DNA of 56,871 nucleotides, taken from NCBI GenBank assembly GCA_947591455.1, contig CANQDC010000001.1, forward strand, positions 1 to 56,871. The letters run 5' to 3'. The DNA comes from an uncultured Bacilli bacterium. Its GTDB lineage: Bacteria; Bacillota_I; Bacilli_A; RF39; UBA660. Of the stretch, positions 1-56,871 are shown one piece after another. The notes beneath the pieces were generated by a model. That model was not told the DNA's origin. It did no database searches and saw only the letters and a list, made by a program, of their open reading frames with translations. A program made the position numbers and the translations under genes. How positions within the stretch are numbered: the stretch's first letter is position 1; each line of letters starts with the position of its first letter.

Positions 1-46
1 CGTTAAGTAAATTAACGTTATCTTTTGAGATAATATTCGATGTCAT
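1..46 (-). CDS. 5' end of a minus-strand CDS running off the left edge (product unknown)
   Basis: ATG (complement of 44-46) is preceded by AGGAGG (complement of 51-56). It reads MTSNIISKDNVNLLN..., which is too short to identify. Confidence 0.3.
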   Translation of the reverse strand, partial: MTSNIISKDNVNLLN

Positions 47-254
47 TATTCCTCCTTTCACTCTATATTTACAACAACAATTTGTAAATTCCTTTTTTAA
101 CACGTTTATTTTTTTAGATGTTTATTTTTTTAGATTGAAATCAAGAAATAAATAAACTATAATAAAGATATAAAATAGGAGGAAGAAATGAAAATAGAAA
201 GATATAAAGAAAACAAAAAAGTAAGAAATACCCTCCTAACTCTAGGAATAGCAA

Positions 255-1331
255 GTGTGCTCCTGGGGAGGGGGTATAATTTATAGAAGTTATGCTAGTT
301 ACCAGGAGAACAAAAGCTATAATGTAATCAAAGGAACAATCCCTGATTTTGGATATGATGTAAAAGTAGCCATAAAAATAGATGGTGAAGATAGTGATAC
401 CATGCCTACAACCACCCAAGGAAGTAATGGAAAGTATTATGAAGCAAAAGTAGATTGTGGAGATAAACAAACTGTAGGGACATGGGATTATAATGCATGG
501 GAATTAAAATTAGATCATATAGAAACAAGTAGTCGATGTAAAGTAGAATTCACCTCAACATTAGGTAAAGAAGAGTATGAAGAATATATAAAAAATGGAG
601 TAGCCACAAGAAGAAATACGTACCGAGGAAAAAACATAACAGAGTTATGGAAAAGTGGTAAGTTATATGAGCAAATTAAAGATGGAACTTTTGCTGATAT
701 CTATGTTGGAGATTATATAACAACAAATCAAGATGGAAATAATATAACATGGTTAATAGCCGATCTAGATAATTATCTACATTCTGGAAGTACAGAATTA
801 ACGCAACATCATGCTACAATTATCCCTGCAACAACATTACAAAATGCTAAAATGAATGAAGAAAATGTTACAACAGGTGGATATGTAAATAGTAAAATGG
901 TAACAGAAACATTGGAAACAATGTATACCACATATATAGAACCAGCTTTCAGTGGACACATAATAGAATATAGAAATCTATTAAGTGATCAAGTAAACAA
1001 TGAATTACCAAATAGATATAATCAAGTAAAAGGAGCCAGTAGCCATTATGAATGGTATAGTAGAAAATTAGATTTAATGAGTGAAGTAAATGTATATGGT
1101 ACTACTGTAGCATCATCAAGTTTATTTGATACAGGAATGGATAATCGTCAGTATGCCATCTTTCAACTAAAGCCTGAGTTTATAAATAGTGATGGAACCA
1201 ACAGATGTTGGTATTGGTTAAAAGATGTAGCAAATTCGACTAGTTTTGCTTATGTTCACTTCTACGGCGTTTCCAATACCACCCCTGCGTCCACCTTGCT
1301 TGGCGTACGCCCTCGCTTCCTTATTGATTAA
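255..1331 (+). CDS. hypothetical membrane-anchored/secreted protein; N-terminus probably disrupted by a frameshift
   Basis: 358-aa ORF with no catalytic motif recognised and a C-terminal CWYWL...LGVRPRFLI motif. A strong RBS+ATG at 188 in another frame encodes a signal-anchor that would join this frame across the G-run at 266-274. Confidence 0.6.
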   Translation: MCSWGGGIIYRSYASYQENKSYNVIKGTIPDFGYDVKVAIKIDGEDSDTMPTTTQGSNGKYYEAKVDCGDKQTVGTWDYNAWELKLDHIETSSRCKVEFTSTLGKEEYEEYIKNGVATRRNTYRGKNITELWKSGKLYEQIKDGTFADIYVGDYITTNQDGNNITWLIADLDNYLHSGSTELTQHHATIIPATTLQNAKMNEENVTTGGYVNSKMVTETLETMYTTYIEPAFSGHIIEYRNLLSDQVNNELPNRYNQVKGASSHYEWYSRKLDLMSEVNVYGTTVASSSLFDTGMDNRQYAIFQLKPEFINSDGTNRCWYWLKDVANSTSFAYVHFYGVSNTTPASTLLGVRPRFLID

Positions 1332-1444
1332 TTTTGAAGACTTTAATTTAGTCTTTTTTATTTTGTATTTGATCGATATATCTTAGTTGTTTTGTTTATT
1401 TCTTTATGTTAAAATATAAACAATAAGAAGGTGGCGAGGACTAG

Positions 1445-3838
1445 ATGGATGAACATTTTAAATTAGATGTAACAAAAGGAAAAGCCAGAGAAAATTCTAT
1501 TTTTAAAGGTGAAAAATATCGGATTACAATCTTAACAGATCGTTTAGTTCGCTTGGAATATAGTGAAGATGGAATTTTTTATGATGGTTTAACTCAAAGA
1601 ATTATAAATCGTGATTTTGAAACTCCTGAATTTACAGTGCAAGAAGATAATAAATTTTTAGAAATTACCACCAAATATTTTAAATTATCTTATGTAAAAA
1701 ATAAACCATTTCAAGCATCTATTGTTGCCCCAGACGCTAATTTAAAAGTGACTTTATTAAATACTGATAAATTGTGGTATTTCAATCATCCAGAGGCTAG
1801 AAATTTTAAAGGAACGTGTAGTAGTTTAGATGAAAATAGTAGTAAAGCTAATTTTCAAAATGGTTTGTATTCTACCGATGGATTTGCTTCGATTGATGAT
1901 TCAACCTCTTTAAGAATTAATGAGAATGGACAATTAGTTCCTCCTACTAAAAAAAGAGTAGATACCTATCTATTTATGTATCGAAGAGATTTTGGTTTAT
2001 GTTTAAAAGATTATTTTGCCCTTACAGGAAAACCAGTCTTAATACCCAGATATACCTTAGGAATTTGGTGGAATAAAGATGAAATTTATAGTTTTGAAGA
2101 TACAAAACAACTATTGATGAAATTTAGTAAAAATAAAATTCCTATTTCTGTACTTTTATTGGGAAATAATTGGCATAATAAAACGGAACTAAATAAAACG
2201 GGTTTTACGTTTAATCGAACTCTTTTTCCTGATCCAGCTGGTTTTATAAGATATATGCATGAAAGAGGCGTACGGGTTGGAGTAGCGATTGATCCATCAG
2301 AGGGGATTAGTACCAATGAAGAGATGTTTGTAACTATAAAAAACAATTTAGGACTTGTCGATAATAATCATATCCCTTTTAACATTTTTGATGCCCGAAT
2401 GGTAACAGAATATTTTCATACGATTATTAATTCTTTAAATAATTTAGGAATTGATTTGTACTGGATCGATTATTATAACAAAAAAGAGAATTATATGTTG
2501 TCTGCTTTGAATTACTATCATTTTAATGACTACAAAAAAGATCCGAAACGTCGAGGAATTATTTTCTCTCGTGCGAGTGAAGTAGCTCCTCATCGTTTAC
2601 CCATTCATTATTCAGGTCAAACCATTGTAAGTTGGGATACTTTAAAATTATTACCCTTTTATAATTCCACGGCCAGTAATATCGGCGTTTCGTGGTGGAG
2701 TCACGATGTTGGAGGATATAAAGATGGTATCGAAGATGGAGAATTGTATATCCGTTATGTTGAACTCGCTACTTTCAGTCCTATTTTCCGTTTTAGTGCT
2801 AAACAAGGCCATTATTACAAAAGAGAACCATGGAAATGGGATGTTCAAACATTAAATATTGTTCGAGATTATTGTAATTTACGCCATCGTTTTATTCCTT
2901 ATCTATATGCTGAAGCTTACAAATACTATCAAACAGGATTGCCTTTAATTCAACCATTATACTATCAAACTCCTGAAATATATGATGAACCCGCCTATAA
3001 AAATGAATATTACTTTGGTGGCGAATTATTTGTAGCACCAATTACGGTAAAAAAAGACTTAGTTATGAATCGTGCTGTAGAAAAAATATTCTTACCAAAT
3101 GGTATGTGGTATGATTTTAAAACTGGAAAAAAATTCCCAGGGAATAAGCGTTATGTAAGCTTTTATAAAGATGAAGATTATCCAGTTTTTGCTCATGCAG
3201 GATCGATTATTCCTCTAGCTGAATTAGAAGAAAATATTAACGTTACGAATCCACCGAAAAAAATGGAAATTCATGTTTTCCCCGGAAAAAGTAATACTTT
3301 TAGATTATATGAGGATGATGGCTATTCTTCCTTATTTGAATCAGGATATTATATTATGACTACGATTGATTATAATTACTTGCAAAACAATTATACATTA
3401 ATTATTCGCCCGGTTGAAGGAAAGACAGGAATTATTCCAGCAATGAGAGATTATAAAATTCGTTTTCGGAATACCAGAGAAGCAGATGAAGTAATTATTT
3501 ATATTAATAAAGATGTAGTAGCTACAGAAAATTATGTAGAAGAAAATGATTTTATTGTAGAAATAAAGAATGTTCCAACTACAAGTCAAGTGACGATCAA
3601 TTGTAAAGGAAAAGATATAGAAATTGATGCAGTCCGGATTATAAATGAAGAGGTTGATTCCATCATTAGTGATTTACAAATAGAAACAAGATTAAAAGAA
3701 AAAATAGCGAATATTTTCTTTAGTGAATTAGATATTAAAAAGAAAAGAATTGAAATACGAAAACTAAAGAAAGAAGGTTTAGAACCACTATTTATTCGTA
3801 TGTTTTTAAAATTATTAGAATATATAAAAGAAATATAA
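1445..3838 (+). CDS. glycoside hydrolase family 31 (alpha-glucosidase/alpha-xylosidase-like)
   Basis: 797 aa with RBS AAGGTGG upstream. GH31 blocks are present: LYWIDYY (nucleophile region), IIFSRAS...HYSGQTIVSWDTL, WWSHDVGGY, ATFSPIFRF...REPWKW. Confidence 0.85.
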   Translation: MDEHFKLDVTKGKARENSIFKGEKYRITILTDRLVRLEYSEDGIFYDGLTQRIINRDFETPEFTVQEDNKFLEITTKYFKLSYVKNKPFQASIVAPDANLKVTLLNTDKLWYFNHPEARNFKGTCSSLDENSSKANFQNGLYSTDGFASIDDSTSLRINENGQLVPPTKKRVDTYLFMYRRDFGLCLKDYFALTGKPVLIPRYTLGIWWNKDEIYSFEDTKQLLMKFSKNKIPISVLLLGNNWHNKTELNKTGFTFNRTLFPDPAGFIRYMHERGVRVGVAIDPSEGISTNEEMFVTIKNNLGLVDNNHIPFNIFDARMVTEYFHTIINSLNNLGIDLYWIDYYNKKENYMLSALNYYHFNDYKKDPKRRGIIFSRASEVAPHRLPIHYSGQTIVSWDTLKLLPFYNSTASNIGVSWWSHDVGGYKDGIEDGELYIRYVELATFSPIFRFSAKQGHYYKREPWKWDVQTLNIVRDYCNLRHRFIPYLYAEAYKYYQTGLPLIQPLYYQTPEIYDEPAYKNEYYFGGELFVAPITVKKDLVMNRAVEKIFLPNGMWYDFKTGKKFPGNKRYVSFYKDEDYPVFAHAGSIIPLAELEENINVTNPPKKMEIHVFPGKSNTFRLYEDDGYSSLFESGYYIMTTIDYNYLQNNYTLIIRPVEGKTGIIPAMRDYKIRFRNTREADEVIIYINKDVVATENYVEENDFIVEIKNVPTTSQVTINCKGKDIEIDAVRIINEEVDSIISDLQIETRLKEKIANIFFSELDIKKKRIEIRKLKKEGLEPLFIRMFLKLLEYIKEI

Positions 3839-3864
3839 GAAAATGAAAAATAAATAGAAAAAAA

Positions 3865-3894
3865 TTGACAATAACTTCCTATTTCAACTATAAT
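3865..3894 (+). promoter_or_regulatory. sigma-A type promoter of the leuS leader
   Basis: TTGACA (3865-3870), an 18-nt spacer, then TATAAT (3889-3894), directly upstream of the T-box leader. Confidence 0.5.
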
Positions 3895-3899
3895 ACTAA

Positions 3900-4098
3900 T
3901 AAGCGATGAAAAAAGAGTAGTAATAAAAATATTTATAAAAGAGAATTCATGGTTGGTGTAAATGAATATAAATATTTTATGAACTTGCTTTTGGAGCTTT
4001 TTGGGTTATCTCCATTATAGGATTTTAAAGCTAGTTTTACTAGAAATTAAGGTGGTACCACGGCATTTTCGTCCTTAAGAAAATGGCCGTTTTTTTTA
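3900..4098 (+). promoter_or_regulatory. T-box leader riboswitch (probable Leu specifier)
   Basis: Stem I elements GCGATGA...AGAGTA and AGAGA...GGTTGGTGTAAATGAAT. Candidate specifier CTT at 3984-3986. Conserved T-box AATTAAGGTGGTACCACG at 4045-4062, followed by a terminator hairpin and T-run ending about 4098. Confidence 0.85.
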
Positions 4099-4117
4099 TT
4101 TAGAAGGAGGAGAGCGT

Positions 4118-4480
4118 ATGAATATATTGTTTATTTTTTCTTTTTGGCTCATTCTATATATAATCATCTTTATAATTACATATATATGGAATAAAAGAAA
4201 AGTAAAAAAAAGAAAATATGAAGCCATTGGCGAAATGAATTATTTAATTGCTAAGTTTGAATTAAATAAAAAAAGGATTAATTATAAAAAAGAAATTAAA
4301 GTTATTTCGGCTTTAAATAGTTTGATCATTTCGGTTGTCGGGACATTGGTTACTTGCTTACAACTACCTATATTTTTACAATTAGCAATCGGATTTGTCT
4401 TATTATTTGCTCTTATTTATTCCCTGTATGAAATATATGGAAGACACTTATACAATAAACAAAGGAGAGAGAAAAAATGA
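4118..4480 (+). CDS. small membrane protein, translationally coupled to leuS
   Basis: 120 aa with RBS GGAGGAG upstream. It has hydrophobic N- and C-terminal segments around a K/R-rich loop. Its stop overlaps the leuS ATG (ATGA at 4477-4480). Confidence 0.55.
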   Translation: MNILFIFSFWLILYIIIFIITYIWNKRKVKKRKYEAIGEMNYLIAKFELNKKRINYKKEIKVISALNSLIISVVGTLVTCLQLPIFLQLAIGFVLLFALIYSLYEIYGRHLYNKQRREKK

Positions 4481-7284
4481 ATTTTAAAGAAATAGAAGAA
4501 AAATGGCAAAAGAGATGGGAAGAAAAAAAAGTTTTTGAAGCAAAAAATAATTCTTCTAAACCCCCATATTATATCTTAGTAGAATTCCCTTATCCCAGTG
4601 GGGCCGGACTACATGTAGGACATGTTAGAAGTTATACGGCTCAAGATGCACTTGCTAGAATGAAAAGAATGCAAGGATTTAATGTATTGTATCCAATGGG
4701 TTGGGATGCTTTTGGAGCTCCTGCTGAACAATATGCAATAAAAAATCATATTCATCCCAAAGAAGCTGTCAAAGCGAATATTAAAACGTTTAAAAGACAA
4801 ATGCAATCTTTAGGTTTTTCCTTTGATTGGAGTCGCGAATTTTCAACTACCGATCCTGAATATTATAAATGGACACAATGGCAATTTTTACAATTCTATA
4901 AGCATAATATGGCATATAAAGCTTGTGTTCCTGTAAATTGGTGTCCTACTTGTAAAACTGTATTATCGAATGAAGATGCGGCGGGAGGTGTCTGCGAGCG
5001 ATGTGGATCTAAAGTAATCCAAAAGGAAAAATCTCAATGGATGCTTAGAATGAGCGATTATGCGGAAGATTTACTTAAGGGGTTAGAGGATACTAATTTT
5101 GCTGAAAAAGTAAAATTAGGACAAATTAATTGGATTGGCAAAAGTGAAGGAGCCAATGTAACTTTTAAAGTGGCTGATACGGATTACGAATTTGTAGTTT
5201 ATACCACTCGTCCGGATACTTTATTTGGAGTAACTTATTGCGTTTTAAGTCCAGAACATGAATTAGTTTCTAAAATTACTACTAAAGAGAAAGAAAAAGA
5301 AGTAAAAGAATATCAAAGTGCCTGTGCTTTAAAAAATGAAATGGAAAGAACAGAACTTAATAAAGAAAAAACCGGAGTATTTATTGGAAGCTATGCTATG
5401 AATCCAGTAAACAATACAAAAATTCCTATCTATATTAGTGATTATGTTCTTTCAAGCTATGGTACGGGTGCGATTATGGCCGTTCCTGCTCATGATGAAC
5501 GAGATTATGAATTTGCTAAAAAATTTAATCTTCCAATTACTCAAGTATTGGAAGAAGTAACCGGAAAATCTCATGCAGATGAAACCAAAAAGAACAGTAT
5601 TGTGGCGATTGTCTATGATGAAGAAAAGGATGAATATTTAACGATTAATTGGCATAAACAAGGCGGAAGATTGTTTGTTGGAGGAACCATTCATGACGGC
5701 GAAACTCCTTTAGAATGTGCTTTAAGGGAAATAAAAGAAGAAACAGGTTATAGTTCTTTAGAACTTGTTTGTGAAACTCCAAAAGTAAATCATCATTATT
5801 ATGCTTATAATAAAGAGAAATATTTTAATATTGAATGTACTGGTTTTCTGTTTAAATTAAAAAATCATAATCAAGAAGCTCAAGAATTAGATGATGATGA
5901 ATCTTTTGATGTGGAATGGGTTTCTAAAACAACTTTAAGCGAAATAAAAGATGAATTACATGCGAAAATTTTAGAATATGCTACGAATCCAGGGGCTATG
6001 ATTGGCGATGGAATTCACATAAATTCAGAATTCTTAGATGGATTAGATAAAAAAAGTGCTATTGATACGATGATAAAATGGTTAGAAGATAACCAATTAG
6101 GAGAAAGAAAAGTCAATTATAAAATGCGTGATTGGATCTTCTCACGGCAAAGATTCTGGGGAGAACCAATACCAATGATCCATTGTCCAAAATGTGGTTG
6201 GGTACCAATGGATGAAAAAGATTTGCCTCTTTTATTGCCTGATGTTGCAGAATATGAGCCAACAGATACGGGAGAAAGTCCACTAGCGAAAATAACAGAT
6301 TGGGTCAATTGTCAATGTCCAAAATGTCATGGAGCTGCCAAACGTGAAACAGATACGATGCCAAACTGGGCTGGTTCAAGTTGGTATTTCTTACGATTTA
6401 TGGACCCTCATAATACCAAAGAATTCGCAAGTATGGATGCCATGAAATATTGGAATCGGGTAGATTGGTATAATGGTGGAATGGAACACACAGCAAGACA
6501 TTTATTATATGCAAGATTCTGGGTGCAATTCTTATATAATATCGGCTTAGTTCCTAATAAAGAAATGATATGGAAAAGAATTAGTCATGGAATGGTACTT
6601 GGATCAAATAACGAAAAAATGAGTAAATCCAAAGGAAATGTCATCAATCCTGATGATATTGTGAATGAATATGGTGCAGATACGTTACGTATTTACGAAA
6701 TGTTTATGGGAGATTATGAACAAGATGCTCCATGGAGCACCGATTCCCTACGAGGATGTAAGCGTTTCGTTGAAAAAGTAATTCGCCTAAAAGATAAAGT
6801 AAATGAAAAAAGTGGCTATTCAAAAGAATTAGAATCCTTAATTCATAAGAGTATTAAAAAAGTCGAGTACGATTTACTACATATGGGATACAATACCGCA
6901 ATTGCATCATTAATGATTTTAGCCAATGCTTATGCCGATCAAGACCAAATTACCAAAGATGAGTATCGAACCTTATTAATTCTTTTAAATCCAATCGCCC
7001 CTCATATAACAGAAGAGTTAAATGAATTAATAGGAGGCAAACCAATTTATGATTCAGAATGGCCAAAATATGAGGAAGAAAAAACAATTGATAAAGAAAT
7101 AACTATTGCCGTTCAAGTAAATGGAAAACTAAGAGGAACAATTAAAATAGCCAAAGACGAACAAGAAGAGCAAATCAAAGAAAAAGCATTTATGGAAGAA
7201 AATGTCAAAAGACACATTGACCAAAAAGAAATCGTTAAGGTAATTGTAATCCCTAACAAGATAGTAAATATCATTGTAAAATAA
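4477..7284 (+). CDS. leuS: leucyl-tRNA synthetase with an inserted Nudix domain
   Basis: HVGH and KMSKS class I motifs, CP1 editing-domain motifs (TTRPDTLFG, AVPAHDERDYEFA) and RDWIFSRQRFWGEPIP. At 935 aa it is about 130 aa longer than typical bacterial LeuRS, because of the insert at aa 359-508. Confidence 0.97.
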   Translation: MNFKEIEEKWQKRWEEKKVFEAKNNSSKPPYYILVEFPYPSGAGLHVGHVRSYTAQDALARMKRMQGFNVLYPMGWDAFGAPAEQYAIKNHIHPKEAVKANIKTFKRQMQSLGFSFDWSREFSTTDPEYYKWTQWQFLQFYKHNMAYKACVPVNWCPTCKTVLSNEDAAGGVCERCGSKVIQKEKSQWMLRMSDYAEDLLKGLEDTNFAEKVKLGQINWIGKSEGANVTFKVADTDYEFVVYTTRPDTLFGVTYCVLSPEHELVSKITTKEKEKEVKEYQSACALKNEMERTELNKEKTGVFIGSYAMNPVNNTKIPIYISDYVLSSYGTGAIMAVPAHDERDYEFAKKFNLPITQVLEEVTGKSHADETKKNSIVAIVYDEEKDEYLTINWHKQGGRLFVGGTIHDGETPLECALREIKEETGYSSLELVCETPKVNHHYYAYNKEKYFNIECTGFLFKLKNHNQEAQELDDDESFDVEWVSKTTLSEIKDELHAKILEYATNPGAMIGDGIHINSEFLDGLDKKSAIDTMIKWLEDNQLGERKVNYKMRDWIFSRQRFWGEPIPMIHCPKCGWVPMDEKDLPLLLPDVAEYEPTDTGESPLAKITDWVNCQCPKCHGAAKRETDTMPNWAGSSWYFLRFMDPHNTKEFASMDAMKYWNRVDWYNGGMEHTARHLLYARFWVQFLYNIGLVPNKEMIWKRISHGMVLGSNNEKMSKSKGNVINPDDIVNEYGADTLRIYEMFMGDYEQDAPWSTDSLRGCKRFVEKVIRLKDKVNEKSGYSKELESLIHKSIKKVEYDLLHMGYNTAIASLMILANAYADQDQITKDEYRTLLILLNPIAPHITEELNELIGGKPIYDSEWPKYEEEKTIDKEITIAVQVNGKLRGTIKIAKDEQEEQIKEKAFMEENVKRHIDQKEIVKVIVIPNKIVNIIVK

Positions 7285-7290
7285 ATTTGT

Positions 7291-7330
7291 AGACTATTGA
7301 CAAAAAAATGTAAATAGTCTTTTTTTATTT
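7291..7330 (+). terminator. rho-independent terminator after leuS
   Basis: Stem AGACTATT (7291-7298) / AATAGTCT (7313-7320) followed by a T-run. Confidence 0.6.
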
Positions 7331-8128
7331 TTGGAGAGGAGGATATATATTTAAAACTTGTAATTCTTTTTTTAAAGTTAAAAGATCGGGATGAAAAAAT
7401 TGTTCAAAATTATAAGCTTCTTCATGTAAATTTTTAAATGCTAGGGGATGATAATTTAATTGTAAGAATTGCGCTATTGGTTTGGGAATAGGATAAGAAC
7501 AAATGACTTTACAAAACTGTGAATAACTAAAATGTTTAATATAACAAGTTAAATCGATTTCTAAAAAAAGAGATAAACATAGGACATATAATTTCAAAAT
7601 ATCTGTATATTTTGTATTCAGATCGAAAGAATTAAGGTTAAAGGAACAAGAAATAGGATGCCAAAAATCTTGCTTTTTTCGCGAGTTATCTAAATCAATA
7701 AAATAAACTTGATGCTGATTTACTAAAATATTTCGGGCATGTATATCTCCTAAGACAATATACTGATGTAAAAATTTTAAAGTTTGAAATAAAGAGGTAC
7801 AATACTTTAACTTTTCTTCATAAGGAAGAGAAGTGTAAATGCAATCTAAAAAAGTTTGAGCATTTTTTAAATAGGGCATACGATAATAACTTTGAAAGAT
7901 CCTTTCATGTAGAGGAGGTATATGCGAATATTCTATGGTCCCATAATCAAAAGGCTTTATAACAAACTCGTGATTTGGTAATGTCTTTAAATAAGAAAGC
8001 ATACTTCTTTTATCTTCATAAAGAGCTTTAAGTAACGTTTGTTCATTTTCAATAAAAAGATCTCCTCCAGTATGAATTTTATAAATACTGTCCAATTTTT
8101 GTAAATGCTTTAAAGTTTGATAATTCAT
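7325..8128 (-). CDS. protein-kinase-like phosphotransferase (CotS/APH/YtmP-like fold)
   Basis: 267 aa. The catalytic-loop-like GDIHARNILV followed by YFIDLDNS matches the HxDxxxxN...D pattern of the kinase-like superfamily. Confidence 0.55.
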   Translation of the reverse strand: MNYQTLKHLQKLDSIYKIHTGGDLFIENEQTLLKALYEDKRSMLSYLKTLPNHEFVIKPFDYGTIEYSHIPPLHERIFQSYYRMPYLKNAQTFLDCIYTSLPYEEKLKYCTSLFQTLKFLHQYIVLGDIHARNILVNQHQVYFIDLDNSRKKQDFWHPISCSFNLNSFDLNTKYTDILKLYVLCLSLFLEIDLTCYIKHFSYSQFCKVICSYPIPKPIAQFLQLNYHPLAFKNLHEEAYNFEQFFHPDLLTLKKELQVLNIYPPLQK

Positions 8129-8260
8129 TGTTTCTTCACCCCTCTTTTATAAAATATTTTCTTATAATATAGATTTTTTTGTATGAAGTCAAATTTTTTC
8201 GAAAAAATTCGACTCTTTTCTTAGAATAAGAAGAGTAATCTATTAAAATAGAGGTGGATT

Positions 8261-8437
8261 ATGAAAGTAAAAGTATTTGACGAATCACATGAAAAGGACC
8301 TGGAAAAAGTAATAAATGCTTTTCTAAGTACTACAAACAGTGATATAATTGATATCAAGTATCAAGTTTCTATAGGTGTTTGTGGGGAAGAGCAATTATA
8401 TTGCTTTTCAGCAATGGTAATCTATAGTGAAGAATGA
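8261..8437 (+). CDS. sporulation protein Cse60 (YteV)-like small protein
   Basis: 58-aa ORF missing from the track (too short), with RBS GAGGTGG upstream. The sequence MKVKVFDESHEKDLEKVINAFL...IDIKYQVS...LYCFSAMVIY resembles B. subtilis Cse60 as I recall it. Confidence 0.6.
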   Translation: MKVKVFDESHEKDLEKVINAFLSTTNSDIIDIKYQVSIGVCGEEQLYCFSAMVIYSEE

Positions 8438-10091
8438 GTGGTTTGAGGTGAAAAAAAGTAGTTTTTTAGAAGGAACAATTATTGCCACCCTAGCAATTGT
8501 CATCACCAAAATTATGGGGATGTTATATGTGATTCCTTTTTATGCAATGGTTGGTGAACAAGGAAGTGCTCTATATGCTTATGCATATAATATCTATATT
8601 ATTTTTTTAGATATTTCGAGTGCTGGTTTACCAATAGCAATTAGTAAAATTATTAAAGAATACAATACTTTAAAAATGTATGATGCAAAAATGCGCGCCT
8701 ATAAAATTGGCAAGCGAATCATCACGATTTTATCCATCACGATATTTGTAATTTTATTTGTTTTTGCAAGAACGATTGCCACCCTAATTTTAGGGGAATT
8801 AAGTGGGGGAAATACAATTGAGGATGTTACGTTTGTCATTCGTGCTGTTTCTTTTGCTATTTTAGTGATCCCTTATTTAAGTGTATCAAAAGGCTTTTTA
8901 CAAGGACATAATATTATTAATATATCATCAATTAGCCAAGTGATTGAACAAATGGCACGAATTGCGGTCATTTTAGGAGGAAGCTATGTAGCTATAAATA
9001 TATTGCATTTAAGTTTACGATCAACGATTGGAATTGCTGTATTTGGAGCTTGCGCGGGTGGAATTTGTGCGATTTTTTATATTTTATCCAAAATGAACAA
9101 AAACAAAAAAGAGTTGGGTTTTTTAGAAACTTATCAAAAAGATAATGTTTCAAATAAAGAAATCGCCAAAAAAATTATTACGTATTCGATTCCTTTTATT
9201 ATTATAGCTATAGCAGCATCTATAAATAATTTTATGGATATGGTAATGATTTTAAGAACATTAGAGTTTATGAAAATAGATACCGCAACCATTGAATTTG
9301 CTACCACCGCCATAACCACTTGGAGTGCAAAAATAAGTATGATAGTAAATTCTGTTGCTCTTGGAATGACCACCAGTTTAATACCTACTATTGTTGGTGC
9401 TTATACTTTAAAAAATTGGCAAGAAGTAAATAATAAATTAAATAAAGCATTACAATTTATTTTAGTAATTAGTATTCCTATGTGTGTAGGATTATCCTTA
9501 TTATCCCAAAGTGTATGGAGTGTTTTTTACGGGTTTAATAAAAAGGGTGCTACCATATTTTCTATTCATATATTTGTATCGTTATTTTTTAATTTATATA
9601 CAATAACTTCGTCAACTTTACAAGGGCTTAACAAATTTAGCGCCGTATACAAAAGTACCATAACCGGATTTTTAACGAATATGGCCTTAAATATTCCACT
9701 CATGGTTTTATTCCAAAAAATAGGATCTGCCCCTTATTTAGGAGCGATATTTGCTACCGCCACCGGTTATATTGTATCTTTTACAATTGCGTTATTAATA
9801 TTAAAAAAAGAACATCAATTAAAATATACAGATACATTGAAAACCCTTGGACATATTGTGTTACCAACATTTGCCATGATTGCGGTTGTACTGCTATTAA
9901 AAATAATCATTCCAGTTCAGTTAACGAATAAAGTCTCTTGTTTAATTTATATTGGTATAATTAGTATAATAGGAGCAATAACTTACTTAGGCATCTCTTA
10001 TAAAACTGGATTATTGGAGCACGTATTTGGTAAAAATTATTTAAAAAAAATAATAAAAAAACTTACCTTTGGTAAGATAAGTATTTCTTAA
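8427..10091 (+). CDS. MOP-superfamily flippase (MurJ/SpoVB/YtgP-like polysaccharide or lipid II flippase)
   Basis: 554 aa, about 14 hydrophobic helices, typical size and topology. The start is uncertain (GTG 8427 or GTG 8448). Confidence 0.75.
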   Translation: MKNEWFEVKKSSFLEGTIIATLAIVITKIMGMLYVIPFYAMVGEQGSALYAYAYNIYIIFLDISSAGLPIAISKIIKEYNTLKMYDAKMRAYKIGKRIITILSITIFVILFVFARTIATLILGELSGGNTIEDVTFVIRAVSFAILVIPYLSVSKGFLQGHNIINISSISQVIEQMARIAVILGGSYVAINILHLSLRSTIGIAVFGACAGGICAIFYILSKMNKNKKELGFLETYQKDNVSNKEIAKKIITYSIPFIIIAIAASINNFMDMVMILRTLEFMKIDTATIEFATTAITTWSAKISMIVNSVALGMTTSLIPTIVGAYTLKNWQEVNNKLNKALQFILVISIPMCVGLSLLSQSVWSVFYGFNKKGATIFSIHIFVSLFFNLYTITSSTLQGLNKFSAVYKSTITGFLTNMALNIPLMVLFQKIGSAPYLGAIFATATGYIVSFTIALLILKKEHQLKYTDTLKTLGHIVLPTFAMIAVVLLLKIIIPVQLTNKVSCLIYIGIISIIGAITYLGISYKTGLLEHVFGKNYLKKIIKKLTFGKISIS

Positions 10092-10423
10092 AGCATATAC
10101 ATATTTGTGGTATTATCAAAATTTTCGGTTGTTAAAACTCCTTTAGATTCTAATTTACTAATTCGAGCATCCAATCGATTAATTTGTCGCTCTATTTTAG
10201 CAAGTCTGGATTCCATATCGCTCATATAATCACTTCCATTGGTTCCACCAGGAATCATTCCTGTATTATTCATGGGACCCGTATAGAAGCTTTGACTTGC
10301 TTGACTTCCAAAACCGCTATTCATAGGGATATTTTGCATCCCATAATTTGGTGTCATGCCATAGCTTTGTTGAAAACTTGTTTCGTTAAAAAATGAATTT
10401 CTGTCTTTTTTCATCAAAAACAC
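10088..10423 (-). CDS. hypothetical protein with an M/N/P/G-rich N-terminal half and a C-terminal coiled coil
   Basis: 111 aa. It contains GMTPNYGMQNIPMNSGFG...GPMNNTGMIPGG followed by LAKIERQINRLDARISKLESK. It is convergent with the flippase gene, overlapping it by 4 nt. Confidence 0.5.
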   Translation of the reverse strand: MFLMKKDRNSFFNETSFQQSYGMTPNYGMQNIPMNSGFGSQASQSFYTGPMNNTGMIPGGTNGSDYMSDMESRLAKIERQINRLDARISKLESKGVLTTENFDNTTNMYML

Positions 10424-10462
10424 TCCCTTACACGATTATTATATGTGAAATTTTAGAAAGTA

Positions 10463-11113
10463 GTGATATTTGTGCGTCTTAGAAATGTTAAAAATGCCAA
10501 AGAAAAATTAGAAGCAAGTCCTTTTTTTATTCCGAATCCAAAAGAGTTTAAAGGACAATGGCAAAATGTATTTTCAAAACAATCGGTTGAAAAGAATCCC
10601 ATTCATCTGGAAATAGGAGCCGGAAAAGGGCAGTTTTTAATTGCAATGGCAAAAAAAAATCCCGATATGAACTTTATAGGGATCGAAAAATATGAAAGTG
10701 TTCTAGTAAGAGCAATTGAAAAAGTAAATCAAACCGATTTAAAAAATATTGTGTTTATTTGTGTAGATGCTATGGAGTTAAGAGAAATTTTTGATCATGA
10801 AATTGCTACAATTTATTTGAATTTTTCTGATCCATGGCCCAAAAGTAGACATGCCAAAAGAAGATTAACGAGTCCAATATTTTTAAATATCTATGATCAT
10901 GTATTTAAAAATAATCCCATGATTATTCAAAAAACAGATAATTTGGATTTATTTTCCTATAGTTTAGAAACTTTGAGCCAACATGGGTATTGTTTTTTAC
11001 AAGTAAGTTTACATTTACAAGACACCCAAATAGCCAATGTGGAAACCGAATATGAACAAAAATTTAAAGAAAAAGGAATAAAAATTAACTATTTAAAAGC
11101 TTGTAAAAAATAA
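10463..11113 (+). CDS. trmB: tRNA (guanine46-N7)-methyltransferase
   Basis: SAM-binding block HLEIGAGKGQFL plus FIGIE and NFSDPWPK...HAKRRL. The true start is probably GTG 10472 (MRLRNVKNA...). Confidence 0.85.
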   Translation: MIFVRLRNVKNAKEKLEASPFFIPNPKEFKGQWQNVFSKQSVEKNPIHLEIGAGKGQFLIAMAKKNPDMNFIGIEKYESVLVRAIEKVNQTDLKNIVFICVDAMELREIFDHEIATIYLNFSDPWPKSRHAKRRLTSPIFLNIYDHVFKNNPMIIQKTDNLDLFSYSLETLSQHGYCFLQVSLHLQDTQIANVETEYEQKFKEKGIKINYLKACKK

Positions 11114-11172
11114 ATATTTAAAAAAAAAACTTTCTTTGCTATAATATTCTAGAGTAAAAGAGGAGTAAGTCT

Positions 11173-11817
11173 ATGAAAAAAATAATCTTGCTAATCCTAA
11201 TTACCTTTTTTTTAACAGGATGCATAAATATTGAAAATAGCGATTATAATATGCTTATTGATCAAGCGTTAAGTAATAAAAATTCGACCCCCAATAAAAG
11301 TTATAAAGGATATAGTTATTATTTACCAGTGGGTGTCCGAATTGATCAAACCAATAGCAATAATATAATCTTTAAATATAAAGACTATCGATTATATATG
11401 TATGTAGATTTAATTAGTTATTATTATAAAAAAGTAGAAACGTATACCAAAAATCAAGCTTATGTATCAATACCAATAAAAAATGAAGATAAATTTGGCT
11501 ATTTAGAAGTCAATAATATCGAAAAAGAAAAATATTTAGTTGAAATCATGTATAATTATGCTAAAATAGAAGTAATAGTAGATAAGTGTGATATAAAAGA
11601 AGTGGTGAGCTATGCAATGAGCCTATTACATTCCATTTCTTATAACGATACTATGATAAAAACGATGGTTGAAAAAAATATACTAAATTATAATGAAGTG
11701 GAATTTAATATATTTGAAACCGCTAAAAGTGATAGTAATATTATTGAATATGATGAAGATGCTAGTATGGATAACCAAAATGAACAAAACATACCAGATA
11801 CAGATTTGATCAATTAG
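11173..11817 (+). CDS. lipoprotein, function unknown
   Basis: Signal peptide with lipobox LTGC (MKKIILLILITFFLTGC) and RBS GAGGAG upstream. Confidence 0.7.
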   Translation: MKKIILLILITFFLTGCINIENSDYNMLIDQALSNKNSTPNKSYKGYSYYLPVGVRIDQTNSNNIIFKYKDYRLYMYVDLISYYYKKVETYTKNQAYVSIPIKNEDKFGYLEVNNIEKEKYLVEIMYNYAKIEVIVDKCDIKEVVSYAMSLLHSISYNDTMIKTMVEKNILNYNEVEFNIFETAKSDSNIIEYDEDASMDNQNEQNIPDTDLIN

Positions 11818-11830
11818 AGGATGGTGTAAC

Positions 11831-12673
11831 ATGGGATTACTAAATAAATTAAAAAATGCTTTATTTGAAGAAGAGGAAATAGAAATTGATTCCACTCCCG
11901 AAAAAGTAGTAATTAAAGATGAAGAACCCACAATTGATAAAAAGAAGGAAGTAAAACAAGAGATTCCTCCTTTAGAAAATGAAAGAGAATTATTTAAAGC
12001 GGAGAATACATTTAATTTCCCAGATTTTGATGAAGAAGAATTTGTTTCAAATTTTAATATCGAAAAAGAAGAAATCAAAATTGAAAAGAGAAAAGAACCG
12101 GAAAAGATAAAAAAAATGGAGAATGTTTATAACGAAAACAAAGGAAAAATCAGTCGAGAACATTCCATCACTCGTAAAGAAAAAAATAAAGTAAAAATCG
12201 AAAAAGTTGAAAAAAAATTTACTCCTTCTCCAATCATTTCTCCTGTATATGGTATTTTAGATAAAAATTATAAAAAAGAAGATATCATAAAAGTGGAGAA
12301 AACGAAAAAAGAACAAAAAATTATTGATGTTGATATGGTTCGTAAAAAAGCTTTTGGAACATTAGAAGACGATATAGAAAAAACATTAAATGAATCCATG
12401 GATACTTTTTATAACGAAAAATCTAAAAGTATCGATGAGTTATTAAATGATTCTATTGATGATACCATAGAAATTACTTATGACGAGGTTCCAAAGCATT
12501 CTGAAGAATTTACAAATAGTATTGAAGAAGAATTAGATAAAGTAGAAGATCATTTTGTTACGGAAGATAAAAAAGCCAAACAAGAGGAAGAATATCTAGA
12601 AAACAATACTTTAGAAAATGATTTATTTGATTTAATAGATTCAATGTATGATAATAGAGAGGAAGAAGAATAA
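11831..12673 (+). CDS. highly acidic E/K-rich protein with an amphipathic N-terminus
   Basis: 280 aa. MGLLNKLKNALF is followed by E/K-rich low complexity. No domain recognised. Confidence 0.55.
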   Translation: MGLLNKLKNALFEEEEIEIDSTPEKVVIKDEEPTIDKKKEVKQEIPPLENERELFKAENTFNFPDFDEEEFVSNFNIEKEEIKIEKRKEPEKIKKMENVYNENKGKISREHSITRKEKNKVKIEKVEKKFTPSPIISPVYGILDKNYKKEDIIKVEKTKKEQKIIDVDMVRKKAFGTLEDDIEKTLNESMDTFYNEKSKSIDELLNDSIDDTIEITYDEVPKHSEEFTNSIEEELDKVEDHFVTEDKKAKQEEEYLENNTLENDLFDLIDSMYDNREEEE

Positions 12674-12975
12674 TGCAATTTTGGTTAGAGTTTTTACCTT
12701 TACTCATATATATTTTACTGATATTTATTTTATTAGTTGGCATAATTTTGGGTATTAAGACTATAATAACATTAGATAAAGTGGATAAAATTATTGATGA
12801 CGTACAAGATAAAGTACGAACATTAAATGGTTTTTTTCATATAATTGATTACGCAACGGATAAAATTGCTTTGGCAACAGATAAAGTTGTCGATGGAATT
12901 GCTGGCTTAATTGGAAAAGTATTATTCAAAAAAAATAAAAATAAGAAAAAGGAAAGTGATGATGAAAATGAATAA
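12673..12975 (+). CDS. small membrane protein (DUF948/YtxG-like)
   Basis: 100 aa with an N-terminal TM followed by a helical region. It sits next to a ytxH-like gene, as in B. subtilis ytxGHJ. Confidence 0.5.
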   Translation: MQFWLEFLPLLIYILLIFILLVGIILGIKTIITLDKVDKIIDDVQDKVRTLNGFFHIIDYATDKIALATDKVVDGIAGLIGKVLFKKNKNKKKESDDENE

Positions 12976-13408
12976 AAAAGGATTAGGAAAATTTGTTACA
13001 GGAGCTGCGATTGGTGCTGGTCTTGGAATTCTATTTGCTCCTAAAAAAGGAAGCGAAACAAGAAAAGATTTAAAAAATAAAACAGAAGACATTGTCGAAA
13101 AAATAAAAAATACAGATGCCAAAGAAGTGAAAAAGAATTTAGAAAAAAAATTAACAGAATTAAAAAAAGATTTAGCCAATTTAGACAAAGAAACAGCTAA
13201 AGAAGTGATTAAAGAAAAAGCAACATTGCTTCTTGATAAAGCAGATGATTTAATTGAAATGGCTAAAGAAAAAAGTGCTCCAATTATTGAAAAAACAACA
13301 AAAGAAATAAAAAATAAAACAATTGAAATTTTAAATTCTGCTATTGATAAACTAGAAGCTGAACCAAAAAAAATGCCAGCTAAAACAGCGAAAAAGAAAA
13401 ATGCTTAA
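12959..13408 (+). CDS. YtxH-like general stress protein
   Basis: GKFVTGAAIGAGLGILFAPKKGSETRKDLK is the YtxH signature, followed by a K/E-rich helix. The start is uncertain (ATG 12959, 12962 or 12968); the track ORF start at 12911 is probably too early. Confidence 0.65.
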   Translation: MMKMNKKGLGKFVTGAAIGAGLGILFAPKKGSETRKDLKNKTEDIVEKIKNTDAKEVKKNLEKKLTELKKDLANLDKETAKEVIKEKATLLLDKADDLIEMAKEKSAPIIEKTTKEIKNKTIEILNSAIDKLEAEPKKMPAKTAKKKNA

Positions 13409-13411
13409 GTT

Positions 13412-13621
13412 ATGAAAATTGATGATATCAAAAATGAGCGACAAAGATTAGTCAATCAAAGATTAATCATACAAGAAATGTATCCGATTCGTTCTTCTGA
13501 AAATAAACAAGAGTTTCAAAAAAAGACGAAAAATACAATGAATGAGGAATTTCAAAAACTTTTAGATCAAGAAATGGATGCATTGAAGCAAAAAGAGCTT
13601 GATGAGCGAAAAAAATTATGA
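13412..13621 (+). CDS. small charged hypothetical protein
   Basis: 69-aa K/E/Q-rich ORF. No motif recognised. Confidence 0.35.
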   Translation: MKIDDIKNERQRLVNQRLIIQEMYPIRSSENKQEFQKKTKNTMNEEFQKLLDQEMDALKQKELDERKKL

Positions 13622-13644
13622 TATAACAAAAAACGAAACGAAGA

Positions 13645-13836
13645 AAAATAGAAGTAGTTCATATTTATTTTGGTAGAGAGTCCGTGGCGGGTGAAAACGG
13701 ATAAAAGATACGAATGAAGTTACCTATTTGGAGTGGAAACGGTGACGCGTTATAGTTTTTAAAGTGCATGAGAAATCATGAATTAAGGTGGTACCGCGAA
13801 TATTTCGTCCTTATGATGAAGATTCGCTTTTTTTAT
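13645..13836 (+). promoter_or_regulatory. T-box leader riboswitch (probable Tyr specifier)
   Basis: AGAGAGTCCGTGGCGGGTGAAAACGGA distal stem I motif. Candidate specifier TAC at 13721-13723. T-box AATTAAGGTGGTACCGCG at 13781-13798. Terminator arms GCGAAT (13796-13801) / ATTCGC (13822-13827) plus a T-run. Confidence 0.85.
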
Positions 13837-13850
13837 TAGGAGGAAAAAAT

Positions 13851-15080
13851 ATGACAGTTTATGAAGATTTGGTATGGAGAGGTTTAATTAAGGATAGTAC
13901 TTCTTCAGAATTAGGAAAAAAATTAAATGCCGGCGGGATGACTTTTTATATTGGGACAGACCCCACAGCTGATTCTATGCATTTAGGACATTTATCTTCT
14001 TTTTTAATTTCTAAAAGACTAAAAAATGCAGGACACAATCCGATATTGTTAATTGGTGGAGCAACAGGACGGATAGGAGATCCTCGTCCCACAAGCGAAA
14101 GAGAAATGAAATCAATTGCTGAAATAGAACATAATATTGAGTGTTTAACCAAACAAGCTAAAGAAATTTTTGGCTTTGAAGTAGTGAATAATTATGATTG
14201 GTCCAAAAATATCAACTTTATTGATTTTTTAAGAGATTATGGGAAATTTTTTAGTATTAATTATATGTTAGATAAAGATATCATTCGAAGAAGATTAGAA
14301 ACAGGAATTACTTATACTGAATTTTCTTATATGATTATGCAAGCATTAGACTTTTTACATTTATTTGAAACAAAAAATTGTACCTTACAAGTAGCAGGCA
14401 GTGATCAATGGGGAAATATTACTGCTGGAGTTGATTTAATTAAGAAAAAAACGGGTTGTGATGTTTATGCCTTTACGATGCCATTAGTTACAGATAAATC
14501 AGGGAAAAAATTTGGGAAAAGTGAAGGAAACGCTTTATGGCTTGATAAAAATAAAACATCCAGTTATGAAATTTATCAATATTTAATTAATAGTGAAGAT
14601 GAAAAAGTAATTGATTATTTAAAAGTATTTACGTTTTTAAGTAAAGAAGAAATCGAAGAGTTAGAAAAGAAAAATAAAGAACATCCAGAATTAAGAGAAG
14701 CTCACAAAGCTTTGGCGCGGGAAGTCATTACCTTTTTGCATGGAAAAGAAGAATATGAAAAAGCAAAAAATATGAGTGAATCCTTATTTAATGAAGATAT
14801 AACCAAATTGCCAGTTTCTGATATTTTAGAGGCTTTAAAAGATTTACCGAAATATCCTTTCCAACTTGATATGTCTTTATTAGAATATTTAGTAGAAAAT
14901 GGTATTTGTTCGAGTAAAAGAGAAGCAAGAGAAATGATTGCTAATGGGGCCATCTCATTAAACAATAAAAAGGTAACCAGTGAAGAGAAAAAAATAGAAA
15001 AACAAGATTTAATTGAAAACAAAATAATCATTGTTCGCAAAGGAAAGAAAAAATATTCTATTGGAATATTAGAAAAATAA
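13851..15080 (+). CDS. tyrS: tyrosyl-tRNA synthetase
   Basis: HIGH-type motif (HLGHL), KFGKS (KMSKS-type) motif, and a C-terminal S4-like domain. ATG 13851 follows RBS TTAGGAGG. The track start at 13788 lies inside the T-box element. Confidence 0.95.
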   Translation: MTVYEDLVWRGLIKDSTSSELGKKLNAGGMTFYIGTDPTADSMHLGHLSSFLISKRLKNAGHNPILLIGGATGRIGDPRPTSEREMKSIAEIEHNIECLTKQAKEIFGFEVVNNYDWSKNINFIDFLRDYGKFFSINYMLDKDIIRRRLETGITYTEFSYMIMQALDFLHLFETKNCTLQVAGSDQWGNITAGVDLIKKKTGCDVYAFTMPLVTDKSGKKFGKSEGNALWLDKNKTSSYEIYQYLINSEDEKVIDYLKVFTFLSKEEIEELEKKNKEHPELREAHKALAREVITFLHGKEEYEKAKNMSESLFNEDITKLPVSDILEALKDLPKYPFQLDMSLLEYLVENGICSSKREAREMIANGAISLNNKKVTSEEKKIEKQDLIENKIIIVRKGKKKYSIGILEK

Positions 15081-15095
15081 AAGTAGGGGAAATTT

Positions 15096-16013
15096 ATGTA
15101 TGATATAATTATTGTTGGAGCCGGACCTGCGGGTCTTACAAGTGCTTTGTATGCTTTAAGAGCCAATAAAAAAGTACTTATTTTAGAAGCAAATACGTAT
15201 GGAGGACAAATAATTAATGCAAGCCAAATAGAGAATTATCCCGCCATCGAAAAAATTAGTGGATATGATTTTGCTACCAATTTATATAATCAAGTTCAAA
15301 AATTAGGAGTGGAAATCAAATACGAAACAGTTTTACATATAGAGAAAGATAAAACAGTGCAAACAAATAAAGGAAAATATCAAGCACATGCCATTATTCT
15401 AGCTACTGGAGCTAAAAATAGAAAACTAAATATCAAGAATGAAGAAAAATTTGTGGGAAAAGGTCTTTCTTATTGTGCTACCTGTGATGGCAATTTTTAT
15501 AAAAATAAAATCGTAGCTGTAAATGGTGGTGGCAATGCGGCAATAGAAGATGCCCTCTATTTATCCGATATTGCTAAAAATGTTTATGTCATTCATCGAA
15601 GAGATACCTTTAGAGCAGAAGAGATGTATTTACAAAAATTAAAAAAGAAAAAGAATGTTACGTATTTTTTAAACTCTACCATTTCTTCTTTAGAAGGAGA
15701 AGAACAATTAAAGCAAATAACAATAAAAGATCAAAATAATCAAGAACAAACACGAAAGGTTGATGGTTTATTTATCGCCATTGGTCAAGAGCCAAATAAT
15801 CAAATATTTGCCAATATCATCGATTTAGATGAGAAAGGGTATGTTAAATCAATAGATGGAGTGCATACAAAAACTCCAGGCATTTATGTAGCAGGAGATA
15901 CAAGAGTAAAAGAATTACGTCAACTAACCACCGCCGTAGCGGATGGCAGTATTGCAGCCACTTTAGCGATTAAAGAAATGCAACAAAATCGGAAAGAAAA
16001 AATGGCAAAATAA
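15096..16013 (+). CDS. trxB: thioredoxin-disulfide reductase
   Basis: GAGPAG FAD motif, redox-active CATCDG, a second dinucleotide motif GGGNAA, and GDT near the C-terminus. Confidence 0.9.
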   Translation: MYDIIIVGAGPAGLTSALYALRANKKVLILEANTYGGQIINASQIENYPAIEKISGYDFATNLYNQVQKLGVEIKYETVLHIEKDKTVQTNKGKYQAHAIILATGAKNRKLNIKNEEKFVGKGLSYCATCDGNFYKNKIVAVNGGGNAAIEDALYLSDIAKNVYVIHRRDTFRAEEMYLQKLKKKKNVTYFLNSTISSLEGEEQLKQITIKDQNNQEQTRKVDGLFIAIGQEPNNQIFANIIDLDEKGYVKSIDGVHTKTPGIYVAGDTRVKELRQLTTAVADGSIAATLAIKEMQQNRKEKMAK

Positions 16014-16051
16014 AGAATTTTTCATAACATAATTATGAGAGGAGAGTAATT

Positions 16052-16276
16052 ATGTATCAAATGCCTTATAATAATCCCTTTGCTCAAAATGGAGATCGTC
16101 AATTTTTCTTTCCATTTTTAACCGGAGCATTAGTTGGTGGAGCTGCTGTGGGACTTACGAGACCACGTCCTATTTATAATGTAGCACCTTATCAAAATTA
16201 TCCATCTTATCCACCATACGGAAGTGGACCTTATGGCTATTCATCTTATAGTTATTATTACCCATATGGAAAATAG
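16052..16276 (+). CDS. small Tyr/Pro/Gly-rich protein (possible spore coat or envelope protein)
   Basis: 74 aa with RBS GAGGAGAG upstream. One hydrophobic segment (FLTGALVGGAAVGL) is followed by YQNYPSYPPYGSGPYGYSSYSYYYPYGK. Confidence 0.5.
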   Translation: MYQMPYNNPFAQNGDRQFFFPFLTGALVGGAAVGLTRPRPIYNVAPYQNYPSYPPYGSGPYGYSSYSYYYPYGK

Positions 16277-16289
16277 TAGGAACTTGAAA

Positions 16290-17405
16290 TTAAGTTCTTT
16301 CTTTTTTGGTACAATTTAAGATAATTCCTAAAAATAAAAAATAAATGAACATATTTGATCCCCCATAGGATACAAAAGGTAAAGGAATACCCATAATCGG
16401 AAACAAACCAATATTCATTAAAATATTTTGTAACTGTTGATATACAAAAATCCAAAAGAAACCATGAATAAATAATTGATAAGAATACGAATGAACTAGA
16501 AATATTTTTTTGATCAGAAAAATATTAATTCCTAAAAAACAAAGTAAAATAATTAGAGCACCACAAAAGCCAAAAATACTAATGGCTAAAGTAAAAACAA
16601 AATCCGTTGGAAATTCTGGAACATAAAGTAAATTTTTTTGAATGCCCCGTCCCAAAAAACCAGCATGGCCAATGGTAGCTAAAGCATTATTTAGTTGCAT
16701 ACCACTGCCTGTATGAAAATTGATCAATCGATCCACGCGGTAAAAAAAACTGGTACCCATAAATTGAATCAATAAATCTTGTTTAAAAAAATAACAATAA
16801 AAGAAAAGAAGCATAAAAATTCCTAATAAAGAAAAGGCCAGCACAAACCATCTTTTTTTTATTCCCGAAAATAATAAAACTGAGAACAAGAGTAAAAAAT
16901 AAATAATAATGGCTCCAGTATCAGGTTCTAAAAAAACCAGTAGAGAAGGGAGGCATGTAGCCAGTACAGAAAATAAAATATACTGAATTTCACTTATTTT
17001 TTGATGATGAAAATAAAAACTTAAATGGATTAAAAATAACAGTAAAGCAATTTTCATAAATTCACTGGGTTGAAAATTGAAAATTTTTAAAGTGAACCAA
17101 GCTCTTGCTCCATTAATTTCTTTTCCCAAAAACAAAACGAAAATAAGTAATATATTACCAATGACATATAAAATAAAACTAGAATTAAATAAAACTCGAA
17201 TTTTTATTTTCTGTAAAAAAATGAGTAATAAAAATCCAAGAAAATACCATAAAACCTGTTTAGCTAAATGATGGCTATAAATACTTTTAATAAACCTAGA
17301 TTGATACATACAAAAAAAACTAATGATCATTAAAATCAAAATAGGTAAAAATAAAAGTAGATTGTCCTTATTAAATATTCTTTTCATATTTTTAGTATGC
17401 AACAA
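16290..17405 (-). CDS. FtsW/RodA/SpoVE-family peptidoglycan glycosyltransferase
   Basis: 371 aa, about 10 TM. SEDS-type blocks are present: FQPSEFMKIAL, PDTGAIII, IPLPFVSYGGSN. Confidence 0.85.
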   Translation of the reverse strand: MLHTKNMKRIFNKDNLLLFLPILILMIISFFCMYQSRFIKSIYSHHLAKQVLWYFLGFLLLIFLQKIKIRVLFNSSFILYVIGNILLIFVLFLGKEINGARAWFTLKIFNFQPSEFMKIALLLFLIHLSFYFHHQKISEIQYILFSVLATCLPSLLVFLEPDTGAIIIYFLLLFSVLLFSGIKKRWFVLAFSLLGIFMLLFFYCYFFKQDLLIQFMGTSFFYRVDRLINFHTGSGMQLNNALATIGHAGFLGRGIQKNLLYVPEFPTDFVFTLAISIFGFCGALIILLCFLGINIFLIKKIFLVHSYSYQLFIHGFFWIFVYQQLQNILMNIGLFPIMGIPLPFVSYGGSNMFIYFLFLGIILNCTKKERT

Positions 17406-17444
17406 TTTCTAAATATCATCATAAAATGTAACGAGGTGTTTATA

Positions 17445-17738
17445 ATGCATAAAGATTTACCTAAAGTATTTGCAGTACCTATTGATAAAACAATTAAAAA
17501 CAATAAAGATATATTTATCGGTCAGGAAGAAGAACGTAGTAATCAAAAAAATATAAATATGAGTGATATTAATAAAATTTTTAATGATAAAACCCATGTT
17601 TATAAAACAAAAGTTCAAATTACCACTTCAAAAGAAGAAAAAATAGTCGAGTTAGTTGGAATCAAAAATAATGCTCTTTTAACTTTAAAAGGAGAGAGTA
17701 TTCCTATAGTAGATATTATAAATATAAAAAAAGTGTAA
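17445..17738 (+). CDS. hypothetical protein
   Basis: ATG 17445 follows RBS ACGAGGTG. The track start at 17397 overlaps the divergent FtsW-family start. No motif recognised. Confidence 0.4.
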   Translation: MHKDLPKVFAVPIDKTIKNNKDIFIGQEEERSNQKNINMSDINKIFNDKTHVYKTKVQITTSKEEKIVELVGIKNNALLTLKGESIPIVDIINIKKV

Positions 17739-17748
17739 AAGATTTACA

Positions 17749-18066
17749 CTATAAAATTTCATCAATATATTTTTTTAATTGGCGAGCATCTTTACCAAAT
17801 ATGATTTTTAATTGATTATCTATTTCAACAATTCCTTTTGCTCCCAATTTTTGAATGGCGTCTTTATCAACAACTGTTACATCTTTTAAAATCACTTTAA
17901 AACGAGACATATTGCATTCGGCATTAATAATATTATCCTTACCACCTAAATAATTAATTAACTTATTTGCTTCAATACTAAAATCTCTTTTCATTAATTT
18001 GATAACAACTAAAGAAATTAAAATTAAAAGAGCTAATATAATAATATATTGAATAAATGTATTCAT
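17749..18066 (-). CDS. membrane-anchored PTS EIIB-like domain protein
   Basis: An N-terminal TM is followed by LINYLGGKDNIINAECNMSRFKVILKD...GAKGIVE...LKIIFG. This resembles the glucose-family EIIB fold, with the Cys retained. Confidence 0.5.
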   Translation of the reverse strand: MNTFIQYIIILALLILISLVVIKLMKRDFSIEANKLINYLGGKDNIINAECNMSRFKVILKDVTVVDKDAIQKLGAKGIVEIDNQLKIIFGKDARQLKKYIDEIL

Positions 18067-18187
18067 AACTTATCACCTATTAAAATTATACAATAAAAAT
18101 AAAATTTTTAAAACATTTTTGATTTCAAGAACTATTTTTATAGAATAACATAAATTAATAATGAGAATACATGAAAGGGTGAATGAT

Positions 18188-18628
18188 ATGTGTAATAATA
18201 ACAACAATGAAGAACAAACAAGCTGCATTGCTGAAATTCTAAACGTAATTTTAGTCCTTCAACAAAATGCTTGCCCAGAAAATTGTTTAGATTCTTGTGA
18301 TAGACCAATGCTAGGTGGAGGGCCAAATTGTTTGATTTGCAATACTAGACCAATAATGCTTTATACTTGTGGTGGAAACGGAACACCATGGAGTATGCCA
18401 ACAACAAAAGATTCTACCGCAACTTGTGTAGAAGGTTCAACAACTTGTTCAAATGTATTTAGAGTAGAAAAAGTAGATGGAAATTGTTGTACTTGTCGTG
18501 TTTTAGCAGATAATCCAGATACAACAAGTTTAAATCCTTATATTGCGACGAATTCTTTCTTTACAATTAGTTTAGATTGTGTTTGTGCAATTCGTTGTTT
18601 AACAGATACATTTGTAGAATGTGTATAA
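18188..18628 (+). CDS. CotY/CotZ-family spore coat (crust) protein
   Basis: Cys-rich. SCIAEILNVILVLQ..., FRVEKVDGNCCTCRVL and LDCVCAIRCL resemble B. subtilis CotZ/CotY. ATG 18188 is preferred over the track start. Confidence 0.7.
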   Translation: MCNNNNNEEQTSCIAEILNVILVLQQNACPENCLDSCDRPMLGGGPNCLICNTRPIMLYTCGGNGTPWSMPTTKDSTATCVEGSTTCSNVFRVEKVDGNCCTCRVLADNPDTTSLNPYIATNSFFTISLDCVCAIRCLTDTFVECV

Positions 18629-18651
18629 AGACCAAAATGGTCTTTTTTTTT
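18629..18651 (+). terminator. rho-independent terminator after the cotY/Z-like gene
   Basis: AGACCA (18629-18634) / TGGTCT (18638-18643) followed by a run of 8 T. Confidence 0.65.
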
Positions 18652-18687
18652 ATGCAGAAACAAGGAAAAGATAAATTTATGTTGTAT

Positions 18688-19596
18688 ATGAAAAGTAGAG
18701 GTGATCATAAATTGAAAGTAGAAATAAAAAAATTAGAGAATATTAATATGTTAAATGACGCTATGTTTAAAGCCGTGTTTCGAAGTGTAGAAGCTAGAAA
18801 AATGGTAGCCACATTTTTAAGTAGAATCACTGGTATTGAAGAAAGTATTTTGGAGAAAGCTGAGTATCAAGGAGGAGAATTAGTTAAAAATAATATCAAA
18901 GAAAAAGGGAAAGTATCTGATATCATTGTTAAAATTCAAGATGATAATAAGATCATTTTGGAAATGAATCAATTTGTAAGTAATTATATATTTGAAAAAA
19001 ATATGAGTTATGCATTTACTATGTTTGCAGAAACCATACCTTTAAGAGCGAAAAGATATCCATATGTGTATTTAATAAATTTGGATAACTTTAATAAGTT
19101 TAAAACAAAAGAAGGAATATTACATTTTAAAATACGAGATGAATATGGTCATATAGAAACAGAACACTATCAATCAATTCACTTAATTCTTGAAAATATA
19201 ATAGATGAAAAGTATAATGGGGATAAAGAAATAAAAAAGACAGTTGAGTTTTTAAAGAAGAATAATCTAGAAGAAATGAAGAAAGAATATGGGAGTGATG
19301 AGAAATATATGGCAGCAGTAAGAAGAGTGGAGGATCTATCAACAGATCCAAACTTTATAGGGTATTATGATGAAAAAGAAGCAATGCAACAAGATTTAGA
19401 TGACATGTGGGAGACTGGATATGATGAAGAGGAGAAAAAGGGTATAAAGCAAGGTCTTAAACAAGGATTAGAACAAGGAATTAAAACAGAAAAAATAGAA
19501 ATAGCTAAGAAACTTATAGAAACAGATGGAATTGAAAAAGCAAGCTTAATTACTGGTCTATCCATAGAAGAAGTAAAAAAATTAAAAGAGTGTTAA
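18688..19596 (+). CDS. Rpn-family recombination-promoting nuclease / putative transposase (PD-(D/E)XK), copy 1
   Basis: NMLNDAMFKAVF N-terminal motif, nuclease core SDIIVKI...ILEMNQ, and C-terminal GIKQGLKQGLEQGIK repeats. The start is uncertain (18688 or 18748). The track start at 18577 runs through the cotZ 3' end and terminator. Confidence 0.75.
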   Translation: MKSRGDHKLKVEIKKLENINMLNDAMFKAVFRSVEARKMVATFLSRITGIEESILEKAEYQGGELVKNNIKEKGKVSDIIVKIQDDNKIILEMNQFVSNYIFEKNMSYAFTMFAETIPLRAKRYPYVYLINLDNFNKFKTKEGILHFKIRDEYGHIETEHYQSIHLILENIIDEKYNGDKEIKKTVEFLKKNNLEEMKKEYGSDEKYMAAVRRVEDLSTDPNFIGYYDEKEAMQQDLDDMWETGYDEEEKKGIKQGLKQGLEQGIKTEKIEIAKKLIETDGIEKASLITGLSIEEVKKLKEC

Positions 19597-20678
19597 ATAT
19601 TACTAATTTAAATGAAATAGAACAAATTCTTATAAAGAAAGAAAAATATTCAAATAAGAATTTGTTTTTTTTGTGGCATGTCGAAGGAAATTAGCGATTT
19701 GCAATAGTAAAAATAATTTGTTAATTTTTCTTCTAGAAATGGAGGAACATTAAATGACAAGTATTCAAGAAGGAGAAAAAACACCTACTTTAAAAACTTT
19801 TAATATGTTAAATGATGCTATGTTTAAAGCTGTGTTTCGAAGTGTAGAAGCTAGAAAAATGGTAGCTACATTTTTAAGTAGAATCACTGGTATTGAAGAA
19901 AGTATTTTGGAGAAAGCTGAGTATCAAGGAGGAGAATTAGTTAAAAATAATATCAAAGAAAAAGGGAAAGTATCTGATATCATTGTTAAAATTCAAGATG
20001 ATAATAAGATCATTTTGGAAATGAATCAATTTGTAAGTAATTATATATTTGAAAAAAATATGAGTTATGCATTTACTATGTTTGCAGAAACCATACCTTT
20101 AAGAGCGAAAAGATATCCATATGTGTATTTAATAAATTTGGATAACTTTAATAAGTTTAAAACAAAAGAAGGAATATTACATTTTAAAATACGAGATGAA
20201 TATGGTCATATAGAAACAGAACACTATCAATCAATTCACTTAATTCTTGAAAATATAATAGATGAAAAGTATAATGGGGATAAAGAAATAAAAAAGACAG
20301 TTGAGTTTTTAAAGAAGAATAATCTAGAAGAAATGAAGAAAGAATATGGGAGTGATGAGAAATATATGGCAGCAGTAAGAAGAGTGGAAGATCTATCAAC
20401 AGATCCAAACTTTATAGGGTACTATGATGAAAAAGAAGCAATGCAACAAGATTTAGATGACATGTGGGAGACTGGATATGATGAAGGAGAGAAAAAGGGT
20501 ATAAAGCAAGGCCTTAAGCAAGGATTAGAACAAGGAATTAAAAAAGAAAAGATAGAAATAGCTAAAAGTTTACTAGGAGTCTTATCAATAGAAGATATAG
20601 CTAAACATACTAAACTTTCCATAGAAGAAGTAAAAAAATTAAATGATTGTTAAATATTACTAATTTAAATGAAATAGA
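18740..20678 (+). repeat. tandem direct repeat, period 1057 bp (two Rpn gene copies)
   Basis: Unit 1 (about 18740-19621) and unit 2 (about 19797-20678) align without indels. ATG 18748 corresponds to 19805 and the stops at 19596 and 20653 correspond. Only a few substitutions occur until the 3' 150 or so nt. Confidence 0.9.
19754..20653 (+). CDS. Rpn-family recombination-promoting nuclease / putative transposase, copy 2
   Basis: RBS GGAGGA upstream. From MLND to MWETGYDE the protein is identical to copy 1; the last 50 or so aa differ. Confidence 0.85.
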   Translation: MTSIQEGEKTPTLKTFNMLNDAMFKAVFRSVEARKMVATFLSRITGIEESILEKAEYQGGELVKNNIKEKGKVSDIIVKIQDDNKIILEMNQFVSNYIFEKNMSYAFTMFAETIPLRAKRYPYVYLINLDNFNKFKTKEGILHFKIRDEYGHIETEHYQSIHLILENIIDEKYNGDKEIKKTVEFLKKNNLEEMKKEYGSDEKYMAAVRRVEDLSTDPNFIGYYDEKEAMQQDLDDMWETGYDEGEKKGIKQGLKQGLEQGIKKEKIEIAKSLLGVLSIEDIAKHTKLSIEEVKKLNDC

Positions 20679-21030
20679 TATAAAGAAAGAATATAGGAGT
20701 GATGAGAAATATATGGCAGCAGTAAGAAGAGTGGAAGATTTATCAACAGATCCAAACTTTATAGGGTATTATGATGAAAAAGAAGCGATGCAACAAGATT
20801 TAGATGACATGTGGGAGACTGGATATGATGAAGGAGAAAAAAAGGGGCTTGAGCAAGGCCTAACGCAAGGTCTTAAACAAGGAATGAAGCAAGGCTTGGA
20901 ACGTGGTGCTCATGAAAAACAAATTGAAATAGCTAAGAAACTTATAGAAACAGATGGAATTGAAAAGGCAAGCTTAATTACTGGATTATCTATAGAAGAA
21001 CTACAAGAAATCAAAGATACTAATAAGTAA
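20647..21030 (+). CDS. stand-alone Rpn C-terminal-domain fragment (truncated third copy; possibly a pseudogene)
   Basis: Homologous only to the last 115 or so aa of copies 1 and 2. The track start is TTG with no clear RBS. An internal in-frame ATG is at about 20713. Confidence 0.45.
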   Translation: MLNITNLNEIDIKKEYRSDEKYMAAVRRVEDLSTDPNFIGYYDEKEAMQQDLDDMWETGYDEGEKKGLEQGLTQGLKQGMKQGLERGAHEKQIEIAKKLIETDGIEKASLITGLSIEELQEIKDTNK

Positions 21031-21036
21031 AAAAAA

Positions 21037-21077
21037 TGAGAATTCTTCACTTCACTTAAAAGAATTCTCATTTTTTA
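21037..21077. terminator. bidirectional terminator between the Rpn array and the minus-strand operon
   Basis: 10-bp stem TGAGAATTCT (21037-21046) / AGAATTCTCA (21061-21070), flanked by an A-run upstream and a T-run downstream. Confidence 0.7.
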
Positions 21078-21965
21078 TTCATTATATAATCTATAAAGAG
21101 AAATAGAGGGTGGATTCAAAAAACGAATTGGATATTTATAAGTTCCTAAGCCATTTGTAATGTACATACTGATTTGTTTTTTATGATAATAATGTTTTTG
21201 ATATTTATTAATACCTTCTTGATTTAATAAGTATCCATAAAAAGGAATATTAATTAAACCATTTAATGTATGTCCAGCAAAAATAATATTTGGACGAATA
21301 TTATTTTCTAATAAAGTATCAAAAAGTACAGGTTCATGGCTTAACCAGATTTTAAAATATTCAGTATCATTTTCATTAGTTTGAATCGCTTTAGTAATAT
21401 CACATTCTTGCTCTAAAATAGAGGAAGTTCCAATAAATTGAATAGGTGTATTTCCCTTGTAATAAATAAGCTCATTGCTATTATCTAAGACAGTAAAGGA
21501 AGCATGCTGCATGATTTCTATATATTTGTCCTTATTGATATAATCAGAATTTCCGCAAACTGCATATTTATGAATAGAAGCTTGCAAATCGCTTAAAATA
21601 TTTTGAATCGAATCAAAATTTTGATCTGTATAATTTATAGAATCGTCAAATAAGTCTCCTGTATAAACAATGACATCTGGTTTTAATTCATTAATCTTTT
21701 TTACAATCCTTTTTAGCTCTTTATCATTAATTGTTTTGCCATAATGAATATCCGAAAAATGAACAATTTTAAACCCATTAAATTCTACAGGCAATTTTTT
21801 ATCTACGATTGCTTCTTCTTTTACAACAAGAATCTTTGGTTCAATCCAAAAGATATATACAAAAAAGAAAATAATTAGAAGTAAAAAAAACAATAAAACT
21901 GTTTTAAGAACTTTTTTAATTTTTGATTGTGTATTTATATTACTTTCATCCATAAGATCACCCAA
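21075..21965 (-). CDS. membrane-anchored metallophosphoesterase (YkuE/YaeI-like)
   Basis: N-terminal TM plus calcineurin-like motifs SDIHYG, GDLFDD, GNSDY and GHTLNG. Confidence 0.85.
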   Translation of the reverse strand: MGDLMDESNINTQSKIKKVLKTVLLFFLLLIIFFFVYIFWIEPKILVVKEEAIVDKKLPVEFNGFKIVHFSDIHYGKTINDKELKRIVKKINELKPDVIVYTGDLFDDSINYTDQNFDSIQNILSDLQASIHKYAVCGNSDYINKDKYIEIMQHASFTVLDNSNELIYYKGNTPIQFIGTSSILEQECDITKAIQTNENDTEYFKIWLSHEPVLFDTLLENNIRPNIIFAGHTLNGLINIPFYGYLLNQEGINKYQKHYYHKKQISMYITNGLGTYKYPIRFLNPPSISLYRLYNE

Positions 21966-22680
21966 TTAAAAAATAAGAAAATAAAATTAATAAAACAGAC
22001 AAAAAGTTGTGTATCATATGTGGAACAATAGAAGAAAAAATATTGTTTGTTTCATAGTAAGATTTAGCAAAGAAAAAACCTAAAGAACCATATGGAATAA
22101 TAAATAAAAATTCACTAGCATGAGCAAGTATATTTTGTATCGTAAAAGAATCAAAAGCTGTACTAACATGTAAAAAAGCAAATATAAATGCTGAAAAAAG
22201 AGCATAAGGAATTTTTTTAGTAAACGAAGATCGAAAACAAAAGCGAAATACAAGTTCTTCTAAAAAAGGACCAATGAGAATAATTGTTGGAAAAGCATAA
22301 AGCGGAAATTTTAAAATAGTTTCTCGAGTTGTTTGTTCATTAACAGCAATATTTCCAACAATTGAAGTAACAATTAAATTAGAAATAATCATTACAATAA
22401 TTCCATAGGCCCAATAAGTAAATCCTTTACTCAAAATTGGTTTAGGATTATGAATAAATTCTTTAAATTGTTTAAAAATTTCTTTTCTTACAATAAATAA
22501 AATGACTAAAAAAGTTCCCAAATAAACAGCTAAATAAGATAAATTAGAAATCCAAAAATTAGAACTTTCAATCCCATTTTTAAAAAAAAGAGCAAGAATA
22601 TTTGGACAGATTAAATAATAAAGAAAAAAGATAAATGCTCCAAAAGCAATACCTTTAAAAAACTTTTTTACTTTTTCCAT
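21958..22680 (-). CDS. CPBP-family intramembrane glutamic endopeptidase (CAAX protease-like)
   Basis: Multi-TM protein with motifs EELVFRFCFR, FAFLHV and HMIHNF. Confidence 0.8.
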   Translation of the reverse strand: MEKVKKFFKGIAFGAFIFFLYYLICPNILALFFKNGIESSNFWISNLSYLAVYLGTFLVILFIVRKEIFKQFKEFIHNPKPILSKGFTYWAYGIIVMIISNLIVTSIVGNIAVNEQTTRETILKFPLYAFPTIILIGPFLEELVFRFCFRSSFTKKIPYALFSAFIFAFLHVSTAFDSFTIQNILAHASEFLFIIPYGSLGFFFAKSYYETNNIFSSIVPHMIHNFLSVLLILFSYFLIG

Positions 22681-23129
22681 TATTTAATATACCCCAATGA
22701 TTGTAATCTCTCAATTATTTTTGTTTTAGATGCATATCCTACTAAACGATTTAAAGTAGTTTTTTCTTTCCCATCAATAAAGAAGAAAGTGGTAGGAGTA
22801 CCAGAAAAATTAACATATTTATTTAGTACTTCTTTATCAGAATCATTTAACTCCGTAATATTAATTACATTTGCTTTTAAATCATAATCAGCTAAAGTTC
22901 GATCAAGCTCAGGTAAATATTGTTTACAATGACTACATCCTGTTTGACTAACGACCAAAATAAAAGTTTCTTGATCACTTACTTTTTTTTCTAGATCAGC
23001 TACTTCAATATATTGAAGATTAGTAGAATAATCTTTACTAAAAGCAAAATGATAAACTAAAAAGATTCCAATCAAAACAATGATAGCTATTAGAATATAA
23101 AGTTTAAAATTCCGATTTTTATTTTTCAT
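22680..23129 (-). CDS. membrane-anchored thioredoxin-fold protein (CxxC thiol-disulfide oxidoreductase-like)
   Basis: N-terminal TM, active-site-like GCSHC, and a thioredoxin-like beta-alpha pattern with GTPTTFF (cis-Pro region). Confidence 0.7.
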   Translation of the reverse strand: MKNKNRNFKLYILIAIIVLIGIFLVYHFAFSKDYSTNLQYIEVADLEKKVSDQETFILVVSQTGCSHCKQYLPELDRTLADYDLKANVINITELNDSDKEVLNKYVNFSGTPTTFFFIDGKEKTTLNRLVGYASKTKIIERLQSLGYIK

Positions 23130-23183
23130 TTTTTATCACCATTTAAAATATATCATAACTTGGTTCGTAATTCAATTTCTTTC

Positions 23184-23212
23184 TTGTATTTGTATTATCA
23201 CTGTGTTATAAT
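23184..23212 (+). promoter_or_regulatory. sigma-A type promoter with extended -10, upstream of the Tad/T4SS cluster
   Basis: TTGTAT (23184-23189), a 17-nt spacer ending in TGT, then TATAAT (23207-23212). It lies 31 nt upstream of the first cluster gene. Confidence 0.55.
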
Positions 23213-23242
23213 TTAGCCATGAGATTTTAGGTTGGTGAAAAA

Positions 23243-23974
23243 ATGAAAAAAAATGTTTTAGGTGTGATGCTAGCTTTATCATTATTATTACCAATAAATA
23301 TACAGGCAGAAAGTACTTGTAATTATAATGAACAAGCTGAGTTAAATAATATTGCAGCAAATGTGAAAGCAAATTATGAAAGTACTCAAGTATATGCTGG
23401 AAAAGCAGCAAATTCCGATGACTTGAGTGAAGAAGTGGATTTGTATAATTGGGCATTAAAAATTAATATTTTAAATGTAACAGAAGATATTTTTATAAAA
23501 GTAAAAGATAAAAATACAGGGGAAGAAAAATTATATTCTCCAAAAGAAGCAATAGATGGTATCATATCTTTTACGCACGAAGATATTAGTCAAACAGACA
23601 ATTTAACGATTGAAATATATGCAAATAAATATGATTGCGCTGGAGATCTACTTCAAAAAATTGAATTACTAATTCCACAATATAATCCATACTCAGATTA
23701 TGGAATATGTGATACATATACAGATTATTATTACTGTCAACAATTCATTACCGGAGAAAATATACCTGAAGAAGATTTCTGGTTGAAAGTAGAAGAAATG
23801 CAAGAACAAGAAGAAAAAGAACAGCAACAAGAAGAACAAGGCTTCTTTGTTAAAATAAAAAATTTTTATAAAGAGAATAAAGTAACAATTAATATACTAG
23901 GAAGTATAGTAGTAGTTGGAGGGGTAGTTACTACAGTGATACTAATTAAAAAAAGAAGGAGTAGAGTTTTATGA
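23243..23974 (+). CDS. secreted protein with a C-terminal membrane anchor (cluster gene 1)
   Basis: Signal peptide MKKNVLGVMLALSLLLPINIQAES, an E/Q-rich linker, and a C-terminal TM plus KKRRSRVL. It has an ATGA overlap with the next gene. Confidence 0.6.
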   Translation: MKKNVLGVMLALSLLLPINIQAESTCNYNEQAELNNIAANVKANYESTQVYAGKAANSDDLSEEVDLYNWALKINILNVTEDIFIKVKDKNTGEEKLYSPKEAIDGIISFTHEDISQTDNLTIEIYANKYDCAGDLLQKIELLIPQYNPYSDYGICDTYTDYYYCQQFITGENIPEEDFWLKVEEMQEQEEKEQQQEEQGFFVKIKNFYKENKVTINILGSIVVVGGVVTTVILIKKRRSRVL

Positions 23975-26877
23975 TAAAAAACAAATTTAAACTTTTAATT
24001 AGTATATCCTTACTTGGTATGTTATTTAATACCAATACGGTAAATGCCTTGAATGCAAGAGTTTGGGAGCCAGATGAAGGAGTTAACAACTCTGGTTTAA
24101 GATATAATTATCCTTCTACTGGATTAGCAGGTGATAAGGGTTATTTCTACTATAGTAGCCCAACGTTATATGTAAGATACGGTGGTAAAGAGTATCAAGC
24201 ATTTTGTACCGAGCCTGGAAAACATATGGCTACAAGTGGCTCAGGAGCTGATAATGCTACGTGTAAACCTATTTCTGATTCTAGACAAGCATTAGCAATG
24301 AATTATGTTATTAATAGCAATGCTAGTGATATAATTAAGGAACTAGCGGTCCGTATATTAGCAGCTGGATTAAATATAAGTTCAAAAGGATCGCCTACGT
24401 GTCCAAAATATGGTAGCATAGACAGTAAATATTATGCTCTATTAAATACCTATTACGATATTACTGGAGAAACAAGTAAGAAAAAAAATTCAGCTTATAA
24501 TATAACTGGGAACGAAAGTAACTTAAATGGTGCAAAAAACTTAGTATCGGAAGCATTAAAATATGCAGATCAACATAGTGGTAGCAGCTCAAGTTCATCA
24601 AGCTCATCAAGTAGTTCAAGTACTGTTAAAGAAAAATTAGCTCTTATTCAAGATTCGGCCACTTCAACAGCGGATAATTACACAGTTAAATATCAAGTGA
24701 GTACAATCGATGGAAGTAGTGTTGATGTTAATTTTAGATGTACAAATTGTACGATTTCGCCTCAAACTGTTACAGTTACAGGAAATTCTCAAATAATTAC
24801 TGTAAGTGTTACAAAGCCAAATTGTTCGTTTAAAATTGATGCTTATTATAATCCTTTTGGTAATAATAATGGCAACAACAATAATAATGAAAATCAATAT
24901 ACCGCTTTTCTTTGTACACAAGAAGGTGCAACATGCTTTCAAAAAACAATTGCTTTGATTAGTACTACAGAAGCTGGTGGTAATAGCACGGGTTCAGGTA
25001 CAGGACAAAGTACGTATGATCCAAATACACCAACTCAAACATTCAATAAAACTGTTCCTTCTTCAACTGGAGGAGATTATTACAATACTTATTGTCGAAC
25101 TGAATGTGATGATGGAGATGGAAAATCTCAAGTAAACATTCCAGAATATTGTGACAGTGATGAAGGCAAAGAAATGTCTATTAGTGGTCCTAAAAATGTA
25201 TATTGCGTAATGCGTTATTCAGATGAAGCCGGAAATTCATATCAAGATACAACACAAGTTTCTGCAACAAATAGGTATTGTTCAGTCTTTTGTAAAGAAG
25301 ATTATAATATGAGCCTTCCTGGAGCAACTTATGCAAATAGTGGTAGATACTTTAATTTAAAAAATACACGTGTTACAGGTACTCGTTCATGTTATATAAC
25401 AGGTGCAGCAGATACAAATGTCGATGGAATTGATTTAGCACAATTTAAAACAGATGTTATCAATGCACAAACGGCTCTTGTAGAAGCATATAATAGTTAT
25501 AATGAACAAAATTCATGTCGAAACAATTCAACATTTACTAGATATAATATTTCTTGTGATAATAATACTGGACAATGTTCAGTGTCAGCAACTTCAGCAA
25601 CATGCTTAACTACCACCAATGGTGGAGACATATCTAGTGTTAATTTTGCTAAATCAAATTTAAAATCAATTTTAAGTGAAATCTCAAGTTGCTATAATTG
25701 GACGAATGATTTCTGTTTTGACCCAAATATTGAATTTGAATATAGTGAACCATACAAAGATGTAAAATTTAGTGAAATTCCGAATACTAGAACCACGAAT
25801 GAAAATAATGCATCTGGTCGTGGATTAAATAGAAATGGTACAATTCAAAGCCCAATAACTAATGGTATTTCAGATGTTTCTTTTGCTAGCTGTAATGAAA
25901 ATGGATGTACTAATAATGGGGAAACTGCTAAAAATATTTCTACAACGATTACACATATGAGTAAAGTAAAAACGATTTCAGCAGAATATAACAATACCCA
26001 ATCCTTTGCTACAAATTATCCACATGGTAGTATTGAAGCAATACCTGAAAATAAACGTAATAATTTGAGAAATAACTATTCTTATTTAGGAACAGTATTC
26101 CCAACGGCTTTAAAAACAGAACGTGGAGTATATAATTGGACATTAAACTTTAAAGATATTGGCCAATATAATAATGAAAATAATTGTAAATTAGGACGTT
26201 TGAATAAAGTAGCAACAGCTTTGAATAAAGACTTAAAGGATAATATTGGTTATGTTTGTGTATATGTAGTCGATTGTCCTGAGTGTACATATGATTGTAA
26301 ATGTGATGATGACTATCCAGCAGGATATACTTGCTATAAAAGGGATCAAATGCATTGTGATATAGATTATAAGTGTGATCCAGCAACTGATCCAAATTGT
26401 CCACCACATGATGATGATTGTCCAGATTGTGATGTTTACTGTGCATCAACAGATGATTATTGCTTATTTGATGGCAAGAGTGTATATACTTATCGAACCA
26501 TTTCATTATCTAATATTAATCCAAATGGTCGTCAACTAGGAATTAACTGGACAAATGAAAAAGGGCAAACAACATTGGATGAAATTCAAAGCGAAAATGA
26601 AAATGTTTATAAAGAAGCAGAATATTCTTATACAATTACACCAACCCAAATGAAAAATATAAGAGATTTAAATGCTGAAAAAGGAACATATATTACAGAA
26701 GATTTGGATTTCCATTCACTATCAAAAAATGGAACGACATATGAAAATGCTTATGGAACAAGTTCATTCTTGGATAATACAAATAAAAAATATTTTACTC
26801 AAAATAAACGAAATACAGAATGGACTTTATGGACTGGAGATATAAATAACGAAGGCTCTGGACCATCATGGAAATAG
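23971..26877 (+). CDS. large secreted Cys-rich surface protein (candidate adhesin or pilus-associated protein)
   Basis: 968 aa with a signal peptide, a run of 13 Ser, an Asn-rich tract, many Cys throughout, and a Cys/Asp-dense module near aa 767-835. Confidence 0.65.
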   Translation: MIKNKFKLLISISLLGMLFNTNTVNALNARVWEPDEGVNNSGLRYNYPSTGLAGDKGYFYYSSPTLYVRYGGKEYQAFCTEPGKHMATSGSGADNATCKPISDSRQALAMNYVINSNASDIIKELAVRILAAGLNISSKGSPTCPKYGSIDSKYYALLNTYYDITGETSKKKNSAYNITGNESNLNGAKNLVSEALKYADQHSGSSSSSSSSSSSSSTVKEKLALIQDSATSTADNYTVKYQVSTIDGSSVDVNFRCTNCTISPQTVTVTGNSQIITVSVTKPNCSFKIDAYYNPFGNNNGNNNNNENQYTAFLCTQEGATCFQKTIALISTTEAGGNSTGSGTGQSTYDPNTPTQTFNKTVPSSTGGDYYNTYCRTECDDGDGKSQVNIPEYCDSDEGKEMSISGPKNVYCVMRYSDEAGNSYQDTTQVSATNRYCSVFCKEDYNMSLPGATYANSGRYFNLKNTRVTGTRSCYITGAADTNVDGIDLAQFKTDVINAQTALVEAYNSYNEQNSCRNNSTFTRYNISCDNNTGQCSVSATSATCLTTTNGGDISSVNFAKSNLKSILSEISSCYNWTNDFCFDPNIEFEYSEPYKDVKFSEIPNTRTTNENNASGRGLNRNGTIQSPITNGISDVSFASCNENGCTNNGETAKNISTTITHMSKVKTISAEYNNTQSFATNYPHGSIEAIPENKRNNLRNNYSYLGTVFPTALKTERGVYNWTLNFKDIGQYNNENNCKLGRLNKVATALNKDLKDNIGYVCVYVVDCPECTYDCKCDDDYPAGYTCYKRDQMHCDIDYKCDPATDPNCPPHDDDCPDCDVYCASTDDYCLFDGKSVYTYRTISLSNINPNGRQLGINWTNEKGQTTLDEIQSENENVYKEAEYSYTITPTQMKNIRDLNAEKGTYITEDLDFHSLSKNGTTYENAYGTSSFLDNTNKKYFTQNKRNTEWTLWTGDINNEGSGPSWK

Positions 26878-26894
26878 AAATGGGGGACTAGTCA

Positions 26895-27302
26895 GTGAAA
26901 GAATCATATTGGGGTTATTGGTTGATTACTTTGGGGGTATTTGTAATTATTATCATGATGTTAATTTCTAATATTACAACCAAAAATACACAAGATTATT
27001 ATTTGATAAAAGAAGTATCAGAAGCCGCTATGGTCGATGCCATTAATTTAGGATACTATAGAGAATATGGTGAATTAAAAATGGATCGTGAAAAATATAT
27101 TGAATCCTTTTTAAGAAGATTTGCTGAAAATGAAAGCTTAAATACCTATCAAATTGATTTTTATGGTATTTATGAAGCACCACCAAAAGCTAGTGTGAAA
27201 GTAACAAGTAAAAGTGGAAGCTTTATAATTGCTGGGGATTCAACAAATTTTGATATAGTAAACAAATTAGATGCTATATTAGAAGTTGGCACAACAGAGT
27301 AA
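26895..27302 (+). CDS. TadE/pseudopilin-like small protein
   Basis: GTG start with RBS TGGGGGA. The N-terminus MKESYWGYWLITLGVFVIIIMML has the same architecture as the MREAIGGTW proteins at 31788 and 32311. Confidence 0.45.
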   Translation: MKESYWGYWLITLGVFVIIIMMLISNITTKNTQDYYLIKEVSEAAMVDAINLGYYREYGELKMDREKYIESFLRRFAENESLNTYQIDFYGIYEAPPKASVKVTSKSGSFIIAGDSTNFDIVNKLDAILEVGTTE

Positions 27303-27316
27303 ATGGAGGATAAAAA

Positions 27317-28150
27317 ATGGGAAATATTGTAACAACAATTAAAAGATTTTTAGGAAATAAAAATACAGTAACAATTATCGGGGTAATCTTAGGAATCCTA
27401 GTATTATATATAGGATATAATTATCGTGTAAAACAAGCCACGACCCCAATTAGTGTTCCTTATGCGAAAGAAGAAATTGCATCAAGAACATTAATCACAA
27501 GTGATATGATTGGATATCGTGAAATATCAAGTACAGTAGTAAACGAAAGTACAAATTTGATTACAAATGCCAATGATTTAATTAATAATTATGTTGCTTT
27601 TGGTACAACTATACCTGCAAATAGTATGTTTTACGAATCACAAATTTTAACATCAGATGAAATGCCTGATAGTGCCTTTGCTGATATTCCAGATGGCTAT
27701 ACAATTTATAGTTTAGGTGTAGATTTACATACCACATATGGAAATTCAATCTATCCTGGAAATTATATTGATTTATATTTCAAAGGGGTAGATGATACGG
27801 ACAAAATAATGTTTGGTAAATTAATTGAAAGTATTGAAGTTTTAGCCGTAAAAGATAGTGAAGGAAATCACGTATTTGAAACGACAGTAGAATCTCGTAC
27901 TCCAGCAGAACTGTTATTTGCTGTACCAAATGATATGTATGATTTATTAATGAAAGCTGGTTATATTAGTGGTTCATCTATTGAAATTATTCCAGTTCCT
28001 CGAAACGCTTCTTATAGTGCCAATCCTGGGGATACAGTTGTTTCAAGCGATTATATTAAAAATTTCATTCTCGCAAAAAGTGCAACAATTCCACAAAATG
28101 TAACAACTACAACGAATAATAATCAAACAGATAATACAAACGAACAATAA
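27317..28150 (+). CDS. CpaB/RcpC-like Flp pilus assembly protein
   Basis: N-terminal TM and a SAF-like segment (ISVPYAKEEIASRTLITSDMIGYREIS). This is followed by YTIYSLGVD...IYPGNYIDLYF...IEVLAVKD...ELLFAVPNDMYDLLMKAGYISG...EIIPVPRN, which matches the CpaB pattern. Confidence 0.7.
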   Translation: MGNIVTTIKRFLGNKNTVTIIGVILGILVLYIGYNYRVKQATTPISVPYAKEEIASRTLITSDMIGYREISSTVVNESTNLITNANDLINNYVAFGTTIPANSMFYESQILTSDEMPDSAFADIPDGYTIYSLGVDLHTTYGNSIYPGNYIDLYFKGVDDTDKIMFGKLIESIEVLAVKDSEGNHVFETTVESRTPAELLFAVPNDMYDLLMKAGYISGSSIEIIPVPRNASYSANPGDTVVSSDYIKNFILAKSATIPQNVTTTTNNNQTDNTNEQ

Positions 28151-28179
28151 GAAAAGAATCAAAAAGGGAGGGTGTCTTA

Positions 28180-29436
28180 GTGAATAATGATGCGATATTC
28201 TCTCAACTGGACTTCGGTCCTCTTGATGAGTTTTTAAAACTAGATGATGTAACCGATATTTCATATAGTAACGGTGGGCAAGTATGGTTAAAGACACTTT
28301 CACGAGGAGTATTTCAAGTTGAAAGGCCAAACATTAATAATGCTTTAATGGAAAAATTAGCCTTTCAATGTTCGAATGTAATGGGGAAGACCTTTAATAT
28401 GGCCCATCCTTTTTTAGATGCAGAATCAACAGAACTTCGTTTAAATTTTATTCATGAATCCATTGCCACAAATGGCATAGCGTGTTTAATTCGTAAAACA
28501 CCAGCTAAGATTCGTTTGAATCGCGAAAAATTAATTAATGAACAATATGTTCGCGAAGACTTACTTGATTTTTTGCTTGCATGTGTTCAAGGACATGCCA
28601 ATATCATTGTTAGTGGAGAAACCGGATCTGGTAAAACAGAACTTGTTAAATATTTAGCAAGTACAACGAAGGAAAATGAAAAAATTATTACAATTGAAGA
28701 TACATTAGAATTACATTTAGATCGAATATTTCCTCATCGTGATATTGTAGCTATGAAAACCAATAATGTAGCTTCTTATACCGACGTGTTAGTTACCTGT
28801 ATGCGGCAAAATCCTATATGGATTTTGTTATCAGAAGTACGTAGTGCCGAAGCCGTGCTTGCTGTTCGTAACTCAATTTCATCAGGGCACCACATTATTT
28901 CTACAATTCACGCGGATAAAGCAGCCAGTATACCAATGCGTATGTACAGTTTGCTTGAATCAAATTTAGATGTTGAACAATTTTTATCAACCATTCACCG
29001 TTATGTCCAAATTGGTATTTATGTCAAAGGCTATATGAGTAAAGAATTAGGACGTTTTCAAAGAGAAATTTTAGAAATCTGCGAATTTTATGTAGATGAT
29101 GATAATAAACCAAAATCGAATACAATTTTTCAAAAAACATTAGATGGGAAATTTACCTTAAATAATCCAACCAAAAATTTAAGAGATTATTTATCAATTC
29201 AGGGTGTCGTTTTACCAGAGGATATTTTTAGATCAAATGATTCAACTAGAAATGTATCTCCTACACCAAATAATTCAAATATACCAAATAATGTAAATAC
29301 CAATGTAGCTCAGGTGGCAAACCCACAACAGCCAATGAGTCCAAATATAAATGTTAATCCTCAGATGATGCAAAGAACAACAACAGTGACTCCTAATCAA
29401 ATGGGAACTATAAATAACTTAAATCAAACGGCTTAA
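28180..29436 (+). CDS. cpaF: CpaF/TadA-type (VirB11-superfamily) secretion ATPase
   Basis: Walker A GETGSGKTE, Asp box ITIEDTLEL, Walker B RQNPIWILLSEVRSAEA, His box GHHIISTIHA. GTG start with RBS AGGGAGGGTG. It carries an extra 68-aa N/P/Q-rich C-terminal tail. Confidence 0.85.
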   Translation: MNNDAIFSQLDFGPLDEFLKLDDVTDISYSNGGQVWLKTLSRGVFQVERPNINNALMEKLAFQCSNVMGKTFNMAHPFLDAESTELRLNFIHESIATNGIACLIRKTPAKIRLNREKLINEQYVREDLLDFLLACVQGHANIIVSGETGSGKTELVKYLASTTKENEKIITIEDTLELHLDRIFPHRDIVAMKTNNVASYTDVLVTCMRQNPIWILLSEVRSAEAVLAVRNSISSGHHIISTIHADKAASIPMRMYSLLESNLDVEQFLSTIHRYVQIGIYVKGYMSKELGRFQREILEICEFYVDDDNKPKSNTIFQKTLDGKFTLNNPTKNLRDYLSIQGVVLPEDIFRSNDSTRNVSPTPNNSNIPNNVNTNVAQVANPQQPMSPNINVNPQMMQRTTTVTPNQMGTINNLNQTA

Positions 29437-29485
29437 GTTAGAAAAAAATAGATATTCAAAAGAAATAAAGAGAGTAGGTGCTTTA

Positions 29486-30379
29486 GTGGAATTAATATTA
29501 TTATTAATTATAGCAATATATGTAATATCTTACCGTCAAAACAATGGGCAAAATGTATATAAATTTTTTATCACTCAAGTAAGTGATATATATGAGAAAT
29601 TTGCCCCTTACAGTTATAAAGAAGTTAGGCAAAAAGTAAAAGCTTTAGGACAAGATTTCTCAGCTAGAGAATACACGACACAAGTAATTATATTTGGAGT
29701 TGTAGCAGGAGGAATTTCTTACTTATATTTCTATAATATTATTATAGCTTTAATTTATGCTGGGATAGCAATTGCCTTTATACCCTACTTAACTTACTTA
29801 AGATATCAAAAAATATACAGTGAATTTATATTCGAACAAGTTCAAATTTATACAACCAATGTTATTATGGAATTTACAACAACCCAAAGTTTTGTTAAAT
29901 CTCTAGAAGGAGTTAGAGATTCTGGAATTTTGGAAGATCCAGTTTTACAAGATGTCAAGACCATGATTGAAATGTCTTATCAAAATGGTACGATTGATGA
30001 ATCAATTGAATTTTTCAATCAAAAATATCCTTATTATATGGTCAAAAATATGAATCAATTGTTCTTACAAATTACTAAAGAGGGTGCCAAAGATTCAGGA
30101 GAGGCTCTAGAAAATATGTCTCAAGATATTGATGCTTTAGTAGAAGGAGTATATCGTGATCAAGTCGATCGTAAAAACTTCCATAAGCGTTTCATTACCT
30201 TTGGGCTAGCCTTATTTTTACTCGTTATGGCTATGCAGTTCTTATTAGGAACCGATAGTTATATTGAACTATTAGATATTTGGTATGTTCAAATTATTTT
30301 ACATCTGATATTAATCATTAATAGTTATTTCTTAATTACTGGAGAAAAATACTATAATGAAGATTTGGGGGTAGAATAA
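29486..30379 (+). CDS. TadB-like (GspF/T2SSF-family) pilus platform membrane protein
   Basis: 297 aa with TM segments at the N-terminus, the middle and the C-terminus around a helical cytoplasmic domain. Its position is immediately after the ATPase. Confidence 0.55.
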   Translation: MELILLLIIAIYVISYRQNNGQNVYKFFITQVSDIYEKFAPYSYKEVRQKVKALGQDFSAREYTTQVIIFGVVAGGISYLYFYNIIIALIYAGIAIAFIPYLTYLRYQKIYSEFIFEQVQIYTTNVIMEFTTTQSFVKSLEGVRDSGILEDPVLQDVKTMIEMSYQNGTIDESIEFFNQKYPYYMVKNMNQLFLQITKEGAKDSGEALENMSQDIDALVEGVYRDQVDRKNFHKRFITFGLALFLLVMAMQFLLGTDSYIELLDIWYVQIILHLILIINSYFLITGEKYYNEDLGVE

Positions 30380-31167
30380 TGTCTATAGAAATATTTTTAA
30401 TTGGAATTATCATTTTATTTGTTATGAATTACACCGGGAGAATTAATGCAAATAAATTTATTGCAGATAATGAAGTTTACTTTCGAAAATTAAAAGAAGA
30501 CGATTGGGACTTCTATGTTAGAGCAAAATATGGCGATGGTGTAAATGCGGATATTTTATTTAATAAAAGAATTCGTAATGGATTAATTGGAATTATCGTT
30601 TTAGTTTTATGTTTTATTTCTAAATTAAATTATGTAACGCTTTTATTTTCGGTTTTAGGTGGGTTTGTAATTTTTAAACTAGATTATTTAAATATCAAAA
30701 AATACTATAAACAACATTTACATGAAATAGATGCAATGTTACCACATTATTTAAAAAGTTTAGAAATTTTGATTCAACACTATACAGTACCAGTTGCTAT
30801 TGGTAAATCTATAGAAGATGCTCCAGCAATATTTAAAGAAGGATTACAAGAATTAATTAATGAAATCAATTCTGGAAATGATAAAATTGATCCCTATGTC
30901 AATTTTGCTAAAGAATATCCAGTTCGTGATTCTATGCGAATGATGCGTTTATTATATCGTTTAAGTCTTGGTCGTCAAGAACATAAACAAGAACAATTAC
31001 TTGCTTTTTCCAAAACGATTTCCAATTTACAACAAAAAGCTCGTGATATTAAATATAAAGAACGTCTAGAAAAAATGGAATCAAAAACAATGAGTATGTT
31101 AATTACAACAGGTCTAGGAGTAATGATTTTATTAATATTCTCAGTTATAATGTTAATGGGTGTCTAA
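30379..31167 (+). CDS. TadC-like (GspF/T2SSF-family) pilus platform membrane protein
   Basis: 262 aa with the same topology as the previous gene and a TAATG overlap with it. The paired TadB/TadC arrangement is typical of Tad loci. Confidence 0.5.
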   Translation: MSIEIFLIGIIILFVMNYTGRINANKFIADNEVYFRKLKEDDWDFYVRAKYGDGVNADILFNKRIRNGLIGIIVLVLCFISKLNYVTLLFSVLGGFVIFKLDYLNIKKYYKQHLHEIDAMLPHYLKSLEILIQHYTVPVAIGKSIEDAPAIFKEGLQELINEINSGNDKIDPYVNFAKEYPVRDSMRMMRLLYRLSLGRQEHKQEQLLAFSKTISNLQQKARDIKYKERLEKMESKTMSMLITTGLGVMILLIFSVIMLMGV

Positions 31168-31182
31168 TTTTTTGTGAAAATA

Positions 31183-31211
31183 TTGATATTATTAAAAAAA
31201 AAAGTTATAAT
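31183..31211 (+). promoter_or_regulatory. internal sigma-A type promoter in front of the pilin genes
   Basis: TTGATA (31183-31188), a 17-nt spacer, then TATAAT (31206-31211). Confidence 0.55.
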
Positions 31212-31242
31212 AAAAAAGTAAGATAAAGGAGGTATAATTTAT

Positions 31243-31512
31243 ATGAAAGAAGCTACCGGAGAATTAAATATGACGGTTGTTACTGTAGTAGCTATTGCAG
31301 CTGTAGCAGCATTCTTCTATGCATTTGTATGGCCAAATATTAAAACATCAATTGCAGCACAATCTGTTTGTGCAAATGGACCTAATTACACAGATAAGGA
31401 TAATGGTATTGAATGTGGTTCAACAAATAGCAATGGACAATATACATGTAATTTTAAAACTGAAAAAAATGGTAGGACAACAACTCAACAAGTTACATGT
31501 AAAACAAAATAA
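31243..31512 (+). CDS. pilin-like protein 1 (short leader, hydrophobic helix, 4-Cys head)
   Basis: RBS AAGGAGG. MKEATGELNMTVVTVVAIAAVAAFFYAFVWP is followed by a small head with 4 Cys. It sits in the Flp-pilin position of a Tad locus. Confidence 0.65.
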   Translation: MKEATGELNMTVVTVVAIAAVAAFFYAFVWPNIKTSIAAQSVCANGPNYTDKDNGIECGSTNSNGQYTCNFKTEKNGRTTTQQVTCKTK

Positions 31513-31528
31513 TAAAAGGAGTTAATTT

Positions 31529-31771
31529 ATGAAAGAAGCCACAGGAGAATTGAATATGACTGTTGTAGTAGTTATAGCGGTAGGAGTCCTAGCGGCTTTT
31601 TTCTATACTACGATATGGCCATTAATAAAAAACACATATATTGCGTCAAATAAATGTAGTGATGCCGTATGTGATCCGAGTACTTTGCATGATGGTAGGG
31701 TTTCTTGCAAGTATTATGATAAAAATGGCCGTCAACAGGGAACTAATTTTGAATGTGTATGGAAAGGTTAA
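31529..31771 (+). CDS. pilin-like protein 2 (paralog)
   Basis: RBS AAGGAG. It has the identical first 12 residues, MKEATGELNMTV, then a hydrophobic helix and a divergent 4-Cys head. Confidence 0.65.
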   Translation: MKEATGELNMTVVVVIAVGVLAAFFYTTIWPLIKNTYIASNKCSDAVCDPSTLHDGRVSCKYYDKNGRQQGTNFECVWKG

Positions 31772-31787
31772 TTAGGGAGTGATATAG

Positions 31788-32297
31788 TTGAGAGAAGCAA
31801 TAGGTGGAACATGGTTATTTCAAATTGTTATTGTTTTTGTTTTGTTATTTACAGGTTTCATGTGTTTGACAATTAACCATACCAAAGCATTTAATGTTAA
31901 AAATAATATTATTAATACGATTGAAAGAGAAGAAGGAATAGATTTACAAAATCCAAAAAATGATCCAGCGATAAAAAAAATTGTTGAGTATTTAAAAGAA
32001 ACGGCTTACCGTACTACAGGAGATTGTCCTACTGGATATGTAGGTATTAATAGAGATGGAGACATCGATAGTAAAAATGCTGCTTTTTGTTTAGAGCAAA
32101 AAACGTTTGATTCGCGTCCGAGCGATCAATATCCAGAGATGAACTATTACCGTGTAGTTGTATTTTATCAACTGGATTTACCTATATTTAATGAAGTTTT
32201 TAACTTTAGAGTTACAGGGGATACAAAAATATTGAATAAAAATAATATGAGATCAGAGCCTAAGTATAAAGGCGATATTATGATTATGAGTGCTTAA
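31788..32297 (+). CDS. TadE-like minor pilin/pseudopilin 1
   Basis: TTG start with RBS AGGGAG. MREAIGGTWLFQIVIVFVLLF is followed by a globular domain of about 140 aa. Confidence 0.5.
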   Translation: MREAIGGTWLFQIVIVFVLLFTGFMCLTINHTKAFNVKNNIINTIEREEGIDLQNPKNDPAIKKIVEYLKETAYRTTGDCPTGYVGINRDGDIDSKNAAFCLEQKTFDSRPSDQYPEMNYYRVVVFYQLDLPIFNEVFNFRVTGDTKILNKNNMRSEPKYKGDIMIMSA

Positions 32298-32310
32298 AGT
32301 AGGTGAGTAA

Positions 32311-32787
32311 ATGAGAGAAGCAATTGGTGGAACATGGATTTTACAATTAGTTATTGTATTTATGCTTTTATTTGTCGCTTTTTTAGCATTATCACTAAAT
32401 TATAGTAAGGCGTTTCAAATTAAAAATGAAATGCTTACGATGATTGAAAAAAAAGAAGGCGTGACTTCAGATACACTTACACTAATGAATAATTATTTAA
32501 AAAATAGTGGGTATCGTGTTCAAAAAAATTGTCCGATGGGAAGTTATGGAGTATCAGATTTGAATCGAAATACAATTTCTCTAGCTACGAATGGTGGTCA
32601 ATATTATTATTGTATTACAAAAGTGGCTGCTCCATCTACTTTACATCGTAAAAAAGTCTATTATAAAATTGAAAACTTTTTTTATTTCAATTTACCTATT
32701 ATTGGAGATATAGTAAAGTTTACCATTAATGGAACAACAAATGATATAGCTATACCAGCAGATAATTTAAAAGCAATTTCAGAATAA
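32311..32787 (+). CDS. TadE-like minor pilin/pseudopilin 2
   Basis: MREAIGGTWILQLVIVFMLLF. It is a paralog of the preceding gene. Confidence 0.5.
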   Translation: MREAIGGTWILQLVIVFMLLFVAFLALSLNYSKAFQIKNEMLTMIEKKEGVTSDTLTLMNNYLKNSGYRVQKNCPMGSYGVSDLNRNTISLATNGGQYYYCITKVAAPSTLHRKKVYYKIENFFYFNLPIIGDIVKFTINGTTNDIAIPADNLKAISE

Positions 32788-32802
32788 GGAAGTGAATAGG
32801 AA

Positions 32803-33807
32803 ATGAATGTTATTGTATCAAATAAATATCAATCTTTACTTGCCACATTAGATATTGATATTATCAAAAGTATTAATGGTGAATTTGAGGTTGAAGATTT
32901 AGTAAGTCAATTTACTAATTTTTATTTTAATAAAATGATATTAGATATAACAGCAATAAAAAATTATCAAGATATATCTACCATTCAAACATTGTCTGTA
33001 AACATGGATGTAAGTAATATCATTCTTTTATTAGATGATTCTGAAGTTGTCAATTCACCACGATATTTATCTTCTTTAGTATCTATGGGGATTTATAATT
33101 TTACCCGAAATATTGATGCTATTAAATTTTTGATCGATAATCCTAATTCTTATAAAGATGTGGCGCAATATCATCAATTAAATGCTGTAAGTGATGGGTC
33201 ATCGGCTTCAACGAATTCAACAGTAAATATTAGTAAATTAGGGCTTCGAGTAATTGGGATAAAAAATGTAACCGAACATGCTGGATCTACAACATTAACC
33301 TATTTATTAAAAAAACATTTAGAAAAACAATATACTTGTATAGCAGTAGAAGTAGATGAACATGACTTTATATATTTAAATGATAAAGAACTAAAAACCA
33401 CTTCATCACTCGATTTACCAGCTTTTATAGCTACTCATAGTGACGTTGAAGTAATATTAGTCGATTTAAACGATCGGGGCAGTATAAATAGTTGTACAGA
33501 AGTGATTTATTTAATAGAACCTGGGTTAATTAAATTAAATAAATTAATCCGCAAAGATAAACGTACTTTTGAAAAATTAAAAGATAAAAAAATTGTTTTA
33601 AATCGAAGTGTGTTAAATGAAAAAGATGTAAAAGATTTTGAATATGAATCGAGAAGCAAAGTATTTTTTAATATTCCTTACTTAGACGATAAATTAGATC
33701 ATCATAAAATATTGAATCAATTTTTAATTAAATTAGGGTTTGTTCGTTTTGAAGAATCAAATAACGATTCAAAAAATAGTAAACTATTTAACATTTTTAA
33801 GACATAA
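32803..33807 (+). CDS. TadZ/CpaE-like protein (receiver-like N-domain + ParA/MinD-like domain with a degenerate P-loop)
   Basis: The C-terminal half follows the MinD/ParA pattern: RVIGIKNVTEHAGSTTLTYLL...IAVEVD...VILVDLND...VIYLIEP...IVLNRS...NIPYLDD. The KGGxGK(S/T) Walker A is replaced by NVTEHAGSTT. Confidence 0.5.
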   Translation: MNVIVSNKYQSLLATLDIDIIKSINGEFEVEDLVSQFTNFYFNKMILDITAIKNYQDISTIQTLSVNMDVSNIILLLDDSEVVNSPRYLSSLVSMGIYNFTRNIDAIKFLIDNPNSYKDVAQYHQLNAVSDGSSASTNSTVNISKLGLRVIGIKNVTEHAGSTTLTYLLKKHLEKQYTCIAVEVDEHDFIYLNDKELKTTSSLDLPAFIATHSDVEVILVDLNDRGSINSCTEVIYLIEPGLIKLNKLIRKDKRTFEKLKDKKIVLNRSVLNEKDVKDFEYESRSKVFFNIPYLDDKLDHHKILNQFLIKLGFVRFEESNNDSKNSKLFNIFKT

Positions 33808-33810
33808 AAC

Positions 33811-33839
33811 TTGACAGAATTTGGAATAATTTATAAAAT
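33811..33839 (+). promoter_or_regulatory. sigma-A type promoter of the short VirB2-like gene
   Basis: Consensus TTGACA (33811-33816), a 17-nt spacer, then TAAAAT (33834-33839). Confidence 0.6.
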
Positions 33840-33871
33840 AAAGACAGAAATGAGAGAGAGGTTTATAAAAA

Positions 33872-34240
33872 ATGGATTTATTTTTAACAGGAGCTGTTGA
33901 TTTTTGTAAAAATACAGCAAATATTTGGCAAATTGTTGGATATGTTCTATTAGTTTTTAAAGTTGTAATCCCTATTTTATTAATTGTATTCGGAATGCTT
34001 GATTTAGGTAAAGCAGTTATTGCTAGTAAATCAGACGAAGTAAAAAAAGCTGCTACGTCTTTAGCGTTTAGAGCAGTAGGGGGCGTTGCTATCTTCTTGA
34101 TACCAACAATTATTTCTTTAATTATGGGATTTATATCTGATTTCCAAACTTCAGGGGCCAAAGATGATTTTGAAGTTTGTAGAAAATGTATTACAAGACC
34201 AAATACTGAATGTAAGAATGCAGCAGAGGCTTGGAAGTAA
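33872..34240 (+). CDS. VirB2/TrbC-like two-helix protein (candidate T4SS pilin), short form
   Basis: 122 aa with two hydrophobic helices separated by a charged loop (DLGKAVIASKSDEVKKAATSLAFR), and a Cys-containing tail CRKCITRPNTEC. It is monocistronic, with its own promoter and terminator. Confidence 0.5.
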   Translation: MDLFLTGAVDFCKNTANIWQIVGYVLLVFKVVIPILLIVFGMLDLGKAVIASKSDEVKKAATSLAFRAVGGVAIFLIPTIISLIMGFISDFQTSGAKDDFEVCRKCITRPNTECKNAAEAWK

Positions 34241-34243
34241 TTA

Positions 34244-34268
34244 AAAGCATAAATTGCTTTTTTTTTTG
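34244..34268 (+). terminator. rho-independent terminator
   Basis: AAAGCA (34244-34249) / TGCTTT (34255-34260) followed by a T-run. Confidence 0.6.
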
Positions 34269-34301
34269 CTCTATGATATAGTTTATAATAGGTGAAGGCA
34301 T

Positions 34302-35423
34302 ATGGAATTTATAGATAAATTAAATGAATTGACAAACTTTTTTAAAGAGAAAAAACCAAGACTCCTTTTTATAGGGGAATTCTTATTATTCCTTTTTGTA
34401 ATTAGTCTTGTTATTATTATCGTTATAAATTTTATAAATTCGAAAATGTCTTATGATAAGCTAGAAGAAAAATTAGTGAATGCTACCCAAGAATATAGCA
34501 AAGATTATCCGAACAACCTTCCGACTCAAGAAAATCCAACTACAGTGATTGATGCTAAAACTTTAATTGAACAAAAATATATAAAAAAATTAGAGAAATA
34601 TGTGAAAGATTCATCATGTACAGCAAATGTAAATATTTACTACAACAATAGTGAATATAAATATCAAGCCTTTTTAAAATGCAATACATATCAAACAACT
34701 CAATTAGCAGATACTTTAAAAAAGAATAACCAACTTTCTTCTTTTAACGAAGGATTATATGAAATGAACAATGAATTTGTTTATCGGGGCCAAGATCCAA
34801 AAAATTATCTTTCTTTTGCAAATGAATTATGGCGAATTGTGAAAATAAATACGAATGGTCAAATTATCCTTATTCAAAATGATTTAGTTAGTGAATATTA
34901 TGGCAATTGGGATGATCGATACAATACAGAAGCTGGTTTACAAAAGGGAATTAATACCTATTCTTTAAGTCGTGCTTTATCTACTATGGAAAATATTTAT
35001 AAAGAAAAATACAGTAAATATGAGGAACTTTTAACACCATTTAATGTATGTGCCGAAAAAAGAAATACGATGGATTTTATAAATGATGGTTCTATCGAAT
35101 GTGCCAATATGTTAAATAATCAAAAAATGAGTTTATTGCCTCTTTATGATTACATAAATGCTAGTTTAGATAATTTGTGTATAAGTGCCAGTAATAAAGA
35201 ATGCGAAAATTATAATTACTTAGCAACCGCAAAAGATAAATGGTGGACAGCCACTGGAAATAAAGCCAATACGTATGAAGTATATTATATAGATAGTTAT
35301 GGACAAATTATCTCAGATGAAGCCGATGCCAGTGCCACCTATCGTTATGTTCTTGCCTTAGATAGTCATGTTTTGTATGAAAGTGGCGATGGATCGCAAA
35401 GTAATCCATACAAAGTTCGTTAA
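34302..35423 (+). CDS. membrane-anchored extracellular protein (possible minor pilin or adhesin-like)
   Basis: 373 aa with an N-terminal TM (LLFIGEFLLFLFVISLVIIIVINFI). It has several Cys, the motif YRGQDPKNYLSFANELWRIVKIN, and a C-terminal KWWTATG...GDGSQSNPYKV. Confidence 0.55.
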   Translation: MEFIDKLNELTNFFKEKKPRLLFIGEFLLFLFVISLVIIIVINFINSKMSYDKLEEKLVNATQEYSKDYPNNLPTQENPTTVIDAKTLIEQKYIKKLEKYVKDSSCTANVNIYYNNSEYKYQAFLKCNTYQTTQLADTLKKNNQLSSFNEGLYEMNNEFVYRGQDPKNYLSFANELWRIVKINTNGQIILIQNDLVSEYYGNWDDRYNTEAGLQKGINTYSLSRALSTMENIYKEKYSKYEELLTPFNVCAEKRNTMDFINDGSIECANMLNNQKMSLLPLYDYINASLDNLCISASNKECENYNYLATAKDKWWTATGNKANTYEVYYIDSYGQIISDEADASATYRYVLALDSHVLYESGDGSQSNPYKVR

Positions 35424-35484
35424 AATTTCTTTTTATTTTAAATAGAAATTGATATAATAACAAAGAGATTAATGGAGAGAGATT

Positions 35485-36600
35485 ATGAAAAAATTTTTGT
35501 GTTTTGTTTTGACGGTAGCTTGGTTGGGAGTAAATACAACTGTATATGCTAAAACAACTCCAAATGGAGTAAATATAGAAGATTATGATGCCAATGCTAG
35601 TTATACAAGTCTATATTGCTATTATAGTAATAATGTATATGTATCCATTCAAGAAACAGATCATTTAGAAGTATTACCAGAAGCTAGTGACACTCGTTAT
35701 TTAAAACTTCCTTTTGTCAATTATGATTATGCTGAAATGCGAGCATGGAATTTTTTAAATGAAAATGATGAATGGGATTGTCCTTTATATGCGCAAACAG
35801 ACAGTTCAAGATCCAAAATTATTAGTTTTTCCAATCAAGTAGCACCAAATTCTTATCCGTTGAATAAAAATAAAAGTAATTGTTTAGGAAAAGCTGCGAT
35901 TTATCAAGAATCCTCAAACACGTATACTTGTTCTTATAGTGGAAATAGTGGTTCTTTAAAAGTCGAAGGATCTGGAAATAAATGTACCGTAACCTATCCT
36001 GATGGGTCCACCCAAAATATAACGAATGGTGTTTGTAGCATGACTTCGAAAGATAGTTGTCCTGATTTGTACTATAATAAATCTACAAAAGAATTAAAAT
36101 GGGCAACCTATGACTATGCAAAGTATTTTGAAGAAAATAATAAAAATAATTATGATATGACTATGTATGATATGATTTGTAAAGATAATCAAAATATCGA
36201 TTATTTATGTAATGGGACCTGTGAGTTTCCTGCCAATCAAAATATTAATTGTAGTAAAATAGAACAAACAATTTACCAAGGAGAATTATGTTATCAACCA
36301 GGAGTAGCTAAATCATTTCGCTTTTTTGGCTATCTATTATTTATAGCAAAAGTAATTATCCCTATAATACTAATTGCCACAGGTTCAATGGATTTTGCTA
36401 AAGCACTTACATCATCCAATCAAGATGCGCTAACAAAATCAACTCGTCGTTTTGCTTTACGGATTGTTACGGGAGTAGTCGTTTTTTTACTACCAACGAT
36501 CATTTATTTTTTCTTCAATCTGATTCCTACCGATGATTCTGCTCATAAAAATTGCAGTACCTGTTTATTCCGCCCAAATCAATGTAATATTTCATCTTAA
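35485..36600 (+). CDS. secreted Cys-rich protein with a C-terminal VirB2-like two-helix module
   Basis: Signal peptide MKKFLCFVLTVAWLGVNTTVYA and a Cys-rich ectodomain of about 270 aa. The C-terminal module is homologous to the 33872 protein and ends with CSTCLFRPNQC. Confidence 0.6.
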   Translation: MKKFLCFVLTVAWLGVNTTVYAKTTPNGVNIEDYDANASYTSLYCYYSNNVYVSIQETDHLEVLPEASDTRYLKLPFVNYDYAEMRAWNFLNENDEWDCPLYAQTDSSRSKIISFSNQVAPNSYPLNKNKSNCLGKAAIYQESSNTYTCSYSGNSGSLKVEGSGNKCTVTYPDGSTQNITNGVCSMTSKDSCPDLYYNKSTKELKWATYDYAKYFEENNKNNYDMTMYDMICKDNQNIDYLCNGTCEFPANQNINCSKIEQTIYQGELCYQPGVAKSFRFFGYLLFIAKVIIPIILIATGSMDFAKALTSSNQDALTKSTRRFALRIVTGVVVFLLPTIIYFFFNLIPTDDSAHKNCSTCLFRPNQCNISS

Positions 36601-36630
36601 AAACTGATTAGATTTTAATCAGTTTTTCTG
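36601..36630 (+). terminator. rho-independent terminator
   Basis: 10-bp stem AAACTGATTA (36601-36610) / TAATCAGTTT (36616-36625), T-rich downstream. Confidence 0.6.
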
Positions 36631-36703
36631 TTCTTAGCACTAGTAATATGGAAAAAAAATTGTTATAATGAAAAAGAGTACGTGAAAAAAGTAGGGATAT
36701 TTC

Positions 36704-37795
36704 ATGAAGAAAAAAATAATATTTTTAATATATATATTTATGCTTTTTAGTTGCTATGGAGTTTCTGCCAAAACATTAGAAAATACATGTGTTTATGAAG
36801 CATCATATGAAAAAAAAGAGGAGAATAAAAAAATTACAATCACATGTAAATTTTACGATAATAATACTTATGACAAATGTGATATAGGAACCACTTTTAA
36901 GCAATCCATTTCCAATTGGAGTTCAATGCCTAAAGCAGAAGACAATATGAAAAGTTGGTATGAGAAAAATCATAAATGTTTTCCATATTTCGTTTTTATG
37001 GATAAAGGAACTTTATTTGATAAATATGAAATCTATGCGGCGGATACTTTAACACGTGCAAATTCTTTGAAAACAGAACAAGGAGATACATGGGATTATC
37101 ACACAGCAATAGCTACGGAACATAGTCTTTATGAAAAAGAAGATAAAACAAAAGAGCCAACAGACAAAATAAATTCTTATATTGAAACTTTGAATGATAT
37201 AGAAAATAATTTTGGTTTAAAAGATTGTGTAACGAACGGTAAAATAGAAGTAAATATTAAAAAAAATAATTATAAAGTTTGCCAAAAAAAAGTTGAAGCG
37301 ATGTATGAACAAATAAAAGAATATGATCAATATACAGAAGAGCAAATCAAAAATGGAACTTTTAAGGAAGAGGATCCGATTATAACCCAATATCGTGAGG
37401 CCGTTTCCAAAGCTCGCGGAAGTGTGAACGAAACGTTAGATGAAAATATGTCTCAAACTCAAACGGATGAGAAAATTAATGTAACCGCTTCTGAAAATAA
37501 TAATTTGACAACCAGTGATATTAATTGTAATAATATTTTTTCCGGTAATTTTGGTAAATATTTAAAATTGATTTTATCTTTTATTCGCTTCCTTGTACCA
37601 ATTATTATTCTTGGTCTAGCTATTTTAGATTTTATAAAAGCAACCTCTGCTCAAGATGAAACAGAAATGAAAAAAGCTTCAACCAAATTGGTTCAAAGAA
37701 TGATTATTGGAGTGATTATATTTTTACTTCCCACTCTGTTAGAAGTAATATTAAATTTGGCAGATATCCCATATGGAACTTGTGGTATTAAATAG
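36704..37795 (+). CDS. secreted protein with a C-terminal VirB2-like two-helix module
   Basis: Signal peptide MKKKIIFLIYIFMLFSCYGVSA and an ectodomain of about 270 aa. The C-terminal module LVPIIILGLAILDFIKATSAQDETEMKKASTKLVQRMIIGVIIFLLPTLL is homologous to those at 33872 and 35485. Confidence 0.6.
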   Translation: MKKKIIFLIYIFMLFSCYGVSAKTLENTCVYEASYEKKEENKKITITCKFYDNNTYDKCDIGTTFKQSISNWSSMPKAEDNMKSWYEKNHKCFPYFVFMDKGTLFDKYEIYAADTLTRANSLKTEQGDTWDYHTAIATEHSLYEKEDKTKEPTDKINSYIETLNDIENNFGLKDCVTNGKIEVNIKKNNYKVCQKKVEAMYEQIKEYDQYTEEQIKNGTFKEEDPIITQYREAVSKARGSVNETLDENMSQTQTDEKINVTASENNNLTTSDINCNNIFSGNFGKYLKLILSFIRFLVPIIILGLAILDFIKATSAQDETEMKKASTKLVQRMIIGVIIFLLPTLLEVILNLADIPYGTCGIK

Positions 37796-37810
37796 ATTGG
37801 AGGAAGAAAT

Positions 37811-39874
37811 ATGCTGATCGCATGGAACATTGTGAATTCCTTAAAATCAGGAATAATGGGCTTTTTCTTAATGGTAGATGGTATTGTTTACTGGCTGATT
37901 GGTTTATTATATGATTTATATTACAATCTTGCTGGAGCCCAGATTATATCAAATAGTACCTATGAAGAAATTGCCAATCGCTTTTTAGTAATTATTGGTG
38001 TTTGTATGTTGTTCTTTTTAACTTATTCTTTACTACGAGCCTTAGTAAATCCAGATGAGTTAAATAAATCAATTAGCAAAATTGTGAAAAATATTGTCAT
38101 TTCTTTAGTGTTATTATCCTTAGTACCAACCATATTCAGTTATGCTTTTAAAATTCAAAATGCGATTATTACGGATCATGTAATTGATAATTTAGTCTTT
38201 GGAAATACCAATAATACTTTATCTTCCGTCGGAAAAACAACCGCTATGACTTTCTTTGATGCTTTTGTTACCGTAAGTGATGATGCAGAAATAGATGGAT
38301 ATGAAAATTGGGAAAGTTTAAAAATTTGTATTCAAGATAATACCGTGGAAGGATGTGCTGGGAATGAAGGATTTCGGCATATTGGTTTACTTGCTTCTTC
38401 CGTTGCTAGTGGGGATACCGATTATACCTTCCTAATTAGTACGGCTTGTGGTTGCTTTTTAGTATATGTTTTACTTTCTTTTTGCTTGGATTTAGGGGTT
38501 CGGATTGTAAAATTAGCGTTTTATCAAATTATTTCTCCGATACCCATTTTAATGCAAGTAATTCCCGAAAAAAAATCTGTTTTTGATAATTGGGTGAAAG
38601 CAACTATTGAAACATATTTAGAAGTTTTTATTCGATTATTTATTATGTACTTAGTAGCTTTCTTATGTTCAAAGATTTTTCATGATAACGTTATTTCTTC
38701 CAGTTTAGGAGTTTTTGGGACCATAATAACGATTATGGGAATCTATGCATTTGCAAAACAAGCACCAAAATTGATTGGAGATATTCTTGGACTTAAAGGA
38801 AATATTAAACTTGGTATTCGTGAAAAATTAGCAAATGGAGGAGGATTGATGGCTGCTGCCGCTCTTGGTGGTGGAGCAACATCTTTTGTTCGAAATGCTG
38901 TACATGGTGCCAACAATGTTATGCAAGAAAGAGGTTTTTCAAATCGAGCTAGAGCTTTCGGTCGTGGACTCTTAAGTTCCGGAGCTGGTTTGGTAAGTGG
39001 AGCTGCTCGAGGGGGATATAATGCCAGAAATGCTCATAATTATGCCGATGTTCGAAATGCATCTAATAATGCTGTTCAAAGTACTGTAAATGCTCGAAAT
39101 AATAGAGAAGCTTATCGAACCAATCATCCAGGTCGATTAGGACCTATAAGAGGGCATATATCAGATGTTGGTCAAAACTTCAGCAATTATATTGGATTAG
39201 AAACTCCATTAGAACAATTACGAGTCGAACAAACCCAAGCTCAAGAAGTTCAAAATGCTCGTAAAGCAATTGATGATCGTTTAAAATCAATTATGGAACG
39301 AGATGCAGCGAGAAGAATGGCGACCCAAGCCGTTGATATTAAAGATGAACAAGGAAATGTGATTGCTAGCTACAAAAATTTAGCAGAATTAGAAAATGCT
39401 AAAGAAATATTAAAATCGGGTGGAAATATTAATGGAGTAACAGCCACAGCCTCTCTTTTAAGAGAATTTGATAAACAAGAAGGCAATTTGAAAAAGCAAT
39501 TAAAAAAGGATATTTTAAATGGTTACGATGTAAATGGAAATCAATTAACATCAGAACAATTTGCAACCAAATATGATGGAAATTTACAAGAATTATTAAC
39601 CACTTATCGTACAAAATCATTACAACGGGCGAACGTAATTGCTTCCAATGCCTCTGATGATGAAGCTGTTCAAAATTCTTTAAGCCAATTCCGCGAACAA
39701 GCGATTAACCATCAAGATGTATCTTTAAATGATTTTGTTAGAAACGGTTTTGCCGATGAATTAGTCAATAATTCTAAAAATGTTATTGATAATGCAAATA
39801 TGAATATTAACATCAATATGAATCAAAGAGTACAAGAACAAAGAAATAATAGTAATAATAGAAATAATTCATAG
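37811..39874 (+). CDS. VirB6/TrbL-like polytopic T4SS channel protein
   Basis: 687 aa. The N-terminal 340 or so aa hold multiple TM helices. They are followed by a G/A-rich segment (GGGLMAAAALGGGATSF) and a long N/Q/R-rich soluble tail, as in TrbL/TcpH/ConG-type proteins. Confidence 0.55.
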   Translation: MLIAWNIVNSLKSGIMGFFLMVDGIVYWLIGLLYDLYYNLAGAQIISNSTYEEIANRFLVIIGVCMLFFLTYSLLRALVNPDELNKSISKIVKNIVISLVLLSLVPTIFSYAFKIQNAIITDHVIDNLVFGNTNNTLSSVGKTTAMTFFDAFVTVSDDAEIDGYENWESLKICIQDNTVEGCAGNEGFRHIGLLASSVASGDTDYTFLISTACGCFLVYVLLSFCLDLGVRIVKLAFYQIISPIPILMQVIPEKKSVFDNWVKATIETYLEVFIRLFIMYLVAFLCSKIFHDNVISSSLGVFGTIITIMGIYAFAKQAPKLIGDILGLKGNIKLGIREKLANGGGLMAAAALGGGATSFVRNAVHGANNVMQERGFSNRARAFGRGLLSSGAGLVSGAARGGYNARNAHNYADVRNASNNAVQSTVNARNNREAYRTNHPGRLGPIRGHISDVGQNFSNYIGLETPLEQLRVEQTQAQEVQNARKAIDDRLKSIMERDAARRMATQAVDIKDEQGNVIASYKNLAELENAKEILKSGGNINGVTATASLLREFDKQEGNLKKQLKKDILNGYDVNGNQLTSEQFATKYDGNLQELLTTYRTKSLQRANVIASNASDDEAVQNSLSQFREQAINHQDVSLNDFVRNGFADELVNNSKNVIDNANMNININMNQRVQEQRNNSNNRNNS

Positions 39875-39882
39875 AGGATGAA

Positions 39883-40440
39883 ATGATGAAAATAAGGAAA
39901 AAAATTCAAGATTGGGCGACAGGAAATTATATCAATTTTAAACAAGAAAACGACGTATATGAACAGATAATAACCAAAATACAAGCAATAATGAATTATT
40001 TAGATGTCTATGTTCAAAACATTTCATTACAAAAAGAACAAATAACCGAGGGAACGCTTTTAGAAAAAATAGATACTTTAAAAGCAAATATAGAGTTTCA
40101 AAAAATTCGATTAAAAAAAAGTACCCAAAAAGAAGAACAGCAAAAAATATATCAAGAATTGCAAAAATTACAACAAGAATGGGAAGAACTTATCATTCAA
40201 ATTAAAAATGATCTCTTACAAAATGCCTATTTATTAGAAATTCAAAAAAATGTTTATGAAATGAATGGCCTGATTTATCAAAATGCTTTTTTAGAAACAT
40301 TGCAACCCTTTTTAGAAAAAGATATGATAAATAAAAAGTGGAATGTAAACCAGCTAAATGATCTTAGAAATTCTTTAGCCCAAAAGCGAATGAAAATATT
40401 GCCTTATTTAATAGAAATGGAAGATATTCGAAAGAAATAA
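39883..40440 (+). CDS. coiled-coil protein, function unknown
   Basis: 185 aa, Q/E/K/L-rich heptad-like sequence, no TM. Confidence 0.5.
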   Translation: MMKIRKKIQDWATGNYINFKQENDVYEQIITKIQAIMNYLDVYVQNISLQKEQITEGTLLEKIDTLKANIEFQKIRLKKSTQKEEQQKIYQELQKLQQEWEELIIQIKNDLLQNAYLLEIQKNVYEMNGLIYQNAFLETLQPFLEKDMINKKWNVNQLNDLRNSLAQKRMKILPYLIEMEDIRKK

Positions 40441-40456
40441 AAAGGAGGAAGAAAAA

Positions 40457-40768
40457 ATGAATCATAATTATTTAATACCAGCGAATTCTAAAAAATCAAT
40501 GCTAATTCTAGGCTTTTTTACTCCCATCGATTTAGTTATTTTTGGAGTAGGATGTCTATTTACGTTAGTTATGCTTTTTGTATTTAACTCTAGTGTTGAT
40601 TTAAGCATGATGATATTGATACTAGCTCCCGCTTTAATCTCCGCATTTTTAGTTATGCCAGTACCGAATTATCATAATGTGTTACAATTAATTACAAATA
40701 TAGTAACATTCCTAATGGGACGAAAAAGGTATTATTGGAGAGGCTGGTGTATTAAAGATGAAAAATAA
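40457..40768 (+). CDS. PrgI/VirB3-like small T4SS membrane protein
   Basis: 103 aa with RBS AGGAGGA. It has two TM helices (LILGFFTPIDLVIFGVGCLFTLVMLFVF and LILAPALISAFLVMPV) and lies immediately upstream of VirB4, as in pCF10 prgI-prgJ. Confidence 0.55.
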   Translation: MNHNYLIPANSKKSMLILGFFTPIDLVIFGVGCLFTLVMLFVFNSSVDLSMMILILAPALISAFLVMPVPNYHNVLQLITNIVTFLMGRKRYYWRGWCIKDEK

Positions 40769-41321
40769 AGAAGAAAAAATAGCAAGTAAATATACAGAAG
40801 ATTGGGTGCCCATTAAACAAATATTAAATGGTATGATTCAATTAGACACGGGTGAATATGTCACGGGCGTAAAAGTAACCCCACGAAATATATTCATTTT
40901 AGATCAACAAACTCAAGATAATGTCATTTATAATTTACGTAACTTTTATAATACAATTAATTTTGAATTTTGGTTAATTGTCGCGGATCGCCCAGTGGAT
41001 ATTAATATTTATTTATCCCAATTACAAGTATTATATAATAATGCCACGACGGGTACTATGCGAAAATTAATTATGCAAGATATCAATAAAGCCAATATGT
41101 TTATGAGTGCCGAGTACAATGTAGTAGATACAGAATACTTTATCTTATTTAAAGAAAAGAAAATGGAAATTATTCAAAAACGATTACATACTTTAATTTC
41201 TAATTTATCAACTTGTGGATTAACCTCCACACAAGTATCGAATAATGATTTAAGAATGTTGATTGATAATTTCTTCAACGGGGGGAAACCAACAACAGTA
41301 GGAACGGTGATGCCACAATGA
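40758..41321 (+). CDS. VirB4 N-terminal-domain-like protein (separate ORF)
   Basis: 187 aa. DWVPIKQILNGMIQLDTGEYVTGVKVTPRNIFILDQQTQDNVIYNLRNFYNTINFEFWLIV resembles the N-terminal region of Gram-positive VirB4 proteins (TcpF/ConE/Orf16 type). It has an ATGA overlap with the ATPase ORF. Confidence 0.5.
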   Translation: MKNKEEKIASKYTEDWVPIKQILNGMIQLDTGEYVTGVKVTPRNIFILDQQTQDNVIYNLRNFYNTINFEFWLIVADRPVDINIYLSQLQVLYNNATTGTMRKLIMQDINKANMFMSAEYNVVDTEYFILFKEKKMEIIQKRLHTLISNLSTCGLTSTQVSNNDLRMLIDNFFNGGKPTTVGTVMPQ

Positions 41322-43102
41322 ACATAAAAAGTCAATTAGCGCCCAAAGGGATTGAATTTAAACCCACTGAATTTGTAATTAGTGGAAAATATTGTACAAT
41401 TTTAACCATTATATCTTATCCTAAATATATTTCCGAAGGCTATTTAGCTAATTTAACCAATATTTCCGGAGTAAAAATTGCAATCAAACATATTCCTATT
41501 GAATTTAGTACCTTACAAAAGATGTTAAATAAAGAAATTGCCGATTTAAAGCAAAGATTTCAAACCGAAAACGATCGAACCATTCAAGAAAGAATTCGCC
41601 AAGATTATGAATCCTTAGAACAATTTATTCAAATGTTAGCGGCCACGCAAGCTAGAATTTTTGATTTCCAAATGCATTTATTTATTGCTGCTGATAATAA
41701 AGAAGAATTAGAAACAAAGAAAATGCAAGTGCGTAATTATTTGGATGGCTTAGGTATGAGAGGGATCGCTTTAATGTTTGAACAAGAAAAAGTATTAAAA
41801 TCAATCCTTCCGATATTCCCTAAGCAAGACATTGAAAATCGGGTGGGAACGCCAATTCCTTCCGTTACTATGGCAGCTATGTATCCCTTTATTTTCGACA
41901 GTATTAAAGATCCAGGAAATAGTACTCTTTTCGGAGTAGATTTCTCAGGAGGAGTTGTTTTATTTAATCAATTTTTATATAAAATAAAAAAAGAAAATAA
42001 TCGTAACAATGCCAATATGATTATTTTAGGAACGAGTGGAAGTGGAAAATCAACCGCTGCCAAATTATTAGTACGAAGTCATTTAAGAAATGGCTATAAA
42101 GTAGTTTGTATTGATCCCGAAGGAGAACTTGCAGAGATGACACATAGTGTGGGAGGAGATTTCTTAGACCTAGGTAAAGGTGGAGATTTTGGGATGATTA
42201 ATCCCTTAGAAATCGTAGTTGATGCCGATGAAGAAGAAATTGCGGAAGGTCTTGGATACACTGTATTGACAAGAACTTTACAACAATTAAAAGCTTTTAT
42301 GAAGTATTATTCACCATCCATCGAAGAAGATGTCCTAACAATGTTTAGTGAAGTTGTACAAGATACTTACAAACGTTATAAAATAGATTATGATTCTGAT
42401 TTTACTAAATTTACTTCTCAAGATTATCCTACATTTGATGATGTGTATGCAACAATTAAAGGCCGTCTTTTATCTATGCCAGAAAAAACTCATGAACGAG
42501 ATGTCATGGAACGACTAGAATTAAAAGTTCGTCCTTTAGTAAAAGAACTACGTTATTATTTTACGGGACATACAACCCTTCATATTGAAAGTGATTTTAT
42601 TGTTTTTAATATTAAAGAACTCATGAATAGTGATGAAAATATCAAAAATGCTTTATTCTTTAATATTTTAAAATATGCATGGGGACTATGTTTAGATCAA
42701 GAAATTGAAACAGTCATGTATGTTGATGAAGCCCATGTATTGATGTCTACCAAAAATGAATTAGGGGCTGAATTCTTAGCTCAAATTCAAAGACGTAGTC
42801 GTAAATATAATACGGGAACGATTATAATTACCCAACAACCAACCGATTTTGCTGCTCCAAATGTAATTGTTCATGGAAAAGCCATATTTGATAATGCCTC
42901 TTATTATTTAATTATGGGACTTCGTAAACAAGCAGCAGATGATTTATCTCAATTAATCGATTTAAATGATAACGAAAAAGATAGTATTAAATATTATAAT
43001 CAAGGGGAAGCCTTATTTGTGTGTGGTAATCGAAGAATGCGAATTAATATTATTGTAACTCAAGAAGAATTAGATTCCTTTGGAAGTGGAGGAGGACTTT
43101 AA
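41318..43102 (+). CDS. virB4: VirB4-family T4SS ATPase (C-terminal part)
   Basis: Walker A GTSGSGKST, Walker B VMYVDEAH, followed by RRSRKYNTGTIIITQQP. An upstream YP..I..G.L motif region is typical of VirB4. Confidence 0.85.
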   Translation: MNIKSQLAPKGIEFKPTEFVISGKYCTILTIISYPKYISEGYLANLTNISGVKIAIKHIPIEFSTLQKMLNKEIADLKQRFQTENDRTIQERIRQDYESLEQFIQMLAATQARIFDFQMHLFIAADNKEELETKKMQVRNYLDGLGMRGIALMFEQEKVLKSILPIFPKQDIENRVGTPIPSVTMAAMYPFIFDSIKDPGNSTLFGVDFSGGVVLFNQFLYKIKKENNRNNANMIILGTSGSGKSTAAKLLVRSHLRNGYKVVCIDPEGELAEMTHSVGGDFLDLGKGGDFGMINPLEIVVDADEEEIAEGLGYTVLTRTLQQLKAFMKYYSPSIEEDVLTMFSEVVQDTYKRYKIDYDSDFTKFTSQDYPTFDDVYATIKGRLLSMPEKTHERDVMERLELKVRPLVKELRYYFTGHTTLHIESDFIVFNIKELMNSDENIKNALFFNILKYAWGLCLDQEIETVMYVDEAHVLMSTKNELGAEFLAQIQRRSRKYNTGTIIITQQPTDFAAPNVIVHGKAIFDNASYYLIMGLRKQAADDLSQLIDLNDNEKDSIKYYNQGEALFVCGNRRMRINIIVTQEELDSFGSGGGL

Positions 43103-43127
43103 TTAAAGTGTAAGTAGGTGGATTTTT

Positions 43128-45263
43128 ATGCTAAATGATGAAGAAGAATTTCTAGAAGATGAAGAATCAAAACAAACAAAATTAGAAGAAGAACCAGAAA
43201 AACAGCCAGTTGAAAAAAAACTGGCTTCTAAAGATTCTGCTATTCAAAAAGAAACATCAAAATTAGCAAAAGATTTATTGAAAAAAAATCCCTATACGAA
43301 AGCCATTATACTTGGTATTATTGTTCTTATCTTTTTTATTTTAATTATCTTAATGATTGTTTTTGATTTTGATTTAGTTGGCACCGGGGATGTTGAATCT
43401 ATAGATTATCCCAATTCTTTTTGTAGCAGTATTAATATATCTTCAACCAATACGACACTTGATTTAGAAGATTATGTAGCGAGAAAAGTCTATGATGATA
43501 ACGAAAATGCTAATGATGTGGATAATGAAGTGGTGTATCAAGCAATGGCGATTGCGATAAGAAGTCAAGTGACTGCAACTTTAAGTGAAGATTGTACAAT
43601 TAATGAAGAAGTCACGAAATTAAGTGGTATAGAACCGAATTATGAAAAAATTATGGAAGCAGTAAAAGCAACCTCAGGCTTAATTATCGCTAAAGATAAT
43701 CAGGCGATAAATGCTTTATATGATCCATTTTCTTATGTATCAAAAGATAAAGGATTTTATTATATGATGAATAAAAATGAAGCAGGAGAGCAATGGATTC
43801 CTGCAAATTGGGTAGAAGAACAGAATATTCCTACTAAAAAAGTTCTTAGCCACAAAACTTTATCTTCTTTAAGTTTATATGGGGCAAAATATTTATTAGA
43901 AAAAGCGGATTCTCAATACGATTTATATCGAATTTTAGAAGAATATTATGGACGGGATATTGAATATTTTTCCATAAGTAGTAAAAATTTTCTTTGTTCG
44001 GATATTGATTTTTATAAAACCCCTTTGACAAAAGAAGAATTTGTCTCTAGATTAAAAAATTATCTTCAAGGAAAAAATTCTACCACAGCTCGTCTTTTTA
44101 TCGAACATGCTGAAGATATTTATGATTGGGGTCTAGAAGTCGGAGCAAACCCCGAAATGGTTGTAATAACCGCTCAAAAAGAACAACAGTGGAATGATAC
44201 TTCTTTCACGGTAAGATGTAATAACTTTTATGGAATGGGTGTATATAACGGTCAATCGAGTGGAATGTGTTTTGATTCCTTTAAAGATGGTGTTGTTTAT
44301 ATGTTAAATTATATTAAACAAAAAGGAAGTTTAGATGCCTATACAAAAGTATATTCTTATCTAGGAACCTATTTAGCCAATCCCGGAAGTTGGGGAGATG
44401 GGGGCTGCATTTATTTAACGATGCCTGATATATTTGGACCCAATTATTCAAGATGTAATGCTGGCTATTCTTGTCCAAGTTCCAATGGCGGCGCTGGTTG
44501 TGTTTTAACTACAGAAGCAGAAAAACAAGCATATATAGATTGGCAAGGAAAAATTATCTTAGAATATCGTTCGAATATATTTCAAATTAATTCAAGTGAT
44601 TGTGAAAATGGCATTGAAGGAAGTACCGATGGGGCAACGCTATTGAATGAATCAATCGAATCATTTTTAGCGAAAAATGGAAGCTCTTTAGCAGAATTCA
44701 ATGATGTAGTTTTACAACAAGGATGTAAATACAAAGGAACGGGACAAGGAGTTGCCTATGTAGCAGCAACGGCCGTATCTGAGTTGGCAAAATATGGTAA
44801 AAAATTTAATTATGTTTGGGGTGGAATGCATACAAGTGCCCCTGAAAGCTTTGGAGTCCCAGCCAATTGGGGAATTTATGGACCGGACTGTAGTGGATTT
44901 GTTTCTTGGGCTTTATATAATGCTGGATTTGAATGGAAAAGTTTAGGAGCTACAGCTTGGGGAGGTCTTGGTGAGGTTGTTTCTTTAGATGATAATCGCA
45001 TTAAAGTTGGAGATTTTATTGTTACTCCAGGAAATCGAGGATGGAACCATATTGTCATAATAACCGCTATTCATGCCGATGAAGGATATTACAATGTGGT
45101 AGAAGCATCTAGTACCCGGAATGGTGTTATATTTAGTAAAGTGAATATAAACAAAAGCAATAATCGTAAAGCAGTTTTAATGAGTAATTACTATGAAAGT
45201 GCACCAAAATCAATTGCTTACAACGTAATGTGCACAGCAAGGAGCGTAAAAAATGGCGAATAG
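43128..45263 (+). CDS. membrane-anchored multi-domain cell-wall hydrolase (CwlT/TcpG-like)
   Basis: An acidic N-terminus and one TM, then a SpoIID-like segment (VVYQAMAIAIRSQV). This is followed by a glucosaminidase/muramidase-like segment (GANPEMVVITAQKEQQWND...NNFYGMG) and a C-terminal NlpC/P60 domain (GPDCSGFVSWALYNAGF...NHIVIITA). Confidence 0.75.
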   Translation: MLNDEEEFLEDEESKQTKLEEEPEKQPVEKKLASKDSAIQKETSKLAKDLLKKNPYTKAIILGIIVLIFFILIILMIVFDFDLVGTGDVESIDYPNSFCSSINISSTNTTLDLEDYVARKVYDDNENANDVDNEVVYQAMAIAIRSQVTATLSEDCTINEEVTKLSGIEPNYEKIMEAVKATSGLIIAKDNQAINALYDPFSYVSKDKGFYYMMNKNEAGEQWIPANWVEEQNIPTKKVLSHKTLSSLSLYGAKYLLEKADSQYDLYRILEEYYGRDIEYFSISSKNFLCSDIDFYKTPLTKEEFVSRLKNYLQGKNSTTARLFIEHAEDIYDWGLEVGANPEMVVITAQKEQQWNDTSFTVRCNNFYGMGVYNGQSSGMCFDSFKDGVVYMLNYIKQKGSLDAYTKVYSYLGTYLANPGSWGDGGCIYLTMPDIFGPNYSRCNAGYSCPSSNGGAGCVLTTEAEKQAYIDWQGKIILEYRSNIFQINSSDCENGIEGSTDGATLLNESIESFLAKNGSSLAEFNDVVLQQGCKYKGTGQGVAYVAATAVSELAKYGKKFNYVWGGMHTSAPESFGVPANWGIYGPDCSGFVSWALYNAGFEWKSLGATAWGGLGEVVSLDDNRIKVGDFIVTPGNRGWNHIVIITAIHADEGYYNVVEASSTRNGVIFSKVNINKSNNRKAVLMSNYYESAPKSIAYNVMCTARSVKNGE

Positions 45264-56871: not shown

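Follow-up and report, generated by a model that had tools for sequence, protein, structure and literature searches.

The leucyl-tRNA synthetase (LeuRS) encoded in the window, which is the whole stretch of 56.9 kb of DNA analysed here, carries a complete Nudix hydrolase domain of 138 residues inside its CP1 editing domain. The CP1 editing domain is in turn inserted into the Rossmann fold. The Nudix domain is placed in a surface loop of CP1, and the protein therefore has a two-level nested architecture. We somewhat favour the view that this protein is a bifunctional enzyme, a LeuRS with a Nudix module that would hydrolyse nucleoside or dinucleoside polyphosphates, because the motifs of the synthetic site and of the editing site are all intact. 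The features of the locus are as follows.

3897..4079, + strand: T-box leader of the small ORF and leuS (Rfam RF00230)
4118..4480, + strand: small membrane protein ORF, 120 aa (ORF call; its stop overlaps the leuS start, ATGA)
4477..7284, + strand: leuS, 935-aa bacterial-type LeuRS with nested Nudix (ORF call; TIGR00396; PDB LeuRS matches)
4477..5127, + strand: N-terminal half of the catalytic Rossmann core, aa 1-217 (PF00133 at aa 9-217)
4612-4623, + strand: HIGH motif as HVGH, aa 46-49 (motif search)
5128..5565, + strand: CP1 editing domain, first part, aa 218-363 (PF13603 positions 2-153 = aa 218-371)
5203-5220, + strand: T-rich editing motif TTRPDT, aa 243-248 (motif search)
5485-5496, + strand: PAHD editing motif with the conserved AHD aspartate, aa 337-340 (motif search)
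5566..5979, + strand: nested Nudix hydrolase domain, 138 aa, aa 364-501 (PF00293; deletion test; AlphaFold; Foldseek; dN/dS)
5683..5751, + strand: Nudix box GX5EX7REUXEEXGU, GTIHDGETPLECALREIKEETGY, aa 403-425 (motif search)
5791..5802, + strand: HHYY, aa 439-442, with Tyr-Tyr at +16/+17 past the Nudix box (relatives' alignment)
5980..6087, + strand: CP1 editing domain, second part, aa 502-537 (PF13603 reaches position 185 in the insert-deleted construct)
6088..7281, + strand: second half of the catalytic core, anticodon-binding domain and C-terminal domain (PF00133; PF08264 at aa 783-898; 1H3N alignment)
6616-6630, + strand: KMSKS motif, aa 714-718 (motif search)

The host synthetase and the position of the insert

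The leuS product was compared with known LeuRS at the level of family, structure and motif. Against NCBIfam TIGR00396 (leuS_bact), the score was 976.5 bits, which exceeds the equivalog cut-off of 548.4. The best of the PDB LeuRS matches was 1H3N from T. thermophilus (E=2.7e-217), and the full-length AlphaFold model (pLDDT 80.5) gave target-normalised TM-scores of 0.69-0.75 against LeuRS structures. The family and the domain order are shared with the canonical bacterial LeuRS (1H3N/2BTE of T. thermophilus, 4AQ7/4ARC of E. coli, and 6Q89 of N. gonorrhoeae). The counterpart of residues 593-637 of T. thermophilus LeuRS, presumably the leucine-specific domain region, is missing in the window LeuRS. 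The HIGH, KMSKS, T-rich and AHD motifs are all intact, and they are invariant or near-invariant among 61 relatives.

The T-box leader scored 101.5 bits against Rfam RF00230 (gathering score 93). Its specifier codon is CUU (Leu) at 3984-3986, in the context UGAA-CUU-G, and the context UGAA-CUU-R was found in 8 of 8 T-boxes located 5' of leuS (the window and 7 related loci). Because this leucine T-box lies upstream both here and in the 7 relatives, the leuS product is probably a regular housekeeping LeuRS under tRNA-Leu-sensing T-box control. The 120-aa membrane protein ORF, which is without any Pfam match, adjoins leuS on its 5' side in 48 of the 80 related loci by tblastn, and its product appears to be a conserved leuS operon partner.

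An in-frame Nudix insertion of about 150 residues had been described in an earlier note made from the letters of this DNA, and the insertion was confirmed. Segment 5551-6000 alone scored as Nudix, with 56.8 bits against Pfam PF00293 (E=3e-15; cut-off 21.1; model positions 4-129 of 134), and in the whole protein the same model was matched at aa 373-497 (E=8.6e-14). The perfect Nudix box had been placed at exactly the right coordinates, and it is the sole Nudix-box match across the six frames of the window. In the alignment with 1H3N, residues 5-360 correspond to 8-364 and residues 511-722 correspond to 380-592; therefore, about 150 residues stand in place of a 15-residue loop. Similarly, alignment with P0322, an insert-free LeuRS of CPR bacteria, left a gap of 157 residues in the window protein versus 47 in P0322. 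Where these two proteins have loops of about 15 and 47 residues, the window LeuRS has a 138-residue Nudix fold. Solved LeuRS (760-880 residues) all lack a domain here; the length of the loop varies among them.

The same note had located the insert at the C-terminal edge of CP1, and this part was wrong. Before the insert, PF13603 is matched over model positions 2-153 of 185, with the insertion at position ~150. When aa 364-501 were removed in silico, the PF13603 match became contiguous over positions 2-185 of 185. This indicates that about 35 residues of the editing domain (aa 502-537) lie downstream of the insert, which is thus within CP1. The G+C of the insert (0.28-0.37) is the same as that of the remainder of leuS.

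Conservation in gut Bacilli and occurrence in CPR bacteria

The architecture is no one-off: in an uncultured clade of gut Bacilli it is fixed, as judged from 80 loci, and it is widespread but patchy in CPR. The Nudix was found beside the LeuRS editing motif in all 80 related loci, which come from gut MAGs of rabbit, ruminant, chicken, mouse and human origin. Complete in-frame ORFs were present in 73 of them, with lengths of ~935-970 aa and the domain at the same site. The proposal of a real domain insertion, with no fusion or assembly artefact, is supported by these loci. PF00293 was also present in each of the 120 best 90%-identity clusters.

Mean pairwise identity was 64% for the insert and 60-62% for the catalytic core. 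The insert had a median dN/dS of 0.12, compared with 0.065 in the core and 0.081 in the editing domain. These values show purifying selection on the Nudix insert. The catalytic residues of the Nudix box are invariant across 61-74 species-level sequences of the clade; among 61 relatives, this holds for G403, E409, R417, E418, E421, E422, T423 and G424.

A protein library of 1.84 billion representatives was searched for relatives of the insert. The nearest relatives are hosted mostly by LeuRS, and the best matches are LeuRS of CPR/Patescibacteria with the Nudix nested at the same loop, such as KKP58971.1 (Candidatus Moranbacteria GW2011_GWF1_34_10), MBU6323229.1 and HSX17785.1 (Saccharimonadales). 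The host, the insertion point (PF13603 position 145-152) and the Nudix family are common to these proteins and the window LeuRS, whereas the Nudix domains share only 26-46% identity. In many LeuRS of the ultra-small CPR bacteria, Nudix domains of this family occur at the CP1 loop and at a second site, the linker before CP1, with up to 3 copies. Unlike in the Bacilli clade, the Nudix is patchy among close relatives and has a degenerate box in some of them; some of these LeuRS carry extra Nudix copies before CP1, or extra HAD or alpha/beta-hydrolase domains. About one third of the closest relatives of the Nudix-bearing Moranbacteria LeuRS are insert-free (800-835 aa), and the insert-free P0322 shares 90% identity with a Nudix-bearing Moranbacteria LeuRS in the best local alignment. 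Unrelated domains were found at the same CPR loop, namely a PF10706 NTase-like domain (P0309), alpha/beta-hydrolases (P0413, P0353) and HAD (P0358). The CP1 loop and the linker ahead of it are, on this comparison, probable hot spots for nested hydrolase domains in CPR/Patescibacteria. Other hosts of the same Nudix family are a WecG glycosyltransferase, a GNAT/M17 peptidase protein, an IleRS-like enzyme and RNase PH.

The Nudix box is canonical in 48 of the 56 nested copies at this CP1 site, and a minority are degenerate. The CPR LeuRS P0062, P0096 and P0133 have a degenerate 'Q-type' box (G..Q...RMEI.EETGY). A free-standing CP1+Nudix paralogue, P0021, has the changes G403->E and E418->G, yet the frame stays open at unchanged length in 12 cluster members. 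The degenerate copies indicate that non-catalytic roles exist in this Nudix family.

No paper on the nested Nudix/LeuRS architecture, including the CPR proteins, was found in a literature search. A domain-insertion survey (Protein Sci 2026, PMC13114784) counts PF13603 among the classic modules inserted into synthetases, as 'insertion-exclusive' and with zero host instances among 213 events. Contrary to that survey, PF13603 here serves as a host, with a Nudix domain inside it in hundreds of species.

Fold, active site and surface of the Nudix domain

AlphaFold was used on the insert alone. The insert is predicted to fold by itself (pLDDT 85.6, pTM 0.81) with alpha/beta/alpha secondary structure, and the same region in the full-length model has a pLDDT of 84-94. 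Helix 411-423 of the model bears REx2EE. Foldseek gave 521 PDB matches at E<=1e-3 for the insert model; Nudix enzymes make up the matches listed, and their target-normalised TM-scores reach 0.80. The best was 2AZW, an uncharacterised Nudix, followed by E. coli RppH, including the Ap4A-bound 7SP3; Aquifex Ap4A hydrolase 3I7U, at a target-normalised TM-score of 0.78 and an rmsd of 2.8, and the T. thermophilus Ap6A hydrolase came further down. The Foldseek E-values span less than two orders of magnitude across many Nudix classes. The NCBIfam scores of the insert were 32 bits or less, versus cut-offs of at least 103 bits. The strongest sequence matches are RNA-acting enzymes (Dcp2, E=1.7e-6; RppH; YtkD), with no Ap4A hydrolases among them. 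The likeness of the insert to characterised Nudix enzymes is weak and generic in both sequence and fold. Identity with Dcp2 was considered and rejected: only the Nudix fold aligns (residues 22-141), and the flanks are the LeuRS editing domain, without a regulatory domain.

The alpha/beta/alpha fold is shared with RppH (4S2X, 7SP3), 3I7U and T. thermophilus Ndx1 (1VC8), with target-normalised TM-scores of 0.62-0.78. The complete Nudix box and a Tyr at +17 (Y77 in RppH) are likewise common to the insert and the RppH/ApnA hydrolases. In contrast, identity is only 17-24%, the insert is nested while those enzymes are free-standing, and the motifs YLTINW, GGRLF, NHHYYAYNK and LDDDExFxVEW are specific to the family of the insert. 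H439, H440, Y441 and Y442 are invariant among the relatives, with Y441/Y442 at +16/+17. An aromatic residue occupies +16 in 54 of 56 LeuRS-nested relatives (50% clustering) and +17 in 50 of 56. A Tyr about 16-18 residues past the Nudix box, in the 'X-loop', is a specificity position linked to ApnA hydrolases (PMC5389931). Y441/Y442 fall at this position, which is a correlate of ApnA hydrolase activity and no proof of it.

The surface was compared by net charge. The insert has a net charge of -14 and a pI of 4.8, versus +12 and 10.05 for E. coli RppH. The inserts of 79 relatives in the clade have a mean net charge of -11 (range -3 to -17) and a pI of 4.8-5.9, and none is basic. Given this acidic character, a small Mg-nucleotide is a likelier substrate than RNA. 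In the RppH equivalog comparison (NCBIfam NF001936 and relatives), the insert scored 32.1 bits, under the cut-off of 118. The basic RNA-binding surface that is a trait of RppH is likewise lacking in the acidic insert, with net charge taken as a proxy for surface.

Function of the nested domain

In the bifunctional reading, the LeuRS part would perform normal charging and proofreading of tRNA-Leu with its intact synthetic- and editing-site motifs. The acidic Nudix module, with its canonical REx2EE metal-binding helix, would carry out Mg2+-dependent hydrolysis of a small nucleoside polyphosphate. The likeliest substrates are Ap4A/ApnN-type dinucleoside polyphosphates or a related NTP-type 'house-cleaning' compound. 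Ap4A/ApnN-type compounds are by-products of adenylate-forming synthetases. We infer that the Nudix module is catalytically active on this class of substrate, and it may be functionally linked to LeuRS; Ap4A-type compounds are our leading guess for the substrate, from sequence and model. The earlier note had also proposed Ap4A, and that idea stood in part: the invariant Tyr-Tyr at +16/+17 (PMC5389931), the acidic surface and the RppH/ApnA-like fold are consistent with it, and none is specific to it.

Enzymes that form adenylates or transfer adenylyl groups are already known to share a chain with a Nudix domain or a domain that modifies small molecules, namely IleRS-GNAT (NF040702) and the NMN adenylyltransferase/Nudix protein NadM (NF003791). 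Both models came up in the NCBIfam comparison, far under their cut-offs, and the window protein belongs to neither. IleRS-GNAT and NadM are terminal fusions or use other sites; with their other partners and topology, they differ from the window protein, in which the Nudix sits inside the editing domain.

A possible but distinctly less likely explanation is that an independent house-cleaning Nudix (MutT-like or a general NDP-X hydrolase) sits in a permissive loop with no mechanistic link to LeuRS, and that the gain is co-expression with an essential, well-expressed gene in small-genome bacteria. The unrelated hydrolases at the same CPR loop weaken the case for a Nudix that necessarily serves the chemistry of LeuRS. 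Together with the insert-free close relatives, the unrelated domains indicate that the site may be simply permissive and the Nudix independent of LeuRS. The variable loop length among solved LeuRS and the joining of the same Nudix family to the WecG glycosyltransferase and the GNAT/M17 peptidase protein point the same way. However, LeuRS hosts most of the nearest Nudix relatives in the library, the Nudix occupies two separate CP1-associated sites with up to 3 copies per LeuRS, and the CP1+Nudix unit is kept as a free-standing paralogue. In addition, the IleRS-like and RNase PH hosts likewise act at tRNA 3' ends, and the insert is present in 80/80 Bacilli-clade loci with conservation about like that of the catalytic core. 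Action on RNA or tRNA ends is unlikely. The Nudix would then strip 5'-triphosphate or Np4 caps in an RppH/Dcp2-like manner, or pyrophosphate at the 3'-CCA of a tRNA held by the editing domain. Every clade member is acidic, unlike RppH, the scores are far under the family cut-offs, and mature tRNA has a 5' monophosphate, which argues against this action even though the Dcp2 Nudix domain is the top PDB profile match, RppH and YtkD/BsRppH are the top NCBIfam matches, E. coli RppH accounts for most of the top Foldseek matches, and LeuRS CP1, the IleRS-like enzyme and RNase PH are all tRNA 3'-end binders.

Of similarly low probability is the broader idea that the nested LeuRS hydrolases (Nudix, and in CPR also HAD, alpha/beta-hydrolase and NTase-like domains) may act in cis on synthetase-bound ligands as proofreading add-ons. 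They might repair blocked (e.g. pyrophosphorylated) tRNA 3'-CCA ends, or remove aminoacyl-nucleotide-type inhibitors or toxic nucleotides at the enzyme. CP1 would then be a general docking platform for quality-control and self-protection enzymes in minimal-genome bacteria, and the free-standing CP1+Nudix paralogue and the IleRS-like and RNase PH hosts would reflect a common tRNA-end-directed function. A non-catalytic Nudix fold that supports the structure of the editing domain, positions tRNA or regulates that domain by sensing nucleotides is quite improbable: the 'Q-type' copies in CPR LeuRS and the still-open P0021 agree with such a role, but the catalytic residues of the box are invariant in the clade of the window at a dN/dS of 0.12, and most nested copies at this site have a canonical box. 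Hardly credible is a built-in pre-transfer editing site for mis-activated aminoacyl-adenylates, which had also been raised from the letters of this DNA. Nothing in the data favours it beyond the shared polypeptide with an editing domain as host. Nudix-defining substrates are nucleoside-diphosphate-X compounds, whereas aminoacyl-AMP is an acyl-phosphate mixed anhydride and falls outside this class. The canonical editing site of CP1 has been kept intact and is conserved, and the same Nudix family occurs in non-synthetase hosts, both of which speak against such a site.

Few enzymes are as conserved as the aminoacyl-tRNA synthetases. To our knowledge, additional catalytic domains in bacterial synthetases are rare and usually telling of side reactions, regulation or resistance. 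Here, a second whole enzyme lies within the proofreading domain of an essential synthetase, kept by selection in 80/80 loci and recurring across CPR. If the Nudix of the bifunctional enzyme degrades Ap4A-type compounds, an alarmone producer and its hydrolase would be physically joined, and point mutants would offer a simple system for the role of synthetase-made dinucleotides. Should the Nudix act independently of LeuRS, the CP1 loop would be a natural, highly permissive insertion site of use in engineering. Even then, the LeuRS editing domain can be a host, contrary to PMC13114784, and minimal genomes would place housekeeping hydrolases inside essential genes. There is also a consequence for annotation, as the labels of nested-Nudix proteins omit the Nudix: in databases, the nested CPR LeuRS bear no label other than LeuRS or 'class I tRNA ligase family protein'. 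As a separate observation, nested-Nudix LeuRS is broken into fragments in long-read assemblies.

A Nudix domain nested in the LeuRS editing domain

The host gene is listed below with the kinds of evidence that define it.
4477..7284, + strand: leuS, 935-aa LeuRS with a nested Nudix domain (ORF call, NCBIfam, phmmer, AlphaFold/structure match)

Every test applied identified the product as a bacterial LeuRS. It scored 976 bits against NCBIfam TIGR00396 (cut-off 548), and the T. thermophilus LeuRS matched it at E=2.7e-217 in phmmer. The AlphaFold model (pLDDT 80.5) gave target-normalised TM-scores of 0.69-0.75 to solved LeuRS structures. The HIGH, KMSKS, T-rich editing and PAHD motifs are all present, and they are invariant or nearly so among the relatives.

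An earlier note, made from the sequence alone, had proposed a Nudix domain inserted in LeuRS at nt 5551-6000, and both the coordinates and the Nudix-box motif proved correct. When the whole protein was searched, Pfam NUDIX was matched at aa 373-497 (E=8.6e-14). The 5551-6000 segment alone matched PF00293 at E=3e-15, its 56.8 bits exceeding the gathering score of 21.1. The Nudix box, GTIHDGETPLECALREIKEETGY, spans aa 403-425 (nt 5683-5751). No other Nudix box was found when the whole window was translated in six frames. Alignment to the T. thermophilus LeuRS showed about 150 residues in place of a 15-residue loop (residues 365-379). The same region measures 157 residues in the window LeuRS versus 47 in an insert-free CPR LeuRS.

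The position assigned to the insert, the C-terminal edge of the CP1 editing domain, was wrong, since CP1 sequence flanks the insert on both sides. Positions 2-153 of the 185-position CP1 model PF13603 were matched ahead of the insert, and in-silico removal of aa 364-501 restored a single contiguous match over 2-185. The Nudix domain starts about 25 residues past the conserved AHD aspartates and is followed by about 35 more residues of the editing domain. The Nudix domain is nested within the editing domain. The architecture is nested at two levels, because the editing domain is itself inserted in the Rossmann fold.

No description of a LeuRS with a nested Nudix domain was found in the full-text literature searched for LeuRS or aaRS, editing domain or CPR together with Nudix or inserted domains. 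One candidate for a prior description, PMC12077802, mentions Nudix in a reference only. A 2026 survey of domain insertions reported that PF13603 is never a host (PMC13114784), and the window locus contradicts this. LeuRS-Nudix proteins are already public under generic names, and both component families are well known. A precedent for a synthetase carrying an extra enzyme domain is the IleRS with GNAT, for which an NCBIfam model exists.

Conservation among relatives and the genomic setting

A scan of species-representative genomes gave at least 259 confirmed candidates, and the best 80 loci were examined. In 73 of the 80 the ORF is complete, about 935-970 aa long, and has the Nudix domain in frame at the same site; in six others contig ends or Ns interrupt the gene, and in one the frame is broken. 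By record title, the sources are rabbit, buffalo, sheep, chicken, mouse and human gut MAGs. Their labels include uncultured Bacilli, 'Tenericutes', Clostridium sp. CAG:451 and CAG:524, and Candidatus Scybalousia, Onthousia and Onthocola, the last placed by the NCBI lineage in Bacilli incertae sedis. An assembly chimera or fusion artefact is ruled out by the 73 complete ORFs, which come from separate MAG projects and hosts, and by the lack of a G+C break between the insert and the rest of the window leuS; the earlier reading of a true domain insertion is upheld.

With the full window protein as the query, PF00293 was present in all of the best 120 90%-identity clusters. Mean pairwise identity was 64% for the insert, 60-62% for the catalytic core and 52% for the C-terminal part. 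By this measure, conservation of the insert equals that of the catalytic core. The median dN/dS, calculated from 62 pairs at 80-97% amino-acid identity, was 0.12 for the Nudix domain, 0.081 for the editing domain and 0.065 for the core.

Other explanations of the locus were rejected. A pseudogene or a code-4 organism was considered because the initial homology matches were short fragments (103-260 aa). These fragments are due to long-read assembly contigs with frameshifts in all genes, and the window leuS contains 24 TGG codons and zero in-frame TGA. Two related contigs carrying leuS-Nudix, L001 (86 kb) and L002 (23 kb), have every gene split into short ORFs, the pattern of uncorrected long reads. 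An intein or mobile element was likewise dismissed, as the only Pfam domain matched in the insert was NUDIX, and neither a Hint nor an endonuclease domain was found.

The features around leuS are as follows.
1445-3838, + strand: GH31 glycosidase
3897-4079: T-box leader (Rfam), ahead of the 120-aa membrane ORF and leuS
4118-4480, + strand: 120-aa small membrane-protein ORF between the T-box and leuS, its stop overlapping the leuS start (ATGA)
7325-8128, - strand: 267-aa ORF, convergent with leuS, with a kinase-like catalytic-loop motif (GDIHARNILV...YFIDLD)
8427-10091, + strand: MurJ/Polysacc_synt flippase
10463-11113, + strand: Methyltransf_4 (PF02390) methyltransferase
13632-13815, + strand: second T-box leader (103.6 bits), immediately ahead of the tyrosyl-tRNA synthetase ORF
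13788-15080, + strand: tyrosyl-tRNA synthetase ORF, with a listed GTG start at 13788

The specifier context of the first T-box, UGAA-CUU-G, reads as Leu, and the same context was found in all eight T-boxes examined upstream of leuS (the window and seven relatives). The Rfam threshold was passed by the leuS T-boxes of 7 out of 11 relatives. The window leuS is predicted to be a regulated housekeeping gene. The 120-aa membrane ORF was detected by tblastn directly upstream of leuS in 48 of the 80 related loci, which indicates a conserved operon partner of LeuRS. Neither this ORF nor the 267-aa ORF has a Pfam match. The flippase is found downstream of leuS in both L001 and a second related locus, L083. 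L001 also has the GH31 gene upstream of leuS, and L083 has the methyltransferase; these recurring neighbors confirm the orthology of both loci to the window locus. Because the listed GTG start of the tyrosyl-tRNA synthetase overlaps its T-box leader, translation probably begins further downstream.

Bacilli-type leuS-Nudix genes were also seen in MAGs titled Roseburia sp., Muribaculaceae or Candidatus Paceibacterota (L042, L054, L063, L073, L079, L080 and L082). These titles are implausible for such genes and suggest mis-binning or mislabelling. One of these loci, L080, also has a broken reading frame.

Distribution of the nested Nudix in CPR and other hosts

The insert was searched against 1.84 billion representative proteins, and 419 matches were obtained at E<=1e-3. 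LeuRS made up the majority of the best 150 of them. Nudix copies were counted at two sites: 56 at S2, the CP1 loop used in the window, and 10 at S1, in the stretch that leads from the first Rossmann half to the beginning of CP1. Two or three copies are present in some LeuRS, such as P0015 (1140 aa) and P0029 (1146 aa). Copies within one LeuRS are only 19-47% identical, and S1 copies cluster with the S1 copies of other proteins. This indicates that the multi-copy arrangements are old.

The named Nudix-bearing examples are all CPR: Moranbacteria, Parcubacteria, Pacebacteria, Saccharimonadales and 'Patescibacteria group'. Among the 120 LeuRS nearest to a Moranbacteria example, most carry Nudix, and about one third are 800-835 aa long without it (e.g. 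P0322, in which PF13603 is contiguous). In others the S2 loop carries an NTase-like domain (PF10706), an alpha/beta (Ser) hydrolase or a HAD phosphatase, either by itself or in addition to Nudix. CPR LeuRS with extra domains reach 1558 aa. Other enzyme domains in the CP1 loop and the linker ahead of CP1 were observed in P0309 (NTase-like), P0413 and P0353 (alpha/beta-hydrolase), P0358 (HAD) and P0364.

The window Nudix family also occurs outside LeuRS. One host is a 1345-aa IleRS-like class I synthetase, in which the Nudix is nested alongside a histidine-phosphatase domain; in RNase PH it is nested so that it separates the two domains. Fusions were seen with GNAT and M17 peptidase, with WecG glycosyltransferase, and with His_Phos_1, the last having three Nudix copies. 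P0105, P0086, P0088, P0148 and P0122 are such non-LeuRS hosts. In the representative library, half of the 'solo' relatives of 150-200 aa have a LeuRS-nested nearest neighbor and may be gene fragments; the solo relatives were not accepted as a defined free-living family. P0008, a JGI protein annotated 'ADP-ribose pyrophosphatase' on a 980-bp contig, has an ADPR-pyrophosphatase-like N-terminal half and a C-terminal half near-identical in motifs to the LeuRS-nested Nudix, with the switch at REIKEETGY. It was dropped as a free-living donor because the contig is probably chimeric.

L083 (ENA ERZ27241801 k141_31643) is a syntenic Bacilli relative with the following genes.
2-2755: full LeuRS with a CPR-like nested Nudix
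3002-4045: paralogue P0021, 347 aa, after the full LeuRS-Nudix gene
4055-4597: DUF402 gene, next after P0021

P0021 combines a remnant N-terminus with a CP1 editing domain that looks intact and with a Nudix of the window type whose box is degenerate. Its cluster has 12 members, mostly of the same length. P0021 may be what is left of a leuS that was replaced, or it may act as a free-standing trans-editing factor.

Predicted fold and possible roles of the nested Nudix

The earlier note had raised the question of whether the insert folds by itself. AlphaFold predicted an independent Nudix fold for the insert alone (alpha/beta/alpha, pLDDT 85.6, pTM 0.81). The top Foldseek match was 2AZW, an uncharacterised E. 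faecalis Nudix, followed by many E. coli RppH entries, including RppH with Ap4A, and then by Aquifex Ap4A hydrolase and T. thermophilus Ap6A hydrolase. This ranking is not decisive because other Nudix classes follow closely. The best sequence-profile match was Dcp2 among PDB profiles (E=1.7e-6), and the NCBIfam matches were RppH, NudB and YtkD, all far below their family cut-offs. Membership in a characterised Nudix subfamily was therefore rejected.

These data firmly support a bifunctional-looking LeuRS, one member of a widespread architecture, in which the nested Nudix is under selection and retains its catalytic residues. We lean slightly toward an add-on small-molecule pyrophosphohydrolase, with ApnA-type compounds, which the earlier note had suggested in the form of Ap4A, as the leading candidate substrates. 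Y441 and Y442, at +16 and +17 after the Nudix box, are invariant among the relatives, and an aromatic residue is found at +16 in 54 and at +17 in 50 of the 56 nested relatives. These residues occupy the X-loop position, at which the presence of a tyrosine coincides with ApnA hydrolase activity (PMC5389931). RppH shares the tyrosine at +17. The insert has a net charge of -14 and a pI of 4.8, whereas E. coli RppH has a charge of +12 and a pI of 10. The mean charge is -11 over 79 sequences, and the domain is acidic in every clade member. Taken together, the tyrosines and the acidity would point to a small Mg-nucleotide as the substrate rather than to an RNA end. An RNA- or tRNA-end enzyme is improbable.

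A distinctly less probable alternative to the add-on pyrophosphohydrolase, with perhaps a modest chance, is that the Nudix is a purely independent hitchhiker in LeuRS. A merely permissive site is consistent with the unrelated domains in the same loop, the variable loop length and the patchy presence of Nudix in CPR. However, CP1 is a repeated Nudix host at two sites, other hosts of the family also handle tRNA 3' ends, and the CP1+Nudix unit persists alone, all of which argue for a link to LeuRS. It is very unlikely that the module is non-catalytic, and adenylate editing, the other activity proposed in the earlier note, is the least credible role of all.

Follow-up and report, generated by a model that had tools for sequence, protein, structure and literature searches.

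Pilin-like N-termini in a Tad-like operon of uncultured gut Bacilli

Tad/Flp (type IVc) pili are built by a CpaF/TadA-type ATPase together with a platform of two separate single-domain proteins, TadB and TadC, and their small major pilins are encoded in one operon with two larger minor pilins. The same plan is found, with putative platform proteins and pilins, in an operon on a 56.9-kb contig of an uncultured Bacilli bacterium (the window, that is, the whole stretch of DNA that was analysed), which also has candidates for two accessory Tad parts, one CpaB-like and one a TadZ-like ParA. In contrast to Tad/Flp, however, the putative pilins encoded here lack the Flp G/xxxxEY motif, match neither the Flp_Fap nor the TadE model, and carry a small disulfide-type head where Flp has none. 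The locus also differs in having no TadV peptidase, in platform proteins that are too divergent for Pfam T2SSF, and in the DUF5411 protein and large adhesin that are fixed parts of it. The Com pseudopilus, a type IV filament of monoderms, resembles the locus in its minimal machine of ATPase and platform and in its short neutral leaders of 5-6 residues. In B. subtilis the ComGC leader is MNEKG, which equals the leaders described below in length and net charge, and the ComC peptidase of this organism is encoded apart from the pilin operon. Unlike the Com proteins, the pilins here have no G/FTLxE motif, the machine combines a split platform with CpaB-like and DUF5411 components, and the ATPase reaches 75.5 bits in the ComGA model against a cut-off of 300.

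In gut Clostridia, an operon of CpaF, PilC/GspF, DUF5411 and internalin-like genes has been predicted computationally for Roseburia, Ruminococcus and Eubacterium (Miller et al. 2022, PMC9523054). Compared by description, it has the same core of an ATPase, a platform protein, DUF5411 and a large surface protein, and it too was noted without other recognisable pilus parts, whereas MKEATGE pilins, minor pilins and a link to a T4SS do not appear in the section that describes it. The Tad-like machine of the window is uncharacterised, and its core operon was already flagged computationally in 2022 (PMC9523054). A further relative is the 'VirB11 block' of Gram-positive conjugative plasmids of the pLS20 family and the pMG1/pHT type (pLS20 genes 34-41), whose ATPase is treated in the literature as the VirB11 of a T4SS (PMC8557374) and is ~32% identical to the ATPase here. 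The block has the order of the present operon: an adhesin, a small N-anchored protein, the ATPase, two polytopic proteins, an N-anchored protein of 120 aa and a tiny hydrophobic one, after which come VirB2-like, VirD4, VirB6 and VirB4 proteins. No A24 peptidase is annotated in the retrieved regions of pZB18, a Priestia plasmid and a pLS20-family plasmid (downstream part), which is a further likeness. The non-ATPase parts, in contrast, are weakly similar (hhalign 12-17% for TadB/C; 69% for the 120-aa protein of pZB18, the counterpart of pLS20 p40), the small proteins of the block have the conserved start MLDQN.DR, and pLS20 p40 matches DUF4320, which the window proteins do not.

Organisation of the operon

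The operon has the order adhesin, DUF5411, CpaB-like protein, CpaF/VirB11 ATPase, TadB/TadC-like pair, two small pilins and two minor proteins, and is followed by a mycoplasma-ICE-type T4SS. The gene order is the same in 160 loci of two clades, and the machine is common in uncultured low-GC gut Bacilli, whose MAGs carry the label Bacilli, Tenericutes or 'Mycoplasma sp. CAG'. The small proteins described in an earlier note on this DNA thus belong to a type IV filament or Tad-like operon with an ATPase, two platform-like proteins and a CpaB-like protein, a point in favour of the note's prepilin-type reading.

All genes from the first of the operon to the TadZ-like candidate lie on the forward strand. 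The first encodes a 243-aa surface protein (23243-23974) that carries a signal peptide and is anchored in the membrane at its C-terminus; it has no match in Pfam or NCBIfam and is kept at the same position in 66 of 80 loci. Next comes a Cys-rich, Ser/Asn-rich secreted protein of 968 aa (23971-26877) with a signal-peptide-like N-terminus, which is probably an adhesin or cargo. A large variable protein occupies its position in all related loci, and its positional counterparts on plasmids are Ig-like (Priestia plasmid), SpaA-like (pZB18) and Tie (pLS20) adhesins. The CpaB/RcpC-like protein (27317-28150) is bitopic with a SAF domain; its matches to Pfam RcpC (1e-05) and TIGR03177 (6e-07) are both under the cut-off, and in hhalign it aligns at 99.7% with the SAF-domain protein encoded by the module on the Priestia plasmid.

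The motor is a CpaF/TadA-VirB11-type secretion ATPase (28180-29436) that matches Pfam T2SSE above the cut-off (6e-27), has CpaF as its closest solved relative (7.6e-18; VirB11, 4e-16) and shows a median identity of 81% over 80 loci. Two adjacent genes for the putative platform encode polytopic proteins (297 and 262 aa) that have a single conserved soluble domain apiece and no mutual similarity detectable by hhalign. In the TadB-like protein (29486-30379) conservation is centred on this cytoplasmic domain; it has no direct Pfam match, and hhalign relates it with 96% probability to a Priestia protein that bears a T2SS F family annotation and whose own match to Pfam T2SSF lies just below the 25.2-bit cut-off (24.2 bits, 3.4e-05). 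The TadC-like protein (30379-31167) reaches 97.1% in hhalign with the Priestia protein at the TadC position. Downstream of the pilin-like genes, a candidate TadZ-like protein (degenerate ParA/MinD; 32803-33807) has a weak CbiA match (0.062) and no relative in the PDB. Its gene co-occurs with the pilin and minor genes in both clades as a companion of the pilin cassette, and we tentatively regard its product as TadZ-like. In about a quarter of the first 80 loci the core of ATPase and platform occurs with DUF5411 and with no small pilin, which indicates that the core machine can exist without these pilins.

The shared start and its conservation

The earlier note described five small proteins with a common M-[KR]-E-[AS] start, a Gly and a hydrophobic helix, and translation of the window ORFs gave all five at the same coordinates and with the same N-termini. 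Their start codons are ATG, GTG or TTG, each with a GGAG/GGGG-type Shine-Dalgarno sequence 6-10 nt upstream. An ATG stands at the same position in 65/75 minor-family and 61/69 DUF5411 homologues, and 143 of 144 homologue starts in these two families have a Shine-Dalgarno-like site. Among the ORFs of 80 related loci, M[KR]E[AS] opened 144 of the 226 members of the three families (small pilins, minor family, DUF5411), against 2 of the 3,882 others, neither of which had the full motif with Gly. It might be argued that such a start arises by chance or through the translation-initiation bias of an AT-rich genome, since Lys (AAA) is common at codon 2 in low-GC Firmicutes and the DUF5411 motif is not kept in another clade. 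This enrichment, together with synonymous codons that vary freely while the amino acids stay fixed, makes that explanation hardly credible overall and effectively refutes it for the pilin and minor families.

The motif is strict in the small major-type pilins. Pilin 1 (31243-31512, 89 aa) has the leader MKEATG, a conserved hydrophobic helix and a variable head with four Cys, and its paralogue pilin 2 (31529-31771, 80 aa) is identical to it over the first 13 residues, although the leader codons of the two differ at synonymous sites. The start MKEATGE is found in 118 of 120 database clusters of the small pilin (49-78% identity), and MKEATGE(L/V)(N/S) is nearly invariant in two divergent clades, the second of which keeps it though its DUF5411 is only ~45% identical. 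Positions 1-9 (MKEATGELN) have a mean entropy of 0.12 bit, compared with 1.18 for the hydrophobic helix and 2.2 for the head, and conservation runs beyond the Gly to E7, L8 and N9. The first 31 residues are the best-conserved part of the protein, whose hypervariable head keeps conserved Cys residues. Gly6 is present in 64/64 sequences in one count and in 75/76 in another, where the single change is to Ala. At Ala4, Thr5, Gly6 and Thr11 all four synonymous codons are used; invariant residues with saturated synonymous codons point to selection that acts at the protein level, not at that of the DNA.

The two minor-pilin-like proteins (31788-32297, 169 aa; 32311-32787, 158 aa) are paralogues with 35% identity, both of which start MREAIGGTW. 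In this family an invariant Gly is not found: position 6 is Gly in 61/76, Ser in 10 and Glu in 5. The claim of one motif common to all five is thus overstated: the motif does not weigh equally in each, and some members of the minor family do without the Gly. The families are alike only over the first ~27 residues, as is the case for true pilins.

The DUF5411 protein (26895-27302, MKESYWGYW) is the one member of the five with a family assignment (PF17424, E = 1.2e-55, 187.5 bits against a cut-off of 30), and among the 589 representative clusters of PF17424-type proteins, long extensions at the C-terminus are frequent. Gly7 is present in 65/77, and a whole DUF5411 clade begins MKWSFAS in place of MKES.WG. 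Its class III signal is doubtful because the would-be leader holds Tyr-Trp and this clade lacks the motif, and the clade-specific distribution means that there is probably no cleavage site. Conservation of the leader in homologous loci, beyond the paralogues, holds for the small pilins across two clades; in DUF5411 the MKES.WG start is lineage-specific and most likely just the beginning of the membrane anchor. DUF5411 is the sole one of the five retained in minimal loci; it is a core N-terminally anchored, older component of the machine, and its pilin-like status is putative.

Pilin identity and processing of the leaders

The class III signal is defined as a hydrophilic leader with Gly or Ala as its last residue and, behind it, 20-25 mainly hydrophobic residues (PMC10191384), and the assignment of the leaders to this general type was borne out for the small pilins (MKEATG, then ~24 mainly hydrophobic residues) and the minor proteins (MREAIG(G), then ~22 residues). 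Their unlikeness to the Flp, Com/type IVa and archaeal sub-motifs was likewise evident from the sequences: residue -2 is Thr or Ile in the pilin types, with no Lys/Arg as in archaeal [KR]-G, and Glu at +5 of the mature subunit, which is frequent and not obligatory in the superfamily, is absent from both pilins and minor proteins. In the small pilins +5 is Thr11 and Glu stands at +1; in the minor proteins Gln12 takes +5 or +6. None of the five proteins matched N_methyl, Flp_Fap or TadE (Pfam E ≤ 1; NCBIfam E ≤ 0.1) or a curated prepilin model of the N_methyl/IPR012902 type, and archaeal Pilin_N, for which the cut-off is 25.2 bits, scored 14.8 (E = 0.056). AlphaFold predicts for a small pilin and a minor protein a lollipop topology in which a long helix at the N-terminus leads into a small beta-sheet, in keeping with the pilin fold of such a helix packed on an antiparallel sheet: pilin 1 (pLDDT 84) shows coil at 1-9, helix 10-43 and three strands, and minor-pilin-like protein 1 (pLDDT 83.6, pTM 0.73) shows helices 5-47 and 60-71 and four strands. 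Foldseek found no significant match to solved pilins in the PDB, the best pilin being 3jc8_Pa (E = 0.48).

Against a pilin reading stand the lack of curated-model and Foldseek matches, of Glu at +5 and of a peptidase in the locus, the Ser or Glu in part of the minor family and the loci that have no small pilin. On balance, we infer that the five proteins probably belong, as membrane-anchored parts of pilin type, to a Tad-kind type IV filament machine that is uncharacterised, with leaders that would be cleaved in the pilins and minor proteins. This machine would consist of the CpaF/TadA-like ATPase, the split TadB/TadC-like platform and the CpaB-like protein; the small proteins at 31243 and 31529, with their six-residue MKEATG, ~24-residue helix and hypervariable Cys head, would be the main filament subunits, and the two MREAIGG proteins minor, priming or tip-type pilins. 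The proteins would insert in the membrane with the leader on the cytoplasmic side, and a prepilin peptidase from outside the locus would cut after Gly6 (Gly6 or Gly7 in the minor ones). The ATPase and platform may then draw the subunits out of the membrane and assemble them into a stack that crosses the wall as a short pilus or pseudopilus. Such a filament could show or push out the upstream Cys-rich adhesin and/or aid cell-to-cell contact for the adjacent T4SS.

That no prepilin peptidase is encoded in the locus, as the earlier note had stated, was confirmed within the 56.9-kb contig and 160 related loci. Peptidase_A24 is absent from Pfam scans of the window ORFs and from the 25 of 46 families listed for flanking ORFs, and no GxGDxK-type motif was found in six frames of the contig or in the membrane-like ORFs of the 160 loci, which were taken with flanks of as much as 10 kb per side where the contig allowed. 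Many pilus systems, however, encode their prepilin peptidase away from the pilus locus; its absence here is therefore not anomalous, and treating it as a peculiarity was an overstatement. One alternative, unlikely but of appreciable weight, is that the N-termini stay uncleaved on ordinary bitopic proteins, with MKEATGE as a cytoplasmic docking peptide for the ATPase-platform or as an assembly motif, so that the machine works without a prepilin peptidase. The lack of the enzyme in all these loci and of an annotated A24 in the plasmid regions named above would fit, as would the different, Gly-free N-termini of those plasmid modules (e.g. MLDQN.DR) and the conservation at E7, L8 and N9, which is more than a cleavage site alone requires. 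Against it, the Gly-to-Ala-only change at position 6 is what a prepilin peptidase site predicts, Ala being the one residue besides Gly allowed at -1, and all characterised type IV filaments need processing (PMC10191384). In addition, subunits that leave the membrane would have to take an uncleaved, charged tail across it.

Cleavage by other enzymes carries less weight. A non-A24 peptidase is improbable; the candidate is a CPBP-family intramembrane protease encoded just upstream on the strand opposite to the operon (21958-22680). It has an Rce1-like Pfam match (4.6e-13), its gene adjoins the operon in 24/80 related loci, and a CPBP gene is likewise present in the transfer region of pZB18, an Enterococcus plasmid with a related ATPase module. 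Yet the gene is missing from many loci with other neighbours, including the whole second clade, and its divergence (~39% identity) is like that of the housekeeping flanks, which looks like ordinary chromosomal synteny; moreover, we know of no CPBP enzyme that processes pilins. Very improbable, too, is a Sec-type signal peptide cut by signal peptidase I that would release the small proteins as secreted Cys-rich peptides: Ile-Ala-Ala-Gln after the helix of pilin 1 (residues 37-40) is a passable AxA site, but it is not kept in homologues, conservation is far higher in the N-terminal 31 residues than elsewhere, where Sec signal peptides show the reverse, and AlphaFold gives one unbroken helix 10-43 packed on the sheet.

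The divergent neighbour of the operon on the reverse strand (22680-23129) encodes a membrane-anchored thioredoxin-like CxxC protein; Thioredoxin_2 is among the Pfam matches listed for flanking ORFs and was placed on this gene through its CSHC motif. The gene adjoins the operon repeatedly in both clades, and its product probably aids disulfide formation in the Cys-rich exported parts.

The operon and its Tad-like core

All five open reading frames singled out in the earlier note, together with the N-termini quoted there, were borne out at 26895–27302, 31243–31512, 31529–31771, 31788–32297 and 32311–32787, and all five lie within a single plus-strand operon. A GGAG- or GGGG-type ribosome-binding site precedes each start codon at normal spacing, and because the homologues mostly have an ATG at the same position together with an SD-like site, these N-termini do not result from faulty ORF calling. 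The window (56.9 kb, about 29% GC) has housekeeping genes in its flanks, including those for tRNA synthetases, FtsW/RodA, MurJ and BacA. As judged by translation, the plus-strand genes include a surface protein (23243) and a 968-aa Cys-rich secreted protein (23971). These are followed by a DUF5411 protein (26895; Pfam, 1.2e-55), a CpaB/RcpC-like protein (27317; model matches below cut-off) and a secretion ATPase (28180; T2SSE, 6e-27), the closest solved relative of which is CpaF (7.6e-18), with VirB11 at 4e-16. Two polytopic proteins come next (29486 and 30379; no direct Pfam match), then two small proteins (31243 and 31529) and two larger MREAIGG proteins (31788 and 32311), these four recognized from their translations, and a weakly ParA-like protein (32803; CbiA, 0.062).

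The two polytopic proteins, TadB and TadC, align with their counterparts in a Priestia koreensis plasmid module at hhalign probabilities of 96% and 97%. One of these counterparts is annotated as T2SS F family, with a Pfam T2SSF match of 3.4e-05, and the module also contains DUF5411 and a SAF/CpaB protein (hhalign, 99.7%). A Tad-like machine is therefore supported by the surroundings, which comprise an ATPase, a CpaB-like protein and a platform divided between two proteins. This core machine exists on its own, since about a quarter of the first 80 related genome loci (L012–L026, L036, L058, L077 and others) consist of the adhesin, DUF5411, CpaB, ATPase, TadB and TadC genes alone, without the pilin cassette and the T4SS. 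In these minimal loci the core is directly followed by genes of housekeeping appearance, by eye AddAB-, RimM/TrmD- and ribosomal-protein-like.

The FtsW, metallophosphoesterase, CPBP and thioredoxin-like genes next to the operon (15096–23129) are syntenic with it in 12–33 of the 80 MAG loci. Across these loci (L001–L080) identity is about 81% for the ATPase and about 70% for TadB/TadC, but only about 40–50% for the flanking chromosomal genes. The locus seems to be chromosomal and either under unusual constraint or exchanged in recent times.

Between loci, the operon varies most in the protein at 23971–26877, which in the window carries a run of 14 Ser residues, an Asn-rich tract and a C-terminal region dense in Cys-x-x-Cys and Asp-Cys repeats. 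A gene for a CxxC thioredoxin-like, membrane-anchored protein (22680–23129, minus strand) divergently adjoins the operon in both clades of related loci, including the metagenome loci L084–L163. Together with the Cys-rich nature of the pilin heads, the adhesin and the first-gene product, this adjacency suggests a dedicated disulfide helper. In addition, two long, near-identical paralogous ORFs are found at 18577–19596, with a PDDEXK_2 (Rpn-type nuclease) Pfam match, and at 19754–20653, followed by a shorter ORF (20647–21030) that repeats their C-terminal part. The antisense ORFs of 18577–21030 are near-identical too, which indicates a recent local duplication.

The N-terminal signature and the candidate pilins

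More than 546 stretches of the species-representative genome collection contain relatives of the ATPase, and the best 80, used here, come from MAGs labelled Bacilli, Tenericutes, 'Mycoplasma sp. CAG:776' or 'Clostridium sp. CAG:609'. A homologue search with the ATPase returned only close relatives, all at least 75% identical, distant loci being out of its reach. Almost without exception, the small proteins in the 80 loci start with MKEA[TS]GELN, and their mean entropy is 0.12 bit at positions 1–9, rising to 1.18 across the hydrophobic helix and to 2.2 across the head. A database search with the small proteins yielded 1,894 clusters, and 118 of the best 120 (49–78% identity) begin with MKEATGE; these clusters have no Pfam domain, and their source names read only 'hypothetical protein'. 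Similarly, the MREAIGG family comprises 559 clusters with the same start. A second clade, reached through divergent DUF5411 proteins in metagenomes, has an unchanged gene order; its pilin keeps MKEATGE[VL][SN]MTV and its minor protein MR[ED][AS][FV]GG, and its DUF5411 protein starts with MKWSFAS. Since all four synonymous codons are used at each of Ala4, Thr5, Gly6 and Thr11 of the pilins, the constraint acts on the peptide. The leader observation of the earlier note is confirmed and goes well past chance, and a chance origin is only a minor rival; M[KR]E[AS] opens 2 of 3,882 ORFs outside the three families.

Whether these proteins are pilins can be approached from their architecture. The small and larger families resemble each other in profile over the first 27 or so residues only, as is typical of type IV pilin families. 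In the alignment of the small proteins, the N-terminal 31 residues are invariant up to a closing Trp-Pro, and the head beyond them is hypervariable but retains conserved Cys. AlphaFold models built from family alignments predict for the small protein a coil (1–9), a single helix (10–43) and a three-stranded sheet (pLDDT 84), and for the larger one a helix (5–47), a short helix and a four-stranded sheet (pLDDT 83.6, pTM 0.73), so that both have a predicted lollipop topology. Foldseek found no significant match for either model in the PDB, and PDB sequence and profile searches with the pilin and minor-pilin alignments and the TadZ-position protein gave nothing meaningful.

In general terms, a class III signal is a hydrophilic leader ending in Gly or Ala, followed by 20–25 hydrophobic residues, with a frequent but not obligatory Glu5 (PMC10191384). 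Judged by sequence, the small and MREAIGG proteins qualify under this definition, and to this extent the class III appearance proposed earlier holds; it is doubtful for the DUF5411 protein, the leader of which would be MKESYWG and is not hydrophilic. The leaders match none of the Flp, Com/type IVa and archaeal sub-motifs, as had been noted, and Pfam and NCBIfam searches with all five proteins returned DUF5411 alone and no pilin model. The idea of one motif common to all five proteins needs to be narrowed. In the small pilins the Gly is invariant but for Ala, the sole substitution observed; in the larger family it is present in 61 of 76 sequences, with Ser or Glu in natural variants; and a whole DUF5411 clade has MKWSFAS instead. 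Given this, its non-hydrophilic leader and its being the only one of the five kept in minimal loci, DUF5411 is treated as a core membrane-anchored part of the machine and no more than a possible pilin, and the four other proteins are treated as an accessory pilin cassette travelling with the ParA-like gene. Most DUF5411 homologues (P0361–P0510) are 200–700 aa long, with a domain of about 130 aa and variable C-terminal extensions, and the window protein is a short form. The interpretation in the earlier note is partly supported, and the locus is probably a variant Tad-like type IV filament system with a pilin signature of its own.

Proposed maturation of the candidate pilins

The earlier note had recognized no prepilin peptidase in the locus, and wider searches agree. 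Peptidase_A24 was absent from Pfam scans of the window ORFs and, for the flanks, from the best 25 of 46 families. Because of this coverage a motif scan was added, and it found G-x-[GAHS]-D-x-K in no frame of the contig and in none of the membrane-like ORFs of the 80 genome and 80 metagenome loci. A peptidase hidden in TadB/TadC was rejected, because these proteins are conserved in their soluble parts and have no conserved Asp motif in the membrane. Genes of about 170 aa upstream in the second clade were likewise rejected as TadV-like peptidases, being neither polytopic nor endowed with a GxGDxK-type motif; from their translations they look by eye like housekeeping genes (a TrmL-like methyltransferase, a QueH-like protein and thioredoxin-like proteins). 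Prepilin peptidases are often encoded away from pilin genes, and the absence is therefore not unusual in itself.

Taking the genes and their order, the conservation pattern, the predicted topology and the absence of a local peptidase as established, we infer that prepilins would insert with the leader inside the cell and lose it through a cut behind Gly6, made by an A24 enzyme from another part of the genome. Polymerization of the subunits by the ATPase-platform complex would then give a short pilus or pseudopilus, which could present the upstream adhesin, support contact for the neighbouring T4SS, or both. The main rival, somewhat unlikely in our estimate, is that no cleavage takes place and that the conserved tail serves for docking. 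Alternatively, the leader may be cut by a non-A24 peptidase such as a CPBP intramembrane protease, which adjoins the operon in 24 of the 80 loci and has another representative in the pZB18 transfer region; however, many loci lack it and it diverges like the flanking genes, hence its low rank as a candidate. A Sec-type signal is also a minor alternative, and a signal peptidase I site after the helix was rejected, since it is not conserved.

The carriers are uncultured bacteria with reduced genomes that abound in the gut communities of animals and humans, and the locus is present in hundreds of assemblies. If the small proteins are true pilins, they would represent a type IV filament family overlooked by current pilin finders and curated models, with a defined, testable processing signature. 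To our knowledge, every type IV filament requires an A24 peptidase, a rule that would be broken if these pilins mature without one.

The adjacent T4SS and the plasmid relatives

The operon is followed by a T4SS with a VirB6-like protein of the mycoplasma-ICE family, a PrgI/TcpE-like protein, VirB4, an NlpC/P60-CHAP hydrolase and VirD4. This part (37811–48117) is of the mycoplasma-ICE type, its VirB6-like protein matching MMCAP2_0566/Mbov_0396, and VirB4 is apparently split into overlapping ORFs (40758–41321 and 41318–43102), a split also seen in related loci. Neither a relaxase nor an integrase was recognized anywhere in the contig. The proteins at 33872–34240, 35485–36600 and 36704–37795 have in common a C-terminal helix-loop-helix membrane module (BLASTP, 3e-20 and 4e-13) of VirB2/TrbC-like topology; they form an array of three, two with large N-terminal extracellular domains, and none matches Pfam or NCBIfam. 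A similar VirB2-like array has been reported in T4SS loci of Patescibacteria (PMC12102498). A bolder proposal is that of a separate, undescribed type IV filament branch in wall-bearing monoderm gut bacteria, with MKEATGE... as its own signature, maturation without A24 (uncleaved or by another enzyme) and chromosomal wiring to a relaxase-less mycoplasma-ICE-type T4SS with a VirB2-like array; we consider this unlikely. On this proposal, the arrangement would resemble the pilus-plus-T4SS combination reported in Patescibacteria and would hint at cell-to-cell interaction as its role in place of plasmid transfer.

Literature searches on Tad pili, Gram-positive conjugation, DUF5411, DUF4320, RF39 and pLS20 pilins gave no account of these pilins or their leader. 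The sole relevant paper among the results is that of Miller et al. (2022), in which an operon of CpaF, PilC/GspF, DUF5411 and an internalin-like protein was predicted in gut Clostridia and flagged as an uncharacterised secretion-related system (PMC9523054). The core operon has thus been flagged computationally before; the pilins and their leader are absent from the text consulted.

Among 72,556 plasmids searched by tblastn, the DUF5411 protein, the pilin and the minor pilin had no match, and only the ATPase gave plasmid relatives; it is 31–33% identical to the 'CpaF/VirB11' of Enterococcus pZB18, of Priestia and Bacillus plasmids and of the pLS20 family. The pLS20 gene table lists the adhesin Tie (34), a 126-aa N-anchored protein (36), 'VirB11' (37), two membrane proteins (38 and 39), a 120-aa N-anchored protein (40) and a 47-aa hydrophobic protein (41), and then VirD4, VirB6 and VirB4 (PMC8557374), which is the gene order of the window operon. 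DUF4320 is matched by pLS20 p40 and by a 128-aa Priestia protein, and a 122-aa pZB18 protein matches DUF5411 weakly. Homology of the operon and the plasmid block as a whole is likely but short of proof, because profile similarity of the other parts is weak. This link raises the possibility that the little-understood 'VirB11 block' carried by enterococcal and pLS20-type conjugative plasmids is a Tad-like pseudopilus and not a T4SS ATPase with unknown neighbours, which, if true, would alter the view of Gram-positive mating-pair formation. Within the regions retrieved, the plasmid modules have no annotated A24 peptidase.

The tiny hydrophobic proteins of the plasmid modules have another conserved start, MLDQN.DR, which is unlike MKEATGE, and may be the pilin counterpart in the plasmid branch. 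The longer form of this start, MLDQN.DR..W.IGAV, is common to those of pZB18 (L081, 8011–8163) and of a pLS20-family Bacillus plasmid (L083, 3577–3720 and 3747–3890), where the gene is present as a tandem duplicate.

Follow-up and report, generated by a model that had tools for sequence, protein, structure and literature searches.

A Candidate Pilin-Like Subunit Set with Ectodomain-Bearing Variants in a Type IV Secretion Locus of an Uncultured Bacilli Bacterium

Three neighboring genes in the window, the whole 56,871-nucleotide stretch of DNA analyzed here, encode paralogous proteins that share a helical-hairpin module, and the array they form adjoins genes of a type IV secretion system (T4SS; Table 1). 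They are interpreted, with slightly better than even confidence, as the set of pilin-like subunits of a monoderm T4SS of the Mollicutes-ICE-like, MPF-FATA type, comprising a core subunit and ectodomain-bearing variants.

Table 1. Features of the array and its neighborhood
Feature	Position	Strand	Evidence
Tad/Flp-type pilus cluster upstream of the array	26895..33807	+	
Sigma-70-type promoter of the short gene, TTGACA-17 nt-TAAAAT	33811..33839	+	11/12 consensus positions
Short form, 122 aa, nearly all module	33872..34240	+	BLASTP, AF2, 290-module conservation of Cys/motif columns
Weak intrinsic-terminator-like hairpin AAAGCA taaat TGCTTT + T-run, directly 3' of the short gene	34244..34267	+	Sequence
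Intervening 373-aa protein: N-terminal TM anchor, 6-Cys ectodomain, no module	34302..35423	+	
Long form 1: 22-aa signal peptide, ~245-aa ectodomain with 11 Cys	35485..36279	+	
Long form 1 C-terminal module: C269, two helices, tail CSTCLFRPNQC	36280..36600	+	BLASTP E = 3e-20; module HMM residues 264-369
Long form 2: 22-aa signal peptide, N-domain, helical region, linker	36704..37516	+	AF2
Long form 2 C-terminal module: C275, two helices, single-Cys tail ...YGTCGIK	37517..37795	+	BLASTP E = 4e-13, 3e-13; NF045849
VirB6-like polytopic membrane protein; start 16 nt past the array	37811..39874	+	NCBIfam, synteny
PrgI/TcpE-like (VirB3-like) gene, 187-aa protein, 594-aa VirB4 ATPase, in order	40457..43102	+	
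NlpC/P60-CHAP cell-wall hydrolase, LppM-like protein, VirD4 coupling protein	43128..48117	+	

The ORFs for the 122-aa short form and the 371-aa (35485) and 363-aa (36704) long forms are all present as an earlier note on this DNA gave them, and the peptide strings it quoted are exact. Its proposal of three paralogs with a common module is confirmed by BLASTP (E-values of 3e-20 to 4e-13), which relates the C-terminal ~100 aa of both long proteins to the short form. The short form aligns with the 35485 protein over 105 aa at 36% identity (E = 3e-20), with the tail motif CxxCxxRPN inside the alignment, and with the 36704 protein over 78 aa at 33% (E = 4e-13); the two long proteins align with each other over 68 aa at 28% (E = 3e-13). 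In the module, a Lys/Arg-rich loop joins two helices into a hairpin; a near-invariant cysteine precedes helix 1, and the tail has one or three cysteines. In the AF2 model of the short protein, the hairpin is formed by residues 16–51 (including K30 and P34) and 54–87 (including F75 and P78), flanking a Lys-rich loop, with block-mean pLDDT values of 84–94 over residues 21–80; its tail carries C103-x2-C106-x7-C114. The cysteine-containing tail attributed to two of the proteins is present as CRKCITRPNTEC and CSTCLFRPNQC, and the 36704 protein ends in ...PYGTCGIK. The pre-helix cysteine (C12, C269, and C275) lies 6–9 residues ahead of the quoted module segments, which corrects the 10–15 residues reported before. 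Across 290 modules, the four cysteine columns are 91%–99% conserved, with a total of four cysteines in 246 modules and two in 14.

Both long forms begin with Sec-type signal peptides, as read from the sequence (...VYA/K and ...VSA/K). The description of two Cys-rich ectodomains applies better to that of long form 1, with 11 cysteines, than to that of long form 2, with six. The ectodomain of long form 1 opens with a shared CxY...CP.Y N-domain; only eight homologues of this protein were found, and in several loci the alignment is restricted to the module. The AF2 model of long form 2 (mean pLDDT 76) comprises an alpha/beta N-domain (~25–139), a helical region (~150–251), and a disordered linker (252–274), and a Foldseek search with it returned nothing significant in the PDB. 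Its 14 homologues have swapped middle regions. The intervening protein has a homologue in 17 of 42 large related loci and is fast evolving (45%–62% identity).

Judging from the positive-inside rule, the signal peptides that the long forms carry, and where all the cysteines lie, each module is proposed to enter the membrane as a helical hairpin in the N-out/C-out orientation, so that the Lys/Arg-rich loop would be cytoplasmic. On the extracellular side, the single cysteine ahead of helix 1 may form a disulfide with the Cys-bearing tail past helix 2 and thereby staple the ends of the hairpin, a putative arrangement that would be functionally comparable to the head-to-tail cyclization of T- and P-type pilins. 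Long form 1 has 15 extracytoplasmic cysteines, an odd total that speaks against the overall reading. Beside the cluster lies a gene for a disulfide enzyme, a membrane-anchored thioredoxin-like CSHC protein. VirB2, TrbC, and TraA pilins typically have a cleaved leader; the short form has no signal peptide, and its sequence permits no longer ORF, which counts against the pilin reading.

The promoter and terminator assigned earlier to the short gene are both conserved in related loci. TTGAC(A/T) and TAnAAT recur at the matching position in at least 14 of 16 such loci with diverged spacers. The hairpin in the window is itself weak and was not called by the terminator scan because the latter requires at least three G-C pairs; a hairpin followed by T7–10 is nonetheless kept in related loci with different, covarying stems (GCAAT/ATTGC, CTAGT/ACTAG, and GAAAGT/ACTTTC). 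Being well conserved for a surface protein, and with its own promoter and a terminator behind it, the short protein would be the abundant core subunit, and the set may polymerize into a fiber outside the cell.

Downstream, the VirB6-like product of the gene next to the array matches two NCBIfam models, MMCAP2_0566 at E = 1.1e-15 and Mbov_0396 at E = 8.6e-9, in each case under the curated cut-off. The distance from the array end to this gene is −15 to +23 nt in 19/19 related loci, the count covering only those in which a VirB6-like gene was detected. PrgI/VirB3-like and VirB4 genes follow in 31–32 of 42 large related loci, and the 187-aa protein matches the N-terminal part of VirB4_plasma, the Mollicutes VirB4 (E = 2.7e-14). 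The helix–charged loop–helix module is borne out, as is its place in a T4SS locus. The two long proteins would enter the same assembly as the short form via their modules, at the VirB6-like/VirB4 platform encoded directly downstream, and display their secreted domains, which evolve fast and probably serve in contact with target cells or surfaces.

Upstream, the Tad cluster encodes DUF5411, RcpC/CpaB, a CpaF ATPase, TadB- and TadC-like proteins, two Flp-like pilins, two TadE-like proteins, and a ParA/TadZ-like protein. Its position directly before the array, the presence of Tad-gene homologues upstream in 20 of the 24 related loci whose flank is long enough, and very weak TadE and Tad Pfam matches on helix 1 (E 0.16–0.6) would fit a role of the array proteins in the Tad/Flp pilus, as accessory or minor subunits, instead of in the T4SS. 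This is very improbable: the module proteins have no prepilin-type leader, two loci carry the array and T4SS without Tad genes, and the short gene's own promoter stands between it and the Tad genes, whereas the spacing to the VirB6-like gene is tight.

Profile searches bear on the identification of the module as a VirB2/TrbC pilin, which stands in part. Three of four close homologues pass PF18895 (T4SS_pilin; curated cut-off of 26.6 bits) with 29.4, 28.3, and 29.4 bits, covering positions 4–71 of 71, and the fourth reaches 26.5; the consensus of the 290 modules scores 26.9 bits, and 50 of 81 family members match at E ≤ 0.01. Reversed homologue sequences give no PF18895 match. However, clearly spurious Frizzled matches, likewise lost on reversal, reach 22.5 bits, so the margin over noise is a modest ~7 bits, and none of the three window proteins attains a curated threshold by itself (PF18895, 14.1 bits). 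Weak matches to CagC, a VirB2-family protein, also occur, and the 36704 module weakly matches NF045849, the "Mbov_0395 family pilin-like conjugal transfer protein" (E = 0.0022, 17.6 bits against a cut-off of 40). Comparisons with A. tumefaciens VirB2 (8EXH sequence), F TraA, and four Firmicute-plasmid TrbC-like pilins revealed no similarity (hhalign probabilities of 0.1%–0.5%; HMM comparisons). Foldseek, proposed earlier as a check, retrieved only generic TM hairpins with the module (best E = 3) and neither VirB2 nor TraA, and a PDB profile search gave only GPCRs among the matches listed (60/68). An assignment as VirB3 was rejected (hhalign probability of 0.3%; a PrgI-like gene is present separately).

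The marginal scores of the window proteins, the spurious GPCR matches of similar order, and the negative outcome of every direct comparison with bona fide pilins could also mean that the module is an unrelated two-TM family whose pilin resemblance is compositional and whose function, for example in regulation, immunity, or lipid handling, is loosely coupled to the T4SS. This is considered unlikely, given the abutting VirB6-like genes in all loci where that gene was detected. Furthermore, three independent pilin-type models (PF18895, PF16943, and NF045849) recur as non-GPCR matches, in register over the full profile, and Pfam, PHROGs, and NCBIfam gave no holin, immunity, or phage family match.

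A more serious alternative, although still a doubtful one, is that the module is a membrane anchor and docking element that stays in the membrane instead of a polymerizing pilin, perhaps packed against the VirB6-like protein within the translocon. Its role would be to tether variable adhesin or enzyme ectodomains beside the T4SS, replacing LPXTG-anchored adhesins such as PrgB, with the short form as a channel or accessory subunit. The module consensus indeed weakly resembles the N-terminal hairpin of VirB6-like proteins (hhalign E = 0.0014 for residues 75–116 of the window's VirB6-like protein; weak matches to the Mbov_0396, MMCAP2_0566, and pLS20_p028 profiles at positions ~56–129), and no similarity to pilins of known structure is detectable. 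The ectodomains are very diverse, some of them enzyme-like (GDS and GxSxG motifs in P0156 and P0168, by sequence reading), and one family member has an N-terminal module and another two modules, features that fit an anchor more readily than a helical fiber. On the other hand, the best conserved member is the ectodomain-free short form with its own promoter and terminator, which argues that the module acts in its own right and is produced in excess, as major subunits are. The PF18895 and CagC matches, and the slot that the gene shares with TrbC-positive pilins on Firmicute plasmids, also argue against an anchor.

That slot is a parallel in gene order to the proposed pilin-like set. On Exiguobacterium pEYLC1.2 and the B. 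thuringiensis pBMB67 group, the order VirD4–pilin–TrbL/VirB6–PrgI–x–VirB4 has the pilin gene in the identical position, and the order from the pilin slot to VirB4 is the same as in the window. The Exiguobacterium protein, which RefSeq annotates as "pilin" and which has relatives on 35 Bacillus plasmids, meets the thresholds of PF18895 as well as PF04956 (TrbC/VirB2) and thus links the two Pfam families. VirB2-type pilins are, as the earlier note held, not expected in Firmicute T4SSs according to reviews (PMC4027160, PMC12857230), a generalization that this plasmid pilin qualifies. The Exiguobacterium plasmid also bears a Tad cluster, and the VirB4, VirD4, RcpC, and CpaF proteins of the plasmids are homologous to those of the window. 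In contrast, the plasmid pilins have no detectable direct similarity to the module, are single-copy, begin with long leaders that can be cleaved off, and show neither the Cys pattern nor fusions to ectodomains; the plasmids also carry a MobP3 relaxase, and no relaxase was found in the window.

The latter is also true of the Patescibacteria VirB2-like pilin arrays (PF18895/PF04956; PMC12102498, PMC12857230), which likewise belong to monoderm, MPF-FATA-related T4SSs. They contain 2–11 tandem, divergent small two-helix proteins near virB4, compared to three here and 1–8 in related loci, and share the PF18895-type signal and a type IV-filament system alongside the T4SS, although the partner here is of the Tad/Flp type. 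The present proteins differ in their host (gut Bacilli/"Tenericutes" MAGs), many secreted-ectodomain fusions of 100–450 aa, a conserved four-Cys pattern, a core subunit without a signal peptide, and scores under the PF18895 threshold. In the Mycoplasma ICE, the gene order is that of the window: a small two-TM protein (pilin-like Mbov_0395; MMCAP2_0565), a polytopic TM protein (VirB6-like Mbov_0396), and VirB4 (Mbov_0397), the last two matched by the window neighbors. All matches lie far below the NCBIfam cut-offs, and the window adds the array with ectodomain fusions, the cell-wall hydrolase, and the Tad cluster. The Mycoplasma ICE small two-TM proteins CDS13 and CDS15 have been described as VirB3-like, not pilin-like (PMC12857230). 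With the A. tumefaciens VirB2 T-pilin and F TraA, the module has in common a ~70-residue helical hairpin with a basic inter-helix loop, a gene heading a VirB3/VirB4/VirB6 block, and hairpin ends that may be tied, by cyclization there and by a putative disulfide here. It differs in sequence and profile, in an extra disulfide-type tail of ~30 aa, in the leaderless short form, and in its monoderm host.

Across 10 syntenic loci, identity is 84%–94% for VirB4, 58%–80% for the short form, and 31%–61%, often in the module only, for the long forms; overall, the short form has 260 close homologues at 57%–80% identity. A search with the module profile matched 10,485 cluster representatives, many with variable N-terminal secreted domains. 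Contrary to the expectation that ectodomain fusions would be unusual anywhere, 102 of the 147 representatives new relative to earlier homologue searches exceed 160 aa. The module family is very large and undescribed, and it occurs in bacteria that reviews describe as lacking such subunits.

Three neighboring genes of the window encode a common module of about 100 residues, composed of a helix, a Lys/Arg-rich loop, and a second helix. Their open reading frames are as the earlier note described: a short form that is nearly all module, and two long forms, called here the 35485 and 36704 proteins after their start positions, in which a signal peptide and an ectodomain precede the module (see the table). 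Their relationship is borne out by pairwise BLASTP at E values of 3e-20 to 4e-13, well above chance, with the short form sharing 36% identity with the 35485 protein over 105 residues (E=3e-20) and 33% with the 36704 protein over 78 residues (E=4e-13), and the two long forms sharing 28% over 68 residues (E=3e-13). The proposed helix–charged loop–helix layout is recovered in AF2 models as a hairpin with a basic loop. In the short form, the helices span residues 16–51 and 54–87, with block-mean pLDDT of 84–94 over residues 21–80 and a less confidently modeled tail after the hairpin; the loop region D44–R67 contains K47, K53, K58, K59, and R67. An equivalent hairpin occupies residues 282–315 and 319–352 of the 36704 model. 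Two long hydrophobic helices joined by a short basic loop, as in these models, are the features of a pilin-type hairpin. The earlier note quoted the tails CRKCITRPNTEC and CSTCLFRPNQC correctly, and the 36704 protein ends in YGTCGIK. Two details required correction: the Cys placed 10–15 residues before helix 1 lies 6–9 residues ahead of the segments quoted, and the description of the two ectodomains as Cys-rich suits that of the 35485 protein (11 Cys) better than that of the 36704 protein (only 6 Cys).

Coordinates of the module genes, other features of the window, and pilin genes of Firmicute plasmids
Feature	Coordinates	Length	Remark
Short form	33872-34240 (+)	122 aa	
Long form (35485 protein)	35485-36600	371 aa	
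Long form (36704 protein)	36704-37795	363 aa	
Long-form N-domain	35551-35800 and 36770-37050		alignment of both long-form types
VirB6-like protein	37811-39874		
PrgI/TcpE-like gene	40457-40768		
VirB4 N-terminal part	40758-41321	187 aa	
ATPase	41318-43102	594 aa	
Tad/Flp cluster	26895-33807		
T4SS	33872-48117		
Flp-like pilins	31243-31512 and 31529-31771		
Promoter-like site	31183-31211		ahead of the Flp-like pilins
Promoter-like site	37505-37534		inside the 36704 gene
CAAX/Rce1-like protease	21958-22680 (-)		
Thioredoxin-like protein	22680-23129 (-)		
CotZ-like ORF	18161-18628		
PD-(D/E)XK_2 paralogues	18577-19596 and 19754-20653		
Leucyl-tRNA synthetase	4477-7284		
T-box leaders	3897-4079 and 13632-13815		upstream of LeuRS and TyrRS genes
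Plasmid pilin, annotated 'pilin'	L084 9678-10070		Exiguobacterium pEYLC1.2; between VirD4 and TrbL/VirB6
Plasmid pilin	L085 5869-6249		B. thuringiensis pBMB67; between VirD4 and TrbL/VirB6
Plasmid pilin	L087 2860-3240		Firmicute conjugative plasmid; between VirD4 and TrbL/VirB6
Plasmid pilin	L086 632-931		Firmicute conjugative plasmid; between VirD4 and TrbL/VirB6
Tad cluster on plasmid	L084 19903-25599		Exiguobacterium plasmid

Close homologues of the short form number 260 (57–80% identity), all of them lacking a signal peptide, and just 8 and 14 homologues were found for the 35485 and 36704 proteins, several of which are alike in the module only. A module profile searched against 1.84 billion cluster representatives (50% clustering) recovered 10,485 representatives at E≤1e-3 and 6,995 at E≤1e-10. 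Among 147 top representatives that were new relative to the earlier homologue searches, 102 exceed 160 residues, usually with a signal peptide, a Cys-containing ectodomain, and the module at the C-terminus; fusion to ectodomains, taken in the earlier note to be unusual anywhere, is thus not rare in this family. One of the 147 has two modules and one an N-terminal module. The two modules of P0163 lie in tandem; as read from their sequences, P0156 and P0161 carry a GDS(L)-type motif in an apparent fusion of the module to an enzyme-like domain, and P0168 appears to combine an N-terminal module with a GxSxG esterase-like C-terminal domain.

Alignment of 290 modules to the profile (hmmalign) finds the pre-helix Cys in 99% and the three tail Cys in 96%, 94%, and 91%; the total is four Cys in 246 modules and two in 14. 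Other near-invariant residues are, in helix 1, a mid-helix Lys and Pro (FKIVIP) and D..KA at its end; in the loop, a K and an R; and in helix 2, F..PT. Because the short form contains no other Cys, its pre-helix Cys has only the tail or another chain as a possible partner, and a disulfide would join both extracytoplasmic ends of the hairpin like a staple. Divergent to the first cluster gene and adjoining it are genes for a thioredoxin-like protein with an N-terminal TM segment and a CSHC active site and for a CAAX/Rce1-like protease, both candidates for a role in oxidizing and processing the Cys-bearing pilins. The long forms of both types share an N-domain right after the signal peptide (C-x-Y ... 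C-P-x-Y; C29 and Y31 invariant, C92 nearly so), and their middle regions are swapped between loci. A Foldseek search of the PDB with the 36704 model, including its alpha/beta N-domain, returned nothing significant, and the ectodomain fold is therefore without a solved relative.

The assignment of the module to VirB2-type pilins held in part. Against PF18895 (T4SS_pilin; gathering threshold 26.6 bits), the short form scored 14.1 bits (E=0.051), below threshold, and the two long forms gave no match at E≤1. Four close homologues reached 29.4, 28.3, 26.5, and 29.4 bits over positions 4–71 of the 71 in the profile, three of them above the cut-off; their reversed sequences gave no match, and spurious Frizzled matches in the same comparison rose to 22.5 bits. 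The consensus of the 290 modules scored 26.9 bits, and 50 of 81 family members matched PF18895 at E≤0.01. PF04956 and PF05513 gave no match, and matches to CagC (PF16943) were weak (a window protein at E=0.053; 4 of the 81 members, best 0.0021). In hhalign comparisons, the module aligned at a probability of 0.1% with VirB2 (query confirmed against 8CUE/8EXH), 0.2% with F TraA, and 0.5% (E=0.11) with a four-sequence alignment of Firmicute-plasmid TrbC-like proteins; the Exiguobacterium pilin alone was negative, as were HMM searches at E≤10. What stands is the PF18895 similarity of close homologues and the location in a T4SS; what fell is similarity of the window proteins above threshold and any detectable homology to classical VirB2, TrbC, or TraA. 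By profile score, PF18895 membership is borderline, and membership in the classical VirB2/TrbC family is not shown.

A second pilin-like family, NF045849 (Mbov_0395/MMCAP2_0565; cut-off 40 bits), matched the 36704 protein at 17.6 bits (E=0.0022, positions 5–78 of 80), the 36704-type module consensus at 17.8 bits, and the broad consensus at 15.1 bits, all below the cut-off; its expected context is present, in that a Mbov_0396-like TM protein and a Mbov_0397-like VirB4 are encoded downstream. No cleaved leader was found in the short form, which has only ~11–17 residues before the hairpin and no possible longer ORF; Sec signal peptides are present in the long forms, yet large ectodomains follow. 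Foldseek comparison of the short-form model with the PDB returned nonspecific TM hairpins, at E=3 or higher and with that of HtrII ranking first by probability, and pilins were absent among its 35 matches, in a method that is weak on bare helical hairpins. The family profile had 68 matches among PDB sequences; the 60 listed were all GPCRs, and these rhodopsin and opioid-receptor TM5–TM6 matches were rejected as compositional. Identity with VirB3/PrgI/TcpE was likewise rejected, given an hhalign probability of 0.3% against the PrgI-like protein of the window and a separate PrgI/TcpE-like gene that holds the pre-VirB4 position. Holin, immunity, and phage families were not found in Pfam or NCBIfam searches; a holin or phage origin was rejected on the lack of a PHROGs match for the three proteins scanned, namely the short form, the VirB6-like protein, and the 34302 protein (a 373-aa module-free protein encoded between the short form and the 35485 protein). 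By tblastn, no match was found for the module consensus in plasmid and phage collections or for the N-terminal half of the VirB6-like protein in the plasmid collection.

The window is a chromosomal stretch of ~29% G+C. On one flank are T-box leaders and aminoacyl-tRNA synthetase genes, on the other RmuC, UppP, and a further class I (Trp/Tyr-type) tRNA synthetase gene. The T-box leaders (Rfam RF00230, 101–104 bits) are consistent with a Bacillota chromosome, and the leucyl-tRNA synthetase has a NUDIX domain (Pfam E=8.6e-14, residues 373–497) inserted right behind its editing domain. Adjacent PD-(D/E)XK_2 (Rpn/YhgA-like 'transposase') paralogues lie a few kilobases upstream of the cluster, and a CotZ-like ORF is also present. 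Neither relaxase nor integrase was found in the window by Pfam or by comparison with MobP3 plasmids.

Of 197 relatives in GTDB species genomes, the best 80 loci were retained. All are from uncultured gut Bacilli/'Tenericutes' MAGs, a few being labeled otherwise (e.g., Muribaculaceae), perhaps mistakenly, and host sources include rabbit, chicken (Ca. Ventrenecus), mouse, human, and ruminants. Related loci contain one to eight tandem module genes on a single strand. The window has three within 4 kb; being divergent paralogues (28–36% identity) near virB4, they form an array of the Patescibacteria type. The conserved order runs from the Tad cluster (DUF5411, RcpC, CpaF, TadB/C-like, two Flp-like, two TadE-like, and ParA-like) through the short form, a 34302-like gene in some cases, and the long forms to the VirB6-like, PrgI-like, 187-aa, VirB4, and NlpC/CHAP hydrolase genes. 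In the 24 loci whose flanks are long enough, T4SS genes are present in 19, Tad genes in 20, and both in 17, and the VirB6-like gene starts −15 to +23 nucleotides from where the last module gene ends in 19/19 loci where it was detected. The co-oriented Tad/Flp and T4SS clusters form one supercluster, kept in the same 17 of 24 loci; the pairing also occurs on an Exiguobacterium plasmid. Each of the two Flp-like pilins combines an unusual leader (MKEATGELNMTVV...) with four Cys in its C-terminal portion; a promoter-like site (11/12 consensus) lies ahead of their genes, and Flp1 is merely 35–44% identical across most related loci.

Directly downstream of the array in the window are VirB6-like, PrgI-like, VirB4, hydrolase, and VirD4 genes; the module genes thus lie within a T4SS gene cluster, as expected of PF18895 members. 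The VirB6-like protein matched NCBIfam MMCAP2_0566 (E=1.1e-15) and Mbov_0396 (E=8.6e-9), below the curated cut-offs and specific. The 187-aa protein matched VirB4_plasma (Mbov_0397 VirB4) at E=2.7e-14, again below the curated cut-off and specific, over positions 92–276 of the Mollicutes VirB4 model. Because this match covers only the N-terminal part, VirB4 appears to be split into two genes, which overlap by 4 nucleotides, an arrangement also present in related loci and in Exiguobacterium and Bacillus plasmids.

The suggestion that the short form has its own promoter and terminator was upheld. The gene is preceded by a TTGACA-17-TAAAAT promoter, and an equivalent −35/−10 pair occurs at equal position in at least 14 of 16 related loci, with diverged spacers; 3′ of the gene, nearly all 16 have a short hairpin followed by T7–10, the stems differing in sequence and remaining complementary. 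These conserved signals mark the short gene as a separate transcription unit, probably a strongly transcribed one, as is usual for major structural subunits. A promoter-like site within the 36704 gene (11/12, extended −10 TG), just upstream of the module-coding part, is followed by no in-frame start and is therefore probably due to chance in AT-rich DNA. Across ten syntenic loci, identity is 84–94% for VirB4, 84–93% for CpaF, 78–94% for the TadB/C-like protein, 58–80% for the short form, 45–62% for the 34302 protein, 40–50% for the VirB6-like protein, and 31–61%, often in module-only alignments, for the long forms. This gradient, as judged from sequence identity, indicates replacement of exposed parts and retention of the module and motors.

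The module would act as a T4SS pilin and occupies the place of one. In the proposed mechanism, it would insert as an N-out/C-out hairpin with the basic loop in the cytoplasm, and leaderless insertion would be plausible given so short an N-terminal tail. ATP-synthase subunit c inserts into the membrane without a leader. Extracellular disulfide stapling, maybe aided by the membrane-anchored thioredoxin-like CSHC protein, would be accompanied by recruitment of subunits at the VirB6-like/VirB4 platform, with the short form as the bulk subunit and the long forms as minor, specificity-determining subunits on a flexible linker; residues 252–274 of the 36704 protein, the linker, have pLDDT below 50.

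In the main rival reading, the module packs against VirB6 as an anchor and does not polymerise, and the weak resemblance between the module and the N-terminal hairpin of VirB6 speaks for this. In the VirB6-like protein, the first TM hairpin (residues ~54–116, ...RALVNPDELNKSISKIVKN...LVPTIF) matches Pfam T4SS_pilin at E=0.027 and the module at E=0.0014 with 18% probability in hhalign, and the module consensus weakly matches VirB6-like NCBIfam profiles at positions ~56–129. The enzyme-like and N-terminal-module architectures in the family also favor an anchor. We regard as unlikely the full proposal that walled, Mollicutes-related gut Bacilli build a T4SS fibre from a leaderless, disulfide-stapled pilin with module-grafted ectodomains for a Patescibacteria-like contact lifestyle. 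In such a fibre, the staple would replace pilin cyclisation by another chemistry, and exchangeable ectodomains, adhesins or enzymes, would be attached to the filament through the same polymerisation module. The T4SS, which is chromosomal and for which the window showed no relaxase, would serve contact-dependent life together with Tad rather than plasmid transfer.

Reviews up to 2025 describe Gram-positive T4SSs as lacking VirB2-type pilins, with Patescibacteria as the sole exception (PMC4027160, PMC12102498, PMC12857230). The expectation that such pilins are not part of Firmicute T4SSs matches these reviews and conflicts with the TrbC-positive pilin genes of Exiguobacterium and Bacillus plasmids. 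Exiguobacterium pEYLC1.2 encodes, in this order, MobP3 relaxase, VirD4, 'pilin', TrbL, PrgI, x, and VirB4, with Tad further on, and its VirB4, VirD4, RcpC, and CpaF are homologous to window proteins. Its pilin matches PF18895 at E=5.9e-12 and PF04956 (TrbC/VirB2) at 31.5 bits against a cut-off of 27.9, and tblastn located relatives on 35 Bacillus plasmids, e.g., pBMB67, where they occupy an equal slot, and on one S. aureus plasmid. These plasmid pilins contradict the view in the reviews. The Tad–T4SS supercluster resembles the pairing of type IV pilus and T4SS in Patescibacteria, reported as essential there. PF18895, NF045849, and PGAP 'pilin' calls are already in databases; the searchable literature yielded no account of four-Cys arrays with ectodomain fusions from gut Bacilli, and nothing relevant on RF39, T4SS, and pili.

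More generally, the locus and its ~10,000 relatives (50% clustering), many of which carry variable surface domains, suggest a regular place for pilin-like subunits in a large class of monoderm gut-Bacilli T4SSs, and the TrbC-positive plasmid pilins of Exiguobacterium and Bacillus are concordant with such subunits in monoderm systems. If the module polymerises, it would offer a tractable route to how a T4SS crosses the Gram-positive wall, how target specificity is encoded, and whether reduced-genome gut Bacilli use T4SS and Tad for a Patescibacteria-like cell–cell dependence. If it does not, it would still represent a new and widespread mode of surface-protein anchoring at a secretion machine.
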